Numbered from the stretch's first letter, positions 1-64,000 are shown. The stretch: 64,000 nt of DNA from an uncultured Candidatus Sumerlaeota bacterium (GCA_964389675.1 CAYMEV010000018.1:1-64000), one strand, 5' to 3'. The notes: generated by a model not told the origin, from the sequence alone. A program made the numbers and translations.

Positions 1-15
1 GGGGATCAAGAAGAA

Positions 16-855
16 CTATGCAGTGGATACCGGTAAAGGAAATAGTATTAAATCCTGAGAAAAATTGATGGAAAATATTTTAATAAAAGGCGACAAAAAG
101 GTTGACACATACCGAAGGCCTTCAACAACAAGTGACTGCTCCCCTGCAAGCAAAGGTCTGCATTCAACCCAGCCTGTACAAATATCAGTCACTGAAAGAG
201 TATGAATACATGACCCGGATGTCCTGCCTCCATTATGTACAACAAAATCTATCTCCAGATAGCCTGGCTGAGGTCTGTCCCAGTCTCTAAACGTGCGGAC
301 TGGAATATTCTTTGACAATTTAGGTTTTGCACGCTTATTTTTTGATGGTTTTGCTTTTTTTCTCACAGACTTTAAAAGTCTATCTATAGTTGCAGGGCTT
401 ATATTAATCAGATGATGGCGCACAATTGGATCAAGATTAATATGGCCATGGGTCTCCATAGATTCTATTAATGCAGGCAGCACAGCTTTGAGACGCTTAC
501 CGCATATTCTGTCTGCGACTTCCCATATTACAGTTAATGCTTCACGGACAGCTTCGTCATAAATTCTGCATCCATATACCTCTTTGTCTGAAGTATGGTC
601 ACTTTTAAAAGATAGGATACGAATTGCGTGCTTTCTGTGGTACCCGGTTAGAAGAACAAATTCATCGATGATTTTAGTTTTATCTTCTTTACTGCAACTA
701 GAATATTGTTTTCTTAGTAGTTCAATAACTTCCGCTCTTGCTTTTTTGCTTATTTTCCCATGCATTGTTGACCTCCTTTGATAAAATATTTATGGTAACA
801 TTATTATGAGGCAACAACCGGCTCTTGGTAACAAAAATCATGAGTCAATGCGACA
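16..855 (-). mobile_element. Truncated IS element with integrase-core (DDE) transposase, ISNCY/IS1202-like
   Basis: ORF 16-765 carries TGYHRKHAIRIL, DRICGKRL, SPATIDRLL and PGYLEIDFVVH...TDICTGW motifs typical of this transposase group. Similarity appears to stop after EQSLVVEGL (~nt 115), so the later catalytic residues are missing. The upstream end has two imperfect direct repeats (ggtaacattattatgaggcaac / ggtaacaaaaatcatgagtcaatg, ~794-850) and a TGT terminus on the minus strand at 855. Confidence 0.75.
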
Positions 856-1050
856 CTGGCGAAATTTATAAATAGCCGGCGACGACAACTATAAATATCA
901 ATTTGGAAAAAGATGTTAGTTATTCAAGATAACTTTCTAACTTAAGGAGTATCTTGGATGATAAAAGACGAAATGGTAAGGAGTTTAATAAAAACAATGG
1001 ATAAAGCTCTGCAGTGAGCCCTTCTGTCAATACACATTTTAAAAAAATTT

Positions 1051-1890
1051 AGGTGGATAGCTCCCATAATTTATGCTGCCTTACTTTCCGGGCTTTTAGA
1101 AAAAGCCTTATAATAGATATCATCAGGCGTTGAATACTCTAAAGATTGATGAAATCTTGCAGAATTATAAAAACTAAAATACCTCTTAAGGGATTCTTTT
1201 AGATCTCCCATTGATTCATGATCATTTAAATAATTTTTCTCATACTTGACAGAACGCCAGAATCTCTCAATATATACATTATCAAGCGCTCTGCCGGCAC
1301 TGTCCATGCTTATCTGAATACCATTGTTCTCCAGGATGGATATAAATTTATCGGAAGTAAATTGGCTGCCCTGATCCGTATTAAATATAGATGGTACCCC
1401 ATATAAGCTAATAGCTTCCTCAAGTGCTTATATACAGAAATCTGTATCCATTGTATTTGATAGCTTCCAGGTTAACACCTTACGGCTGAAAATATCAATT
1501 ATTTAAGATAAACATAACCTCCTCTAAGCTTCAGATACGTTATATCGGTGCCCAAACTTAATTAGGAAGCCATATACACTTATCTCTAAGCAAATAGTCG
1601 TATTTTTTATGCATTTTGGAATGTTTATAGAGTTTTCTCTTTGGATATATAGCCCTAAGCCCAGCCTTTCTCATTATTCGCCGGAACTGTCTTCTGCTTA
1701 TTCCGAGATTACTCAATGCTTCAAAAATCTTTCTATGTCCATAGAATGGGTGTTTGTGAAGCTCCTATATTATGGCCTGCAATATTAAAAGCTCTATCTC
1801 TTTTGGATCTACCTGCTTCTTATAATAAAATGAGGATCTGCAGATCCCACGAAGATCGAACTGATGGGTTATTGTAAGCATCTTATTATC
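1051..1890 (-). pseudogene. IS3-family OrfB (DDE integrase core), disrupted
   Basis: Recognisable fragments (FNTDQGSQFTS near 1355-1385; GRALDNVYIERFWRSVKYE in ORF 1071-1307), but an in-frame stop near 1430 and further breaks upstream. No continuous ORF. Confidence 0.85.
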
Positions 1891-1895
1891 CTTTT

Positions 1896-2204
1896 CTATA
1901 AGTCCGGCTCTGTACCGAATAGTTCCTTGTATTTTTTTTTAAGAAATTCTTTTTCTACCTGCAGCATGCCGATCTGGTTATATAGAGCTTCCATCTTCTT
2001 TTCTGTCTTTTCTTTTTCTTTATCGCTTTTTTTCTTGTTATCAAAGATGTCTGATGCTGATTCCAATAGCTGTTTCTTCCACTTTGTTATCATATTGGGA
2101 TGAACACCATGTATCTGTGCCAGTTCCTGAATAGTCTTCTCACCTCTTAAAGCTTCTAATGCCACTCTTGCCTTAAAATCATTGCTGTAATTCTTTTTGC
2201 TCAT
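1896..2204 (-). CDS. IS3-family transposase OrfA (HTH)
   Basis: Typical OrfA HTH followed by a coiled coil ending LYNQIGMLQVEKEFLKKK. Confidence 0.85.
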   Translation of the reverse strand: MSKKNYSNDFKARVALEALRGEKTIQELAQIHGVHPNMITKWKKQLLESASDIFDNKKKSDKEKEKTEKKMEALYNQIGMLQVEKEFLKKKYKELFGTEPDL

Positions 2205-2323
2205 TGAATATCTCCTTTATTTTATATTTCTGGAGAAATCCACCTTGTCCATCAAAAATTTGTGTACAGATTTTAGGGCTCATTATAATATGACATCTTT
2301 TCCTCCTTGTTTAGAGGCGACAT

Positions 2324-3439
2324 CTATATTGGCACATAGGGTTTCTGCAATACTTTATTGATTTCTTCTATATAGGAAGATATTACAAATTTCCTATCAT
2401 ATAATTTCTCTACTTTTCTTCTGGCTGCTATACCCATATTCCTCTTTGCTGTATAATCTAACTTAATAAATAGCTCGATCTTTTTTACTAAATCATTAGA
2501 ATTTTTTGGTTCACAGAGATATCCACTTATACCATCATCAACGATCTCTTTGCATCCGGAGGTATTTGTTGCAATAGCCGGCCGCCCACATGCTGCACTC
2601 TCAAGGAGAACATTTGATATCCCCTCAGGATAGAATGTTGGATGAATTATACAATGCGACACCCTATAAAAGCTAATCACATCATCAACCCAATTATGAT
2701 ATTTAATAAGCCCCTTTCTTTCAAAAATAGATAATTTCTCCTCATAGTTATCTTCACAGAATCCTAATACGTGGAATTCAACAAAATGGTGTTTATGTTT
2801 TATTAGTTGTACTGCATCCAAGAACTCATCAATTCCCTTATCTTTTCTAATCCTTGAAACAAAAAGGAAAATAACCTGTTGTCCCATTGGGTAGTCCAGC
2901 AACCTGAAGTGTTGCAGATTCACCCCGGAACCTGGTGTCATCTTATACCTTTTTTTTATAATATTTTTTTTCTTAAAATATTTCAGATCCTGCTGTTTTT
3001 GAAAATAAACACAATTTGATTTTCTTAGTGCAATCCTATATAGATATGATAACAGAACTGATATAGCCCCGGCACCTACCATTGCAGAACCCATCCCGGT
3101 TATAGTAGCTATATGTGGCACTTTCATAAAGCGGCAGACCATCCCACCATATACATTTGGTTTAACTGTATAACTTAGAACAATATCAGGCTTTATGATC
3201 TTTATAATTCTTCTATATTTGTTCAGCAGTATCAGGTCTTTAATTGGATTGGTCCCGTGACGGTCCAGCCTGATATCTATGCATATGCATCCTATGTCTG
3301 CAAATTTATCTATAAGCGGACCATAGGGACAAGAAAGATATATATCATATCCAATTTCTAACAGTGATTCTACCAGTTCTTTTCTAAAATTGTAAATTGT
3401 ATAATCAAGATTTACAAGAAAAAGAATTTTGCCCTTCAA
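2324..3439 (-). CDS. Glycosyltransferase family 4 (GT-B)
   Basis: NFRKELV, YTVKPNVYG, PGSGVNL, RIRKDKGIDEF and EGISNVLLESAACGRP (E-x7-E) motifs. Confidence 0.92.
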   Translation of the reverse strand: MKGKILFLVNLDYTIYNFRKELVESLLEIGYDIYLSCPYGPLIDKFADIGCICIDIRLDRHGTNPIKDLILLNKYRRIIKIIKPDIVLSYTVKPNVYGGMVCRFMKVPHIATITGMGSAMVGAGAISVLLSYLYRIALRKSNCVYFQKQQDLKYFKKKNIIKKRYKMTPGSGVNLQHFRLLDYPMGQQVIFLFVSRIRKDKGIDEFLDAVQLIKHKHHFVEFHVLGFCEDNYEEKLSIFERKGLIKYHNWVDDVISFYRVSHCIIHPTFYPEGISNVLLESAACGRPAIATNTSGCKEIVDDGISGYLCEPKNSNDLVKKIELFIKLDYTAKRNMGIAARRKVEKLYDRKFVISSYIEEINKVLQKPYVPI

Positions 3440-3450
3440 TTATAACTCCC

Positions 3451-4311
3451 TTACTGTTCCAGGATTGAATCAATAAAATTTTTTATTTGATAATCTGTTT
3501 TATAATGGCTCATACTTTTTTCATATATAAGACTGGAAAACATCTTATTCAAGACTTTATTTTTTTTAATAAGATATTTTACAAGGCAATTTAATGATTT
3601 AACCATTTTGATTTTATGTCTATACTTGATCGCCAGGAGTCTTACCATTTCAGATGTATTCACGTATTCAGAATTTTGGGGAAAGAATAATCCATTCTCA
3701 TCATTATCAATAATCAGCCTTAGAAATTCACAAAAATTTTCAATATATATCATACTTCTCTGGTTCTCTATATATGGAAATATCGGTACATTTCTGGCAA
3801 GTTTAACAAGCCTGGAAAAATTACCTTTGCATCCCGGCCCATAAATGACAGGTGATCTGATGACAGCAACTTTATATCCTTCTGTTGCAAGCTCCCTGAT
3901 AGTGTTCTCCGCTTTCAATTTGGTGTAGCCATATATATCATTAGGACATGGCACAGTATTCCGATGAATAACACGGTGTGTTTCCCTTAGGCTTCCATAT
4001 ACAGCCATGCTGCTCATAAAAATAAATTGTCTTACTCCCTGACTTTTTGCAATGCTTGCGGTATCAGCAGCTAAATCACAGTTTATATTTACAAACAGTT
4101 CTTTATTTTTCCTATTCTTTTTATATGTGATTCCTGCAACATGAAATACCGTATTATATTGTGAAAAATCATGTTTAACCCATTCATCTGACTTCATATC
4201 AAGACTGTCAATGGAATATTTATCCTGCCATTTTTTTAAATAATTTTTGAACGACATTCCTATATAGCTGTTAATACCAGTAATTAATATCTTCTTTTTA
4301 AATTTATTCAT
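3451..4311 (-). CDS. NAD-dependent epimerase/dehydratase (UDP-sugar 4-epimerase-like)
   Basis: ILITGINSYIG Rossmann-like motif, MSSMAVYG and YGYTK (YxxxK). Start moved to ATG 4311, overlapping the upstream stop; the longer ORF-track start lies inside the neighbouring gene. Confidence 0.9.
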   Translation of the reverse strand: MNKFKKKILITGINSYIGMSFKNYLKKWQDKYSIDSLDMKSDEWVKHDFSQYNTVFHVAGITYKKNRKNKELFVNINCDLAADTASIAKSQGVRQFIFMSSMAVYGSLRETHRVIHRNTVPCPNDIYGYTKLKAENTIRELATEGYKVAVIRSPVIYGPGCKGNFSRLVKLARNVPIFPYIENQRSMIYIENFCEFLRLIIDNDENGLFFPQNSEYVNTSEMVRLLAIKYRHKIKMVKSLNCLVKYLIKKNKVLNKMFSSLIYEKSMSHYKTDYQIKNFIDSILEQ

Positions 4312-4912
4312 TGTCCTTAGATAATTTATTATCAATCTTCTTTGGCTTAAAAAGACCATAGATGGTACCAAAGAAGCATCTAATATCCATGCTGAGACTA
4401 ATATTAGATGCGTATTCCCCGTCAAGTTTGGCTTTAATGTGTATTGGAAGCTCTCTTCTGCCATATCTCTGTGCCCATCCTGCTAGACCTGCTGGTACGT
4501 CATTAGCACCATATTTATCCCTTTCTTTAATGAGATCATACTGATTCCACAGGGCAGGTCTTGGGCCAATAATACTCATATCCCCTCTAAGGATATTAAA
4601 CAACTGGGGAAGTTCGTCAAGAGATGTATTTCGTAAATATTTCCCTGTTCTTGTTAGCCAATTTTCGGGATCAACAAGAAGGTGGGTTGGTGTTTCGCTT
4701 GGTGTATCTGTTTTCATGGTGCGAAATTTATATATAATGAAATAGTTTTTATATATTCCAACCCGTTTTTGCTTAAAAATAATTGGCCCTTTCGTATCAA
4801 TCCTTATTAAAAAACTTATTAGCAAAAACAAAGGGAACATTACGATCAATGATATGAATGAAATTATTATATCAAATAGCCTTTTGATCCTTAGATACTT
4901 ACTTGCACTCAA
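4304..4912 (-). CDS. Priming sugar transferase (Bac_transf, monotopic phosphoglycosyl transferase)
   Basis: KRLFDI, FKQKRVG, YKFRTM, SLDELPQLFNILRGDMSIIGPRP. Confidence 0.93.
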   Translation of the reverse strand: MSASKYLRIKRLFDIIISFISLIVMFPLFLLISFLIRIDTKGPIIFKQKRVGIYKNYFIIYKFRTMKTDTPSETPTHLLVDPENWLTRTGKYLRNTSLDELPQLFNILRGDMSIIGPRPALWNQYDLIKERDKYGANDVPAGLAGWAQRYGRRELPIHIKAKLDGEYASNISLSMDIRCFFGTIYGLFKPKKIDNKLSKDNE

Positions 4913-4914
4913 AT

Positions 4915-5379
4915 TTATATCTGCCTATGATATTTTATCCTGGAATTCCTATTATAAATCAATGAATATAGCAATATACTAACCATCGATCCCAAAATAT
5001 CAATAGCAAAATCACTATATTCCCCACATCTTCCAGCAATAAATAACTGATGAATTTCATCAAAAAATGCATAAAATATGCAAAATAAAAGCGATAATAA
5101 GATAGATTTATTACTCATTATGTCCAAAGATAAGGCATTTATAACAAAAAACCCAAGAATAAAATAAGTAAGAAAATGAGCGATATTTCGCAGTAATAGT
5201 TCAATTTTTCTTAATTCTATCTCTATATTTGGCATTACAGTGTTGAACATAATAGCAATAAATTTTGTAACTCCATTGCTTAATTTTGATGACTCTGTCG
5301 CTGTCTGATGAGATAAATAGAATATAAATCCCATCCATATGATTACTAGAAACCAGGAAATTGCTTTTTTCTTATTCAT
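4915..5379 (-). CDS. VanZ family membrane protein
   Basis: IFYLSHQ..ES..LS, RNIAHF, YAFFDEIHQLFIAGR motifs with several TM segments. Confidence 0.88.
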   Translation of the reverse strand: MNKKKAISWFLVIIWMGFIFYLSHQTATESSKLSNGVTKFIAIMFNTVMPNIEIELRKIELLLRNIAHFLTYFILGFFVINALSLDIMSNKSILLSLLFCIFYAFFDEIHQLFIAGRCGEYSDFAIDILGSMVSILLYSLIYNRNSRIKYHRQI

Positions 5380-5403
5380 AAGATCAGATACAGCACTAAT
5401 AAT

Positions 5404-6210
5404 TTATTCCTCTTTTGAGAATATAATGGAGTGAAGCTTATTATACAGGAAATTTATGCTCTTCTGGAGAATGCTTGTATTGGGTTCAAAAGGAACAGCT
5501 TCCGGAAAAGCGGGTATGGGTTCATCATTCAGGACAGCCTGGGGATTGGCTATGAAGAGTGCTTTTGCTGTCTCCTCGCCATAGTTCTGCATAATGTGAT
5601 CATAGGCCTTCGAGAGTATTGGGGGCCTTTTCCTGGAGTGGGCATCGGATGATACGAAGTGCACCATATTGTGCTTTAACACCCTTGAGGCAAATTCCTT
5701 TGTTTTCTGATCAAATACTGCATCTGCGGTAAGCTGTATGAGGATACCTTTGTCAATGAAAGGAACAAGAATCTCAGGGTGTTCCTCAAAATAGTAGCAT
5801 CTCTCTGGGTGGGTTATTATGGGTATATATCCTTTTAGCTGTATTTTATAAAGAAGGTCCAGGATATTTGGCGGAAGCACATCCTCGGGAAGCTCAAGGA
5901 GGAAATAGCTTGAATTATTTATAAACAACGTTGGATCTTCGGGAATAAGGCGCTCTTCAAGATCTGATGTGAGGGCAATGTCACTGCCTATATAGAGATC
6001 GATCCCCCTAACCTTCTTACCAACTTTATTGTATGCATTCAGGATATCTTCGGGATGCGCATTCAGGTCCTTTGATTTATAACGGTGGGGCGTAAGGACT
6101 ATCTTCTTTATACCGTCCTTTTTTGCCATATTGAGAAGAAAGATGGATTCCTCCATTGAGCCCGGGCCGTCATCAAGGTTTGGAAGCAGGTGGGTATGTA
6201 GATCTATCAT
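5404..6210 (-). CDS. PHP-family protein tyrosine phosphatase (CpsB/CapC/YwqE)
   Basis: MIDLHTHLLPNLDDG, LTPH, THPER and SDAH motifs; adjacent to Wzc. Confidence 0.93.
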   Translation of the reverse strand: MIDLHTHLLPNLDDGPGSMEESIFLLNMAKKDGIKKIVLTPHRYKSKDLNAHPEDILNAYNKVGKKVRGIDLYIGSDIALTSDLEERLIPEDPTLFINNSSYFLLELPEDVLPPNILDLLYKIQLKGYIPIITHPERCYYFEEHPEILVPFIDKGILIQLTADAVFDQKTKEFASRVLKHNMVHFVSSDAHSRKRPPILSKAYDHIMQNYGEETAKALFIANPQAVLNDEPIPAFPEAVPFEPNTSILQKSINFLYNKLHSIIFSKEE

Positions 6211-8447
6211 TTTATGCCTCCGTTGACTACCTCGGAGATATCCTCTCCGTATGTATAGTATTTATGGTAGTAGTTCTTGTATCTTCCCTTATAGTAGTAG
6301 TATGCGCTTCTTTCCATATCAACGCTGTTCAGGACTATGCCTGATATTTTGAGCTTCTCCAGGGTCAGCTTCTGTATGGCCCTGCTTACAATCTTCCGGC
6401 TGGTTTCGCCTCCCCTTACCACCAGTATGAGTGTATCGGTTATGTGGGCAATTATTGAAGGGTCTGTGACTGGTATTACAGGGGGAGCATCAAATATTAT
6501 GTGGTCAAATACCTTGGATGCATTCTCCACAAAGGAGACAAACTGGTCTGATATCAGCATCTCTGAGGGCTGTGGGGGTATCGGGCCTGAAAGCACTATA
6601 TATAGGTCGTCTATATCTGTCTTTTGTATTATCTTCTCTATTGGTATGCCTGATACTATATGGTTTACTATGCCGGATGTATTCTTCCTGTTGAAGATCT
6701 TGTATATCTTGGGTCTTCGAAGGTCAGTATCAACAAGGAGGGTCTTTTTTCCCATCTTGGCAAGGGTAATTGCCAGGTTTGTCGCTGTTGAGGTCTTGCC
6801 CTCCGATGGGAGGGATGAGGTAATCAGTATCTTTTTGGGTATTTTGGCTGTGGAGAGCAGGACAGCTGTCCGCAGGGTGCGGTAGGATTCGGATATGCTA
6901 ATCCTGGAGCGGAAGTGGGTAATCATCTCTACAGGGTAGTTTATATTTGGATCTGATTCATTGTCCCTCGAATAGCTGTATGAATAGCCGTAACCTTTCT
7001 TATAGGATGCTGATCTGGAGTATTTAGGAATAATGCCGAGTGTGGGTTCTTTAATAAATCTCTCTACATCATCGGGGGTTTTAAGGCTGTCATCCAGGTA
7101 TTCTATCATGAAGGCTGAAAGAAAGCCCACGCCGAATCCCAGCACAAGGCTTATGAGCATATTCATCCTGAGATTGGGGCTGGAGCGGTAGGAAGGAATC
7201 AGGGCTTTGTCCACAATACTGATGGAGTTTGATTTTATGGAGTCAAGCTGGGAGGATATCTCGGTCTCGCTCTGCCTTTGGAGAAGGACATCCATGACCT
7301 TTCTCTTGTTGTTTACTATGGAGAGAAGGTTCTGATATTCAACAGCATCTATATGGAGGGTCTGTGTCTCCTTCTTCTGGGCTTCAAGGACATTGTACAG
7401 CTGTTTTTCCTTCTGAAGAGCACTTTCATACTGGGCGCGGGCAGAGGATATTACCTTCTCTGCTGTATCCGCCACCTCTTTCTGAAGGTTCTGTTTTGCC
7501 TGGGATAGCTCCACTTCCAGCCGGCGGAGTTCGGGGTAATCGGGCTGGAACTTTTCTCTCATGGATTCTATTCTCTGCTCGAGGCTGTTTATGGTCTGCT
7601 TTATGCTGTTTACATTGGAGTTTCGAGCTACCTCATCGATCTGTTCCCGGGGGGTGTTTTTTATGGTATTATAGTAGGATTCCAGGGTTATCCGGTTTGT
7701 TACCGCCTGGGTATAATCGGCATTGAGCTTGCCCAGCTGTTCTATCAGTATGTTTGACCTGCCTTCCGAGAGGGATACTATGTCTTTGAGGCTTCCGTAT
7801 TCTATGAGCCTGGTCTCGGCCTCAGATATCTCCTTCTGCAGGGTCTGGAGCTGTCTTGAGATAAACTGGTTGGCTTGGACCGAAATATTGTATTTTCTTT
7901 CAATATCCAGGTTTATATACTCCTGGGCTATAGTGTCTGCAATAAGAGCGGACTTTACAGGATCAGGGTGGGTGAACTGAATCTTAAGTATATTGGTATT
8001 GCCGTCTCGAGATACGCTTATCCCGCCGAGGATAAAGGAGGCAGCGGCTTCGAGGGCTATTGCCGGGTCAGGGTTTTGCCTACTGGAGCGGAAAATGCTT
8101 CTTATGGTACCCATTATGGAAAAGCGCCTGGGAAGCCTGTCGCTGGCAAGGTTGAGCTTTTCAGCGACCCTGCGGGCCAGAGTCCGGCTTGTTATGAGCT
8201 TTACCTGGGTGTCAAAGAAGCTTTTGTTGTTTATATCAAAAAGTATGGCATCCTGTGAGGGAAGCATATTGGGGTTTGTCTTTTCAAAGTTCATGGTCGT
8301 TGTGGCTTTGTAGAGGGGTGTCTGTATATATGTATATATAAACGCTGTTGCGACAAAAAGGAATGTTATAAATCCTATAAGCTTCCTGTGGTTCTGTATC
8401 AGCCTGAGATAACTCAGTATATCGACTTCCTGTTCCTGTATATCCAT
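6207..8447 (-). CDS. wzc: Polysaccharide co-polymerase / BY-kinase (Wzc/GumC family)
   Basis: Two TM segments around a coiled-coil periplasmic domain; Walker A SSLPSEGKT, A' VDTDLRRP, B IIFDAPP; C-terminal Tyr cluster. Confidence 0.93.
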   Translation of the reverse strand: MDIQEQEVDILSYLRLIQNHRKLIGFITFLFVATAFIYTYIQTPLYKATTTMNFEKTNPNMLPSQDAILFDINNKSFFDTQVKLITSRTLARRVAEKLNLASDRLPRRFSIMGTIRSIFRSSRQNPDPAIALEAAASFILGGISVSRDGNTNILKIQFTHPDPVKSALIADTIAQEYINLDIERKYNISVQANQFISRQLQTLQKEISEAETRLIEYGSLKDIVSLSEGRSNILIEQLGKLNADYTQAVTNRITLESYYNTIKNTPREQIDEVARNSNVNSIKQTINSLEQRIESMREKFQPDYPELRRLEVELSQAKQNLQKEVADTAEKVISSARAQYESALQKEKQLYNVLEAQKKETQTLHIDAVEYQNLLSIVNNKRKVMDVLLQRQSETEISSQLDSIKSNSISIVDKALIPSYRSSPNLRMNMLISLVLGFGVGFLSAFMIEYLDDSLKTPDDVERFIKEPTLGIIPKYSRSASYKKGYGYSYSYSRDNESDPNINYPVEMITHFRSRISISESYRTLRTAVLLSTAKIPKKILITSSLPSEGKTSTATNLAITLAKMGKKTLLVDTDLRRPKIYKIFNRKNTSGIVNHIVSGIPIEKIIQKTDIDDLYIVLSGPIPPQPSEMLISDQFVSFVENASKVFDHIIFDAPPVIPVTDPSIIAHITDTLILVVRGGETSRKIVSRAIQKLTLEKLKISGIVLNSVDMERSAYYYYKGRYKNYYHKYYTYGEDISEVVNGGIK

Positions 8448-8450
8448 ATC

Positions 8451-9659
8451 TTACTCCTTGGTAACATTGCAAAAATCAAGTACTGTTTTTGCACCTGGTA
8501 TATTCATATTCTTAAACTCCCTGTGGGCTACGAGGAAGGCTATAATATCCGCCTTGTCAACAGCATCGTATGGCTCATAGAGTGCAAGGCCTCCATAGCT
8601 GGAGATGTTGGGCTCTGAAACTATGATATCGTGGCTCTCTGAGAGGGATTCTGCTATTATAAGGGATGGGCTCTCCCTGAGGTCATCGACATCAGGCTTG
8701 AATGCAAGCCCCATAAGGGCTATTTTAGGTGATCTGTTGTTCTTTTCTAAATATTCAAGGGAGGTATTCTTTATCTTTTCAATGACCCATTGGGTCTTAT
8801 AATTGTTCAGTTCGCGGGAGAGGGATATCAGTCTGGTGAACTGAGGGTATGGTGAGCTTAGGAAATAAGGGTCAACTGCTATGCAGTGCCCGCCGACGCC
8901 TGAGGAGGGTTTTAGTATGTTTACGCGGGGATGCTTATTGGTAAGGGATATAAGCTCAAATACATCTATGCCCAGATGGTCGCACAGGATTGATAGCTCA
9001 TTTGCAAAGGCAATGTTTACATCCCTGTATGAATTCTCTATAAGCTTGCACATCTCTGCTGTCACTGAGCTGGTTGGATGGAGGGCCCCTTTTACAAAAA
9101 GGGAGTAGAACGAGACTGCTTTCTGGGTTGATTCAGGGTTGATCCCGCCAATCACCCGGTCATTGTTCTCAAGCTCATAGAGTATCCTGCCGGGAAGGAC
9201 CCTCTCGGGGCAGTAGGATATAAACAGCCTGCCGGCAAGCTCAGGCCTTTTTTTATAGACAAGTTCCTTCATCTCATCTGTGGTATTAACAGGGCAGGTG
9301 GATTCTATAATAATGAGATTCCCATCAGCAAGGACGGGTATTATGGACTCAATGGAATTTTTTACAAATGATATGTCAGGATTTTTGTCCTGAAGTATGG
9401 GAGTAGGCACTGTGATCATAAAGACATCTGCAGGGACAGGAAATGCTGATACAGAAAGAAATTTATTTTCAACGACATATCTGACAAGCCCTGCAAGGTC
9501 GGGCTCTGCAATATGTATCTCTCCCCTGCTTACTTTATCAACTACATAGCCGTTTGTATCAATACCTGTCGTCTTTATTTTTTTTGATGCAATGAGGGCT
9601 GATGTCGGAAGCCCGATATAGCCCAGACCAATCACCGATACATGTAAGCCGCTTTTCAA
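8451..9659 (-). CDS. wecC: UDP-N-acetyl-D-mannosamine dehydrogenase
   Basis: GLGYIGLPT, YCPERVLPG, KLIENSYRDVNIAFANE, GVGGHCIAVDP, GLAFKPDVDDLRESP. Confidence 0.92.
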   Translation of the reverse strand: MKSGLHVSVIGLGYIGLPTSALIASKKIKTTGIDTNGYVVDKVSRGEIHIAEPDLAGLVRYVVENKFLSVSAFPVPADVFMITVPTPILQDKNPDISFVKNSIESIIPVLADGNLIIIESTCPVNTTDEMKELVYKKRPELAGRLFISYCPERVLPGRILYELENNDRVIGGINPESTQKAVSFYSLFVKGALHPTSSVTAEMCKLIENSYRDVNIAFANELSILCDHLGIDVFELISLTNKHPRVNILKPSSGVGGHCIAVDPYFLSSPYPQFTRLISLSRELNNYKTQWVIEKIKNTSLEYLEKNNRSPKIALMGLAFKPDVDDLRESPSLIIAESLSESHDIIVSEPNISSYGGLALYEPYDAVDKADIIAFLVAHREFKNMNIPGAKTVLDFCNVTKE

Positions 9660-10453
9660 TTCTTTTTATCCCCCAGCACTTTTAGGAATTCTCTCCTGTA
9701 CTCACCTCCTGAGTTTGTTATCAGGTGTTCGAGGTGTCTGTAGTTTGAACGGAGCATATTATATGAGGTGTCAAAGCTTCTGTCAATATCAGTTTTATAT
9801 CTTTTTATGAATTCTGATTTAACCTGGCTGAACCTTTTAATGCCCTTATTATAAAAAAATTGCTTTCTCTGGAAATAATACTTATAGCTCAAGAATTCAC
9901 GTGAAAAGTCAACATTGTATATGTTCTTCTTGAGAAGATCTGAGAATATCATGTCCATTCCCCGCGTCATGTCTATAACCCTCTGCGAATTGTTGATCTC
10001 CTCATCAAAACGGAAGTCTGTCCATGTCTCTGTTGCTATATCCGGAAGTGTCATAGCTTCGGCATGGCCTATGTTCGGAATGACCGATAAAGGATTATAC
10101 CATTTGTAGATGCTGTTCCTGTCAGTCTGATATCCGGAGAAACCCTGGTGGCTGAAGGAGTCCTGATAGGTGTGGAGGAATATTCCGAAAAGGAATATGT
10201 CTGAACTGAATGCCTGTTTTATATAATCTGCTATTATAGGGCTATCCGCCATGCATATTATGGAGTCGGTAGGGTGGAAGAAATGGTGAAGGGCTATCCT
10301 TGTCAGGTCTTTCATAATCTGGACAAAGTCCATGGGATTATAAAATACATCAGTAAGCTGGTCCATGATGCTGATGATCTCAGCATCTTTCCTGTCAAAA
10401 CCAGACCTTTTCAGGTATTCCTGCGTGAAATAGTAATGAATGTCCTTCTGCAC
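9656..10453 (-). CDS. DUF6765-like protein (zinc-dependent phospholipase C/S1-P1-like motifs)
   Basis: N-terminal DIHYY, HHFFH, GIFLHTYQDSFSHQGF and IGHAEA..PD. Overlaps both neighbouring genes. Confidence 0.6.
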   Translation of the reverse strand: MQKDIHYYFTQEYLKRSGFDRKDAEIISIMDQLTDVFYNPMDFVQIMKDLTRIALHHFFHPTDSIICMADSPIIADYIKQAFSSDIFLFGIFLHTYQDSFSHQGFSGYQTDRNSIYKWYNPLSVIPNIGHAEAMTLPDIATETWTDFRFDEEINNSQRVIDMTRGMDMIFSDLLKKNIYNVDFSREFLSYKYYFQRKQFFYNKGIKRFSQVKSEFIKRYKTDIDRSFDTSYNMLRSNYRHLEHLITNSGGEYRREFLKVLGDKKN

Positions 10454-11280
10454 TAAAAGAAGCTCTCCCTTATAATTACAACATCTTCAGGCTCAAGGCC
10501 TATATCCTCTTCTTTACCTGAGATTATGCGGGATATGTTAATCTCCATCTCTGTTTCATTTCCCTGGTTGTCCTTCCTCTTGATAAGCACATTTCTCCTG
10601 GATGCCCTGTCTGTAAATCCTCCGGCTGTTGCTATGGCTGAGAGGATCGTTATGCGTTCCGATGATTTGAATTTAATGGCACCGGGCTTCAATACCTCGC
10701 CGAATACATATACTATGATTTCCCTGTCAATTGGTATATTGACCACATCCCCGGCTTTAAGGGGGATATTGTATCTCTGCTCTCCCTTGTAAAGAAGGTC
10801 TTCTATAAGGATCTCAAGCCTGTCTGATGCTCCGTCGGGAGATGTCCTGAAGACATAGATATACTTGCCTGCCTGGTTTGTTATCCCGCCTGCCATGGAT
10901 ATTATCTGAAGCAGGGTTGTCCTGCCTGAAAGCTCATAATCCCTGGGGTCTTTTACAGCGCCCATGAGGCTTACCCTCTGTGACTTGTATTCCTTTATGA
11001 ATACAGATACCTGCGCGTTCTTCAGGTATTTTTCATCAAGCCTGGTTTTAAGCTCCCTTTCAAGGCCGAAGGCTGTCAGGCCTGATGCCCTTACTATGCC
11101 TACAAGGGGCAGTGTGATATTGCCGTCGGCAGAAACACGGACGGTCACGTTCAGGTCGGGCAGTTCAAATACCTTTATCTCAAGAAGGTCTCCCGGGCCG
11201 AGTATATAATCAGTAACGGGTATCTCCTCAGCATAGGCGACCGCTGATATTAATAGCATAATTATTAAAAGCTTTTTCAT
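10453..11280 (-). CDS. Polysaccharide export OPX protein (Poly_export + 2 SLBB), short Wza-like
   Basis: Signal peptide from ATG 11280 (RBS aaggag), YILGPGDLLEI, DGNITLPLVG and two SLBB repeats. Ends at IRESFF with no obvious C-terminal OM helix. Confidence 0.9.
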   Translation of the reverse strand: MKKLLIIMLLISAVAYAEEIPVTDYILGPGDLLEIKVFELPDLNVTVRVSADGNITLPLVGIVRASGLTAFGLERELKTRLDEKYLKNAQVSVFIKEYKSQRVSLMGAVKDPRDYELSGRTTLLQIISMAGGITNQAGKYIYVFRTSPDGASDRLEILIEDLLYKGEQRYNIPLKAGDVVNIPIDREIIVYVFGEVLKPGAIKFKSSERITILSAIATAGGFTDRASRRNVLIKRKDNQGNETEMEINISRIISGKEEDIGLEPEDVVIIRESFF

Positions 11281-11290
11281 TATCTTCTCC

Positions 11291-12535
11291 TTAAAACTTA
11301 TAGCTCGTAGAAAGATATACTCTGACGGTATCATAATTGTTTGAATCAATATTGGATTCCTTTGTCTCTTCTGACACTATTATTTTTGTATTCAGCATAT
11401 CAAACAGAAGTATCCTGAATCCTCCGCCATAGGAATAGATGTCGTCCTCGGGTATGATCTCCTGCTCATCAATGGTGGTCGGAAATTGATAGCTGTTCTT
11501 GCCGAAAAAGTAGTTGCCTATTATACTGAAGTTCCTGGAAAGGGCATATTCAGCCTCTATTCCGTTCCTCTGGCTTATATAGTAGAAATTATCAATATTT
11601 TTTGAAAAATAGATGCTTCTCTCTGATGAAAGGCTTATGTTCATACGGTAGAATATGGGGAATGAGAGGAGTATATCCGGGAAAAAGCCGTCATAACCCT
11701 TATCCGGCATATTTTCAGGCTCAAAATCTATGTATGAAAGGCCAAGGTCAAGGTAATAGCTGCTCTGCCTTTCCCAGTTTATCGTAAGTGTATAGGAGCT
11801 GCTCTTTGAATCATAGACAGGATTGTCCATAAATTCATAATCAATTGTACCGTAACCGAGTGAAAATGAGGTATTGGGAAGGAGCTTTGCATGCACTGAT
11901 GCGGTAAAAAAGCCTGTTTTTCTGGAAAGCAGAGTATCAATATCAGCATCATCTGGAAAATCAAGTTCGCTGAGGCTGTAGTCAAGCTCAAGGCTTAGTT
12001 TGCTTGAAAATTTTACCTCGGAGCTTATCCTGCTTGTACGGTCTTCCCTGAGGAGCCTCTGGTCAATCTCTGATTCAAAGAAATCAGCATCTCTCTGTAT
12101 TGTGATGCCGGCAGACAGTGAAAAATAATTGAAAAGAGCCAGAATGTCCGCCCCGATTAGATAATTGGACCTGTTCAGGTCTGAGGTGTCAAAGTACATA
12201 AGATAGGAATATGATCCCTTTATATAGAGATAGAGGCTGTTGCCGAAAGGTGTGATCAGCGTAATACCGGGGGATGCCCTGAGTGTGAAGTCTGACTGTT
12301 CTTCACCGGTGTTGTTCTGTATATTGCTGTTATAACCTGCATCAATAAGGCTTAAATTACCCAGTATATAGACAGGCCCTGCTTTCAGCAGTGCTGATTC
12401 AAGGTCGCTTTCAAGCTGTTTTTCCAGCGAAAGCCTTCTGTCCCTGACCCTGTACCTTCCCCCTGACTGCCCATAGCATGGAAAAGCTGTAATAAATGCC
12501 AGTATTATGACGAATATTCCTGTTTTCATAGGCAC
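11291..12535 (-). CDS. Outer-membrane beta-barrel protein associated with EPS export
   Basis: Signal peptide, GYNSNI motif, alternating aromatic/hydrophobic strands, C-terminal YKF; first gene of the export operon. Confidence 0.8.
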   Translation of the reverse strand: MPMKTGIFVIILAFITAFPCYGQSGGRYRVRDRRLSLEKQLESDLESALLKAGPVYILGNLSLIDAGYNSNIQNNTGEEQSDFTLRASPGITLITPFGNSLYLYIKGSYSYLMYFDTSDLNRSNYLIGADILALFNYFSLSAGITIQRDADFFESEIDQRLLREDRTSRISSEVKFSSKLSLELDYSLSELDFPDDADIDTLLSRKTGFFTASVHAKLLPNTSFSLGYGTIDYEFMDNPVYDSKSSSYTLTINWERQSSYYLDLGLSYIDFEPENMPDKGYDGFFPDILLSFPIFYRMNISLSSERSIYFSKNIDNFYYISQRNGIEAEYALSRNFSIIGNYFFGKNSYQFPTTIDEQEIIPEDDIYSYGGGFRILLFDMLNTKIIVSEETKESNIDSNNYDTVRVYLSTSYKF

Positions 12536-12560
12536 AAAACTCCATAAAATAAGACTAAGT

Positions 12561-12589
12561 ATTGTATATTTAAATTAAATCATTGTCAA
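12561..12589 (-). promoter_or_regulatory. Sigma70-type promoter for the EPS export operon
   Basis: Minus strand TTGACA-17 nt-TACAAT, about 25 nt upstream of the barrel gene start. Confidence 0.7.
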
Positions 12590-12616
12590 AAATAATATTT
12601 TGTTAATAATTAGTGT

Positions 12617-13999
12617 ATGAAAAGAAAGAAGATAATCCTCAAGCTGGTCTTTATGGCCATCGACTGCCTGCTTATCTTCCTTTCGATCATGGCATCCTAT
12701 TATATATATGTAAGCTTCGATATAGGCAGGGGACAGAGGTTCGATCACCCGGCCTTTTTTGCCTATTCCCTGCTTATTACAGCATTCTGCATTCTTGTTC
12801 TTGAATTCATGCGCCTTTATAATATAAGCGGGTCTTTTCTATATGTAAGGGAGATAAAGATAATAATAAAGGGGCTTCTTGTATGCTTCGTGCTTGTAAA
12901 TCTGATGATGGTGCTCCGGGCAATGACCATTCCGCTGGTATCAAGGTTTGTCATGATAATGGCACTTGTGCTGGCAGTTATATCAATGACAGTATTCAGG
13001 TTTTTTTACCTTTTTCTTTCAGGCAGGTTTATAAATGGATATATCAATGTAATAGCAGTAGGGTATAATGATGACTGCCAGAGGTTTATAAACACAGTTC
13101 TGAGGCATAAGGTCTATGGATACCGGCTCCTGGGCATTGTTGACAATGAAAAAAGGGATGGCCTTACGGGATCGGACGGCATAAGGCCCGGAATTGCCAT
13201 AGAATATTTGGGGGATATGAGCAGGCTTGGAGAACTTGCAGAAAATACTGATGCATTCTTTGTATTCCCGCCCCTGGAGGAAAAAGAAAGGCATTTCATT
13301 GATGAGATCGCTAATAAGAACAATGCACAGGTTTACTGGTACCCGGAAAACGGCATAAACCTCTTTTATAATGTTGATTTTTTCTATATAGGTGAAAATC
13401 CTTTCCTGAAAAAGCTGAAGACCCGTCTGCCTTTCTATTATAAACCGTTAAAGAGGCTGATGGACATAATCCTCTCCCTTCTGATAATAATTATTCTTAT
13501 GCCTTTTTTTATTGTGCTGATGATCCTTATAAAGCTTTCATCCAGAGGCCCTGTATTTTTCCGGCAGAAAAGGACTGGAAAGGATGGAAAGCCCTTTTTT
13601 ATATACAAGTTCAGGACAATGAAAAAAGAGGCTCCGAGATATGCAAAAAGCCCTCTGGACCGTGAAGACCCCAGGATAACGGGCATCGGGAGATTCCTGA
13701 GAAAATTCAGCTTTGACGAATTTCCACAGCTTATAAATGTTCTTGAGGGAAAAATGAGCCTTGTTGGGCCAAGGCCTGAGATGCCTTTCATTGTAAAGAG
13801 GTACAGCAATTTTGAGAGGCTGAGGCTCAGCGTAAAGCCTGGCCTTACAGGCATATGGCAGATATCATCTGAAAGGCAGAGGCCCATACATTATTCTATT
13901 GAATATGATATCTTTTATATATATAATAGGTCATTGACCCTTGATTCAGCAATACTGCTTGAAACATTCCTGTTTTTGCTGAATCCCAGGGGCATCTAA
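12617..13999 (+). CDS. Polyprenyl-phosphate glycosylphosphotransferase (WcaJ/WbaP-like priming GT)
   Basis: N-terminal TM bundle and a C-terminal Bac_transf domain (KRLMDI, YKFRTM, FDEFPQL, MSLVGPRPE, KPGLTGIWQ). Confidence 0.92.
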   Translation: MKRKKIILKLVFMAIDCLLIFLSIMASYYIYVSFDIGRGQRFDHPAFFAYSLLITAFCILVLEFMRLYNISGSFLYVREIKIIIKGLLVCFVLVNLMMVLRAMTIPLVSRFVMIMALVLAVISMTVFRFFYLFLSGRFINGYINVIAVGYNDDCQRFINTVLRHKVYGYRLLGIVDNEKRDGLTGSDGIRPGIAIEYLGDMSRLGELAENTDAFFVFPPLEEKERHFIDEIANKNNAQVYWYPENGINLFYNVDFFYIGENPFLKKLKTRLPFYYKPLKRLMDIILSLLIIIILMPFFIVLMILIKLSSRGPVFFRQKRTGKDGKPFFIYKFRTMKKEAPRYAKSPLDREDPRITGIGRFLRKFSFDEFPQLINVLEGKMSLVGPRPEMPFIVKRYSNFERLRLSVKPGLTGIWQISSERQRPIHYSIEYDIFYIYNRSLTLDSAILLETFLFLLNPRGI

Positions 14000-14010
14000 G
14001 GAGTAATGAA

Positions 14011-15627
14011 ATGAGAAAGCTGATCTTTTTTGCTGTTTTGATCATTCTGGGCTGTGGTGCTCTTAAAGCTCAGAGTACCGACCCTTTCTATACCAATCTT
14101 TTTAATACAGGCATTTCAAAGCTTAAGACCGGGAATTTTGAAGAAGCATACAAGGATATCAGGGTGGCATCCTTCGGGTTTATTGATAATAAGGAGATGC
14201 TTGCTGAATCATATATGGCCCTTGTAGTGGCTTCTTTCAAGCTTGAGGATATAAAGCGCATCAATAATTTCTGCACAAGGCTTGAGGAGATGGGCTACGG
14301 CGATCATACGGGGAATATCGACCCTTATATCAGAAGGGAATTTGATGAATTTCTAAAATGGCAGGAACAGAGGGAAAAGCCTGAGGAGGAAGAGACCAGG
14401 ATGGAAGAGGAAGCAGGAGAAGAGAAGGACGGGACTGAAAAGACAATAAGCAGGAAAGATGAACTTATTGAAAAAAACAGGACATCAGGGCTCAATATGG
14501 ATGAGATCCGCGAGCTTGCCGGCATATACCATTCTGAGGGGGATCTCGGGGAGATCTACAGCCTTCTTGAGCCCATAAGCAAAAGGATCGGGGACAGGCC
14601 TGCCCTTATGCTTTATCTGGCGGAAAGCCAGTATGAACAGAAGAGGTACGGGGACAGCAGAAGATCCCTGGAAATATATAATAATGCCCAGAAGGATAAA
14701 GATGACATCTATTACTGGCTCTCTGCAAACATGCATATAAGGGAGAAGAGATACAGCAAGGCAGAGAGAGATATTCTGTCCATTAGAGATAAAGATGCAT
14801 TTGAGGAATATGAAGGCCTGCTCTCAAAGATAAAGGCAAATACAGAAACTGAAAAAAAAGAAGAGACCGCAGACAGCCCGGAACTGGATAAGATGATCGA
14901 GAACGGGGACTACAGCGCAATTATAGACTACCTTGAGGACAGCCCTTACCTGAAGGATGCAGAATATGGCTATGTGCTGGCAGGTGCCTATTTCCAGAAA
15001 CAGCAGTTCAAGGACTGCATTGATACCGTAAAGAAGATCAGGATCAGTGAAATGGAGGAAAAGGACAGGGTAAAGATATATTATTACCTTGGTATATGCT
15101 ATATAAACATGGATGACAGGGACCAGGGATGCAGGTATCTCGAGACAGCGTACAGGGGAAGGTCCATGCTAAACAGGGTCGAGGCGGAGAATGCAGTAAG
15201 GAACCTTGTGGAAGCAGATTGCATCAGCTATACCGATATAGTGAGGGAATACAACAAAAACAGGAATGACCATCTCAATATACTGGCGATAGCGCTTGCT
15301 GAGTACAGGAACAGGCGGTATGAACAGTCCCTTGAGTATTTCAGCGCCATAAAGCGTAAGGATGACGGCCACCTTTATGCAAACTATTATATGGGGATCA
15401 ATAACTATTATCTTGGAAACTATACTGATGCAATATCCTGCTTCGAGAGGCTTATAGAATCAGGCCACAGGTTTGAGGCCCTTTACTTCAGGCTGGGCTC
15501 AGCCTATTATTCTGCAGGCAACTACGAAAAGGCTTATGAGTACCTTGACAGGATATACGACAGGTATAAAAACAGCGAATCGTTCATGAAAATATACAGC
15601 GATGCAAAGGATCAGACAGGAAGGTAG
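14011..15627 (+). CDS. Exported tetratricopeptide-repeat protein
   Basis: Signal peptide and multiple TPR-like helices (YYYLGICY, YYMGINNYYLGNY, YFRLGSAYYSAGNY). Confidence 0.85.
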   Translation: MRKLIFFAVLIILGCGALKAQSTDPFYTNLFNTGISKLKTGNFEEAYKDIRVASFGFIDNKEMLAESYMALVVASFKLEDIKRINNFCTRLEEMGYGDHTGNIDPYIRREFDEFLKWQEQREKPEEEETRMEEEAGEEKDGTEKTISRKDELIEKNRTSGLNMDEIRELAGIYHSEGDLGEIYSLLEPISKRIGDRPALMLYLAESQYEQKRYGDSRRSLEIYNNAQKDKDDIYYWLSANMHIREKRYSKAERDILSIRDKDAFEEYEGLLSKIKANTETEKKEETADSPELDKMIENGDYSAIIDYLEDSPYLKDAEYGYVLAGAYFQKQQFKDCIDTVKKIRISEMEEKDRVKIYYYLGICYINMDDRDQGCRYLETAYRGRSMLNRVEAENAVRNLVEADCISYTDIVREYNKNRNDHLNILAIALAEYRNRRYEQSLEYFSAIKRKDDGHLYANYYMGINNYYLGNYTDAISCFERLIESGHRFEALYFRLGSAYYSAGNYEKAYEYLDRIYDRYKNSESFMKIYSDAKDQTGR

Positions 15628-17747
15628 ATAACGAATTCACTCCCCTTCGAAACCTCAGAGGCAACAAAGATATAGCCTCCGTGTTTCTTTATAATCGAGA
15701 ATGCAACCGCAAGGCCAAGCCCGCTTCCGTGGCTCTTTGTCGTGAAATAAGGGTCAAATATCTTATCGATATCCTTTTTATCTATGCCAATGCCATAATC
15801 CCTTATGGCAGCCTTTACATATTCACCGGGCCTTAAAAGCATTGCATCATCCCGGGTTGATGTGTAATGGCTGAAGTTTATATCTACCCTTTTTTTACCA
15901 GGCATGGCTGCAACGGCATTAATAAGTATATTGTGGATTACCCTGCCGATCTGCTCAGAATCAATGCTTATATGGGGGACATGGTCTCTGCCTGATATGT
16001 TTATCTCTATATCATTCCCCGACCTTATCAGGTTTGCAGAATTCTCAAACAGCCTGATTAGATCATGCTTTTTCCTTACAAGCTCTCCCCCTTTTGCAAA
16101 GGACCCGAGCTCCCTGGTCAGGCTGTTTGCCCTCTGGCATGCCTCCTCGATAATGTCCAGGATATGCGATATATCTTTGCTGTTGCCTGTTTTTGTGCGT
16201 AAAAGTTCGGAGTTTGCAAGTATTACTGTGAGTATGTTCGCAAAATCATGGCTTATTCCCCCGGCAAGTATGCCGAGGCTTCTCAGCTTGCTTGTCTGGA
16301 GGTTCTCCTCCTGTACCCTTCTGATCTCTGAAATATCCCTGAATACGATTATAGAGCCGATTATACTGCCGTCCAGGTCCCTTATCGGGGCTATTGTCCC
16401 GCTTACTGCCATGCTTTTTCCCGATCTTGACACAAGGATCCTCGGGCCTTTTATATTCCCTATCTCCCTGAGCCTGATTGACTTTTCAACAAAGTTCTCC
16501 AGCTTGTCGCCCGATATTTCATCATAGATATTGAATACATCCCTGATATTTTCCCCGAGTGCCTCAGCTTCACTGTATCCTGTAAGATCCTGGGCTATAT
16601 GGTTTATAAGCTCTATTTTGCCTTCCCTGTCCGATGCTATGATACCCTCGCCCATGGAGTCAATAGTTATTGAAAGCCGGTTCTTCTGTTCATGCAGGTC
16701 CTTTTCATACCTTTTTTTATAGGAAATATCTCTAATTACAATGAGCCATCTGTCTTTTTCCTCCATCAGGATCCTGGTAACCCTCAACCTTACATTAAGC
16801 CTGTTGGCAAGCACCGCCTCAAATTCATTAAGTTTTATGATATCCTGCTCAGCCAGGCATTTTGCAAGTATGTCCTCCAGGAACAGGTCCCTTATATTGC
16901 CTGAAAGTACCTCTGCTTTGGATAATCCTGACATATCGGAGAATGTCTTGTTTACATCAAGGACCGCGCCTTCCTTATCCATAAGGAGTATTCCGTCGGG
17001 AATAGTATTCATAAGGGTCTTCAGCCTCTTATTGCTGTCGCTTACAGCCTTTGACTGAAGTTTCAGGCCTTCATCCCTCTTCTTTATCTGCTGTGCCATT
17101 GTATTGAACCTGTCTGCTATGTCATGCAGTTCTTTGAACCTGAACATATTAAGGTCCATGCTTAACTGGTAACTGCCATCTATAATGCTTTGTATCCTGC
17201 TGATAAGAAGCTTTATAGGGTTTTCCACAGTTTTCCTTATAATTATGCTGAATATAAGGGAAAGAGAAAGTATATAGATTATAACAGGAATGAAGAAGCT
17301 CCTGAAACGTTCAGTATTCTCCTGCAGTGCCGTATTATATGAGATCCCTGTCTCAAGCCTCCCTATCACCATACCATCATGATCTATATCTTTTCTTATC
17401 GTTTCTGCATTATCCATTCCTGTATTATTCTTCTTCTCATAGATAAGCTCATTGTTCTCATTATATACACTGATACTGCTTATCATGCTTACCTGGCTGT
17501 ATATATCGCATATGGCCCTGATCGAAGCATTGTCATAGGTGTACATGGGCACCTTCAGGACATCAGAAAGGTATTTGGATATTGCCAGGGCATGCGTGTG
17601 TGTTTCATCCTTCACCCTTTGCTTTGATAAATGATAAAATGCAAAAAAATAGGTCATGGCAACAGTGGCTATAACAAGCACAGTGATAACTATTATTATG
17701 GTTCTAAGGTTTTTCGGGTTTTTATATATTGCTTTCATGGTGATCAT
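15612..17747 (-). CDS. Membrane sensor histidine kinase (HAMP, 2x PAS, HisKA, HATPase)
   Basis: Two TM segments, LAGGISHDFANIL H-box, NILINA, DYGIGI, FDPYFTTK, GSGLGLA. Confidence 0.92.
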   Translation of the reverse strand: MITMKAIYKNPKNLRTIIIVITVLVIATVAMTYFFAFYHLSKQRVKDETHTHALAISKYLSDVLKVPMYTYDNASIRAICDIYSQVSMISSISVYNENNELIYEKKNNTGMDNAETIRKDIDHDGMVIGRLETGISYNTALQENTERFRSFFIPVIIYILSLSLIFSIIIRKTVENPIKLLISRIQSIIDGSYQLSMDLNMFRFKELHDIADRFNTMAQQIKKRDEGLKLQSKAVSDSNKRLKTLMNTIPDGILLMDKEGAVLDVNKTFSDMSGLSKAEVLSGNIRDLFLEDILAKCLAEQDIIKLNEFEAVLANRLNVRLRVTRILMEEKDRWLIVIRDISYKKRYEKDLHEQKNRLSITIDSMGEGIIASDREGKIELINHIAQDLTGYSEAEALGENIRDVFNIYDEISGDKLENFVEKSIRLREIGNIKGPRILVSRSGKSMAVSGTIAPIRDLDGSIIGSIIVFRDISEIRRVQEENLQTSKLRSLGILAGGISHDFANILTVILANSELLRTKTGNSKDISHILDIIEEACQRANSLTRELGSFAKGGELVRKKHDLIRLFENSANLIRSGNDIEINISGRDHVPHISIDSEQIGRVIHNILINAVAAMPGKKRVDINFSHYTSTRDDAMLLRPGEYVKAAIRDYGIGIDKKDIDKIFDPYFTTKSHGSGLGLAVAFSIIKKHGGYIFVASEVSKGSEFVIYLPV

Positions 17748-18526
17748 TCATATGGCTTAATAAGGGATCTATAGGCATCTTCATTCTTTATGCGGGAGAT
17801 TGACTCATTGACCCTCTTTATGAGCTCAGGGTCTGTCTGCTTCGGGAAAAGAAGGTATCTGTGATTTCCCTGGGGAGCGTCTTTGATGTATATCATTTCT
17901 GTATTTTCCGCAAGTTCGGGACTGCTTTCCAGTATAAACAGCGCTTCCTCCTTGCCCAGCATTGTATAATCAGTCCTGCAGGCATTTATCATTTTTATTA
18001 TATTTAACGGGATCGAGCTTATCCGCTCAACCCTGCCGGAATATTCATCAATTGCCCTGTCATACCATTCACCATAGGAAAATCCGTCAACAAGGGTCAG
18101 CTTGTACCCTGAAGAAAGGATCTGGGCTATATCGGACGGATCATTGCATTGCATATGCTTCCGGCACAATATAAAGACATTCTCCTTGTCCTGGTAGATG
18201 CTCTCAGAAAACCGGTACTCCTCTTCCCTTTCTGCAGTCCTGAACCATCCGACAGAACATGCATCATTCTCTTTTCTTAACTTCATCAGTATTCTCTTGG
18301 GCGGTATCTCTTCAAATTCATGATCAATGCCGGCATCATCCAGCACCATCCTTGTGATCTCCACCAGGAAGCCTCCAGCTGTGCCATCGCTCAATTTTTC
18401 ATAATAGGGAGGCCTGTGGAAGTAATATACGGTAAGTACAGGTGAATCTTCCCCATAGGATACAGATACACAAAGGAGCATCAGGAGTAAAAGGACAGAG
18501 GGGATTTTTATCTTTATTGATTTCAT
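17744..18526 (-). CDS. Periplasmic substrate-binding protein (family 3-like)
   Basis: Signal peptide, RPPYY, GFLVEI, PPKR, GWFRTAERE and GFSYG motifs; 4-nt overlap with the kinase gene. Confidence 0.85.
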   Translation of the reverse strand: MKSIKIKIPSVLLLLMLLCVSVSYGEDSPVLTVYYFHRPPYYEKLSDGTAGGFLVEITRMVLDDAGIDHEFEEIPPKRILMKLRKENDACSVGWFRTAEREEEYRFSESIYQDKENVFILCRKHMQCNDPSDIAQILSSGYKLTLVDGFSYGEWYDRAIDEYSGRVERISSIPLNIIKMINACRTDYTMLGKEEALFILESSPELAENTEMIYIKDAPQGNHRYLLFPKQTDPELIKRVNESISRIKNEDAYRSLIKPYE

Positions 18527-18720
18527 ATCCTTATGTAATTATACCTGATTATCAAAAAAAATTCAACCTTTATTTTAGATCATTACTGCAGGGTCTCAGA
18601 CAGGTATTCCAGAGCTGATATGCCATGGCCGGGCTAATGGAATAATAAAATGTTTTTGACAAAACAGCTCAGTTGCTGTAGTTAAGTATCAAAAATAAAA
18701 ATAAGCCAGGTGAAACAGAT

Positions 18721-20343
18721 ATGAAGCTTACTTTCTTAAAGGATAAATCAGAGATATTATGCCTTATTGCATGTATTTTGTTCTACTGCATCCTCTGTTA
18801 TTATATATCGCCGTTCGTTCCTGATGATGCATATATATCCTTCCGTTATGCCGAGAACCTTGCAGAGGGGAACGGCCTTACCTTCAACCCCGGGGAGAAG
18901 CCTGTTGAGAGTTATTCCAACTTTCTCTGGATACTCATAACTGCGGCTGCATTCTATCTTCAGCTGGATATATCGCTCTTTATCATCTATTTTGGTATGT
19001 TCCTGGGCATAATTTCCATCCTTGTATTTTACCATATTCTGAAAAATCTTGGTATGGACCCGGCAAAGAGAATAATACTGCTGATCCTTTTCAGCTTTTC
19101 GGGGCCGTTCATCCTATACTCTGTATCAGGCATGGAGACATCCCTGTACTGCCTTGTAATGCTCTTGATAATTGCATGCCTGGAGAGGATAATCAGAAAA
19201 GGCGGGCTGATATGGCATATCCTTCTGGCCGTCTTCTGCGTTATCCTTAATATGACAAGGCCCGAAGGTATAGTAATGTATTTCATTATACTGGGATTGC
19301 TCATTGTTTCCGGATTCATCCCCGAAAGGTTCCTGGACAGGAAGGTCAGCATTAATATTTCAAAAAGGTATATTATAACAGGAATTATCATTTTTCTATG
19401 CCTTCTTACTATCTACCAGGCATGGAGGATCAGCTATTTCGGAGAGGTATTCTCCACGCCCTTCCTGACAAAGAAGGGAGGCGGAAGAAGCCTTCTTTTC
19501 TCATACTATATCAATTTCCGCTGGTTCTTCCTTACACATAATATTCACTTTGCCCCCCTTGGCTATTATTACCTTCCGCTTTATATCCTTGGCCTGTACT
19601 CGGTTATTGCATCCTTTATCAGCAAAGGCAGGAAAATCCCCGTTTTTGAGGCTGCAGTGCTTTTGATCGTTATTGCATACAGCCTGTTCTATGTCAATTT
19701 TGTGGACTGGATGCCTGCAATGAGGTATTTTGTACCCTTTATCCCCCTCCTTCTTATTGTTTCCGGGGCGGGGCTTAAATTGCTTTTTGACTGGGAAAGG
19801 CCTCTTAGCAGGATACTTAATTATTCGGTTATAATACTTATCATATTCATCCTGAATTTTTCTTTTATAACTGCATTGAAGAGGGATGCTGTCAATCTGC
19901 AGGAATCAACACAGAAAAGCCTGAGGGCCATCGGGGAGTGGCTGAATGAAAACCTGCCGGAGGATACGCTTTTTGCCATAAGCGATGCAGGGGCGGCCCC
20001 ATTTTATTCAAAGCTTCCGGTATTTGACATAAACCCCTTTTCTCTTATTGACATAAATATTGCAAAGAACGGCTGGTCTGACGACTATTTCTTTGAGAAA
20101 TCCCCTGATGTGGTTGCATTTGTATCTTTCTCAATAACAAGCCCTAATTTTTATGAAATGCACTACAGGCTTTATTCAAATCCCAGGTTCCGGGAAAACT
20201 ACAGGCTTATAGGCATAAGCCGTTATGACTGGTTCAGGGACAGGTCATACTGGGTATTTGTCCATAATGATATCAGCCTGGATGAGGATGCAGCCAAGGC
20301 TTTTCCAAAAGGCCTGACATTCAGCCCGAAGTATCAGCAGTGA
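18721..20343 (+). CDS. Multi-TM GT-C-like glycosyltransferase (DDAYI family)
   Basis: [57 protein letters not shown]. Confidence 0.75.
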
Positions 20344-21527
20344 CCAGTAACCCTGTCAAAGAGCATATTATAGCTTTTCAGTATCCTGTCTGATGTATAG
20401 AATTTATTAACATAATCAAGGGCATTTTCACCCAGCTTTCTTCTCTGGTACCTGTCTGACAGCAGTCTTACAACAGAATCCCTGTAGCTGTTAAAATCAC
20501 TGAACGGCAGTCCTGCATTCCCTTTCCTGATATGCCCCATTACAGGCCCGCAGCTTTCCCTGCCAATTACGGGGATACCATGGTAAAATGCCTCAAGGGC
20601 AATGATGGAAAGGCTCTCAAGATAGGAAGGGACAAGTACTGCAACTGCATTTTTTATAAGATCGTACTTGAGCCTTTCGGAAACGAAACCAAGGTATATA
20701 ACGCTTTCATCCTCGATATCCAGTCTGCCGCTTCCAGTTGCTATCAGTTTTTCCCTTCCGAGGACATGATGCCTGGACAGCTCCGTGTGGTATTCAAGTA
20801 TGTCGAAAAACCCTTTCTGTTTGTCTATCCTTCCTGAATATAAAAAGTACCTTGTATTCTGAATATCTATTTCAGGATCATCAGTGCCTGCAGGGGTATC
20901 TTCAGTTTTCATGCTGATCAGGGTATCAACAGGGATACCTTCTGTAATGAAATCATCTGTCTTGAGAAAGCCGTATCTTTTGAATGAATTTCTCTCCTCA
21001 GCTGTATTAAAGATAAAGCCCTTTGCCATGGGAAGCACTTTTTTATATATTTCAAGGCCAGCAGGCTTCTCCGGATGAAATGTCGGAATGAGTACCGCCC
21101 TTTTGGCATGCTCAAGGCCGTAAACTACAGGGTAATAAAGGTATGTATAGAACAGTGCTGTGTCATAATTGTTGATATTTCCCCTGATGTATTCAATCAT
21201 TGCGGGGGCATATGGCCCCTGAGCCTCTATCCATTCACGCTCCTGGCTTTCCGTATGCTTTTGCCCGGAAAAGAATGCTTCAGAGTATCTGTTGAACTGC
21301 TCAATGTCCCTGGCCCTTTCAACCCTGAACCTGATGACCCTTATATCATCCTCGACGGATTCGCCCTCAGGGTAATGATTTTCCCATGTAATGTAATCCC
21401 TGGCGCAGGTAGTTATAACTGTTATATTATGCTGTCTTTTCAGCATCCGGGCTATTATCCTGCTGTGAAGCTCGCTTCCTCCGACAAGGTCCCTGCCGTA
21501 TCTCTGAACAATGATGGCTATGTTCAT
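20334..21527 (-). CDS. Glycosyltransferase family 4
   Basis: [35 protein letters not shown]. Confidence 0.9.
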
Positions 21528-22582
21528 AGCGATGCAAGCTTCCTGATCATTTCAGACGCCCTCTTTCTCTGCTCATCCATTGAAAAATAGCCAAGCCTCC
21601 TGTTCTGGGAGGATATTACCGTATCAGCAAGGCCTTTTTCCGTCTTGATCCTGTATATAAGCTCGGCTATCTCGTGGAATTTTTTCTCTTTAAGCAGAAT
21701 GCCCCCCTCGCCCATAGTTTCCGAAACTGCTCCTGCATCATATGCAATAACGGGGATCTGCGAATAAAAACCCTCAAGCACCGGCACACAGAATCCCTCA
21801 TGCTCGCTTAAGGATAAAAGCACCGTTGAATATCTCAGAAAGGTGGAAAGCTCCCTTTCAGATACCTTTCCTGTAAATACGATATCAGTCAGCCCCCAGG
21901 CTGATGCAAGCCGTACAAGAGCATTGTAATAATATTTATGGTCATTTATCTTGCCTGCTATCCAGAGCCTGCTCTTCGGGTAGAGCTTCAGCTTCAGAGG
22001 ATTAAATGCCCTTATTGCATCCTCTATCCTCTTGTTTGGAGCCACACGCCCGAGGACAAGCACATTCAGATAATCCCCGAGGTGCCTTGCAAGGCATCTT
22101 TTAGGGGGCCTGTCAAGCCTGGAAAAATCAATGAAGACAGGATAGACCTCCACATTCTCATACCCGTAGGAGCATAGAACCTCCATATTATAGGTGGAAT
22201 CGGCTATGGCAAGGTCAATATGGCCTTTTAGGGATTCTATCTCCTTATAGCCGAGAGTGATAATATTATAAAAGCGCTCGTCAATATCCTTAAAATAGGA
22301 TGCAGGCGTAATATTGTGGAATACAAGCACCTTCCTGCCTTTCAGCCCTGTGAACCTGGCAGTTACCTCAGAAGGGAGGGCATAATGAAGTATATGTATA
22401 TCATCCTCTCCGTCATCAATATCATCAAGGCCCCTTATTTCAATATTTGCATCAGGGTCGCTATTGAGTGCATAGACACTGTTTTTTATGCCGGATTCAC
22501 TTAAAAACCTGGAAAAGAGGATTATGGATTCGCCAATTGCATCATTCCTGTGGAGTACCGGTATGAACTGATTAATTTGCAT
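21524..22582 (-). CDS. Glycosyltransferase family 4
   Basis: DAIG, FHNITP, GRVAPNK, SEHEGFCVPVLE. Confidence 0.9.
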   Translation of the reverse strand: MQINQFIPVLHRNDAIGESIILFSRFLSESGIKNSVYALNSDPDANIEIRGLDDIDDGEDDIHILHYALPSEVTARFTGLKGRKVLVFHNITPASYFKDIDERFYNIITLGYKEIESLKGHIDLAIADSTYNMEVLCSYGYENVEVYPVFIDFSRLDRPPKRCLARHLGDYLNVLVLGRVAPNKRIEDAIRAFNPLKLKLYPKSRLWIAGKINDHKYYYNALVRLASAWGLTDIVFTGKVSERELSTFLRYSTVLLSLSEHEGFCVPVLEGFYSQIPVIAYDAGAVSETMGEGGILLKEKKFHEIAELIYRIKTEKGLADTVISSQNRRLGYFSMDEQRKRASEMIRKLASL

Positions 22583-23645
22583 CTAATCTATCCAGATATC
22601 CTTTCAGTATCTTTGAGAGGTCTTTTTTTAAGTATTCCCTGTACCACCTGTCCTGGTTTGCTACAATGCTTTTTTTAAGCTCATTGTCCCTGCAGATCCT
22701 GTCAATCAGGAAGGCTGTCTTTAAGTGGTCTCTCTCATCAAGGAGCACCCCCCCGTAACCCATGGTATATTTAAGCGCGCAGTCCCCTACTGAAACAACA
22801 GGGATGCCGGCTGTCATAGCCTCCATCACGGGCGCGCAGAAACCTTCATGAGCGCTCAGGCACAGGAATATATCGGCTGAGCGGTAGACTGAGACCCACT
22901 GCCTCGCATCCGTAAAGCCTGTAAATACCACATCATCCAGCCCCAGCCTGTTTATCATGGAGAGTATGCTCAGATAGTAATGGGAAAAAAGCCCCTCCTT
23001 ATCCCCCATCAGTATAAGCCTTGACTGAGGGTTCAGGGTCTTCTTATAGTGGTAGAAGACCTTTATGAGGTCCTCTATCCTTTTCTGGGGCGAGATCTTG
23101 CCTGTAAAGAGAATATTTACCCTGCCGTCATCAAACATCTTCTTGTATATCCTGCATGGTCTTACCGCAAAAAGGTCTTCCCAGTTGATCGTAAGGGGAA
23201 GAAGGCAGGCATTTTCAAAGCCTGCTTCGGCCAGTTCTTCCCTGTTATACTCAGAATCGGCAAGGTAAAGGTCAAATTTGCCCTTCAGCGAAAGAAGCTC
23301 ATCTCTTCCCTTCTTCACCTCCCTGTAGAGTATCCTGCTGTACATCCTGAAATATTCAGGGGGAGTGATATTGTGGTATATCATTATCTTCTTCTGGGGG
23401 AGCCCGAGTATATAATCAGTTATCTTTGATCCTATTGAAAAATGATAGATGATAGTATCATCCTCATTTTTCATATTGTCATATTTCCTGTAATACAGTG
23501 CCTTATCCATGGTATCATTATGGAAGAATTCGCAGAAGATAAGGCTTCTTTCCCCCCATGATTCTATGATCCGGTGAATATGCCATGTGTAGCTGCCGAT
23601 GGCATCACCCATTCTGAATGCAGGCAGGAACTGAACTATTGCCAT
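22572..23645 (-). CDS. Glycosyltransferase family 4 (paralogue of 21524-22582)
   Basis: GDAIG, YHNITPP, SAHEGFCAPVMEA. Start placed at ATG 23645 (MAIVQFLP) by alignment with the paralogue. Confidence 0.9.
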   Translation of the reverse strand: MAIVQFLPAFRMGDAIGSYTWHIHRIIESWGERSLIFCEFFHNDTMDKALYYRKYDNMKNEDDTIIYHFSIGSKITDYILGLPQKKIMIYHNITPPEYFRMYSRILYREVKKGRDELLSLKGKFDLYLADSEYNREELAEAGFENACLLPLTINWEDLFAVRPCRIYKKMFDDGRVNILFTGKISPQKRIEDLIKVFYHYKKTLNPQSRLILMGDKEGLFSHYYLSILSMINRLGLDDVVFTGFTDARQWVSVYRSADIFLCLSAHEGFCAPVMEAMTAGIPVVSVGDCALKYTMGYGGVLLDERDHLKTAFLIDRICRDNELKKSIVANQDRWYREYLKKDLSKILKGYLDRLDAN

Positions 23646-23802
23646 AATACCTTCCAGAAAAATATTTTCATCAAGACAATGCTGGAATATATAATCTTTA
23701 TCAATAATTTTCAATATAATTATTATCGCTTAAAAATGCTTGAAATTTTTGTATTATGGGCTTATCTTTATTGTAGTATATAAAATTGACAGGAGTTATA
23801 AA

Positions 23803-24906
23803 ATGAAACTGAATAAAGGCAATAAGGCTTTTTCACTGGTTGAACTGCTGATAAGCATTCTTCTTTTCGGGATCATATCAGCATCCATTATGATCACCAT
23901 GTCAACATCCTTCAGGACAGCAATGGTGTCAAAAAATGTCAATGACATGACACAGAGCACCAACAGCATATTTGAATCCATCAAGAAGGATATTGAGCTT
24001 GCCGGAACATTTGTCATGGGAGGGATGAACATACCCAATAATAACCCTACACGTGTTATAGGCGGGTTTGACAATGCAGGATGCAGGAACAACCTGGTCT
24101 CTGATGTACCTGTATTTGATGTAAGCGGTATCAATCAGCTCGGCGTCATACCAGCCGGGACAGATACCATAGCTTTTGCTTTCATGAGGCCCCAGGAAGA
24201 GATGGGATTAATCGGGTGCGACCCGACTGCAGGCCCAATAGATGCCCCCGTTGAGCTTACAGCGGCTTATGATAATACTGCCGGCATGATGTTCCTGACA
24301 GTCGGAGACAATTCAGAGTTCATATGCCATTTCACGGGCAATACCCAGAGGCCCATTTTGGCTGTTATAATGGACAGGAGCAAGGGAATGCTTTCAGAGA
24401 TATTTTCAGTAAGGAATATGCAGTTAAACAGGATAGACATAGCAAATGACGGTTTCAGCTCGGGCATACTCCTGGATTCATTCGATGCAGGCTCCATGGT
24501 TTACCTTCTTGGCTCAGCCCCAAATACAGGCAAGATAGAGTATTTCATCCTTGAAAGCTCGGATGCAAACCCTGCTGACCCCAATACACCGCTGAGAAGC
24601 CTTGTAAAGAGGGTAAACAACAGGGAGATATTCCCCGTTGCAGATAATATAACAGACCTTCAGCTGACCTATTTCTTCACAAACGGCCTTGCCGGAAACC
24701 AGGTGACAGCCACCCCCGCAGCTGTACAGGTGGACATGACAGTCAGGTCACAGGAAATGATAATCGGCGACCCGGGCTCAGCCCCTGATGTTGACCCTGT
24801 CACGGAGACAGACAGGGCAAGGTATTTCGAACACACCTATACATCCATAATAGCAATGACAGGCACTGTTTACAAGCCTGGATTTGATGTTGTCTATTAT
24901 CCATAA
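23803..24906 (+). CDS. Type IV minor pilin, PilW-like (copy 1)
   Basis: Class III signal NKA|FSLVELLISI after RBS aggag; IKKDIELAG helix and VADNITDLQLTY motif typical of PilW. Confidence 0.8.
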   Translation: MKLNKGNKAFSLVELLISILLFGIISASIMITMSTSFRTAMVSKNVNDMTQSTNSIFESIKKDIELAGTFVMGGMNIPNNNPTRVIGGFDNAGCRNNLVSDVPVFDVSGINQLGVIPAGTDTIAFAFMRPQEEMGLIGCDPTAGPIDAPVELTAAYDNTAGMMFLTVGDNSEFICHFTGNTQRPILAVIMDRSKGMLSEIFSVRNMQLNRIDIANDGFSSGILLDSFDAGSMVYLLGSAPNTGKIEYFILESSDANPADPNTPLRSLVKRVNNREIFPVADNITDLQLTYFFTNGLAGNQVTATPAAVQVDMTVRSQEMIIGDPGSAPDVDPVTETDRARYFEHTYTSIIAMTGTVYKPGFDVVYYP

Positions 24907-24934
24907 GATTGTTTTTAGCATTATCGTAAAACAT

Positions 24935-24966
24935 AAAAAAAGCCGGCAATTTATGCCGGCTTTTTT
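24935..24966. terminator. Bidirectional rho-independent terminator
   Basis: aaaaaaagccggca-attta-tgccggctttttt between convergent genes. Confidence 0.88.
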
Positions 24967-24985
24967 ATTTATTTTATTAGATATG

Positions 24986-27016
24986 CTATATTGCCTGGGT
25001 TAATCTTACCCACTCGAATATCAGTGAACCCTGGTTGGTACCGGGCATGTATTTGGGCTTTATTATGCTCAGCCTCTTGTCAAAGAAATACCTCTCATAC
25101 ATTCCGTCCTGAGTTGACTGATGGATAGTGAATATACCTCCCTCATAGTTGACTACTGAGCCAAGCAGTACCATCATGCCATGTACTGTCTTGTCCCAGT
25201 TGCCGTTATCGAACCCGATCTTTGTACCCTTGGAGTTGCCGACATTTGAATAATACACAATATTTGCATATATCCCCCTGTCCCTGTCCTTCTCTACAGG
25301 ATCTGAGACCTCAAGGCCTGTTGCAAATACAAAGGCATTCACCTCGAACCTGTCATTAAAATTATTTGAAAAATTATAGTGCCTCGGTACAACGAAGGCG
25401 TTCCTGCATATTAGTCCGTTCATGGTGTGAAGGTTTGAAAGAAGGTCATTTGTATAGTCCTCAAGGTTCTCCGGGATGTCAATACCGGAATATGTAAGGT
25501 CCCCTGTTATAAAGATATCATATGAGGATGCTATGGTGAGTATTCCGAAAGTCTCGCCGCTCAGGCCCCTGAATATCTGGTCTTCTATGTAGGATTCCTC
25601 TATCTTTGCAATTCCGTCTCCCGGCTTTTTCCCGAAATCCTGTATTGCAACATACTCACCCGGTGACCTTTCAGCATAGCCTATATTGCCGTCAACATAG
25701 ATTGCAAGCCCACCCTCTCCTATAGCGCCTGAATATTCATGGTGGTTTATATGGTTTGCGGGGATGGCTTTGTTCTTGTAATAATCCCTTGTAATCTTTG
25801 TAATATTTCCGTCTGTATCCCTGAATATCTCTATGACCCATATAAGCAGTTCTGCTGAATTGCTTAAATTGGGCTGTTCAACAGTAAGGACGGTATTCCA
25901 TACCTCATGCCCGTTTCCATCATGGCCTACAAAATCTCCTGACCTGAATGTAAGGGATGAATCGCCGTATATGAATATACCTGAATCCGGGTCATCCGGT
26001 ATAAGTACCCTTTCCGCAGAATCGCTTGCAAATGGCGGTTTCGGGACTGCTGTATCCGGGTCTCCGTCATGGACAAGCGACATAAGGTCAGCGTTCAGTG
26101 TCGGGAAGGGTATATAGTCAGCATCAGTATCTATCTCCGTAGGTGTCCCGCCGAAACCTCCGTATGTGACCCTGTTGTCAGCATCTGCACCTCCGCATAA
26201 TCCGTACCAGTCTGCATTGGGGTTTTCCGGGTGGTCCCAGTCATAGGGGTAGAGCCCTGGCGTAAAATCCCAGTCAGCAATGCCTACGCCGTGGAATGAA
26301 AGGGGTGAAGGCACGGCATCCCTGTAAACTGAGAGTATTGATGCATTTCCGAGGTCACCCCAGTCATTGAATACAGGGTCTTCCGGGTTCAGTACCGACT
26401 GTGTGCCGTCAGCGGTCGTCGATACTGAGTCATTGCAGTGCACCCTCCCGTAAAACCTTGTGGTTGGGATTGGATTTCCCGGCACCTGGCTTACCCAGAA
26501 AGCATTGCTGTTGAAATCATGCAGAAAGTATGCAAACTCTATCTCAGGCGCAACCCTTACCCTTATCCTTATCCTGGATTCATTGACGGGGTTATTGTCA
26601 TCAAGGAGATAGCCCCCAACAACAACCTCGAAATCCTGGGGCAGGTCTCCTGCAACGCCCCCTATCCTCTCAGCTGAAAGTACCCTGAATATGCCTGCGG
26701 TATAGGTGCCTTCTGATGACTGGTAATTGAGAGTGTAATCATTCTGAAGGACAGCGGGGAAGTTTGGGAGCACATCCCCGAGGTCGCCCGTGGATGTCAC
26801 CCATTCAGGCGGGTCTGTAAGCCTCTCGAAAAATGACAGGACCATATTGACCCCTGTCATTGCATGTATATAGCTGACATTGCTGTCCTGGAAGGTGGTG
26901 CTTCTCTGAATCCCGGTATATGAACTGACTATGATCCCGATTGAAAGTACCAGCATGAGTACAAGGACCAGGAGCACAGTGATCAGTGCAAAACCCTTTT
27001 TCTTATCACTATACAT
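24986..27016 (-). CDS. Large PilX-like minor pilin (DUF4900-like), copy 1
   Basis: KKG|FALITVLLVL class III signal without Glu5; A.TG PilX_N-like helix; FAYF..FYGRVHCN; C-terminal LLGSVV..YFFDKRL..P.YMP. Confidence 0.75.
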   Translation of the reverse strand: MYSDKKKGFALITVLLVLVLMLVLSIGIIVSSYTGIQRSTTFQDSNVSYIHAMTGVNMVLSFFERLTDPPEWVTSTGDLGDVLPNFPAVLQNDYTLNYQSSEGTYTAGIFRVLSAERIGGVAGDLPQDFEVVVGGYLLDDNNPVNESRIRIRVRVAPEIEFAYFLHDFNSNAFWVSQVPGNPIPTTRFYGRVHCNDSVSTTADGTQSVLNPEDPVFNDWGDLGNASILSVYRDAVPSPLSFHGVGIADWDFTPGLYPYDWDHPENPNADWYGLCGGADADNRVTYGGFGGTPTEIDTDADYIPFPTLNADLMSLVHDGDPDTAVPKPPFASDSAERVLIPDDPDSGIFIYGDSSLTFRSGDFVGHDGNGHEVWNTVLTVEQPNLSNSAELLIWVIEIFRDTDGNITKITRDYYKNKAIPANHINHHEYSGAIGEGGLAIYVDGNIGYAERSPGEYVAIQDFGKKPGDGIAKIEESYIEDQIFRGLSGETFGILTIASSYDIFITGDLTYSGIDIPENLEDYTNDLLSNLHTMNGLICRNAFVVPRHYNFSNNFNDRFEVNAFVFATGLEVSDPVEKDRDRGIYANIVYYSNVGNSKGTKIGFDNGNWDKTVHGMMVLLGSVVNYEGGIFTIHQSTQDGMYERYFFDKRLSIIKPKYMPGTNQGSLIFEWVRLTQAI

Positions 27017-27049
27017 AAAATTAACCTCCTGTATCAGTTAATAGTTATA

Positions 27050-27541
27050 TTAATAAACCCTCTTATTTACAAAGATTATGCTTGATGTTGTAAATTCGCG
27101 GGACCTTCCCCGCGAGTCATTCCACCTTATTGTCACCCTCAGGATATGCCTTGATGTAAAATCGGCATCAGAGGCCAGCATACGCACATCTATGGCCCTC
27201 TCATATCCTATATACCTCTCGATCAGAGTGCTGTCATCGAGAAGTACATACATCTGGGTATTGGGGACTATGGCCCTTCCATGGGCATTTGTATCCTTGA
27301 TAGGCATGAAGCCCCTTAATATGGCATTTGTAAGGATAGCTGCCTGGACATTGTTAACCGGCTGATTGAAATACTCCACTGTTGATGCTGCAAGTTCAGT
27401 AGCTATGAGCACATCCTGTGATGTCTGGACATTCTGAAGGGACAGCGGAAAAAGAGTTATAACTGCAATAACACCTATGGAGAAGACCAGAATAGCAACA
27501 AGAACCTCCACAAGTGTCAGGGCATTCTTTTTTGATCTCAT
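27050..27541 (-). CDS. Type IV minor pilin, PilV-like (copy 1)
   Basis: KKNA|LTLVEVLVAILVFSIGVIAV and C-terminal RVTIRWND strand. Confidence 0.8.
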   Translation of the reverse strand: MRSKKNALTLVEVLVAILVFSIGVIAVITLFPLSLQNVQTSQDVLIATELAASTVEYFNQPVNNVQAAILTNAILRGFMPIKDTNAHGRAIVPNTQMYVLLDDSTLIERYIGYERAIDVRMLASDADFTSRHILRVTIRWNDSRGRSREFTTSSIIFVNKRVY

Positions 27542-27593
27542 TTAATTTCTCCCTGTAAAAGTAAAATTTTAATAAACAATCCTCTGATAATAA

Positions 27594-27621
27594 AATATAT
27601 ATCAAATCTTATCAATGTCAA
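27594..27621 (-). promoter_or_regulatory. Sigma70-type promoter for pilV1-pilX1
   Basis: Minus strand TTGACA-16 nt-TATATT. Confidence 0.5.
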
Positions 27622-27845
27622 TATTAACCTGTATATAATTATCAGGATAATTTTATCTGAGGCCTTAAATCCTTCATGTTCGGTATTTTAATCATAATAC
27701 CTGTGCAGGGGAACTTAATACCCTGTCATGTGTTTTCCTTGAAAAATAAGATATTTTTATGCAATAAACCTGCAAAATAGTTTGAATTATTTATTTGAGC
27801 ACTGTATATTTATCTATGGAAATAAAAAAACCAGGAGCAAAAAAA

Positions 27846-28967
27846 ATGAAGTTTAATAAAGAATCGGGCTTCAGCCTGATAGAACTGCTTATTTCAATTA
27901 TCCTGTTCGGCTTTATATCGGCAGGGGTCATGATAGCAATGAGGACATCATTCAGGACCACAACAGTGTCACGGAACCTGGATGAGATCGGCATCAATGT
28001 CAGCCAGGCCCTTTCCATTATGAAACACGATATACAGGAAGCAGGCAGATACGTTTCACAGGGCATAGTGATCCCCAATAACCCTGTAAATACCAGTATA
28101 CTATACGGCTTTGACAGGAATGCATGCCATGACGACCTTTCAGCACCAATAAACATATCCACGCTATCAGGCACCCCTCTGGGACAGATACCTGAAGACA
28201 CGGATGTCATAGCATTTGTTACAATGGCCCCTCCTGACCAGCTCGGGCTCATAGGCTGTGACCCTTCCGGCCCTCCGGCAGGCCCCCAGCCAGTTTCTGT
28301 CAACTATATAGCAGGCGCTAATGTAATTGAGGTGGATGACGGGTCGGATTTTGCATGCTATATGGCAAATACTGCACAAAGGCCTGTTTTTGCAATCCTT
28401 TTTACAAGCATATCAAACAATATCTTAAGCGAGATGTTCACCATTGAAAATATCAATGCAAATACACTGGAAATAGCAAATGATACATTCTCAAACGGCA
28501 CATTAAGCAGGGAATACCTTACAAATTCAGCGGTATACCTTATCGGGGCCAATCCTAATGCCTGCAAGATCGAGTATTTTATCCTGGAGAGCAATCAGCC
28601 CAATCCAAAGGACCCCAATACACCGCTGAGGCACCTTGCAAAGAGGATAAACAACAGGGAGGTCTATATTGTCTCAGATAATATAACCAACCTGCAGGCT
28701 GAATATGTAATGTATGACGGAAGCAGGATACAGGATATAGCGTCAGAGCCCCTTAGCAACAGTAATTTCCCTGTTGTCGTTGAGATAATGCTCTCTGTCA
28801 GGTCAGATGATATGGTCAGGGGAAATGAGGATTCACCGGCAGATATTGATCCTGTAACACTGACAGACAGGGCAAGGTATATCGAGGAAACTCACCATAC
28901 CATAATAACCGTAAAGGGAATGACATATAAGCCTACAAACGAGGTTGCAACTCCGTATTATCCATAG
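27846..28967 (+). CDS. Type IV minor pilin, PilW-like (copy 2)
   Basis: ESG|FSLIELLISI after RBS aggag; MKHDIQEAG; clear paralogue of 23803-24906. Confidence 0.8.
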   Translation: MKFNKESGFSLIELLISIILFGFISAGVMIAMRTSFRTTTVSRNLDEIGINVSQALSIMKHDIQEAGRYVSQGIVIPNNPVNTSILYGFDRNACHDDLSAPINISTLSGTPLGQIPEDTDVIAFVTMAPPDQLGLIGCDPSGPPAGPQPVSVNYIAGANVIEVDDGSDFACYMANTAQRPVFAILFTSISNNILSEMFTIENINANTLEIANDTFSNGTLSREYLTNSAVYLIGANPNACKIEYFILESNQPNPKDPNTPLRHLAKRINNREVYIVSDNITNLQAEYVMYDGSRIQDIASEPLSNSNFPVVVEIMLSVRSDDMVRGNEDSPADIDPVTLTDRARYIEETHHTIITVKGMTYKPTNEVATPYYP

Positions 28968-29006
28968 CCCTGTATTTTTTGCTGTTTTGTGAATTAGTTT
29001 GAAATT

Positions 29007-29738
29007 TTATAAGAGCCTGTCCCTTTCGGTATAGGTGTCATCCCTCTTGACAGCCGGCCTTCTTGCAGGCCTTCTTCCCCTGGCAGGCTGTTTTTTTGTT
29101 TCCTTTACAGGTTTTGAGGTTGCTTTTTTTATCATATAGGCACAGAAACCTATGATGATAAGAAATAGCAATATCTGTATGCCTATCGGCAGGGGCCCTC
29201 CCCTTTCCTTCAGCATTATGACTGCAGGGCTTGCAGGCAGGCCGAATGAGGATTCCCGCCCTACAAGGTTCATGGCCTTAATGTAGAAGCGGATCTCTTT
29301 CCCGAGGTAGTATTTTGGTACTGAGACTGTAAAACTCTGCTCATAGATCCTTCTTTCCCCTGACATTATCTCCCTGCGGAGCGACTGGTCCTCTGCACTG
29401 CTTATAATATCATAGGTACTGCCGTCAGGAGTCTGGATATAGAAAAAGCAGTTTGTAAGAAATGGCGAGATGGTTGTAATTATGATCCCTGGCGGTTCTC
29501 CGGAAGGATCGTAGCTGTCAGGATAATCAACGGTAATGTCTATTTTCAGGGGGTCAACATAGGCTTTATCTATCTTTTCTTCTTCTTCACCATCATCATA
29601 AAAGCTTGTCCAGTCATCATCATTGGTATCATCTGCGGTTACGACAGCGCCTTCATCATCAGTGATGACGCCTGAGCATAAAAAAAGCGGGAATAGCAGT
29701 ATAACTGCTATTCCCATCCATATTGCCACTGGTCTCAT
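29007..29738 (-). CDS. Hypothetical exported protein with C-terminal membrane anchor
   Basis: N-terminal signal-like segment, acidic linker, beta-rich domain, TM helix and basic tail; begins 7 nt after the pilX2 stop. Confidence 0.7.
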   Translation of the reverse strand: MRPVAIWMGIAVILLFPLFLCSGVITDDEGAVVTADDTNDDDWTSFYDDGEEEEKIDKAYVDPLKIDITVDYPDSYDPSGEPPGIIITTISPFLTNCFFYIQTPDGSTYDIISSAEDQSLRREIMSGERRIYEQSFTVSVPKYYLGKEIRFYIKAMNLVGRESSFGLPASPAVIMLKERGGPLPIGIQILLFLIIIGFCAYMIKKATSKPVKETKKQPARGRRPARRPAVKRDDTYTERDRLL

Positions 29739-29745
29739 AAAAAAA

Positions 29746-31854
29746 TCAATTCACCTTGGATAATTCAAATATTCTTGCCCTGAGCCCTGCCTGGGGATAA
29801 AAAGGAGGCGTCATGATCCTGAACCTCAGGTCATAATACCAGCTGTGGGTCATACCCTGAAGGTATGTAGAACTCATTGTCCCGAAGGCTGTCCTGTTGT
29901 TTGCAGCATAGGAACCCCTTAAAAAGAACCTGCCCTTCTGGTTGGTCCCGTCAATAGGGTCAGGGTTGTTTATTGAAGTAGGCAGGTTTGAAGACGGTGT
30001 GCCGAAGTTCTTGAAATATATCATATTTCCCATGGAACCGTGTGTCCTGTTGCTGGAACCGCCTGACTGGGAAAGCCCGGTGCATATGATCCCGGCATCT
30101 ACATAGAAGGGCGTGTCAAAATTCCTTGTAGATCCGTCCTCCGGATCATAGAAGAATGGGAATATTGCCACATTCCTTGCGACAATACCGTTCACATAGC
30201 TTATCTGAGAATAGTCATAGGGTGTAAAATCAGGGCTCAATGGTATCTGATAGTCCTTGAATACAAAATTGTCTGTTATTACTACATCCATGGATGTATA
30301 TATGGTCATCCTGCCGTAAGTCTCGCCTGAAAGCCCCCTTATGCTCCTGTCTATTGCCCAGTCACGCTTATCATGCTCTGAGGAAAGAGTGATACCCTGC
30401 CCCTTTTGAGACAGCCAGAACTTATCCGTATTTCCATTGTCAACCCAGCCGATATTACCGTCAACATAGATGCCGAGGCCCTCGTCATTGAACGGCCCTT
30501 CATAAATATCCTCCATCTGGCCTGAACCGCGGAAGACAGGGACCTGCTCTACATTGGAGATCTCATTGTTATGGTCATATGTGAGCCGGTAAAATCTCCT
30601 TGTCATCCTCTCTATATCCCCGCTTTCATTCCTCTCTATATCTATGGTCCATCGGAAGAGAAGGTTTCTAGCGCCTATTGCCGCCTGGTATGGAGGCTGT
30701 TCAATAGTGATGTGGTTGTTGTAGACCCTGTTTCCGTTAGGGTCTATGAGCCCCGAGTCAAGGGCCTCAAAGTCCATGGATACATCGCCGTAGATGAATA
30801 TTCCCCCTTCAGGCCTGGAAGCGTCAGGAATAACAACGCATTCAGGATTGTGGTCCGGAGCCGGCTGATAGCCTCCGTTCGGGTTCTGTGGAGGATTTGA
30901 TTCAGGGTCCCCGTTCCATATCTGGTTCCTTATTGCTTCTGTATCATCCCTTGTGGGGAATTCTACGTATTCAGGATTGTTGTTTATCTGGTTCCATCCC
31001 CCGTATGTCGTCCTGAGGTCTTCATCAGCCCAGCCTGCCACGCCGAACCATCCCTCATTTACATTGCCAGAAGAGCCCCAGAGATACTGCCTGTATTCTT
31101 CGTCATAATCCCATCGGGCAAGCGGGCTTGAACCCCACCTGAAGGTATTGTTGAAACTTCCGCCTGCAACAACGCTCAGATTCGGCGTCCTTCCGTAATC
31201 CCAGGATACGAAGATCGGGTCTTCAGGGTCAAAATACCACCCTGATGTATTGTAAAGGTTGGTGGTCTCATTGAAATGGACAGGCCCGTGAAGCCTTGTC
31301 CCTCTTCCAACCCTGTCATTTGTTCCTATCCACCATATATCCTTGGGATGAGTGTTTAAGAAATAGACCCACCTTGTGAATGTATCTGCCTCTACCCTGA
31401 GGCGCATTCTCATCAGCACCTCGTTTGACATGCCTCCCTGTGGTCCTGCTGACCTTCCTGCTATCATTACCTCGAAATCCTGCGGGACAACATTGGGGCC
31501 GTGACTGCCTTCAAGGCGCTCGATCGATAGAACCTCAAACTCGCCTATGACTGCAGGATTGCCATCTGTACCAGTAACAGATATCGGGTATGGAGACTGC
31601 AGCTCTGCAGGAAGGTTCTCAAATTCCTCTCCCGCAGGCCACGGCGGAGTCCTGCTTATTGTCTGGAAGAAGGCTGATACCATGTTCGCCCCGGTAAGGG
31701 CATTGACATAAGCTATTCCTGTATCCGTATGGCTCGAAGTCCTTTGTATTCCTGTTGAAGAAAGATAAAGTATTCCAACTGACATTACTGCAAAGAGCAG
31801 AAGTACCATAAGTACAGTAACCAGCATAAAGCCTTTTTTATAACGACTAACCAT
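29746..31854 (-). CDS. Large PilX-like minor pilin (DUF4900-like), copy 2
   Basis: KKG|FMLVTVLMVL without Glu5; LHGPVHFN; ends YYDLRF...PPFYP; shares motifs with copy 1. Confidence 0.75.
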   Translation of the reverse strand: MVSRYKKGFMLVTVLMVLLLFAVMSVGILYLSSTGIQRTSSHTDTGIAYVNALTGANMVSAFFQTISRTPPWPAGEEFENLPAELQSPYPISVTGTDGNPAVIGEFEVLSIERLEGSHGPNVVPQDFEVMIAGRSAGPQGGMSNEVLMRMRLRVEADTFTRWVYFLNTHPKDIWWIGTNDRVGRGTRLHGPVHFNETTNLYNTSGWYFDPEDPIFVSWDYGRTPNLSVVAGGSFNNTFRWGSSPLARWDYDEEYRQYLWGSSGNVNEGWFGVAGWADEDLRTTYGGWNQINNNPEYVEFPTRDDTEAIRNQIWNGDPESNPPQNPNGGYQPAPDHNPECVVIPDASRPEGGIFIYGDVSMDFEALDSGLIDPNGNRVYNNHITIEQPPYQAAIGARNLLFRWTIDIERNESGDIERMTRRFYRLTYDHNNEISNVEQVPVFRGSGQMEDIYEGPFNDEGLGIYVDGNIGWVDNGNTDKFWLSQKGQGITLSSEHDKRDWAIDRSIRGLSGETYGRMTIYTSMDVVITDNFVFKDYQIPLSPDFTPYDYSQISYVNGIVARNVAIFPFFYDPEDGSTRNFDTPFYVDAGIICTGLSQSGGSSNRTHGSMGNMIYFKNFGTPSSNLPTSINNPDPIDGTNQKGRFFLRGSYAANNRTAFGTMSSTYLQGMTHSWYYDLRFRIMTPPFYPQAGLRARIFELSKVN

Positions 31855-31893
31855 AAATAAAATAACCCCCTATGGTTTTTGGATATGGTATAA

Positions 31894-32385
31894 CTATACC
31901 CCGAGGTATACAGATTTATTCAGGTCAATAACCGCCGGCATGGACATTGTCCTCTGCCTGCCTGTGGTATCAGTCCACCTGACGGTAACCACGACCCTGA
32001 CCCTCGGGCCATATTCCGGGTCTTCAGGCATACGGTTCACCAGTATCTGCCTTTCAAAGTTCTGATAACGGGGTATAAGGGGATTTCCGGGATCATCATA
32101 TCCTGCAACATTGGGCACTACATGGTTTGCAAGCTCTCGTATGGGCTGGAAGGTATTCATTATGGCATTACTTGCGAGGGCTGTCTGCACAGGGTTGGAC
32201 GGCTGATTTAAGAGCTCTATCGTGCCTGTAAGTATCTCTGAGGCTATGAGAAGATCCTGAGATGTCTCAACATTCTTGACTGAAAGGGGAAATATATTCG
32301 ATATTGCCAGTATGCCTATGGTAAACAGCAAAAGGGCTATCAGAACTTCAACAAGCCCGAAGCCTCCTGTTTTATTCCGTTTCAT
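31894..32385 (-). CDS. Type IV minor pilin, PilV-like (copy 2)
   Basis: TGG|FGLVEVLIALLLF and VTVRWTD; start set at ATG 32385 behind RBS aaggag. Confidence 0.8.
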   Translation of the reverse strand: MKRNKTGGFGLVEVLIALLLFTIGILAISNIFPLSVKNVETSQDLLIASEILTGTIELLNQPSNPVQTALASNAIMNTFQPIRELANHVVPNVAGYDDPGNPLIPRYQNFERQILVNRMPEDPEYGPRVRVVVTVRWTDTTGRQRTMSMPAVIDLNKSVYLGV

Positions 32386-32423
32386 ATACCATTCTCCTTT
32401 CATATAGAACATCTCCATTTAAA

Positions 32424-32452
32424 AATATACTCATTGTTTTTTTCATAGTCAA
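32424..32452 (-). promoter_or_regulatory. Sigma70-type promoter for pilV2-pilX2-orf
   Basis: Minus strand TTGACT-17 nt-TATATT. Confidence 0.55.
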
Positions 32453-32522
32453 TACTTAATTAAAAATTTATTGAAAAAATTCTCTGAAATGATAGAATTT
32501 ATATAAATAAGGATAAAAATAT

Positions 32523-33380
32523 ATGAACCTTAAGATCCTGCACCTCTCAGACAGCCATATTTTCTCATTATCAGGCAATATGAACGACATCATGAACACT
32601 GAGAAAAACATCATGAAGCCATACTATAATATCTCAAAACGTGTAAGGATCTTCCTCACGAAGAAGGAGAAGAACCATAATCTCTTTACTCTGCAGGATG
32701 CTCTCAAAGGGCAGGATTACCATCATCTTATCTTTACCGGGGACCTTACCCAGACAAGCAATTTTGACGAATTCATAATAGGAAGGAACGCTCTATATTC
32801 ACTGAGGGAAACCCTGAACTCAAGGTTCAGCATAATCCCCGGGAACCATGATAATCTTCCCAATAAAGACAGGATAAATTTTTACAGCTTTTTCAATGTC
32901 CCTCAGAAGAATTATATCCAGGTTTTCAGGGAATCAGGCTACTGCATTATAGGATTTGATTCGACATCCTTCCTCTACGGGCTTAAGAATCCCCTGTCTG
33001 CCATAGAATATGTCACCCTTTCAGCAAAGGGGGAAGTGACCAAAAATCAGCTCAAATGGCTCAGGGCAACTCTTCAGAATCCTCAATTAAAAAACCTGTA
33101 CAAGATAATATTGCTCCACCACCATCCGATCACACATAATAATGACAGTTTTATCAGAAACCTGGCTCTTCCGAGAATAAGAAACTCTAGAAGCTTTCTT
33201 TCATTCCTCCGGGAAATGGGGGTCAACCTTGTGCTCTATGGCCATAAGCATCCCAGGACTTCATGCTACAGGAAGATCGACGGCATACACTTCGTTTTGG
33301 CCCCGAGCATTAGGGATGGCCTGTACAACTCTATCGAACTCAAGGGAAGCGATATAGATATCAGGACCTGTTCTGTTTAG
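32523..33380 (+). CDS. Calcineurin-like metallophosphoesterase (Icc/CpdA-like)
   Basis: HLSDSH, TGDLT, PGNHD, LHHHP, YGHKH. Confidence 0.9.
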   Translation: MNLKILHLSDSHIFSLSGNMNDIMNTEKNIMKPYYNISKRVRIFLTKKEKNHNLFTLQDALKGQDYHHLIFTGDLTQTSNFDEFIIGRNALYSLRETLNSRFSIIPGNHDNLPNKDRINFYSFFNVPQKNYIQVFRESGYCIIGFDSTSFLYGLKNPLSAIEYVTLSAKGEVTKNQLKWLRATLQNPQLKNLYKIILLHHHPITHNNDSFIRNLALPRIRNSRSFLSFLREMGVNLVLYGHKHPRTSCYRKIDGIHFVLAPSIRDGLYNSIELKGSDIDIRTCSV

Positions 33381-33397
33381 GAAATATTTTTTTAAAC

Positions 33398-33411
33398 GGG
33401 GGGGGGGGGGG
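33398..33411. repeat. G14 homopolymer tract
   Basis: 14 consecutive G directly abutting a hairpin. Confidence 0.9.
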
Positions 33412-33445
33412 ATTCAGGCCGGGGATTATTAACCGGCCTGAATCC
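33410..33445. terminator. Terminator-like hairpin between convergent genes
   Basis: ggattcaggccgg-(10 nt)-ccggcctgaatcc, a perfect 13-bp stem. Confidence 0.8.
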
Positions 33446-33480
33446 TTTAATAAGTATCTGCTTTATATTTTATATTTTGC

Positions 33481-34683
33481 CTATAGCTGGTTGGTTTCTG
33501 CCTGTTCCCTTCTTAGCCTTTCCTCTTCCTCAAGCCTCCTGATCTCTTCTTCTTCAGCCTTTTTCTGCTCATCCTGATCGATCTGTTTTTTTACTATTTC
33601 GAGGGCTTCCTGTGCAGCACTATAGCCTGGCCTCAGCTTCAGGGCAGTTTCATATGCTGACCTGGCCTCAGGCCTTTTTTCCTGCTTATTGAGGGTAAGG
33701 CCCAGATAGTAGTATGCTTCAGCATCGGTCTTGTCCTTCTGTATCGATGTATTTAATGCACTCTCGGCATTCTCATAACTCTCGGAGTTGAAATAGGCTA
33801 TCCCGAGGAATTTATGGGCTTCTGCCTGCTTGTCGGTGTTTGCAGAAATAGCTTTTTTAAGGCTGTCTATTGCCATCTTATTGTCCCCTGCATTTATATA
33901 TGACCTTGCAAGGAACATGTTTGCATCATCATTAAGCTTGGAGGGCTTTGGAGTATCCACCAGTTTCTTTGCTATTGAGACAGCAAGATTGGAATCCTGT
34001 GTTCCAATGGCAGCTGACCAGTATTCTATCAATGAATAGAAGTCTTTTTCCTCAAGCTTGGCAAGCTCCATTATGCCGGAATTTTTGAAGTAACTGAGCG
34101 CTTCTGCGTTCTTGTTCAGTTTTGATGCAGATTTTGCAAGCAGAAGGTCAAGTTCGGTCTGCCTTACACCTTCTTTATACGGCTCAGCAAGCAGGTCATA
34201 GGTTGCTTTATAATCCTTTTTTGTAAAATAGTATATCTCACCAAGGGCAACCAGGGTTTTTGCATAACGGGGCTTAGTCCTGGGGTCTTTGCTTCCCTTC
34301 AGCTTTCCTAATGCTGTTTTGTATTCATTTACAGCCTTGTCGACAGCCTTTGTCTGCATATAGATAATTCCCAGCTCAATATTATGAGCGTATTGACCAA
34401 AAAACCTGTCATCCCTTTCTGAGATCTTTGCTGCCTCTTCCAGGGCTACAACAGCTTCATCAGTATTGCCTTTCATCCTGTAGGCTATACCCAGATTGAG
34501 ATATGCGAAATAGAAATTCGGGTCAAGGGTCAGCACATCCCTGAATTTTGTTATTGCTGTATCAAAATCATTCTTCCTGAGGGCGGCATTGCCCTCCCTG
34601 TAGATCAGAGCTGCATCCTGAGAATAGATGACCGATGAGAATACAGCCACGACCATAATAAATACCAGCATAGTCTTTTTCAT
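33481..34683 (-). CDS. Exported tetratricopeptide-repeat protein
   Basis: Signal peptide, AYLNLGIAY, AHKFLGIAY and AYYYLGLTL TPR units; charged C-terminal coiled coil. Confidence 0.88.
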   Translation of the reverse strand: MKKTMLVFIMVVAVFSSVIYSQDAALIYREGNAALRKNDFDTAITKFRDVLTLDPNFYFAYLNLGIAYRMKGNTDEAVVALEEAAKISERDDRFFGQYAHNIELGIIYMQTKAVDKAVNEYKTALGKLKGSKDPRTKPRYAKTLVALGEIYYFTKKDYKATYDLLAEPYKEGVRQTELDLLLAKSASKLNKNAEALSYFKNSGIMELAKLEEKDFYSLIEYWSAAIGTQDSNLAVSIAKKLVDTPKPSKLNDDANMFLARSYINAGDNKMAIDSLKKAISANTDKQAEAHKFLGIAYFNSESYENAESALNTSIQKDKTDAEAYYYLGLTLNKQEKRPEARSAYETALKLRPGYSAAQEALEIVKKQIDQDEQKKAEEEEIRRLEEEERLRREQAETNQL

Positions 34684-34846
34684 AAATCAAGCTCCTTAGC
34701 ATATATTTTGCAAAAGCAAAATCTTTTGAATTTTATTCTTTTATCAAAGTTAGACCGGCTTGTCAATAATTTTTATTCCCTGTTATATTTGACAAAATGC
34801 TTAAGCAAAATGTTTATTTTTGTTTTTATTTTTGTTTTTATTTTAA

Positions 34847-35989
<1,143 letters not shown>

Positions 35990-35995
35990 TATATC

Positions 35996-36024
35996 TTGAC
36001 TCGATCTTATCCCTGATACATAAT
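35996..36024 (+). promoter_or_regulatory. Sigma70-type promoter upstream of yajC
   Basis: TTGACT-17 nt-CATAAT. Confidence 0.6.
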
Positions 36025-36160
36025 AGCAGTTCAAATTTACTATGGATTTTGCTTTTGCTGTTTGCTGACAACTTTGTCATTAAGAAAATTCTTTACAAAA
36101 TCCTGAATTTTCATACAAACTATAAAATCCATAAATCTAAAGATATAAGGAGGGTCAATA

Positions 36161-36457
36161 ATGGGCGACATGGGTAATTTCCTCGGCAGTCCTATTATAA
36201 TGCTTGTAGTCATCTTTGCATTGTTCTATTTTCTTATAATCCTGCCTCAGAAGAGAAAGCAGAGGGAAATGAAGGATATGCTGGAAAGCCTTAAGAAGGG
36301 AGACAAGGTTATCACACAGGGGGGGATCGTAGGAACTATTTCATCAATTACAGATGAAGAGGTTCAGCTTAAGGTATCAGAAAATGTCAAGATTACATTC
36401 CTTAAAAATGCAATACTGGCAAAGAAACCAGACCAAACGCAAAATAAACAATCATAA
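36161..36457 (+). CDS. yajC: Preprotein translocase subunit YajC
   Basis: FYFLIILPQKRK, LKKGDKVITQGGIVG; tgt-yajC-secD-secF synteny. Confidence 0.96.
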   Translation: MGDMGNFLGSPIIMLVVIFALFYFLIILPQKRKQREMKDMLESLKKGDKVITQGGIVGTISSITDEEVQLKVSENVKITFLKNAILAKKPDQTQNKQS

Positions 36458-36469
36458 GGAGAGGCTACT

Positions 36470-38395
36470 GTGGATATTTACAATCTGAAATTAAGGATTC
36501 CTGTTGTAATATTGAGTATTCTTGCAGTAATTCTTTTCTGCATACCATCTCTCAATATCTATCCATACTTCCCTCCGTTTCTGCAGGAATACCTTCCGGA
36601 GGATGCCGTCACATTTGAGGCATATGAGGACAGCAGCACTATTTTCTTTAACATTGACAAGGCCGTTCCCCTTCCTGAAGGAACAACCAATCTGAATGCC
36701 CTGGCAACCGCATCGACATCGATCAAGAATGCAGCAAAAAGCAGGCTGAAGCTTTCGCCTGGAGAATACAGCGTTAATGTCAGCGACGACAGGACCAGCC
36801 TCCTTTTTACCCTTAACAGGGTTATAACAGAAGGGGATGTCAGGAATTATGTGGACAATCTTCACCTCTACGGGAGCCTGCCTCTGTTTATACAGAAGAT
36901 CCTTCCCTATAAAAAGGTGAACCTGGGACTGGATCTCCAGGGTGGGGTCCACCTTGTGCTTCAGGTTGATACTGAACAGGCTGTAAACATCCAGATTGAA
37001 AACCTTCTGAATGATATAAGGAGAAGGCTTTCAGAGAAGAAGATAGATTTTATAAATATCAGGAGGAGCGGAAGGCGCATTTTTGTCGTGAAGCTTCTGA
37101 CTCCGGACCAGAACGAGATAGTGAAGACTATCCTTGCTGATGATTTTCCCGATACTGAGATCAGGGAGGAAGAGACTGCAAAGGACGACGAGGTCATATT
37201 CAGGATAAAAGAAGCAACCATAGTTTCCAAAGAGGATTATGCAGTTGACCAGGCCCTGAAGACCATAAGGAACAGGGTTGATGAGTTCGGGGTTGCAGAA
37301 CCGCAGATACAGAGACAGGGCTTCCGCGGAGACAAAATAATACTCCAGCTCCCTGGAATTGAGGATTATGAAAGGGCTGCAAGAATAATACAGGAAATGG
37401 CCCACCTTGAATTCAGGCTTGTTGAGGACCAGGGCGACAATGTGCAGGAGATCCTGTCGCGCCATGACAACAAGGTCCCTGAGGACATGGAGATCCTCAA
37501 TCAGATAAAGACTGACAGCGCAGGCCAGGAAATAGTGCATTACTATCTGGTAAGAAAGGAATCGCCTGTAACGGGTGAAGATCTGATCAATGCGCTTCCG
37601 ACACGGGGCGAATTAGGCCAGTGGGTTGTCAGTTTCGAGCTTTCTCCGTCAGGGGGAAGAAAATTCGGTCAGCTTACAGGCGAGAACATAGACAGACCAT
37701 TGGCAATTGTTCTTGACGGAAAGGTTCAGTCCGCACCTGTAATAAGGGCAAGAATTGATGCAAGGGGACAGATCGAAGGCAATTTCGGCGAACAGGAAGC
37801 AAAGGACCTTGCACTTATATTAAGGGCCGGCGCCCTTCCGGCACCGATCAAGATCCTGGAGAACAGGACGGTAGGCCCTTCCCTCGGAAGGGATTCGATA
37901 CGGCTTGGTGTCCGCTCATCGCTTATTGGAGGCCTTCTGGTCCTCATATTTATGCTAATCTATTATAAAGTAAGCGGATTTATAGCTGACTTCGCCCTGA
38001 TAGTCAACCTGCTTATAATAACCGCGGTACTTGCCCTTTTCGGAGCTACCCTTACTCTGCCGGGCATTGCAGGCATCATTCTAACTATAGGAATGTCTGT
38101 CGATGCCAATGTCCTGATATTTGAAAGGATAAAGGAAGAGCTCAGGCTGGGAAGAAGTATCGCAAAAGCGGTTGAGATAGGGTTTGCAAAGGCTGTCGTG
38201 ACTATAGTCGATGCTAATGTAACTACACTGATAGCTGCATTTGCGCTTTACCAGTTCGGAACGGGGCCAATTCAGGGATTTGCTGTAACACTGTTCATAG
38301 GCATACTCTCAAGCATGTTTACTGCAATATTCGTGTCCAGGACAATCTTCTACTTTATCCTGGCAAAATTCCAGCCTAAATCCCTCAGTATATAA
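36470..38395 (+). CDS. secD: Protein translocase subunit SecD
   Basis: LGLDLQGG, RNRVDEFGVAEP, LRAGALPAP, VGPSLG, DANVLIFERIKEE. Confidence 0.97.
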   Translation: MDIYNLKLRIPVVILSILAVILFCIPSLNIYPYFPPFLQEYLPEDAVTFEAYEDSSTIFFNIDKAVPLPEGTTNLNALATASTSIKNAAKSRLKLSPGEYSVNVSDDRTSLLFTLNRVITEGDVRNYVDNLHLYGSLPLFIQKILPYKKVNLGLDLQGGVHLVLQVDTEQAVNIQIENLLNDIRRRLSEKKIDFINIRRSGRRIFVVKLLTPDQNEIVKTILADDFPDTEIREEETAKDDEVIFRIKEATIVSKEDYAVDQALKTIRNRVDEFGVAEPQIQRQGFRGDKIILQLPGIEDYERAARIIQEMAHLEFRLVEDQGDNVQEILSRHDNKVPEDMEILNQIKTDSAGQEIVHYYLVRKESPVTGEDLINALPTRGELGQWVVSFELSPSGGRKFGQLTGENIDRPLAIVLDGKVQSAPVIRARIDARGQIEGNFGEQEAKDLALILRAGALPAPIKILENRTVGPSLGRDSIRLGVRSSLIGGLLVLIFMLIYYKVSGFIADFALIVNLLIITAVLALFGATLTLPGIAGIILTIGMSVDANVLIFERIKEELRLGRSIAKAVEIGFAKAVVTIVDANVTTLIAAFALYQFGTGPIQGFAVTLFIGILSSMFTAIFVSRTIFYFILAKFQPKSLSI

Positions 38396-38406
38396 AGGAG
38401 TTCAGA

Positions 38407-39567
38407 ATGAGCAGGAAAAATATTGATTTCATATCCAAAAGATTTTATGCGATAACAATATCTCTAATTATTATCTTTGCCGGGCTGGTCACCTTCATCA
38501 TAAAGGACGGATTCAGGTATGGCATTGACTTTGAAGGCGGTACGCTGGTTCAGCTAAGGTTCAGCAACAAGGTTGAGGTTGTCAGGATAAGAGAGATCCT
38601 CTCCACCATAGGATTTGGCGATGCAAGCATACAGAGCCTTTCTGAAGCATACGGGACGACATTCTCATCGACGGAGGATGAACCGGACCTTGAAGTATAC
38701 AATGATATTGTAATAAGGACAAAATCAGATGAGTCCAAGATCATCAATGAACTCTCACAGAAATTAAATGAACGCTTTGAAAACAGCCTGCTTATCACAC
38801 CTGATAAGGAGAACCCGAATATTCTGGTTATACAGTCATCAGAGACTGTGGACTTTGATAGGCTGAACGGTGTTGTTGAGGAGCTTGGTTTTGAAGAATC
38901 CCTCGCACTTACAGATCTTCAGAATATTTTCAATCTTGATATTGAAAAGAAGCTCGGGGAGGTGTCGAAGGAGATCGTTGATTCGCTGAGGCAGAACCTT
39001 TCTGAGATAGATGTAGAAATAGTCTCAATACAGATGGTAGGGCCCCAGGTGGGAAAAGACCTCAGGTCACAGGCATTCAAGGCTATTTTATGGGTTTTCA
39101 TAGGCATTCTCGCCTATATTACATGGAGGTTCAAGTTCAAGTTTGCAGTCAGCTCAATAGTTGCCCTCATACATGATGTTCTTATTACATTAAGCGTATT
39201 CCTGTTTTTCCAGAAAGAGATAAACCTGAATATAATTGCAGCAGTACTGACAATAATCGGTTATTCCCTTAATGATACAATTGTCGTTTTTGACAGGATC
39301 AGGGAAAACCTGAAATTCAACAGGAAAAGCAGTCTTTTAGATATAATAAACAACAGCATTAACCAGACGCTTTCCAGGACACTTCTGACAAGTTTGACAA
39401 CCCTGATGGTAGTGCTTATACTTTTCCTTTTCGGCGGCGATGTCATACACAATTTTGCTTTTGCACTGCTGATAGGAATAATGGTAGGGACATACTCATC
39501 CATTTTTGTCGCTGCTCCAGTCTATTATGACTGGGAAGAGACATTTTCCAAAAAAAAGAAGGCTTAA
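38407..39567 (+). CDS. secF: Protein translocase subunit SecF
   Basis: GIDFEGGT, VGPQVG, HDV, GYSLNDTIVVFDRIREN, GTYSSIFVA. Confidence 0.97.
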   Translation: MSRKNIDFISKRFYAITISLIIIFAGLVTFIIKDGFRYGIDFEGGTLVQLRFSNKVEVVRIREILSTIGFGDASIQSLSEAYGTTFSSTEDEPDLEVYNDIVIRTKSDESKIINELSQKLNERFENSLLITPDKENPNILVIQSSETVDFDRLNGVVEELGFEESLALTDLQNIFNLDIEKKLGEVSKEIVDSLRQNLSEIDVEIVSIQMVGPQVGKDLRSQAFKAILWVFIGILAYITWRFKFKFAVSSIVALIHDVLITLSVFLFFQKEINLNIIAAVLTIIGYSLNDTIVVFDRIRENLKFNRKSSLLDIINNSINQTLSRTLLTSLTTLMVVLILFLFGGDVIHNFAFALLIGIMVGTYSSIFVAAPVYYDWEETFSKKKKA

Positions 39568-39580
39568 CTTTCAGATTTAA

Positions 39581-39619
39581 GCAGGTGCAGTAAACCTTTA
39601 CACTGCACCTGCCTTTTTT
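39581..39619 (+). terminator. Rho-independent terminator after secF
   Basis: gcaggtgcagt-loop-actgcacctgc followed by ctttttt. Confidence 0.85.
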
Positions 39620-39707
39620 AATTTTGAATTGAAAAAACCTGAATTAGGGATATAATTTATATTATAGCCGGCATATATGCCGCTATTTTATTATCTGGAG
39701 GGCATTA

Positions 39708-41888
39708 ATGCCTAAAATATCCTTTACGGAAGATGAGCTAAAAAAGAATATTGCAGAGATAAAACCAGGCTTTGATACTGTTCTTCTGAATAAAGCCCTG
39801 GAAATGCTCAAAGGTGCTTTGGCTGATGTAAAGGGGCTGAAATCTGAAGACCGGCAGAAAATCATCGAACATAACCTTAGAGTGGCAAACTACACAATAG
39901 AGCTGTTTCCGGATGAAAATACCACCATTGCAGCCCTTGTCCACAATATACTCAATATTTCACAAATCAGCGAGGAGCAGATATCAGACAGCCTGAACCC
40001 TGATATCATACATATACTGAGGGAATATAAGGACCTTGCTGAGATATGCGATGAAACAAAAAATATCATAAAGGAAAAGGAGTTTATTAATTTCTTTATT
40101 TCAAAGACTGCAAGCTTCTCTTCAATGTTCATTACATTCTCAAACAGGATCGTGATGCTTGAGAACATAGTGGCGAAAAGGTATAAGCACAGCAGGGAAA
40201 GAAGCCGGGATATAGCAGAGGAAAGCATAAGGATTTTTGCAGCCATTGCAAATATACTTGGCATATGGAGAATTAAAGCCATGCTGGAAGACCTCAGCTT
40301 CCAGATCCTTCACCCGGATGAATACCAGGAGGTCAAAGAGAGGCTTGAGAGCGGAATGCAGGCATCAGACGCCACACTTAAGAAGGTCACGGGATTAATA
40401 TCGGACAAGCTTAGTGAAAACCAGATCACTGATTTCAGGTTCTCGTTCCGCAAAAAGCACCTCTACAGCATTTACCAGAAATCAAATAAGAAAGCCACTG
40501 ATATAAACTATCTTTATGATATAAACGGTATCAGGATAATCCTGAACAATATAAATGAATGCTATGTCGCAATGGGCGTCATACTGGAAAATTTTGAGGA
40601 TATCCCCAACAGGAGGAAAGACTTCATAAGCAACCCCAAGCCGAACGGCTACAGGTCGATACATCTCGGTATAAAATTTGAAGACTACCTCATAGAGGTT
40701 CAGATCAGGACAAAGGACATGGATTTCATAGCTGAATACGGTGAGGCTGCGCACTGGGTATATAAGAACAAGGACACCAATGATGCAAGGTACAGGACAT
40801 TCTTTAACACGCTTAAGAGGCAGCTGGAGACCATTGACGATTATACATCTGCTGATTCGGTGGATAAGGACAAGCTTCTCAATGTAGTCCATATCTGGAC
40901 TCCGGACAAGGCACGAAGTTTTGCGCTTCTGAAGGGTGCAACCCCGCTTGATTTTGCCTTCTGTGTCCACACTGATGTTGGACTGCACTGCAAAGGCGCT
41001 TTTGTCAACGGCAATTATGTTCCTCTTGATTATGAACTTCAGAATGGAGATACGGTAAGGATCATTACATCAAAGAACCAGAAGCCCAATATGGACTGGT
41101 TTTCAATAGTAAAGACAAACAGGGCCCGCAAGAAGCTTACCCATTACTTCAGGTCGCTGGAAAAGGAAGAGAAGATCAAGAGGGGAAAGGAAGCGGTCAT
41201 TAAGGAATTTAAGAAAAACAGGCTTAATTTCAATAAATGGATAAAGACAGAGCAGGCCCGTGAGGTTTTTGAGAAGCTTAAGCTCAGTATTGAAAACCTT
41301 GACCAGCTTTTTGAGCAGATAGGGCAGTCCAGCTACAGTGTCTATAAGATCATCAATCTCATCACAGACAAGACTGAACAGCCTCAGAAAAAAGAAAAGG
41401 CTGCCCCTGCTGTTACATTTGACAATGTGGATGATACAATAGTCATTGACGGCATGACGGATATAAAGTATAAGACGGCCTCATGCTGCAATCCGATACC
41501 GGGGGACGATGTGGTAGGATATATTACATCGGACCATGTGATATCAATACACAGGAAAGACTGCATAAACACCCTTAACCTCAGAAATGAAAAACTTCTC
41601 AATGTAAGGTTTATAAAGGGGTATGACGGATTCTATAATGTATTCTTTCATATTGAAACAAAGAATGACATGCATATATACAGAAAGATACTTGAGATAA
41701 TAGCTAATGACAAAATCAATATATCAAAAAGCTCCAATATTGTAAACAGCAGAAACAGCGGCGAGATTAGGCTGATCGACCTTCACCTGAAAGTTAAGGA
41801 TACACAGCAGATACAGAGGCTTATACCAAAAATATTCAATCTCCCGGGCGTAATCAAGATAACAAGGAAGGCCAATGCTGAAGATTAG
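39708..41888 (+). CDS. Long RSH (p)ppGpp synthetase (degenerate HD, SYNTH, TGS, ZFD, ACT)
   Basis: KHLYSIYQK, RRKDFISNPKPNGYRSIH, EVQIRT, GEAAHW.YK, ATPLDFAF.VHT, CCNPIPGD. The HD motif reads HN. Confidence 0.93.
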   Translation: MPKISFTEDELKKNIAEIKPGFDTVLLNKALEMLKGALADVKGLKSEDRQKIIEHNLRVANYTIELFPDENTTIAALVHNILNISQISEEQISDSLNPDIIHILREYKDLAEICDETKNIIKEKEFINFFISKTASFSSMFITFSNRIVMLENIVAKRYKHSRERSRDIAEESIRIFAAIANILGIWRIKAMLEDLSFQILHPDEYQEVKERLESGMQASDATLKKVTGLISDKLSENQITDFRFSFRKKHLYSIYQKSNKKATDINYLYDINGIRIILNNINECYVAMGVILENFEDIPNRRKDFISNPKPNGYRSIHLGIKFEDYLIEVQIRTKDMDFIAEYGEAAHWVYKNKDTNDARYRTFFNTLKRQLETIDDYTSADSVDKDKLLNVVHIWTPDKARSFALLKGATPLDFAFCVHTDVGLHCKGAFVNGNYVPLDYELQNGDTVRIITSKNQKPNMDWFSIVKTNRARKKLTHYFRSLEKEEKIKRGKEAVIKEFKKNRLNFNKWIKTEQAREVFEKLKLSIENLDQLFEQIGQSSYSVYKIINLITDKTEQPQKKEKAAPAVTFDNVDDTIVIDGMTDIKYKTASCCNPIPGDDVVGYITSDHVISIHRKDCINTLNLRNEKLLNVRFIKGYDGFYNVFFHIETKNDMHIYRKILEIIANDKINISKSSNIVNSRNSGEIRLIDLHLKVKDTQQIQRLIPKIFNLPGVIKITRKANAED

Positions 41889-41911
41889 CCCATTTGAGCC
41901 ATCCGACGCAA

Positions 41912-42856
41912 CGACGCAAAAGGGACGGTTCTTTTTGATTCATCCACGTTTCGATTTTTATTCACGGCTGATTCTACGAACCATACTGCTGCTTATATTA
42001 AGAAGGCTTGCAATATTACGCTGACTCAGGCTGGTTTTCTTTAATAGCCTCCTTACCGCCTCTTTTTTAAGTTCTTTGGAACTTAGGAGTGAACTGATAT
42101 CTTTGGTACCATAATAATCCATAATTTCGCTTAATATTTCCATTACTGCTGATTTTCTATTTCGTTCTATATCTTCTTTTGTATCCAGATATTCATTAAA
42201 ATCACTGCTAAAGTGAAATTCTATAAAATGTTCAAGATTATTATTAAAAAGGCTGATAATGAATTCCATCTGGTTTGGGGATACCAGAACAGGCCTTTTT
42301 GTAATAAACTCACGGTAACTGCTCCAACTATAACTGTCAGGCTTTTCAACAATTTTGGCTGCAACAGGGTTATTATGAATATACCTTATTAACTGCAAAA
42401 AATAAGTATCATCCCTTATAATTTCACTTCTGAACCTGTCCTGAAATACATGCCCTATCCTTTTCATTTTGCTGTTATATACCATGGCATACTGTATATT
42501 TATTTTTTTAAAGGCGTGTGAAAGGTCTTCAATTTCTCCATAAGCTAAAATATGTACATGATTATTCATTATACAGTAGGCAGCCAGTTCCAGAGGTTTC
42601 TCCATATAAAAAAGGTCTTTCAGCAGTCCTGTAAAATAGTGCTTCTGCTCATACCTCCGGAAAATAGCTTCGCGGTTATTTCCCCTCATCATCAGATGGT
42701 AATATTTTGTTGGACTTGTTTCCCTTGCTTTACGAACCATTTTTTTCACCTCTTTATAATCCTATACATGCTGAAAAAGAAGTTCAAGGTTTTTTAAATA
42801 GGAGTTTTAATAAAAACCTGAGGTTTGACGCAAAAAGAACCGTCCCTTTTGCGTCG
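41912..42856. mobile_element. RAYT/IS200-like HUH transposase unit flanked by perfect 26-bp inverted repeats
   Basis: cgacgcaaaagggacggttctttttg (41912-41937) is the exact reverse complement of caaaaagaaccgtcccttttgcgtcg (42831-42856). The interior is AT-rich. Confidence 0.8.
41958..42740 (-). CDS. REP-associated tyrosine transposase-like protein (Y1_Tnp + C-terminal HTH)
   Basis: YHLMMRGNNR..IF, AYCIMNNHVHIL (HUH), GHVFQDRFRS, RYIHNNPV, Y.WSSY, SQRNIASLLNIS HTH. Likely start ATG 42740. Confidence 0.9.
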   Translation of the reverse strand: MVRKARETSPTKYYHLMMRGNNREAIFRRYEQKHYFTGLLKDLFYMEKPLELAAYCIMNNHVHILAYGEIEDLSHAFKKINIQYAMVYNSKMKRIGHVFQDRFRSEIIRDDTYFLQLIRYIHNNPVAAKIVEKPDSYSWSSYREFITKRPVLVSPNQMEFIISLFNNNLEHFIEFHFSSDFNEYLDTKEDIERNRKSAVMEILSEIMDYYGTKDISSLLSSKELKKEAVRRLLKKTSLSQRNIASLLNISSSMVRRISRE

Positions 42857-42918
42857 GGTCGTCGTTTTTGTTGTTTGTTTTGTTGTTTATTTTGATCTCT
42901 TTTGAGTGCTTTTGGTTC

Positions 42919-44652
42919 TTATTCCTGTTTTTTGCTTCTTTTTTCCGGGGATATGCTGATATATTCCTCATCCCGGGAGTGCCTCGGCCCGATCTTTACA
43001 TAGTGCAGGTGCGGATATGCCGGCATTTTTATCCCTGCAACTGAAATACCTGCAGGGGCGCTGAAAAATCCTCTTATCCTGCCCTCTCTCTCTATCTGCA
43101 TGAGTATGGGGCTTTCAGAACGGTTTATAAGCCTGATGCGCATTGATAGAATATCCTCCTTTGTTCCCGCAAGCCCGCTTATGTGTCCTCTGTCAGGCTC
43201 CTGGCCAGATATATTCAGCCTGCCTGCACTTTCCGACATAAGGTCAAATATAATAAAATCATCGTCCAGAAAGGCGACTTTATAGACTTCTGAAAGATCT
43301 GACAGCTTTCTTGCTGTATTTCTGTCATATTTTTCATATATTCCCAAAGGATAACCGAACCATTTGACACCATTCTCCTTATGAAATTCCAGCCTTATTT
43401 TGCTCAGGGCCTTTTCCATAAAGCCATAGCGCCGGGAATAATAGAGGGAGGAATGAAGCACGGTAAGGACCCTGTCTTCAGGCTTTGATATTTCTGAGAG
43501 CTTTCTGCCGAGCCTTAAGGTTACATTTTCGCATTTATAGAAGTCCTTTATATAAAGGCAGGAATAGATAAAAAGAATAGAAATTATAATAATATAGAAA
43601 ATATCCCTTCTGAAATACTTTAAGAAGGCTTGTATCCCGATCCCGGAGAAAATTGCAATAAGAGGAGTGATCGGGAAAAGATAGTACGGGTTTGCAATAG
43701 TGCCCTTTGCAAGGATAAAGAAGGAAGAAATAACACCCATAAACCAGAATAAGAGGATATATTCCCTGCCTTTCAGGCTCAGGAAGATGCCTGCCAGGAA
43801 GAAGGGCAGCAGGACTGGCGTGATACTGTATTCGAACAGCCTCTTTATAAGCGATCCCCAGAATATTTTCCCGGTAAGTGTCTCAGTATCTGCCCACTTG
43901 GATATATGCCCGTGGCCTGTTTCCCATATCCCCACGCTCTGGTATGCCTTGCCAAGCTTATAGGAATGGTAGTAATACAGAAAAGGGGGGACAAGGATCA
44001 GAAAAATAAGCAAAGGGATTACGAATACCCTGAATTTCAGCCTGCCCTTTCTTAAAAACAGAAGGGGAATAAATACAGCAAGTATGTAGGCTGCAGGGGC
44101 TTTTGACAGTATGGCGAGGGCTCCTGTAAGGACTGCGAAAAAAGCATGGAGCATTTTCCCCGTTTTCTGGAGCTTTACAGCAAAATAGATAAAGGCTGTT
44201 ATGAAAGCAAGCATTACAGGCTCAGGCATAAAGCATCTTGAGAGATAGATATTCTGGGGCAGGATGGAGTATATCAGCATGATACTGAGGTTCAGCATTC
44301 TATCAAACATAAGCTCATTAAGCAGAAGGTAAAGGAAGATAAACCCCGCTAAAGAGAACATTACCGCCACTATCCTTCCGATTATCTCATGAAATCCGAA
44401 GATTTTATAGAGCTTTGCAGTAATATAGGGAAGTATCTGGAATTCTATCTCGATATACCCGCCCTCTCCCCCTTTTATGGAATACTGGGGATAGAGGATA
44501 TTCGTTTTCTTTTCATAGAAATTTTTGGCAATATCAGCTGTAGGCACCTGCCTTAATCCTATATAATCCGTAAGCGGATTATATAAGCCGTAAAGCCTGA
44601 GAAAGATGAAAAAAAAGAGGATCAGTAATATAAGCCTATTCTTTATGCCCAT
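42919..44652 (-). CDS. ArnT/PMT-like (GT83/GT39) membrane glycosyltransferase
   Basis: RQ..TA.IAKNF, EFQI.PY, GR...., SR.FMPE motifs and many TM segments. Likely start ATG 44652, overlapping the DGC end. Confidence 0.8.
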   Translation of the reverse strand: MGIKNRLILLILFFFIFLRLYGLYNPLTDYIGLRQVPTADIAKNFYEKKTNILYPQYSIKGGEGGYIEIEFQILPYITAKLYKIFGFHEIIGRIVAVMFSLAGFIFLYLLLNELMFDRMLNLSIMLIYSILPQNIYLSRCFMPEPVMLAFITAFIYFAVKLQKTGKMLHAFFAVLTGALAILSKAPAAYILAVFIPLLFLRKGRLKFRVFVIPLLIFLILVPPFLYYYHSYKLGKAYQSVGIWETGHGHISKWADTETLTGKIFWGSLIKRLFEYSITPVLLPFFLAGIFLSLKGREYILLFWFMGVISSFFILAKGTIANPYYLFPITPLIAIFSGIGIQAFLKYFRRDIFYIIIISILFIYSCLYIKDFYKCENVTLRLGRKLSEISKPEDRVLTVLHSSLYYSRRYGFMEKALSKIRLEFHKENGVKWFGYPLGIYEKYDRNTARKLSDLSEVYKVAFLDDDFIIFDLMSESAGRLNISGQEPDRGHISGLAGTKEDILSMRIRLINRSESPILMQIEREGRIRGFFSAPAGISVAGIKMPAYPHLHYVKIGPRHSRDEEYISISPEKRSKKQE

Positions 44653-46384
44653 TTTTCTGGATTTCATGGAGAGGTGCCCTGACCACCCTGTTTTTGCCAC
44701 TTTCCTTTGCAGAATACAGGGCAATATCAGCAAGCTTTATAAGCTCAGTTTCATTGTTTACAACTGATTCCGGAAATGATGATACACCAAGGCTCAATGT
44801 CCTTGATATGGAGATATCCCCCCTGATGAATTTATGCTCCATGACAGCCTTCCTGATTCTTTCCGCTACCACAAGGGCACCTTTATATGTAGTATTAGGA
44901 AGCAGGAGGACAAATTCCTCTCCGCCATACCTTCCCACAATATCCGACACCCTGCTGCTGTTTACAAGGATTGCGGATATGTCCTTCAATACAAGATCAC
45001 CGAAATCATGCCCGTATGTATCATTAACTGATTTAAAATTATCTATATCCACCATAAGGCAGGACAGTGCAAACCCTCCCCTGACACTGCGCGAGTATTC
45101 GCTCTTTATCCTTTTTTCAAGATAGCCCCTGTTCAACAGGCCTGTCAGGCCGTCTGTAATGCTGAGCTCTTTCAGTATCCTGTTTTTTTCCTTCAGCTCC
45201 TGATGAAGGTACCTGACCCTGAGATGCGCATTAACCCTGGCAAACAGCTCCTCCATATCAAACGGCTTATAAAGGTAGTCGTCAGCAACATTGTTCAGTG
45301 CACTGATAAGCTCATCCTTCCTGGTGACAGAGGTAACAATTATTTTCGGGATAAATTTCAGGTTTTCAATCTGGCCAAGCTGTTTGAACATTTCTTTGGC
45401 AGTCATATCAGGCAGGTCGAATTCCGATATGATAATATCCACCGGGTTCGTTTCAATAAAATCAATAAGCTCTTTGCCTGTTTTCAGCAGGTAGACGACA
45501 TAGCCCTTCTTTTTCAGGCTGTATTTCAGTATGTGGCCAGTGGTCGGCTCCTGGTCAACAACAGCGATCCTTCCAAATTTTTTCTGTTCTATGGCATTGA
45601 ACAGGTTCTTTATAAAAAGCCTTAGACTCCCCTTGCTGAAAGGCTTTACGAAGTATTCTATAGCCCCCACCATAAAGCCCTTCTCCTTCTCTGCCTGATC
45701 TGTCTTGGCGCTCACTATTATAACCGGGATATCCTGTGTTTTATCATCGATCCTTAATTTCTTGCATACTTCATAACCGTTCATGCCGGGCATTTCCAAA
45801 TCCAGCGTGACAAGGTCGATATGCTCCCTCTGGGATATTTCAAGGGCAGTATCTCCGCTTCCTGCAAGAAAGAAGTTGTAACCGTCAGGCTCCAGCTCCC
45901 TTTTTATCAGCTTTCTCATAAGGTCAGAATCATCAACTACCAGGATATTCCTGTTATTATTATCCCCTGCAAAGAACTCCTCATCCTCTTTGGCTGCTTC
46001 AGAGTCTTTAGCGCTCTCGGGCATGCCCCTTCTTATAAGCGGCTTCAGTATCTTCTGCAGGAAGCTGTCTCTGGAGAATGGCTTGATGATAAAATCCGAG
46101 ATCCCTATCCTGAATGCCCTGTTAAGGTTATCCTTGTCAAGGTGGCTTACTATCATTATAATATTCAGGAAAGGAAATTCACCCAGAAGCTTCTCAATAT
46201 ACCCGAACATGCCTTCATGGTAATTTTCCCACTCAATAAGGGCAAAAGAGGGAGAATCAGACTGTATCACCTGGTATACCTGCCCCAGATTCTCTGTAGT
46301 AATTATCTCTATTCCAATATGCTTGACATATTGCTTTGCAGCAGCTCTCAGGGATTTGGAGGAGTCGTAGAAGAGAATTTTCAT
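44636..46384 (-). CDS. Diguanylate cyclase with three receiver(-like) domains
   Basis: REC x3 (central one canonical: VVDD, LDLEMP, KP), TDGLTGLLNR, DIDNFK..ND.YGH, RVSD I-site, GGEEF. Confidence 0.93.
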   Translation of the reverse strand: MKILFYDSSKSLRAAAKQYVKHIGIEIITTENLGQVYQVIQSDSPSFALIEWENYHEGMFGYIEKLLGEFPFLNIIMIVSHLDKDNLNRAFRIGISDFIIKPFSRDSFLQKILKPLIRRGMPESAKDSEAAKEDEEFFAGDNNNRNILVVDDSDLMRKLIKRELEPDGYNFFLAGSGDTALEISQREHIDLVTLDLEMPGMNGYEVCKKLRIDDKTQDIPVIIVSAKTDQAEKEKGFMVGAIEYFVKPFSKGSLRLFIKNLFNAIEQKKFGRIAVVDQEPTTGHILKYSLKKKGYVVYLLKTGKELIDFIETNPVDIIISEFDLPDMTAKEMFKQLGQIENLKFIPKIIVTSVTRKDELISALNNVADDYLYKPFDMEELFARVNAHLRVRYLHQELKEKNRILKELSITDGLTGLLNRGYLEKRIKSEYSRSVRGGFALSCLMVDIDNFKSVNDTYGHDFGDLVLKDISAILVNSSRVSDIVGRYGGEEFVLLLPNTTYKGALVVAERIRKAVMEHKFIRGDISISRTLSLGVSSFPESVVNNETELIKLADIALYSAKESGKNRVVRAPLHEIQKNGHKE

Positions 46385-46692
46385 CAGCTTAGCTTCTGTA
46401 TCTCACCTTCAAAGAACTCAGCGTTTCTAAGGCCGCTTATCCTGTTAATCTCCCTGCCTTCTTTGAAAAATATAACTGTGGGCACGCTGAATATGTGAAA
46501 ATGGGATGCAACCTGCTGGTTCTCACCTACATCGCATTTATAAAAGGGTATGGCTGAGTATTTCTCAGATAGCTCTTCGAGAATGGGTTCCAGCTTTTTG
46601 CAGGGGCTGCACCAGGCAGCGCCGAAATCCAGGATGAGACTGCTTCCGTTTTGTATAATATCCTTAAAATTGTCATCAGTCAGCTTCAGCAT
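46384..46692 (-). CDS. Thioredoxin
   Basis: WCSPCK active site and SVPT cis-Pro motif. Confidence 0.92.
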   Translation of the reverse strand: MLKLTDDNFKDIIQNGSSLILDFGAAWCSPCKKLEPILEELSEKYSAIPFYKCDVGENQQVASHFHIFSVPTVIFFKEGREINRISGLRNAEFFEGEIQKLS

Positions 46693-46884
46693 TATATATC
46701 CTCCTAATAATTCTTGATTATTTTCCTGTATTATAATTCAAATAAGATAAAATACAAATATTGTAAAGCATAAAAATTCCATATGACGGAGTCGTCATAT
46801 ATGGCATTTTAATCTTGCCTTTTTTGCCGCCTGGTAATATAAATGTTGACTGCCTGGCTTTTATAGCTGAGCCTGGGATAAAAA

Positions 46885-48516
46885 ATGGAATCAAAGAGAA
46901 ACATATTCATACTCCTTTTTATATTTGGTTTTTCCATACTGCTGATAGGTATTATCAAGTCAGCATTTATATTCAGGAACATCAGCATCCCCGAAAGCTC
47001 TTTTATCAAGGTATCATTTTACGGCATACTGACACTGATACTCATGTCCTTCCACCTGTTCCTCCGATTTATTAAATGGCATCACCTGCTGAGGAACAAC
47101 CAGATACTCATACCGGTCAGGACTTCCATGCTGGGTTTCTTTTCAGGGTTAAGCCTTATATTCATCCCCCTTTTCATCGGTGAAACATACCTGCGCAGCT
47201 ATATCATATCCAGGAGGGAAAGGGTCAGCCTGAACTCAGTATTCAACACTGCCGCTGCCGACAGGGCATATGATATATTTGCAGTCCTTTTCTGGGGGAT
47301 ATTCTTTTTAGAATCAGATTACATCAGATTATTCTCATTTGTCTTATTTTCTGCAGTTCTTCTTGTGCCGGGGATCAAAACCTTCTTTATCAGGATGCTT
47401 GTAATAATAACCGGTTTTCTCCTGAGGCTTTTGGGCATAGCCTATATATCCCTTGACAGGGGGATCCTCCTGAATATCAGAAAGAGGCTGATGCTTAAGA
47501 ACCTTATACTGAGCATCTTTGCCTGGGCTGTCCCCTCCTTTATGGTCTACTGCATCCTTCAGGAGCATATCCCTGTCTCTGTTGCGGATGCATTCAGGTT
47601 CTTTGTAAATTCCACATTTCATCAGATCTTTGTTCTCTCATCAGGAGGCATAATCACTGCCGGCTCATATATGACAGGATTCCTCACCGGGGCAGGATAC
47701 CACTATGACCAGGCGGTAATTTCAACTTTTGTCTTCAGGATCTCCACGACGGGTTTTTCATTTTTGGCCGGCCTTATATCGGTTTTAAGCTTCAGGAAAT
47801 ACCTTTTCAACAGGCATGCCTGCACCCATTTCGAAGAGATCGCGGGGGAGTATGACGCTCAGATACCTGCTCACTCCACCAGGATCGTTGTAGATCGGAA
47901 GATGGAAAGAATGATTGAAGAGTTAGCGGTCAGACCAGGCCTTACGGGGCTTGATATTGGCTGCGGCCAGGGATATTACCTCAAGGAATTTGGAAATAGG
48001 GGGATAGATGCTGCAGGAGTAGAAAGCTCAAAAAACCAGCTGAGAAGCGCCTGCCGGCTTACTGAAGGCAAAAATCAGTTATTCAGCGCTTCACTTCCCT
48101 TTCTGCCATTCAGGGACGGATCATTTGATTTTGTCTATATAATAAATGTGCTTCACCACCTTCCTGACAGAGAGGCTCAAAAGAGTGCCATCAGGGAAAT
48201 CCTCAGGGTAACAAAGAAAAACGGGCTGGTATTCATCAATGAGATCAATACGCGGAATTTTATCTTCAAACTCTATATGAGCTATATCTTCCCTCTGCTG
48301 AATAATATTGATGAAGGCACGGAACAGTGGATAAACCCTGTTCATCTGGAAAATGAATGGCAGTCATTGCATGCAAAGACCAAATATTTTACATTCCTTC
48401 CCGAATTTACCCCCGGGATAGCCTGGAAAGTCCTAAGCCCTGCCGAAAAGCTTCTTGAGCGAAGCTTCCTTGGCAAATACTCTGCACACTACATATCCAT
48501 CCTTAAAAAGGCCTGA
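46885..48516 (+). CDS. Fusion of LPG_synthase_TM (flippase-like) domain and class I SAM methyltransferase
   Basis: N-terminal multi-TM region (LRFIKW, P..IGE, DR..D, GG, FR) followed by LDIGCGQG, LPF.DGSFD and VLHH motifs. Confidence 0.75.
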   Translation: MESKRNIFILLFIFGFSILLIGIIKSAFIFRNISIPESSFIKVSFYGILTLILMSFHLFLRFIKWHHLLRNNQILIPVRTSMLGFFSGLSLIFIPLFIGETYLRSYIISRRERVSLNSVFNTAAADRAYDIFAVLFWGIFFLESDYIRLFSFVLFSAVLLVPGIKTFFIRMLVIITGFLLRLLGIAYISLDRGILLNIRKRLMLKNLILSIFAWAVPSFMVYCILQEHIPVSVADAFRFFVNSTFHQIFVLSSGGIITAGSYMTGFLTGAGYHYDQAVISTFVFRISTTGFSFLAGLISVLSFRKYLFNRHACTHFEEIAGEYDAQIPAHSTRIVVDRKMERMIEELAVRPGLTGLDIGCGQGYYLKEFGNRGIDAAGVESSKNQLRSACRLTEGKNQLFSASLPFLPFRDGSFDFVYIINVLHHLPDREAQKSAIREILRVTKKNGLVFINEINTRNFIFKLYMSYIFPLLNNIDEGTEQWINPVHLENEWQSLHAKTKYFTFLPEFTPGIAWKVLSPAEKLLERSFLGKYSAHYISILKKA

Positions 48517-48570
48517 TAAATAATCCGGAGCAGGTTCAGGCATTTTTATCTTTTAATAACCGCTTTATAA

Positions 48571-48579
48571 TGCTATAAT
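48571..48579 (+). promoter_or_regulatory. Extended -10 promoter element
   Basis: TGcTATAAT about 36 nt upstream of the GNAT start. Confidence 0.5.
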
Positions 48580-48615
48580 GGATAAAAATTCTGTACTCCG
48601 GTAATAAGAAGAAGG

Positions 48616-49722
48616 ATGATAATTAAAACTGTTACAACAAAAAAGGAACTTGAGGATTTTATTAATTTTCCGTATAAACTGTATGAGCCCTACCCAATGT
48701 GGGTACCCCCGCTGATCTCCCAGCAGAAAAGGATGCTTGACCCCGGGGCAAATCCATTTTTCAGCCATGCTGAAGTAAGGCACTTCCTGGCCTATAAGAG
48801 CAGTAAGGTCTCCGGCAGGATAAGCGCAATAATAGACAGAAACTTCAATGAATTCCAGAATGAAAACACAGGTTTTTTTGGCTTTTTTGAGTGTATTGAC
48901 TGCAGGGACACTGCCAATGAGCTGATAAAGGCAGCAGAAGATTTTCTGAAAGAGAGGAACATCGACACTATAAAAGGGCCTGTCAATCTCTCCACAAATA
49001 ATGAATGCGGGCTTCTGATCGACGGATTTGAACTCCCGCCTGTAGTAATGATGACCTATAACCCTCATTATTATACAGAATTCTTTGAAAACAGCCGTTT
49101 CAACAAGGCCATGGACATATACGCCTATATAATGTCAAAAGAGGATGTGGATGACAGGATAGAAAAGCTTATAGACTATGTATCCATTCCTGAAGGCTAT
49201 ACCTTCCGGACCATAAGGAAAAAAAACCTGAAGCGCGAGATAAGCCTTATAAAGGATATATACAATTCAGCCTGGGAAAAGAACTGGGGCTTTGTACCTC
49301 TCCAGGATGATGAATTTGATTTTCTTGCTGATGACCTGAAACATATAATAGATGAAGAGCTTGTATTCATTGTAGAAAAGGGAAGCGAAACAGTCGGCTT
49401 TTCTCTCGCTCTTCCGGACATTAACCAGGTCCTTGTCAAAATGAACGGGAAGCTTCTTCCCTTCGGTTTCCTGAAACTGATGAGGGGCATGAAAAAGATT
49501 GATACCATACGGGTAATTACAATGGGCGTAAAAAAAGAGCACAGAAAGACAGGGATTTCAGCCATGTTCTATCTGAAAACCATTGAAAACGGGCTCCGAA
49601 AGGGTTATACAAGGGCTGAATGCAGCTGGGTACTGGAGAACAATAAAGCCATGAACAGGGACCTGAGGCTTCTCGGGGCGCATAAATACAAGACCTACAG
49701 GATCTACCAGAAAGAAATATAG
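48616..49722 (+). CDS. YghO-like double-GNAT N-acyltransferase (bacterial ceramide synthase-like)
   Basis: FINFPYKLY...WVPPL, NPFF.HA, GRISA, GFFGFFEC, GP, GLLIDGF, YNPHYY, NWGFVP, LPDINQ, SWVLENN. Confidence 0.8.
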   Translation: MIIKTVTTKKELEDFINFPYKLYEPYPMWVPPLISQQKRMLDPGANPFFSHAEVRHFLAYKSSKVSGRISAIIDRNFNEFQNENTGFFGFFECIDCRDTANELIKAAEDFLKERNIDTIKGPVNLSTNNECGLLIDGFELPPVVMMTYNPHYYTEFFENSRFNKAMDIYAYIMSKEDVDDRIEKLIDYVSIPEGYTFRTIRKKNLKREISLIKDIYNSAWEKNWGFVPLQDDEFDFLADDLKHIIDEELVFIVEKGSETVGFSLALPDINQVLVKMNGKLLPFGFLKLMRGMKKIDTIRVITMGVKKEHRKTGISAMFYLKTIENGLRKGYTRAECSWVLENNKAMNRDLRLLGAHKYKTYRIYQKEI

Positions 49723-49731
49723 GGATTTGAG

Positions 49732-50703
49732 ATGAGGATACTTATTACCGGTTCCACCGGATTCATAGGCCTTAACCTGATTCAGCACCTTCACGCAGAG
49801 GGGCACCATATAACTGCTATAATACGAAACCCTGAAAAATCCTCTCTAATTGAAAAGCATGCTGACAGTATAATCATAGGAGACCTTAAGGAACCTGATT
49901 CACTCAAGAAAATATTCAAAGGCACTGAAATATGCTTTCACCTCTCAGGACTCACAAAATCAGTAAGACTGAAAGACTTCTGGGAGAACAACTATACTGC
50001 TTCGATAAATCTTATTGAAGAGATAAAAAGGACAGACCCGCCGATAAAGCATCTTATCATGCTCAGCTCGCTGGCAGCATCTTCTCCATGCTCTTCAGAG
50101 GAGGGTGTTGGGGAGGGTTTGCCTGAAAAGCCTGTATCAGCCTATGGCCAGAGCAAGCTTTCTGCAGAACTCTATCTCAGAAAAACAGCCCTGCCCTACA
50201 CTATAATAAGGCCTCCCATAGTATACGGGCCATATGACAGGGATGTATTTTCCTTTTTCAAAATGGCAAAACTGGGATTTATCCCGGTCATGGGAGCAAA
50301 AAAGAAATACTCGGTGATATATGTCGGGGACCTTGCATGTATCCTTTCCCGGATAATGGGCAAAGAGGCCGCTTTTGGCAAAATATACAATGTTGGCGAG
50401 CCTCAGAGCTATACTTATGGAGAAATTATTTCAGCAATATGCAGGGCAGTAGGCAGGAGATCCACCATAATAAACATCCCTGAGTTTCTTCTCTATATTA
50501 TTGCGCCGGTTTACGAGCTTTTATCCAGGATAACAGGGATATCCCCCATACTGACAAGGGATAAACTGCTTGAGATTGTACAGGATGGCTGGACATCAGA
50601 TACAGGCCTTATATCCAGGGAACTTGGCATCACAGCACAGACTACGATCGAAGCAGGAACAAAAATGGCATTTGACTGGTACAAACTGAATGGATGGTTA
50701 TAA
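49732..50703 (+). CDS. Extended SDR / NAD-dependent epimerase-reductase
   Basis: ITGSTGFIG, SSLAA, YGQSK, RPPIVYGP. Confidence 0.9.
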   Translation: MRILITGSTGFIGLNLIQHLHAEGHHITAIIRNPEKSSLIEKHADSIIIGDLKEPDSLKKIFKGTEICFHLSGLTKSVRLKDFWENNYTASINLIEEIKRTDPPIKHLIMLSSLAASSPCSSEEGVGEGLPEKPVSAYGQSKLSAELYLRKTALPYTIIRPPIVYGPYDRDVFSFFKMAKLGFIPVMGAKKKYSVIYVGDLACILSRIMGKEAAFGKIYNVGEPQSYTYGEIISAICRAVGRRSTIINIPEFLLYIIAPVYELLSRITGISPILTRDKLLEIVQDGWTSDTGLISRELGITAQTTIEAGTKMAFDWYKLNGWL

Positions 50704-50707
50704 GAAG

Positions 50708-51196
50708 ATGAGACATATATATGCCCCTCACCGGTCCTCATATTTTGAACTCCCCAGGGATGAGGAATGCCTTTTCTGCAGGCTTATAAGGGAGGATACT
50801 GCAAAGGACAGGGAAAATCTCATAATCTACAGAGGCAGGCTCTGTTTTGTCATGCTTAATAAATATCCGTATAATAACGGCCATACAATGGTAGTTCCAT
50901 ATGGTCACTTTACATACCTGAAAGAGCTGGACTCAAAGACCATAAGCGAGATATACACATACTTAAAGATCATTGAAAGCACTCTGCTGGATATTTATAA
51001 TGCTGACGGCATAAATATAGGCCTGAATATTAAAGAAGCTGCCGGCGCAGGGATCAGGGACCATATCCATTACCATATACTGCCGAGGTGGAAAGGGGAT
51101 TCAAACTTCATGACATCCGTTTCAGATACAAGGGTTGTCCCTGAGGATTTCCGTGAAACCTACAGAAAAATAAAATCCGGCTTTGAAGCTATCTAA
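50708..51196 (+). CDS. HIT family hydrolase (Ap4A phosphorylase-like)
   Basis: CLFC, LNKYPYNNGH, AAGAGI..HIHYHILPRW.GD.NFM. Start set at ATG 50708. Confidence 0.92.
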   Translation: MRHIYAPHRSSYFELPRDEECLFCRLIREDTAKDRENLIIYRGRLCFVMLNKYPYNNGHTMVVPYGHFTYLKELDSKTISEIYTYLKIIESTLLDIYNADGINIGLNIKEAAGAGIRDHIHYHILPRWKGDSNFMTSVSDTRVVPEDFRETYRKIKSGFEAI

Positions 51197-51220
51197 GCCC
51201 TTATGACAGATTAAAAATCA

Positions 51221-53386
51221 ATGGACAGATACAGACGCATAAAATATATAGTACTTGCCTTAGGGATCGGTTTTGTCATTGCAGTTACAGGCTATATAAT
51301 CAAAAGCAATATGGGAACTGAGACAAGGACCATAATTGATGAGGGCCCGGATATATCAGAAATTGCTGATGCACCTGACATACTGATAAAACCCTTCATA
51401 AGGGATAATATTGAAGGCGGTGAAGTCAGGTATTCCATTAATGCTTCAGAAGGAAGGCTTTATTCAGAATACGGCCCGTCAGGGTCTGTGATCAGCCAGA
51501 GGATAGAAATCTCAGAAATACATGAGATCAGGATATTCACCAAAGACGAAAGATCGGTAACTATTTCCGCAGACAGGGCAACAATTTTTACCCTGAGGAA
51601 TCAGACCAGGAATATATCACTTCACAGCAATATTGCCATAGAACACCCTTCAATGGGTATATTAAGGACACAGAACCTTGATTTCTCCTTTGCAGACAAT
51701 ATGATAAGAACAGAGGACAGCTTCATTATTGAAAACAAGGAAAGCATCATAGAAGGCAAGGGTTTTGAATACAATACTGTCACGGATAATGTAGAGGTAC
51801 TTGGAGGGCTTGAGGGAACCCTTTATTTTGAAGATAACCCTGAGCCTTTGTTTTTTATTGGAGAAACAATGCGTTATATTGAAGAAGAGTCCCGAATGGT
51901 AATGGAAAAACCGACAGCCTTCCTTTTTGACACCAGCTGTATGAAAGCAGGAAATACAGAAATATTTATGGACAGTGAAATGAATGTAGAAAGAATTGAG
52001 CTTTCTGACACTGTATCCGCAGAGCTTATTATGAAGAATGATAAGGATGAAAATGAGAGATACAGGCTTTTTTCAAGGAACATTAATATATTTTTCTATG
52101 AGGGCCGGCCCGGGAGTATGAGCCTTAATAACGGCTTTCTTATGGAAAAGATTGACGAAGATATGTTCATAAGCGGGCATCATGCACTGATCAGCTTCAG
52201 GGTATCAGAAGGTGGCTATATTGCTGAAAGCATTGACTTCTACAATGGATTCTATATTGATTATATTGATTCGGGATTTTCAGGCTATAACGGCACCATG
52301 GACCTTGATTCAGGTATAATGATGTCAGACAGCTCTCCGGTCATTTATAATTACCCTTATATCACAAAGGCCCAGGAGATAATCATAGATAACAGGCAGA
52401 AGACCATGAAGGCATCAAAGAATATCCATACCATCATCCCCGGTTATGAAAACGAGAACGAAGGCAAGGCATCGGATGCAGGGATCAGCGAATACAATTT
52501 CGACAGGATGGATATCCGCTCAAATAAAGTTGAGTATGACATGAAGAAGGATATGGTATGGTATAAAAATAACTGTGAAATTGATACTGATTCATTGACA
52601 ATTAGTGCAGATGACATTAAATTATATAATAAGAAACAGTTAGTGCAGATAACTGGAAATGTGAAGGGAAATCTTACCAGTAAAAGCGCCGGGAGCTCCG
52701 ATGAGGAAAAGTTATACTTTGATACAGAATACATGCATTATGATGCAAAAGGAGAAATAATCCTGCTGAAAGAGATTGAAAAGGCTTATCCGGTAGTTTG
52801 GCAGAAAGGGTTCAGGGCCTCATCAAAATCCATAATTGTAAAGCCGGGTGAGGATTATGTATTTTTCTCTGAAGAAGCTGAATCAGTATTTTTCAGGGAT
52901 TTTTACGAGGAATCAGGAGGGCAAAACGGATTTTTTTCCTTTGATGACTCTGACATGCCGGTTGAGGTCTCTGCTGACAGCATCGAGCTATTTGAAGCTG
53001 AAAAGATCATTATATACAGCGGCAGTGTATATGCAAAAAAGGGAGAAAATTCGCTTGCTACTGACCTGATGACAGTTTACATGGATGACCGGAGGTCCAT
53101 TGAAAGGGTGGAATGCATAAACAGCCTGAAAATCGGCGGAAAAGACAAATACATTGAAGGGGACAAAGGCACCTATTACAAGGATAATGAGGAGTTCCAC
53201 ATAGAGGGCGGTATCAATTATAATGATAAAATGACATCTTTACAAAATGCTGAAAAACTGATATACTATATAGATGAGAACAGATATTCAGTGTTCGGCA
53301 CTGAAATTATCACAAAATACAGGTTTGAAGAACCGCTTGAAGTGCCGAGGATCTTCCCTAAACACAAGAGGAATATTTTGAAATGA
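51221..53386 (+). CDS. Large LptC/LptA (OstA beta-jellyroll) fusion-like protein
   Basis: N-terminal TM anchor, LptC-like segment (LRTQNLDF..IRTED..IEGKGFEY) and repeated OstA-like strands with C-terminal PVEVSADS..IIYSGSV LptA-like domain; overlaps lptB. Confidence 0.75.
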   Translation: MDRYRRIKYIVLALGIGFVIAVTGYIIKSNMGTETRTIIDEGPDISEIADAPDILIKPFIRDNIEGGEVRYSINASEGRLYSEYGPSGSVISQRIEISEIHEIRIFTKDERSVTISADRATIFTLRNQTRNISLHSNIAIEHPSMGILRTQNLDFSFADNMIRTEDSFIIENKESIIEGKGFEYNTVTDNVEVLGGLEGTLYFEDNPEPLFFIGETMRYIEEESRMVMEKPTAFLFDTSCMKAGNTEIFMDSEMNVERIELSDTVSAELIMKNDKDENERYRLFSRNINIFFYEGRPGSMSLNNGFLMEKIDEDMFISGHHALISFRVSEGGYIAESIDFYNGFYIDYIDSGFSGYNGTMDLDSGIMMSDSSPVIYNYPYITKAQEIIIDNRQKTMKASKNIHTIIPGYENENEGKASDAGISEYNFDRMDIRSNKVEYDMKKDMVWYKNNCEIDTDSLTISADDIKLYNKKQLVQITGNVKGNLTSKSAGSSDEEKLYFDTEYMHYDAKGEIILLKEIEKAYPVVWQKGFRASSKSIIVKPGEDYVFFSEEAESVFFRDFYEESGGQNGFFSFDDSDMPVEVSADSIELFEAEKIIIYSGSVYAKKGENSLATDLMTVYMDDRRSIERVECINSLKIGGKDKYIEGDKGTYYKDNEEFHIEGGINYNDKMTSLQNAEKLIYYIDENRYSVFGTEIITKYRFEEPLEVPRIFPKHKRNILK

Positions 53387-54141
53387 AAACAGCCAATGTC
53401 CTTAAGGCTACAAAGATAGTAAAGGTATACAGAAAGAGAAGAGTCGTAAATGAGGTATCAATATCCCTGAAGCAGGGAGAGGTAGTAGGATTACTGGGCC
53501 CAAACGGCGCAGGCAAAACTACGAGCTTTTACATAATTATCGGGCTTATCAGGCCTGAATCCGGGAATGTATATCTGAATGATACAGACATTACCCACTA
53601 TCCCATGTTTCAGCGGGCCAGGATGGGGATCAGCTATCTGCCCCAGGAAACATCAATATTCCGCAAGCTTTCTGTAAAAGACAATATTATGATGATACTT
53701 GAGACCCTTCCAATATCAAGCGAAGAAAGGCAGGAAAGGCTCCATGTCCTCTTAAAGGAGCTTTCCATAGAATACCTTGCTGACAGCATGGCATACACTC
53801 TTTCAGGCGGTGAGAGGAGAAGGGTGGAGATAACAAGGGCCCTGGTACTGTCACCTTCGTTTATCCTTCTTGATGAACCGTTTGCCGGTATTGACCCGAT
53901 AGCTGTAGGAGATATACAACAGATAATCTTAAAGCTGAGGGAGAGGGGCATAGGGATACTGATAACTGACCATAATGTCAGGGAAACTCTCAAAATAACG
54001 GATAAAGCCTATATAATAAACGAGGGGAAGATACTTAAATACGGCTCCCCTGAGGAAATAAGCAGATCAGAAAGGGTAAGGAAATTCTATCTGGGAGAGG
54101 GATTCAGGATGGATACAGAAACTGGTGAGGCTGTGCGGTGA
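53383..54141 (+). CDS. lptB: LPS export ABC transporter ATPase
   Basis: GPNGAGKTT, YLPQETSIFRKL, LSGGERRRVEI, LDEPFAGIDP, TDHNVRETL, FYLGEGF. Confidence 0.96.
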   Translation: MKTANVLKATKIVKVYRKRRVVNEVSISLKQGEVVGLLGPNGAGKTTSFYIIIGLIRPESGNVYLNDTDITHYPMFQRARMGISYLPQETSIFRKLSVKDNIMMILETLPISSEERQERLHVLLKELSIEYLADSMAYTLSGGERRRVEITRALVLSPSFILLDEPFAGIDPIAVGDIQQIILKLRERGIGILITDHNVRETLKITDKAYIINEGKILKYGSPEEISRSERVRKFYLGEGFRMDTETGEAVR

Positions 54142-55610
54142 AGCTTGATATAAACCTGAATATAAAACCTGAACTTCGCCAAAAGCTGGCGATCACGCCT
54201 CTTTTGAGGCAATCGCTCGAGATACTTTCTCTCAGCCTTGTTGAACTCGATCAGATGGTACTGAAAGAGATGGAGCAGAACCCTCTGCTTAAGGATTCCA
54301 GCACCGAGTATTCATCAGAGGGCAAAACAGCGGAAGATAGCGAATATCAGCCAGAACAGCCGGAATATGAGACATATGAAGAACCAGCAGAAAATCTTCT
54401 GGAAAAATATGAAATAAATGAAGAAGCATGGGCAAATCTTTTCAATGAACTCCCAAAATCATCCGGATCAGCATTATTCATGAAGGAGAAACCCAGCATC
54501 GAACAGATAAATGCCATAAAGACGACTCTGAAAGAGCAGCTGGAATGGCAGTTGAGGCTGAATATTAATAATGATGATGATTATGTCATAGGCATCAACA
54601 TTATTGGAAACCTTGACAGAAACGGCTTTATAAGCCGTGAGGAACTCTCTAATATCTCAGATGAGCTAAAGTTCTCAATGGATCAGATAGAAAGAGTAAG
54701 GGAGATAATAAAGGGATTTGATCCCGTAGGCATTGCTTCTGTTGATATACCTGAATGCCTTCTTGCACAGCTGAAAGTCTGCAATACATATCATCCCGAT
54801 ATTGAAAAGCTGTTAAACGTACACTTTGATGACCTGAAAAATGGCGAATGGGATAATATAATAAAGGACAAAGAGCTTGGCCTCTCGGCTGAAGACCTCA
54901 AATACATTCTGGAGATACTGTCAAAGCTGGACCCAAAACCGGGGGGACACTTTGATGACCGGGAGGATGACAATATTGCCATTGTACCGGATATCATAAT
55001 AAAATATGATTCCGGAGACTACAGGATCGAGCTTAATGAGCATATAAGGCCAATGCTTTATATCCCTGAGAACTACAGGAAAGTGCTGTTGAATAAAAAC
55101 CCGGAAATGCAGGAAGACAGAGAATTTCTGAAAAAAAGGCTGGCACGGGCCCAATGGTTTATAAGAAGCATAGACCAGAGGAGGCAAACCCTTATTAAGG
55201 TAGGTGAATCCTTTATCAAGTTTCAGAGGGATTTTCTCGACAGGGGGCATAAATACCTTAAACCCATGATCCTGAAGGATATTGCTGATGATTGTGAAAT
55301 ACATCAGTCGACGGTCCAGAGGATAGTGAACCAGAAGTATATTGACACGCCAAGGGGAGTTTTCCTGATGAAATACTTCTTTTCAAAGGCCATACCAAAG
55401 AAAAACGGGGATCCTGTCTCAAGCCTTTCTGTGAAGAGAGAAATGGCTGATCTTGTAAAAAACGAGAGCAAGGATTCTCCTCTTTCCGACAAGGAGATAC
55501 ATCAGATCCTGGGGAAAAAGGGAATAAAGATAAGCAGAAGAGCTGTATCCAAATACCGTCTTGAACTTGGAATACCCAATTCAAATAAAAGAAAAAAACA
55601 GATATTATAA
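54138..55610 (+). CDS. rpoN: RNA polymerase sigma-54 factor
   Basis: Q/L-rich region I, FDPVGIA, ECLLAQL, LKPMILKDIA, PLSD and RpoN-box-like SRRAVSKYR. Confidence 0.95.
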   Translation: MKLDINLNIKPELRQKLAITPLLRQSLEILSLSLVELDQMVLKEMEQNPLLKDSSTEYSSEGKTAEDSEYQPEQPEYETYEEPAENLLEKYEINEEAWANLFNELPKSSGSALFMKEKPSIEQINAIKTTLKEQLEWQLRLNINNDDDYVIGINIIGNLDRNGFISREELSNISDELKFSMDQIERVREIIKGFDPVGIASVDIPECLLAQLKVCNTYHPDIEKLLNVHFDDLKNGEWDNIIKDKELGLSAEDLKYILEILSKLDPKPGGHFDDREDDNIAIVPDIIIKYDSGDYRIELNEHIRPMLYIPENYRKVLLNKNPEMQEDREFLKKRLARAQWFIRSIDQRRQTLIKVGESFIKFQRDFLDRGHKYLKPMILKDIADDCEIHQSTVQRIVNQKYIDTPRGVFLMKYFFSKAIPKKNGDPVSSLSVKREMADLVKNESKDSPLSDKEIHQILGKKGIKISRRAVSKYRLELGIPNSNKRKKQIL

Positions 55611-55627
55611 AAGAAAGGAGTATTTTT

Positions 55628-56170
55628 ATGAGAATCCAGATTACCGGGAAGAATTTCACAATTACCGATACCCTTAAAAGCCATGTTGAAGAGAAGATAA
55701 AGGGTATAAGGACATATTTTGATAATGTTATAGATGTTCATATTACCCTATATAAGGAAAAATACAGGTATCAGACAGAGATAAATCTCCACAGTAAGGG
55801 GAATGATTTTATAGTGAATAATACAGAAAAGGATATGTATTTTTCCATTGATAATGCAGTTGAAAAGCTTGAAAAACAGATTAAGAGATATAAGGATAAG
55901 GTTTTTAAGAAAACCGCCAGGCCAAAAGAGGAAATCTTTGAAGAGATGGAGGCTAAAAGGTCAGCAAAGGCTGAACAGGACAGAAAACCAAGAATTATGC
56001 ACATGGAGCACACCATAAGATCAAAACCGATGACCGTCGATGAGGCAGTTATACAGCTTGACTCTTCTCAGGATAATGTTGTTGTATTCCATAACTCACT
56101 CAGCGGGAATTTCGGTATTGTATTCAAGAGGCATGACGGGAATATAGGTTTTATAGAACCGCAGAAATAA
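55628..56170 (+). CDS. hpf: Ribosome hibernation promoting factor (long HPF)
   Basis: MRIQITGKN, DMY.SID...KLEKQIKRYK, C-terminal KPMTVDEA..Q domain. Confidence 0.95.
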   Translation: MRIQITGKNFTITDTLKSHVEEKIKGIRTYFDNVIDVHITLYKEKYRYQTEINLHSKGNDFIVNNTEKDMYFSIDNAVEKLEKQIKRYKDKVFKKTARPKEEIFEEMEAKRSAKAEQDRKPRIMHMEHTIRSKPMTVDEAVIQLDSSQDNVVVFHNSLSGNFGIVFKRHDGNIGFIEPQK

Positions 56171-56173
56171 AAG

Positions 56174-57118
56174 GTGATTATGCATATCCTTCTCAAAGAA
56201 CTTCTTAATATTGAAGAAATAGCTTCCATAATAGAACTGCTGCACCTGCATAATCCTGAATCAGTCATAAGCTCTCCCGGGATCAGATGCTCAGGATTAT
56301 CCCTTGCCGGCTCCTACAAGGACTGCCCGGAATCTCTCCTGCTTTTCGGGGAAGATGAATACAGCTATATTCAATCAATGGAAGCCGGCAGAGCCAGGGA
56401 TGTAATCAAACAGTTTATCAGCAGGCAGGACTGCGCCGGGATAATATTTGCCAAAGACTGCATCCCCGGAACCATAAGCTCCATAAGCAGCCCTGAAGCC
56501 AATCTGCTTGCTTCAAAAAGGGGATGGGAAGCGACAATGACCATTATTTCCGAAGCTCTCGAGGAACTGCTTGCCCCTGTAATGACCAGGCATGGCGTGT
56601 TTATGGATATATACGGTGTAGGGGTTCTCCTGACCGGGGAAAGTGGAATTGGCAAATCGGAGCTTGCCCTGGACCTGATATCCAGGGGGCACAGGCTTGT
56701 AGCAGATGATGTGGTTGAGATAAAAAAGGTGAGGTTTGATAAGATAAAGGGCCAGTCGCCCCCTGTACTGAAAGGCTATATACAGATAAAAGGGCTGGGG
56801 ATAATCAATGTTGAGAAGCTCTTCGGGATTGTCAGCACCAGGGGGATTAAAAGAATTGAGATGGTAATAAAGCTCATAGAAGATGATGATTTTTCATCTG
56901 TACAGCATCTGGGAACGGAGGAATCATTCACGGAGTATTTCGATGTATCATTGCCTTTGAAGACCATTCCTGTTGCCAGAGGAAGAGACATGGCAAAGAT
57001 CATTGAGGTTGCGACCAGGGACTATATGATGAAAAGAAAAGGGATACACCAGTCCGCTGATTTTCAGAACCAGAGAAAGGATATACTGCAGGAAATCCAG
57101 AAAGACATAAAAGGATAG
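56174..57118 (+). CDS. hprK: HPr kinase/phosphorylase
   Basis: HGVFMDIYGVGVLLTGESGIGKSELALDLISRGHRLVADD; the N-terminal domain is divergent. Confidence 0.92.
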   Translation: MIMHILLKELLNIEEIASIIELLHLHNPESVISSPGIRCSGLSLAGSYKDCPESLLLFGEDEYSYIQSMEAGRARDVIKQFISRQDCAGIIFAKDCIPGTISSISSPEANLLASKRGWEATMTIISEALEELLAPVMTRHGVFMDIYGVGVLLTGESGIGKSELALDLISRGHRLVADDVVEIKKVRFDKIKGQSPPVLKGYIQIKGLGIINVEKLFGIVSTRGIKRIEMVIKLIEDDDFSSVQHLGTEESFTEYFDVSLPLKTIPVARGRDMAKIIEVATRDYMMKRKGIHQSADFQNQRKDILQEIQKDIKG

Positions 57119-57121
57119 AAA

Positions 57122-57388
57122 TTGAAAGAAGATACCATAAAAGTCAAAAACCGCAGGGGCCTTCACGCGAGGGCAGCCACTCTTATTGTAAAGACATCCT
57201 CAAAATTCAAATCCAAGATAATGATAATTAAGGACAGTATGGAGATAAACGCAAAAAGTATTATGGGTGTGCTTATGCTTGCTGCAGAATATGATACCCA
57301 GCTGAAAATTACTGCAGACGGAGAAGATGAGGACACAGCCCTGAGTGAAATGATCAAGCTCTTTGAGCACGGCCTGATCGAGGAATAA
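57122..57388 (+). CDS. ptsH: Phosphocarrier protein HPr
   Basis: GLHARAA (His15) and NAKSIMG (Ser46). Confidence 0.95.
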   Translation: MKEDTIKVKNRRGLHARAATLIVKTSSKFKSKIMIIKDSMEINAKSIMGVLMLAAEYDTQLKITADGEDEDTALSEMIKLFEHGLIEE

Positions 57389-57403
57389 AAAAGGAGAAAT
57401 ATT

Positions 57404-59173
57404 ATGTCCATGGAAAAGCCGAATGTAATACTTTATGGTATAGGGGTTTATTCAGGGATTGCTATCGGAAAACCTCATTTCCTTGAGCATCCATTCGAGG
57501 ATGTAGTGATGAAGCAGATACCTGAAAACAAGATTGATTCAGAGGTTGAGCGTTTCAGGAATGCGCTGGATATATCAAAAAAACAGCTTGAAGAGATCAA
57601 ACAGCAGTATGGAAAGCTGCTCAGGGAGAAGGACATAATATTTGATGCACACATATTCCTCATTGAAGATGAAACAATAATCAAAGAGGTTGAGGAGCTT
57701 ATTATAAGAGAAAAAATAAATGCTGAATATGCTGTAATAAAAATAAAAGAAAAGTTCCAGAACGTTTTCAAAGAAATGGACGATGACTATTTCAAGGACA
57801 GGGCGAATGACATAGGGTATGTTACTAACAGGATACTCAAGAACCTCATGGGAAAAAGCTATAATGATTTCATTGACATAAGCGAACCGGGCATTGTCAT
57901 TGCCCATGATCTGTGCCCGTCAGAAACAGCAAGGCTTAAAAAAACAATGATAAAGGGCTTTGCCATAGAGATAGGCGGGCCAACAAGCCATACAGCAATA
58001 CTCTCCAGGTCACTTAAGATCCCTGCAGTTGTCGGAATAAAGGAACTAACGAAATACCATGGCACATTTGACTACTGCATTGTTGACGGCAATGAGGGGA
58101 TGGTAGTCCTGAACCCGACCGAGGAGCAGATTGCAAAGTCTCTTGTAAAACAGAAAAAGATGCAGAAACTGGAGGAGGAGTTTGATAAGCTCTCGACAAT
58201 ACCTGCCAGGACGAAAGACGGTCATTATATCCAGCTGAAATGCAATATAGACAGGGTTGATGAGATCGCAGACATGGCAAAATACGGTGCCGAGGGAGTC
58301 GGGCTGTTCAGGACAGAATACATATACCTTGAGAACAAGGAAGCACCTTCTGAGGACGAGCATTTCTCCATCTACAGGAAAGTAGCAGAGAATTCAAAGC
58401 CTTACCAGGTTACAATAAGAACCTTTGACCTTGGCGGAGATAAATTCACAAGCGAAGACAGATACCCCCATGAGCTTAACCCTTTTCTCGGAATAAGGGG
58501 GATAAGGCTTGCATTTAAGTATCCCGACCTTTTTCTCGACCAGCTCAGGGGAATCCTGAGAGCATCCGCCTATGGCAGGGTACAGGTAATGTTCCCGCTT
58601 ATATCAGGTATTGAAGAGGTTAAAAAAGCGAAGGAATATTTCTACAGGGCTCAGCAGGACCTGAGGGATAAAAATATTCCATTTGACCCGAATATCCCTA
58701 TTGGCGTAATGATCGAGCTTCCGTCAGCAGTGATGATCTCTGATATCCTTGCAAAAGAGGTTAATTTCTTTTCAATAGGGACAAATGACCTAATACAGTA
58801 TTCTCTGGGTATTGACAGGGTAAACCAGGATGTTTCATATCTGTACCAGCCTCTCCATCCTGCTATTTTGAGAATGATAGAAAGGGTGCTATTAAACGGC
58901 AAAAGAAACCGGATTGAGGTAAGCCTGTGCGGTGAAATGGCATCAGATCCATTCGGAATGGTCATACTGACAGCAATGGGATTTCGCGAACTCAGCATGA
59001 ACCCTTCATCCATACCCGTTGCAAAGACAATAATAAGACATTTTACAAGAGACCTTGCAGAGGACCTTATGGCTGAAATATATAAATACAATACACATAA
59101 GGAAATTAATAATATAGTTCTGAACTTTATCAATGAGCATGTTCCGGTATTGCTGGATATAATCCCTCACTGA
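57404..59173 (+). CDS. ptsI: PEP-protein phosphotransferase, PTS enzyme I
   Basis: GGPTSHTAI, GVGLFRTE, E.NPFLG.RGIR, FSIGTNDL.QY, CGEMA. Confidence 0.96.
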   Translation: MSMEKPNVILYGIGVYSGIAIGKPHFLEHPFEDVVMKQIPENKIDSEVERFRNALDISKKQLEEIKQQYGKLLREKDIIFDAHIFLIEDETIIKEVEELIIREKINAEYAVIKIKEKFQNVFKEMDDDYFKDRANDIGYVTNRILKNLMGKSYNDFIDISEPGIVIAHDLCPSETARLKKTMIKGFAIEIGGPTSHTAILSRSLKIPAVVGIKELTKYHGTFDYCIVDGNEGMVVLNPTEEQIAKSLVKQKKMQKLEEEFDKLSTIPARTKDGHYIQLKCNIDRVDEIADMAKYGAEGVGLFRTEYIYLENKEAPSEDEHFSIYRKVAENSKPYQVTIRTFDLGGDKFTSEDRYPHELNPFLGIRGIRLAFKYPDLFLDQLRGILRASAYGRVQVMFPLISGIEEVKKAKEYFYRAQQDLRDKNIPFDPNIPIGVMIELPSAVMISDILAKEVNFFSIGTNDLIQYSLGIDRVNQDVSYLYQPLHPAILRMIERVLLNGKRNRIEVSLCGEMASDPFGMVILTAMGFRELSMNPSSIPVAKTIIRHFTRDLAEDLMAEIYKYNTHKEINNIVLNFINEHVPVLLDIIPH

Positions 59174-59197
59174 AAAAAAATAAGAGGTCTGATTCTT

Positions 59198-60001
59198 ATG
59201 AATGATTTTATTTTTTTGCATGATATTGTCAGGAAGGCTTTCAGGATAATCCTTGATATTTATGGCAGGGACTTCCAGGTTGAGTATAAAAGCCCTTCGG
59301 ATCCTGTCACACAGGCAGACAAGCTTGTGGATGAGCTTTATATAAAGGAGATCGGCCGCCTATTTCCTGAAAGCTGTTTTCTAACAGAAGAAACATACAG
59401 CGATGTAAATGATACAGCTTCCTCATTCTGGTGCATAGACCCGCTGGACGGGACAAAGGATTTCATACAGAAGAACGGTGAATTCTGCACCATGATAGCA
59501 TATATTGAAAACGGCGATGTGACTGCCGGAATAATAGGACTGCCCGTAAAGGATCAGATAATTTTCTCGCAGAAAGGCAGGGGTGCATACCTCACTGAAA
59601 ACGGGAAAAGGCAGAGGCTTTCCCTTGAGAATAAGGACATCAGCTGTCCGGGCCTTACAGCAATACACTCCCGCAACCATCAGAACAGCCTGTTGTTTAA
59701 AATGCTGGACAGGCTTAAAATAGAAAAACGAATAGCAAGAGGCAGTGTCGGGAACAAAATAGCCTCCATACTGTTCAGGGAGGCTGATATATATATACAC
59801 CCTTCAAAATTTACCAAATGGTGGGATTCAGCTGCAGGCGAAATAATACTCAGGGAAGCAGGCGGGACTTTTACTGACATGTTTAACAGAAGGATCGATT
59901 ACACCGGCCGGAATGTTTATAATGAAAGTGGAATTGCAGCCAGCAATTTTTCAGATCATTTATTCCTTGACGACCTGTCAGAATTACTGCAGTCATTTTG
60001 A
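59198..60001 (+). CDS. cysQ: 3'(2'),5'-bisphosphate nucleotidase / inositol monophosphatase family
   Basis: PVTQAD, LTEE, WCIDPLDGTKDF, WDSAAG. Confidence 0.85.
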   Translation: MNDFIFLHDIVRKAFRIILDIYGRDFQVEYKSPSDPVTQADKLVDELYIKEIGRLFPESCFLTEETYSDVNDTASSFWCIDPLDGTKDFIQKNGEFCTMIAYIENGDVTAGIIGLPVKDQIIFSQKGRGAYLTENGKRQRLSLENKDISCPGLTAIHSRNHQNSLLFKMLDRLKIEKRIARGSVGNKIASILFREADIYIHPSKFTKWWDSAAGEIILREAGGTFTDMFNRRIDYTGRNVYNESGIAASNFSDHLFLDDLSELLQSF

Positions 60002-60032
60002 TATGGCATTCCGGAAATGAAAGGTTTTTTGT

Positions 60033-61613
60033 TTGGATTATAAAGAAACAATACTACTGGTTGATGATGAAAAAGATATCAGGGATACCCTTTCTGAAAT
60101 ACTGCTGATGAAAGGCTATAAATCCATAGCCTGTTCGAACGGACACGAAGCGGTTGAAAAATTCAAGGATAAAAGCAATAATATAGGCATAGTAATAACT
60201 GATATTAATATGCCCAAAATAAGCGGACTGGAGCTGTTAAAGATCCTTAACGGGATTGATGACACGATAATAGCCATAATAATCACTGCATATGCAACCA
60301 GGGATGCAGCTATCGAAGCACTTAAATACGGTGCATATGATTTTATAAAAAAGCCTTTCAATATTGTTGAGCTGACTTTGATCCTCAAGAGAGCTGTTGA
60401 GAAGAGACAGCTCATACTCCAGAATACAGAGTATCAGAAGCACCTTGAGGACATGGTAAAGATAAGGACCCAGCAGATAGAAGAGCTTAACCTCTACCTG
60501 GGCGACCTTAATAAGCTGGGTATTGAAAACAGGAAGGACATACTCCTTTCTTCAAAGCTGATGAACGTCAACAGTTTTATAAGGGCAAATTTCAATGCAG
60601 ACAGCTATGCATTGTTAGTATATGACAGGAGCAATGATAAATTCACCACTTATCTGCATAATATTGAAGATGAAAACCTGAAGCTTGATTTTGATAATGA
60701 GGCACAGGAAAAATTCCTTGAAATGCTTAACATAAACATCTCATCATCACTCCTGGTCTATAATGAATCTGATCCTGAAATAGAGAACAGCAGGATATTC
60801 GCCTTTGATAAAAAAATCTATATTTTCCCTTTCAGCAAGGACATATATACCGGGTGCGTCTATCTTGGCTTTTATAAGACAAAGCCAAAACTGGAGATTG
60901 ACACTATGCTGAAACCCATGCTCAGGGAGCTTGAATCAGCACTTGAGAACAATTACCTGGTTCAGAAGCACAATGAGGAGCTTAAAAGAATGTTCCTCTC
61001 CTCTGTCCAGACTCATGCACACACCATAGAGGCCAAGGACCCCTATACAAAAGGGCACTGCAACAGGGTCGAGATATACTCACAGCTTATAGCGATAGAG
61101 CTGAACATGTCAGAAGAAGAAAGGTTTGAACTGCAGATCGCATGCCTGCTTCACGATATAGGCAAGATAGGGGTAAGTGAGAGGATACTGTCCAAACCCT
61201 CAAAGCTGACCGAGGAAGAGATGGATCAGATGAAGCTTCATCCAGTTATCGGGGGAGAAATAGTCAAGGACCTTTATGGCTTCAATATTGCACCTATAAT
61301 TAAGCATCACCATGAAAGGTATGACGGCAGGGGTTATCCTGAAGGCCTTGCCGGTGAGAATATCCCTCTTGGTGCAAGGATAATAGCCGTAGCTGATACA
61401 TTTGATGCAATGACATCAGACAGGCCTTACAGAAAGAGCCTTTCAAAGGATATCGCAGTAAATGAACTGATCATATTCAAAGGAAAGCAGTTCGACCCCT
61501 TTATCGTCGATGCTTTTCTCAAAAACCCGGAAAAGATCGAAAAACTTCACAATAACCTTAAGAAAATGAGATTCAATCAGCTGACTTCACTGATAACATG
61601 CTCGGAAATCTGA
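60033..61613 (+). CDS. Response regulator with HD-GYP c-di-GMP phosphodiesterase domain
   Basis: REC (VDDE, TDINMP, KP), KDPYT.GH, LHDIGKIG, HHERYDGRGYP, ADTFDAMTSDRPYR. Confidence 0.93.
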   Translation: MDYKETILLVDDEKDIRDTLSEILLMKGYKSIACSNGHEAVEKFKDKSNNIGIVITDINMPKISGLELLKILNGIDDTIIAIIITAYATRDAAIEALKYGAYDFIKKPFNIVELTLILKRAVEKRQLILQNTEYQKHLEDMVKIRTQQIEELNLYLGDLNKLGIENRKDILLSSKLMNVNSFIRANFNADSYALLVYDRSNDKFTTYLHNIEDENLKLDFDNEAQEKFLEMLNINISSSLLVYNESDPEIENSRIFAFDKKIYIFPFSKDIYTGCVYLGFYKTKPKLEIDTMLKPMLRELESALENNYLVQKHNEELKRMFLSSVQTHAHTIEAKDPYTKGHCNRVEIYSQLIAIELNMSEEERFELQIACLLHDIGKIGVSERILSKPSKLTEEEMDQMKLHPVIGGEIVKDLYGFNIAPIIKHHHERYDGRGYPEGLAGENIPLGARIIAVADTFDAMTSDRPYRKSLSKDIAVNELIIFKGKQFDPFIVDAFLKNPEKIEKLHNNLKKMRFNQLTSLITCSEI

Positions 61614-61715
61614 TCTGCCCGGATGATCAATGACCGGATAAAACAGCCTGCAGATTCTGCTAAATTATCGCAAAAGCATTCTATATATAAAGGATAAAGA
61701 GAAAGGAGGATAAAA

Positions 61716-62180
61716 ATGCTCAAAGAAGGGACTAAAGCACCTGATTTCAAATTGATGGGTCATGATGGGGAAGACATCTCCCTTAAAGATTTTTCAGGCA
61801 GGAAGGTCGTTCTCTATTTTTACCCCAAGGATAATACACCGGGCTGCACAAAAGAGGCATGCAGCATAAGGGATGTTTATGATGATATACTTGATGCCGG
61901 GGCCGTGGTCCTTGGGATAAGCAAGGACAAGCCTGATTCGCATGTTAAATTCAGAAGGAAGTTCAGCCTTCCCTTTTACCTGCTGAGCGATCCTGAAGCC
62001 AAGGTCATTGAAGCATACCAGGCATGGAAGAAAAAGACCATGTTCGGAAAAAGCTTCATGGGTATCCTGCGGTGCACATATATAATTGATGAAGAAGGGA
62101 TAATCATAAAAAGCTTTCCCAAAGTCAGGCCGGATGAACATGGCAGAGAGATACTTGAATTTTTGAAAAGCAGTCTGTGA
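61716..62180 (+). CDS. bcp: Thioredoxin-dependent peroxiredoxin (BCP/PrxQ)
   Basis: YFYPKDNTPGCTKEAC. Confidence 0.94.
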   Translation: MLKEGTKAPDFKLMGHDGEDISLKDFSGRKVVLYFYPKDNTPGCTKEACSIRDVYDDILDAGAVVLGISKDKPDSHVKFRRKFSLPFYLLSDPEAKVIEAYQAWKKKTMFGKSFMGILRCTYIIDEEGIIIKSFPKVRPDEHGREILEFLKSSL

Positions 62181-62248
62181 CAGCAGGGCATAAACTGGAT
62201 AAAGGGTATATCTTCAGCCGTCAAACCCAGGCAGTATCAATCATAAAA

Positions 62249-63100
62249 TCAGGACTGATACCAGATAAGCCAGCCCTTCCTGAGCCAGGACCTGCTGAGA
62301 TTGATCCTGTAGCCATCTCCTGCCAGTTTTCTGGCTGAAGCCTCAAACCACTGGCGCCTGCCCCAGATGTCATGAACCCTTGTGCTTAAAGCGGACTTTT
62401 CCCATGCACTCAGGAAATCACCTGCTGATTCACCCCTGACTGCCCTGTGTATATGATTCTTCGGCAATACAGACCTGAAATCGGAAGGATTAAAGCCCTG
62501 CACAAAGTTTGTGCTGAAGATAACAGCTTCATATTTCCATCCCCCTTCCTTTCTTCTCCTCATAAGATTAGCTGACCATATGCGCCCGAGCGGATCTGAA
62601 GTACCCTCAATCAGCAGGCCTCCCGGAAGGACCGGTTCAGCCATAAGTGCATATGCATCCCGGACAAGGCACTCATCATACTGCCTTAGAACATTAAAGG
62701 CCCTTATCATCCGTACCCTTTCATAAGTGCCGTCTTCCCCAGGCCTAAGCGGGACATTGAAACCTCCCAGGCGGAACTCTACATACTGATCTGCATAGGC
62801 AAGGGCTGATCTTACCCTCTCATGACTGATCTCCACCCCTATTATGCGAAGCCTGCTGTTCAGCCTCCTGAGCCTGCATGATGTCTCCACAGTGGTTTTG
62901 GGAGAATCCCCATACCCCAGGTCAATAAAGCAGGACCCTCCAAAAACCCCGTCTTCCCTCATTATAAGCCCTGGATCATATCTGCAGAGAAAGTGATCCA
63001 CCCTTCTTAATCTGTTTACGGCAGTCTTACCCCTCGTAATACCCCCGGCAGGCCTTCCGGGCCTGCCTGTCCCCACCTTTTTTATCCTTTTCTTATCCAC
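62249..63100 (-). CDS. Putative class I SAM-dependent methyltransferase
   Basis: ITRGKT..NRLRR.D, IDLGYG..P.T, GVEI..ERV, F..GGF, IRAFNVLRQYDE, EGTSD. Confidence 0.75.
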   Translation of the reverse strand: MDKKRIKKVGTGRPGRPAGGITRGKTAVNRLRRVDHFLCRYDPGLIMREDGVFGGSCFIDLGYGDSPKTTVETSCRLRRLNSRLRIIGVEISHERVRSALAYADQYVEFRLGGFNVPLRPGEDGTYERVRMIRAFNVLRQYDECLVRDAYALMAEPVLPGGLLIEGTSDPLGRIWSANLMRRRKEGGWKYEAVIFSTNFVQGFNPSDFRSVLPKNHIHRAVRGESAGDFLSAWEKSALSTRVHDIWGRRQWFEASARKLAGDGYRINLSRSWLRKGWLIWYQS

Positions 63101-63237
63101 AGCAATTCTCTTTATCAGCCGGTATTTTGGTCTGAGGATGCTAAACGCTTATCCAGGAGAAATAGATATTAAGGATTTCTGTCTTTTATTCAAGATTTAA
63201 ATCAGGTATGGCATACAGCTTTAATGGAGGCGGGAAT

Positions 63238-63981
63238 TCAGTCTTCAGTGCCGAGATTGATCATCTTGTGGTCCCTGAGATAATCCTTGAAGGATACCTT
63301 CTTAAGGTTTGAAAGCCTCTCTACAATATCCTTCATCTTTCCGAGGCTTGAGAGGATTCTTTCTACATATTCCATGTTCTGCGGAGCTGTCATCTTTATC
63401 AGTTCGGCATTTATGCTGGCCGTTGTAAGAGGGTTGTTCAGTTCATGGGATATGCTCGCTATCATGGCTTTTACAGTCTCAATCTTTTCTATTTCCAGTA
63501 TATGCTGTTTAAGCAGGCTGTTCTCAAGGCTGTGTATCATTCTTAGCTCCAGCTCTTCAAGCTTGAATGGAACAAACATGATATCGTCGATACCTGACCC
63601 GAATATCTCTCTTGAAATATTCTTTGAGCTGCACATGAGTATGATCGGGCAGTCCTTCTTCTCCTTGATGGCTTTAATAAGCTCTATGTTTTTCGGATTG
63701 TCCTCCACAATACCATAATCAAGAAGTATTATATTCGGGTCATAGGCCTGTGTCTTCTCAATAATATCAGATATCAGATAAACCTCTGATACATCAAATC
63801 CGATCAGCTTCACATAGTCCTTTATAAGCTTGAAATACTCAGTATCCTTCTTGAAGAAGACAAGCACCCTGTTCTGGTCCTTTTCGATATAGGTCCTGAA
63901 CTTGGGTTCAAATTTATAAACAAGGTTGACCGTTTCCTCAGAGCTTACAGATGCCAGGCTCTGTGAGAACAATATGGACAT
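63238..63981 (-). CDS. Receiver-like + HisKA protein lacking an ATPase domain (may extend beyond the window)
   Basis: PNIILLD, PIILM, G.DD...PF REC features followed by ISHELNNPL, then a stop. Confidence 0.7.
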   Translation of the reverse strand: MSILFSQSLASVSSEETVNLVYKFEPKFRTYIEKDQNRVLVFFKKDTEYFKLIKDYVKLIGFDVSEVYLISDIIEKTQAYDPNIILLDYGIVEDNPKNIELIKAIKEKKDCPIILMCSSKNISREIFGSGIDDIMFVPFKLEELELRMIHSLENSLLKQHILEIEKIETVKAMIASISHELNNPLTTASINAELIKMTAPQNMEYVERILSSLGKMKDIVERLSNLKKVSFKDYLRDHKMINLGTED

Positions 63982-64000
63982 TTTGCCCTTCCTGTCCCTT

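What the first reader, a model, noticed from the sequence alone, without database searches (positions are those of the whole stretch)
48616..54141. Ceramide-synthase-like GNAT and SDR co-transcribed with the Lpt lipid-export bridge
Seen: GNAT-SDR-HIT-lptC/A-lptB-rpoN lie on one strand with gaps of 9, 4 and 24 nt and then 4-nt overlaps, behind an extended -10 element, so they form one apparent operon. Established: bacterial ceramide synthase (bCerS) is a YghO-like GNAT, ceramide reductase (CerR) is an SDR, and in Caulobacter sphingolipid genes cluster with lpt paralogues. In many diderms the slot upstream of lptC holds Kdo genes (kdsD/kdsC), which are absent here. Inference: this lineage may make sphingolipids or another N-acyl lipid and export them through its housekeeping Lpt bridge. 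Serine palmitoyltransferase is not in the window, so the pathway is incomplete here.
Basis: partly seen in the sequence, partly recalled or inferred. Interest (0 to 1): 0.75.

Follow-up and report, generated by a model that had tools for sequence, protein, structure and literature searches.

The report
Ceramide genes inside the Lpt operon
An uncultured marine-sediment bacterium carries the two enzymes that finish bacterial ceramide synthesis directly in front of its only outer-membrane lipid export (Lpt) genes, which fits the recent idea that Lpt also carries sphingolipids but does not prove it.

Summary
GNAT (48616-49722), SDR (49732-50703), HIT, a 721-aa LptC-LptA fusion, LptB and RpoN lie on one strand with 9, 4 and 24 nt gaps and 4-nt overlaps. 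The GNAT is a full-length YghO/bCerS-family tandem GNAT (36% identity to E. coli YghO, E 6e-85). It nests among relatives that have a serine palmitoyltransferase gene next to them. The SDR is the reciprocal best match of the E. coli spt-locus reductase.

The genome encodes an Spt-like enzyme on another contig. It also has seven lipid A/Kdo genes over curated cut-offs, and I found one Lpt set only.

The link to lpt is narrow. It is shown in the one congeneric genome, inferred for two or three metagenomic relatives, and seen in none of 102 other loci from other phyla.

Likely function: Spt, bCerS and CerR make dihydroceramide, expressed together with Lpt. Export through the housekeeping Lpt stays an inference (about 0.3). 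A Lpt-sphingolipid link is already in print for Caulobacter (2024 paper, 2026 preprint).

This scan earlier noted Lpt genes beside ceramide genes on other DNA (e1-2366513, e1-4838656). No RNA data exist.

Verdict: new variant of a known kind, moderate interest.

The parts
46885..48516 (+). Upstream neighbour: LPG_synthase_TM (MprF-flippase-like membrane domain, residues 21-296) fused to a SAM-dependent methyltransferase (residues 338-457). It is separated from the GNAT by 99 nt. It is context, not shown to belong to the pathway.
   Evidence: Pfam PF03706 53.2 bits and PF08241 68.8 bits. The same position is held in G001 at 58% identity. No homologue was found near the GNAT in the 80 genome-contig loci.
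48571..48579 (+). TGcTATAAT, an extended -10-like promoter element 36 nt upstream of the GNAT start.
   Evidence: Read directly from the sequence. This is a consensus match only, not evidence of function.
48616..49722 (+). bCerS-like (YghO / Aca / CerS family) tandem-GNAT N-acyltransferase, 368 aa. Predicted ceramide synthase.
   Evidence: 36% identity over the full length to E. coli YghO, E 3e-85 and 6e-85. It is the only tblastn hit of YghO in the genome. In the tree it sits in an SH-aLRT 91 clade whose other five members outside the genus are all Spt-adjacent. The AF2 model has pLDDT 85.8, and its best PDB fold matches are tandem GNATs.
49732..50703 (+). CerR-like extended SDR (NDUFA9/epimerase type), 323 aa. 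Predicted 3-keto(dihydro)ceramide / 3-ketosphinganine reductase.
   Evidence: 26% identity, E 2e-30 to the SDR of the E. coli spt locus, with aligned GxxGxxG and YxxxK motifs. It is the reciprocal best hit in the genome. A homologue lies within 3.5 kb of the GNAT in 43 of 103 loci. PDB matches include NDUFA9. The tree placement is only moderately supported.
50690..51196 (+). HIT-family nucleotide hydrolase/transferase (HxHxH motif present; alternative start at 50708). Its role in the row is unknown.
   Evidence: PF01230 40.4 bits; NF052622 ATP adenylyltransferase 129.5 bits, below the cut-off of 290. Sequence read. The same position is held in G001 at 74% identity. It lies near the GNAT in 1 of 80 other loci.
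51221..53386 (+). Single-chain LptC-LptA protein, 721 aa: an N-terminal membrane helix, then an almost uninterrupted all-beta region that includes an LptC module and at least two LptA/OstA modules.
   Evidence: TIGR04409 70 bits (cut-off 38); TIGR03002 69.5 bits (cut-off 71.7); PF03968 with two stretches. The AF2 model has mean pLDDT 71, a helix at 2-31 and strands from 54 to 692. It is the only LptC/LptA-type gene found in the genome.
53383..54141 (+). LptB, the ATPase of the LPS export ABC transporter.
   Evidence: TIGR04406 367.7 bits, cut-off 240.
54138..55610 (+). RpoN (sigma-54).
   Evidence: TIGR02395 389.8 bits, cut-off 277.
55628..59173 (+). Downstream same-strand genes: HPF (55628-56170), HPr kinase (56174-57118), HPr (57122-57388), PTS enzyme I (57404-59173). 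This is the usual regulatory tail of lptB-rpoN clusters.
   Evidence: Pfam and NCBIfam hits over cut-offs.

Best explanation
The 368-aa GNAT and the 323-aa SDR are this lineage's bacterial ceramide synthase (bCerS/CerS/Aca, YghO family) and ceramide reductase (CerR). An unlinked serine palmitoyltransferase-like enzyme lies on contig C4. A PAP2_3 head-group-transferase-like protein lies on contig C1. The proposed pathway runs as follows. Spt condenses serine with an activated fatty acid to give 3-ketosphinganine. The C-terminal GNAT domain of bCerS N-acylates this product. CerR reduces the 3-keto group to give dihydroceramide. A phospho-head group may then be added. In this genus the bcerS-cerR pair has been separated from spt. 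It now sits, with a HIT gene, immediately upstream of the cell's only lptC/A-lptB-rpoN cluster, apparently as one transcription unit. Ceramide synthesis would therefore be expressed together with the outer-membrane lipid export machine. Shown here: family membership by sequence, fold and gene context; the gene order and its conservation in the genus; presence of Spt, the LPS genes tested and a single Lpt set. Inferred: enzymatic activity, the order of the two steps (taken from Caulobacter work), co-transcription, and any functional coupling to Lpt.
For: GNAT: 36% identity over the full length to E. coli YghO. YghO lies in the E. coli lptF-lptG-spt-ACP-SDR-acyl-AMP ligase-yghO locus. PMC9386255 lists it as the counterpart ('aca') of Caulobacter CC_1154 (passages read). 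PMC11324152 names CC_1154 cerS and CC_1164 cerR (passages). Context across phyla: of 103 loci with a full-length GNAT match, 64 have an Spt-like gene and 43 an SDR homologue within 3.5 kb. The adjacent aminotransferase-fold genes score best against NCBIfam serine palmitoyltransferase NF047600. Tree: window plus G001 sit in an SH-aLRT 91 clade with five Spt-adjacent GNATs. Fold: tandem GNAT, as in MshD and glucosamine N-acetyltransferase. SDR: E 2e-30 to the E. coli spt-locus SDR and reciprocal best hit. Own Spt-like gene at C4:107670-108854: best PDB match is Sphingobacterium SPT at E 1e-107, against Kbl at 5e-71 and BioF at 8e-57. It is 53-54% identical to GNAT-adjacent AOS genes and has an 85% identical orthologue in G001. 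Gene order MTase-GNAT-SDR-HIT-LptCA-LptB is kept in G001 although LptCA is only 55% and the SDR 68% identical. Each junction is confirmed in an independent run.
Against: No enzyme of this lineage has been assayed, and no lipid data exist. I could not obtain the Caulobacter or Bacteroides bCerS/CerR sequences, so the link to a characterised enzyme runs through E. coli YghO and the literature. The Spt-like protein scores 463 bits on NF047600, below the curated cut-off of 640. The SDR tree does not give a clean CerR clade, because own-genome paralogues fall inside the set of GNAT-linked SDRs. Some YghO-family subclades have no Spt next to them, for example nine Anaerolineae loci, so family membership alone does not fix the product. 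The row also holds functionally unrelated genes (HIT, rpoN, hpf, hprK, ptsH, ptsI), so operon membership is weak evidence of shared function. Promoter-like sites occur inside HIT (50847-50875, 50973-51001) and could drive lpt separately.
Confidence: 0.65

Rival explanations
1. Real ceramide genes, accidental neighbours. The bCerS-CerR pair makes ceramide, but it landed next to lptC/A-lptB by a lineage-specific rearrangement that has no bearing on transport. Ceramide lipids reach the outer membrane by another route or stay in the inner membrane.
For: None of the 102 other loci from other phyla has an LptC/A, a true LptB or an LptFG near the GNAT, apart from the known E. coli paralogues. The lptB-rpoN cluster habitually carries unrelated genes. 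A HIT gene of no evident lipid function sits between the SDR and lptC/A. Uchendu et al. themselves expect transport routes to differ between taxa and name an MmpL candidate in Myxococcus.
Against: The order is kept in G001 at 55-87% protein identity. It is probably also kept in two or three further metagenomic relatives whose LptCA is only 42-50% identical, as inferred from equal contig lengths. An independent and opposite kind of linkage, lpt paralogues inside sphingolipid loci, exists in Caulobacter and E. coli.
Confidence: 0.4
2. The GNAT and SDR make a different amide lipid, not ceramide. Examples are an N-acyl amino acid or amino-alcohol lipid, or a sulfonolipid-type product. The Spt-like enzyme on C4 then serves another alpha-oxoamine reaction.
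For: YghO-family subclades without Spt linkage exist. Earlier notes of this scan describe bCerS-like GNATs in non-ceramide contexts (unchecked AI notes). The C4 enzyme is below the curated Spt cut-off. A cysteate-fatty acyltransferase is among its PDB matches at E 3e-64.
Against: The window GNAT lies in a clade whose other members are Spt-adjacent. The C4 enzyme matches solved SPT far better (E 1e-107) than cysteate acyltransferase, Kbl or BioF. All three pathway genes have reciprocal best matches to the E. coli spt locus.
Confidence: 0.12
3. The pair modifies LPS or its precursors, for example by reducing and N-acylating a sugar. It would then take the biosynthetic slot that kdsD/kdsC fill in front of lptC in E. 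coli.
For: The SDR has epimerase/dehydratase-type domain hits, and the best fold match of the GNAT is a glucosamine N-acetyltransferase. Its position is upstream of lptC.
Against: The family's conserved partner across phyla is Spt, not sugar-nucleotide genes. The family also occurs in Anaerolineae and Solirubrobacterales records, groups generally regarded as lacking LPS (my recall, not tested here). The fold matches have only 11-14% identity.
Confidence: 0.04

Closest known systems
Caulobacter crescentus sphingolipid locus (CC_1152-CC_1168: spt, acpR, aasR, cerR CC_1164/CCNA_01222, cerS/bcerS CC_1154/CCNA_01212, lptF2, lptG2, lptC2)
   Same: It has the same enzyme families for the last two steps of ceramide synthesis. 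It also links sphingolipid genes physically to Lpt genes. LptF2/G2 were reported to bind the single housekeeping LptB (preprint 10.64898/2026.04.12.717747: abstract, introduction and discussion read; PMC11324152: passages).
   Different: In Caulobacter, extra lpt paralogues sit inside the sphingolipid locus. Here I found no paralogues. There is one fused LptF-LptG on C7 and one LptC-A, and the biosynthetic genes sit inside the housekeeping lptC/A-lptB-rpoN cluster. spt is unlinked, and no specialised ACP or acyl-ACP synthetase was found with the E. coli queries.
E. coli (non-K-12) yghO locus: lptF-lptG paralogues, spt, ACP, NAD(P) oxidoreductase, fatty acyl-AMP ligase, yghO
   Same: YghO is 36% identical to the window GNAT, the locus SDR 26% to the window SDR, and the locus Spt 39% to the C4 enzyme. 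All three are reciprocal best hits.
   Different: The E. coli genes form one locus with their own LptF/G copies. To my knowledge the E. coli enzymes are assigned by homology only (PMC9386255, passages).
E. coli kdsD-kdsC-lptC-lptA-lptB-rpoN-hpf-ptsN cluster (recalled textbook knowledge, not tested here)
   Same: It has the same backbone, lptC, lptA, lptB, rpoN, hpf and PTS-type regulators, with lipid-precursor biosynthesis genes in the slot directly upstream of lptC.
   Different: The upstream slot here holds ceramide enzymes and a HIT gene instead of Kdo enzymes. kdsD-kdsA lie on contig C2. LptC and LptA are one polypeptide.
Sphingolipid producers with a single lptFG (Bacteroidetes, Myxococcus), as discussed by Uchendu et al. 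2026
   Same: The genome holds LPS genes, sphingolipid genes and only one Lpt set. It therefore poses the same open question of whether one Lpt machine moves both lipids.
   Different: No operon link between sphingolipid synthesis and lpt genes is mentioned for those taxa in the sections I read.

Membership tests
Bacterial ceramide synthase bCerS / CerS / Aca (YghO family) | Full-length sequence homology to assigned members | tested here: met
   36% identity over 375 residues to E. coli YghO, E 3e-85 and 6e-85. YghO is listed as the counterpart of Caulobacter CC_1154 in PMC9386255. A direct comparison with the Caulobacter protein could not be made because its sequence was not obtainable here.
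Bacterial ceramide synthase bCerS / CerS / Aca (YghO family) | Placement among GNATs that are genomically linked to spt | tested here: met
   Tree of 104 sequences: window plus G001 form an SH-aLRT 91 clade with five GNATs that all have Spt within 3.5 kb. E. coli YghO brackets the family near the midpoint root. This was a quick search with SH-aLRT support only.
Bacterial ceramide synthase bCerS / CerS / Aca (YghO family) | Co-occurrence with Spt and CerR in the same genome | tested here: met
   An Spt-like gene lies at C4:107670-108854. The SDR is 9 nt downstream of the GNAT.
Bacterial ceramide synthase bCerS / CerS / Aca (YghO family) | Soluble tandem-GNAT architecture without membrane helices | tested here: met
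   The AF2 model has pLDDT 85.8 and pTM 0.85. Its top PDB matches are tandem GNATs: 5kf1, 7q3a, 2wpw, and MshD 1ozp/2c27. No solved bCerS appeared among the listed matches.
Bacterial ceramide synthase bCerS / CerS / Aca (YghO family) | N-acylation of 3-ketosphinganine or sphinganine | not testable with these tools
   Needs an enzyme assay or heterologous expression with lipid analysis.
Ceramide reductase CerR (CC_1164 type, NDUFA9-like extended SDR) | Extended SDR with an N-terminal GxxGxxG motif and a catalytic YxxxK motif | tested here: met
   GSTGFIG at residues 7-13 and YGQSK at 138-142 align with the E. coli spt-locus SDR. PDB matches include NDUFA9 subunits.
Ceramide reductase CerR (CC_1164 type, NDUFA9-like extended SDR) | Orthology to the reductase of a known spt locus | tested here: met
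   E 2e-30 to the E. coli locus SDR. The best tblastn hit of that SDR in the genome is the window gene at 104 bits, against 72 for the next.
Ceramide reductase CerR (CC_1164 type, NDUFA9-like extended SDR) | A distinct clade separate from other epimerase-type SDRs | tested here: inconclusive
   The nearest rows are GNAT-adjacent SDRs (L053, L054; SH-aLRT 85-87). However, own-genome paralogues also fall inside the linked set, and long branches meet.
Ceramide reductase CerR (CC_1164 type, NDUFA9-like extended SDR) | Periplasmic location, as reported for Caulobacter CerR (PMC11087976) | not testable with these tools
   The protein starts directly with the Rossmann motif and has no visible signal peptide. 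The same is true of the E. coli homologue.
Bacterial serine palmitoyltransferase (Spt) | Closer to known Spt than to Kbl, BioF or HemA | tested here: met
   PDB: Sphingobacterium SPT E 1e-107; Sphingomonas-type SPT about 4e-82; Kbl 5e-71; BioF 8e-57. The top NCBIfam hit is NF047600 serine palmitoyltransferase.
Bacterial serine palmitoyltransferase (Spt) | Score over the curated NCBIfam equivalog cut-off | tested here: not met
   463.4 bits against a cut-off of 640 for NF047600, and 330 against 670 for NF047603. The GNAT-adjacent AOS of L001 and L040 also stay below it, at 572 and 546 bits. I therefore call the protein 'Spt-like'.
Sphingolipid-locus Lpt paralogue system (Caulobacter LptF2/G2/C2 type) | Second copies of lptF/lptG (and lptC) beside the sphingolipid genes | tested here: not met
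   PF03739 finds two domains in one 813-aa frame on C7 and nothing else. PF03968 finds only the window LptC-A. This is the housekeeping set, so the locus is not a member of that system.
LPS transport machine Lpt (LptB2FGC-A-DE) | LptB, LptC, LptA, LptF/G and LptD all present, together with lipid A/Kdo synthesis | tested here: met
   LptB and LptC are over their cut-offs, and LptA reaches 69.5 bits against 71.7. LptFG and LptD are present. lpxC, lpxA, lpxB, lpxK, waaA, kdsA and kdsD are all over their cut-offs. LptE, MsbA, lpxD, lpxH/I, kdsB and kdsC were not specifically tested.

The most novel reading that the evidence does not exclude
In this deep-branching diderm the single housekeeping Lpt machine carries both LPS and ceramide-based lipids to the outer membrane. 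That machine comprises LptB, a fused LptF-G, a single-chain LptC-A bridge and LptD. The cell enforces the coupling by transcribing the last two ceramide enzymes from the same promoter as the bridge and the ATPase. This would be the mirror image of the Caulobacter solution, which places dedicated LptF2/G2 paralogues in the sphingolipid locus. It would answer the question left open by Uchendu et al. for organisms with one lptFG. The MprF-flippase-like/methyltransferase fusion directly upstream could then be the missing inner-membrane flippase or a tailoring enzyme for the lipid.
Probability: 0.3. Interest if true: 0.75.

Novelty: new variant of a known kind. Interest (0 to 1): 0.45.

Why it matters
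How bacterial sphingolipids reach the outer membrane is an open question. The only experimental system (Caulobacter) uses extra LptF/G paralogues that borrow the LPS ATPase. Its authors ask whether bacteria with a single Lpt set move both lipids through it. This locus gives independent gene-context support for a sphingolipid-Lpt link outside Proteobacteria. Here the ceramide enzymes have been brought into the housekeeping lpt operon rather than lpt copies into the lipid locus. It also supplies a compact gene set for reconstitution: spt, bcerS, cerR, one-chain LptC-A, LptB and one-chain LptFG. The enzyme assignments themselves extend known families to a lineage with only two species-level genomes in the collection searched. 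They are not new in kind.

Tried and rejected
- **RNA evidence for co-transcription:** no RNA holder was listed among the runs that hold the stretch. Only DNA contigs could be laid.
- **Direct comparison with Caulobacter CCNA_01212/CCNA_01222:** The control genomes of the genome search give no loci. The Nat Chem Biol 2022 paper (PMC8891067) is not held, so its text and Supplementary Data 1 were not seen.
- **Is the upstream LPG_synthase_TM-methyltransferase a general partner of bCerS?** No. tblastn and phmmer of the membrane domain against 821 neighbour ORFs of the 80 loci found none. Only two weak methyltransferase hits appeared.
- **Is Caulobacter's proposed flippase CC_1166 of that family?** No. 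Supplement S1 Text of PMC11324152 gives IPR002797.
- **Is HIT a general partner?** It was seen in 1 of 80 loci, 7 kb away.
- **SDR phylogeny:** unresolved.
- **Gene order in the Logan-only relatives (P0004/P0124/P0127 and P0005/P0125/P0128):** Only equal 'longest contig' lengths (19214 and 8932) suggest that these genes share a contig.
- **Earlier notes on this genome:** nothing relevant.
- **Sequence search of PDB with the GNAT:** no significant match, best E 0.34.
- **Specialised ACP, acyl-ACP synthetase and LptF2/G2 of E. coli as tblastn queries:** there was no convincing hit in the genome. This does not show absence.

Full report
**1. Observation**

| Gene | Coordinates | Length |
|---|---|---|
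| GNAT | 48616-49722 | 368 aa |
| SDR | 49732-50703 | 323 aa |
| HIT | 50690 or 50708-51196 | 168 aa |
| LptC/A | 51221-53386 | 721 aa |
| LptB | 53383-54141 | 252 aa |
| RpoN | 54138-55610 | 490 aa |

- The spacings are 9 nt, 4 nt (or a 14-nt overlap if the earlier ATG is used), 24 nt, and two 4-nt overlaps.
- TGcTATAAT lies at 48571-48579, and a GAAGGA ribosome-binding site precedes the GNAT start.
- The consensus scan found no terminator-like site in a + strand intergenic gap of the row. It did find promoter-like sites inside HIT.
- HPF, HPr kinase, HPr and PTS enzyme I follow on the same strand.
- Contigs from an independent study (run X2), identical to the window, bridge every junction up to lptC/A and the lptB/rpoN junction. 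A contig of X3 bridges lptC/A-lptB. The order is therefore not an assembly artefact.
- No RNA run holds the region, so co-transcription remains an inference from spacing.

**2. What the GNAT is**

- Pfam sees only a weak GNAT domain in the C-terminal half, and NCBIfam sees nothing.
- A protein search returned 7076 relatives with E <= 0.001 among the 7999 candidates scored. Most of the 120 listed are 370-390 aa.
- The protein is 36% identical over its whole length to E. coli YghO (E 3e-85 to K-12 YghO; 6e-85 to the intact form).
- In non-K-12 E. coli, yghO lies beside a fatty acyl-AMP ligase, an NAD(P) oxidoreductase, an ACP, spt and lptF/lptG paralogues.
- PMC9386255 (passages read) lists yghO as the counterpart of Caulobacter CC_1154. 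PMC11324152 (passages) names CC_1154 cerS and CC_1164 cerR.
- An earlier, unchecked note of this scan (e1-053440) gives 44% identity between YghO and the Caulobacter enzyme. I could not repeat that comparison.

**3. Gene context across phyla**

- A pattern scan of one genome per species found 599 confirmed relatives, and the best 80 loci were kept.
- I clustered the ORFs within 6 kb of the GNAT in these 80 loci:
  - The commonest neighbour is a roughly 400-aa protein directly upstream, in 44 of 80 loci. Four tested members have the Aminotran_1_2 fold. The two of these scanned against NCBIfam score best on serine palmitoyltransferase NF047600.
  - An SDR cluster is next, in 28 of 80 loci.
  - A PAP2_3 protein is third, in 13 of 80 loci.
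- I then counted by tblastn over 103 loci with a full-length match. These were the 80 loci, 22 of the 23 loci from 'relatives' genomes that have only 1.5 kb of flank, and E. coli. One locus was dropped because its GNAT match was short.
  - 64 loci have an Spt-like gene within 3.5 kb of the GNAT.
  - 43 loci have an SDR homologue within 3.5 kb.
- In a tree of the 104 GNATs, the window and its congener form an SH-aLRT 91 clade with five GNATs that are all Spt-adjacent. E. coli YghO lies near the midpoint root. Some subclades, such as nine Anaerolineae loci, show no linkage.
- The AF2 model (pLDDT 85.8) is a tandem GNAT. Its best PDB fold matches are a glucosamine N-acetyltransferase, MAB_4324, the clavulanate tandem GNAT and mycothiol synthase. 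This fits an amine N-acyltransferase whose C-terminal domain carries the acyl-CoA site.

**4. The SDR**

- It has the GxxGxxG and YxxxK motifs. It matches the E. coli spt-locus SDR at E 2e-30, and that SDR's best hit in the genome is the window gene.
- PDB sequence matches include NDUFA9 subunits.
- In a tree its nearest rows are GNAT-adjacent SDRs. Support is moderate, and own-genome paralogues fall inside the set. The CerR assignment is therefore weaker than the bCerS one.

**5. The rest of the pathway and the envelope**

- The genome is 93.8% complete.
- *Spt-like enzyme.* It lies at C4:107670-108854 and is 53-54% identical to GNAT-adjacent AOS genes.
  - Its best solved relative is Sphingobacterium SPT at E 1e-107, far ahead of Kbl and BioF.
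  - Its best NCBIfam hit is serine palmitoyltransferase, but below the curated cut-off.
  - Its neighbours are citrate lyase genes, an unknown 570-aa protein and a squalene/phytoene synthase-like gene.
- A PAP2_3 protein lies on C1.
- G001 has an 85% identical Spt on a contig other than the GNAT contig.
- *LPS genes.* lpxC, lpxA, lpxB, lpxK, waaA, kdsA and kdsD all score over their curated cut-offs. kdsD-kdsA and a HAD phosphatase sit together on C2, without lpt genes.
- *Lpt.* There is one LptF-LptG fused in an 813-aa frame, one LptD and no LptC/LptA-type gene besides the window protein.
- The organism is therefore predicted to make both LPS and ceramide lipids with a single Lpt set.

**6. 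The Lpt side**

- The 721-aa protein has an N-terminal helix (residues 2-31) followed by beta strands from 54 to 692 (AF2, pLDDT 71, only four sequences in the alignment).
- Only three other proteins of 396-1262 aa in the 5.8-billion-sequence collection matched it, at 55, 50 and 42% identity.
- Their 'longest contig' lengths (30670, 19214, 8932) equal those of the SDR relatives P0126-P0128. For 19214 and 8932 they also equal those of the GNAT relatives P0004 and P0005.
- This suggests, but does not show, that the genes share contigs in these relatives.

**7. How far the linkage reaches**

- Among 40 other genomes offered as relatives, one is of the same genus and 39 are labelled only 'same domain'.
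- In the congener the order methyltransferase fusion-GNAT-SDR-HIT-LptCA-LptB is kept. Protein identities are 58, 87, 68, 74, 55 and 85%.
- In none of the other 102 loci is an LptC/A, a close LptB or an LptFG found near the GNAT. The only exception is the known E. coli paralogues.
- The association is thus lineage-specific.

**8. Comparison with what is known**

- PMC11324152 proposed, and the 2026 preprint by Uchendu, Isom and Klein (abstract, introduction and discussion read) tested, that LptF2/G2/C2 encoded in the Caulobacter sphingolipid locus serve sphingolipid export.
  - The preprint reports that LptF2/G2 bind the sole LptB.
  - It favours use of the shared LptA/D/E.
  - It asks what happens in producers with one lptFG.
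- A full-text search for sphingolipid, LptC, LptB and ceramide together found four records: this preprint, PMC11324152 and its preprint version, and a eukaryotic lipid-transport review. I read none of them in full, and nothing in the passages I read describes ceramide genes inside the housekeeping lpt operon.
- Earlier notes of this scan report related cases on other DNA (unchecked):
  - a fused, probably sole LptFG in an operon with ceramide genes (e1-2366513);
  - dedicated Lpt sets in sphingolipid loci (e1-4838656, e1-5064443, e1-2074132);
  - single-chain LptC-LptA proteins (e1-2963539, e1-918360).

**9. Verdict**

- The enzyme assignments are well supported: bCerS about 0.8, CerR about 0.7, and a working ceramide pathway about 0.7.
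- The operon reading is plausible but untested.
- The functional claim that ceramide lipids leave through the housekeeping Lpt is consistent with the published Caulobacter model. It is made somewhat more likely by this converse arrangement. It rests on gene order in one narrow lineage within a cluster that habitually mixes functions, so I give it about 0.3.
- The finding is a new variant of a known kind and of moderate interest.

Noticed in passing
window 46885-48516 (+): A 543-aa fusion of an LPG_synthase_TM (MprF-flippase-like, former UPF0104) membrane domain with a SAM-dependent methyltransferase lies directly upstream of the bCerS-like gene. It keeps that position in G001 at 58% identity. 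An earlier scan note (e1-2074132) reports a UPF0104-like protein with an Lpt set in a sphingolipid island elsewhere. I found no such neighbour in the 80 other GNAT loci.
   Followed up: partly
window 51221-53386 (+): LptC and LptA are one 721-aa membrane-anchored all-beta chain. Only three other such proteins (42-55% identity) matched in the 5.8-billion-protein collection at 396-1262 aa.
   Followed up: partly
G000:C7:123733-126141 (-): LptF and LptG are fused in one 813-aa open frame. It is the only LptF/G found in the genome.
   Followed up: partly
L081 9950-11662 and 11643-12671 (G000:C4): Directly downstream of the Spt-like gene lies a 570-aa protein with no Pfam or NCBIfam match. An overlapping squalene/phytoene synthase-like gene follows, so the three may form a lipid operon.
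   Followed up: no
L082 6903-7808 (G000:C1): A PAP2_3 (Aur1/sphingomyelin-synthase-like) membrane protein is 39% identical over 204 residues to a PAP2_3 gene that sits beside the GNAT in L007. It is a candidate ceramide head-group transferase and is unlinked here.
   Followed up: partly
L131 (G000:C2:108759-112514): kdsD, kdsA and a HAD-type phosphatase form a row of their own without lpt genes. The Kdo-lpt linkage seen in E. coli is broken in this lineage.
   Followed up: partly
loci L006, L035, L041, L057, L058, L063, L068, L071, L074: A subclade of YghO-family GNATs from nine Anaerolineae/Chloroflexota records has no Spt-like or SDR gene within 3.5 kb. Several of these contigs are short. 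It may be a functionally different branch of the family.
   Followed up: no
window 23740-32418: A run of seven ORFs of 163-702 aa on both strands has no Pfam match at E 1e-6.
   Followed up: no
window 41958-42749 (-) and 1896-2204 (-): An IS200-like (Y1_Tnp) transposase gene lies about 6 kb upstream of the operon. A transposase HTH fragment lies near the window start, beside a polysaccharide export and synthesis cluster at 2324-13999.
   Followed up: no
whole genome G000: Of 40 other genomes offered as nearest relatives, only one shares the genus and the rest are labelled 'same domain'. The lineage seems very sparsely sampled. The runs that hold half or more of the stretch's sampled words (X1, X2) are marine sediment metagenomes.
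   Followed up: no
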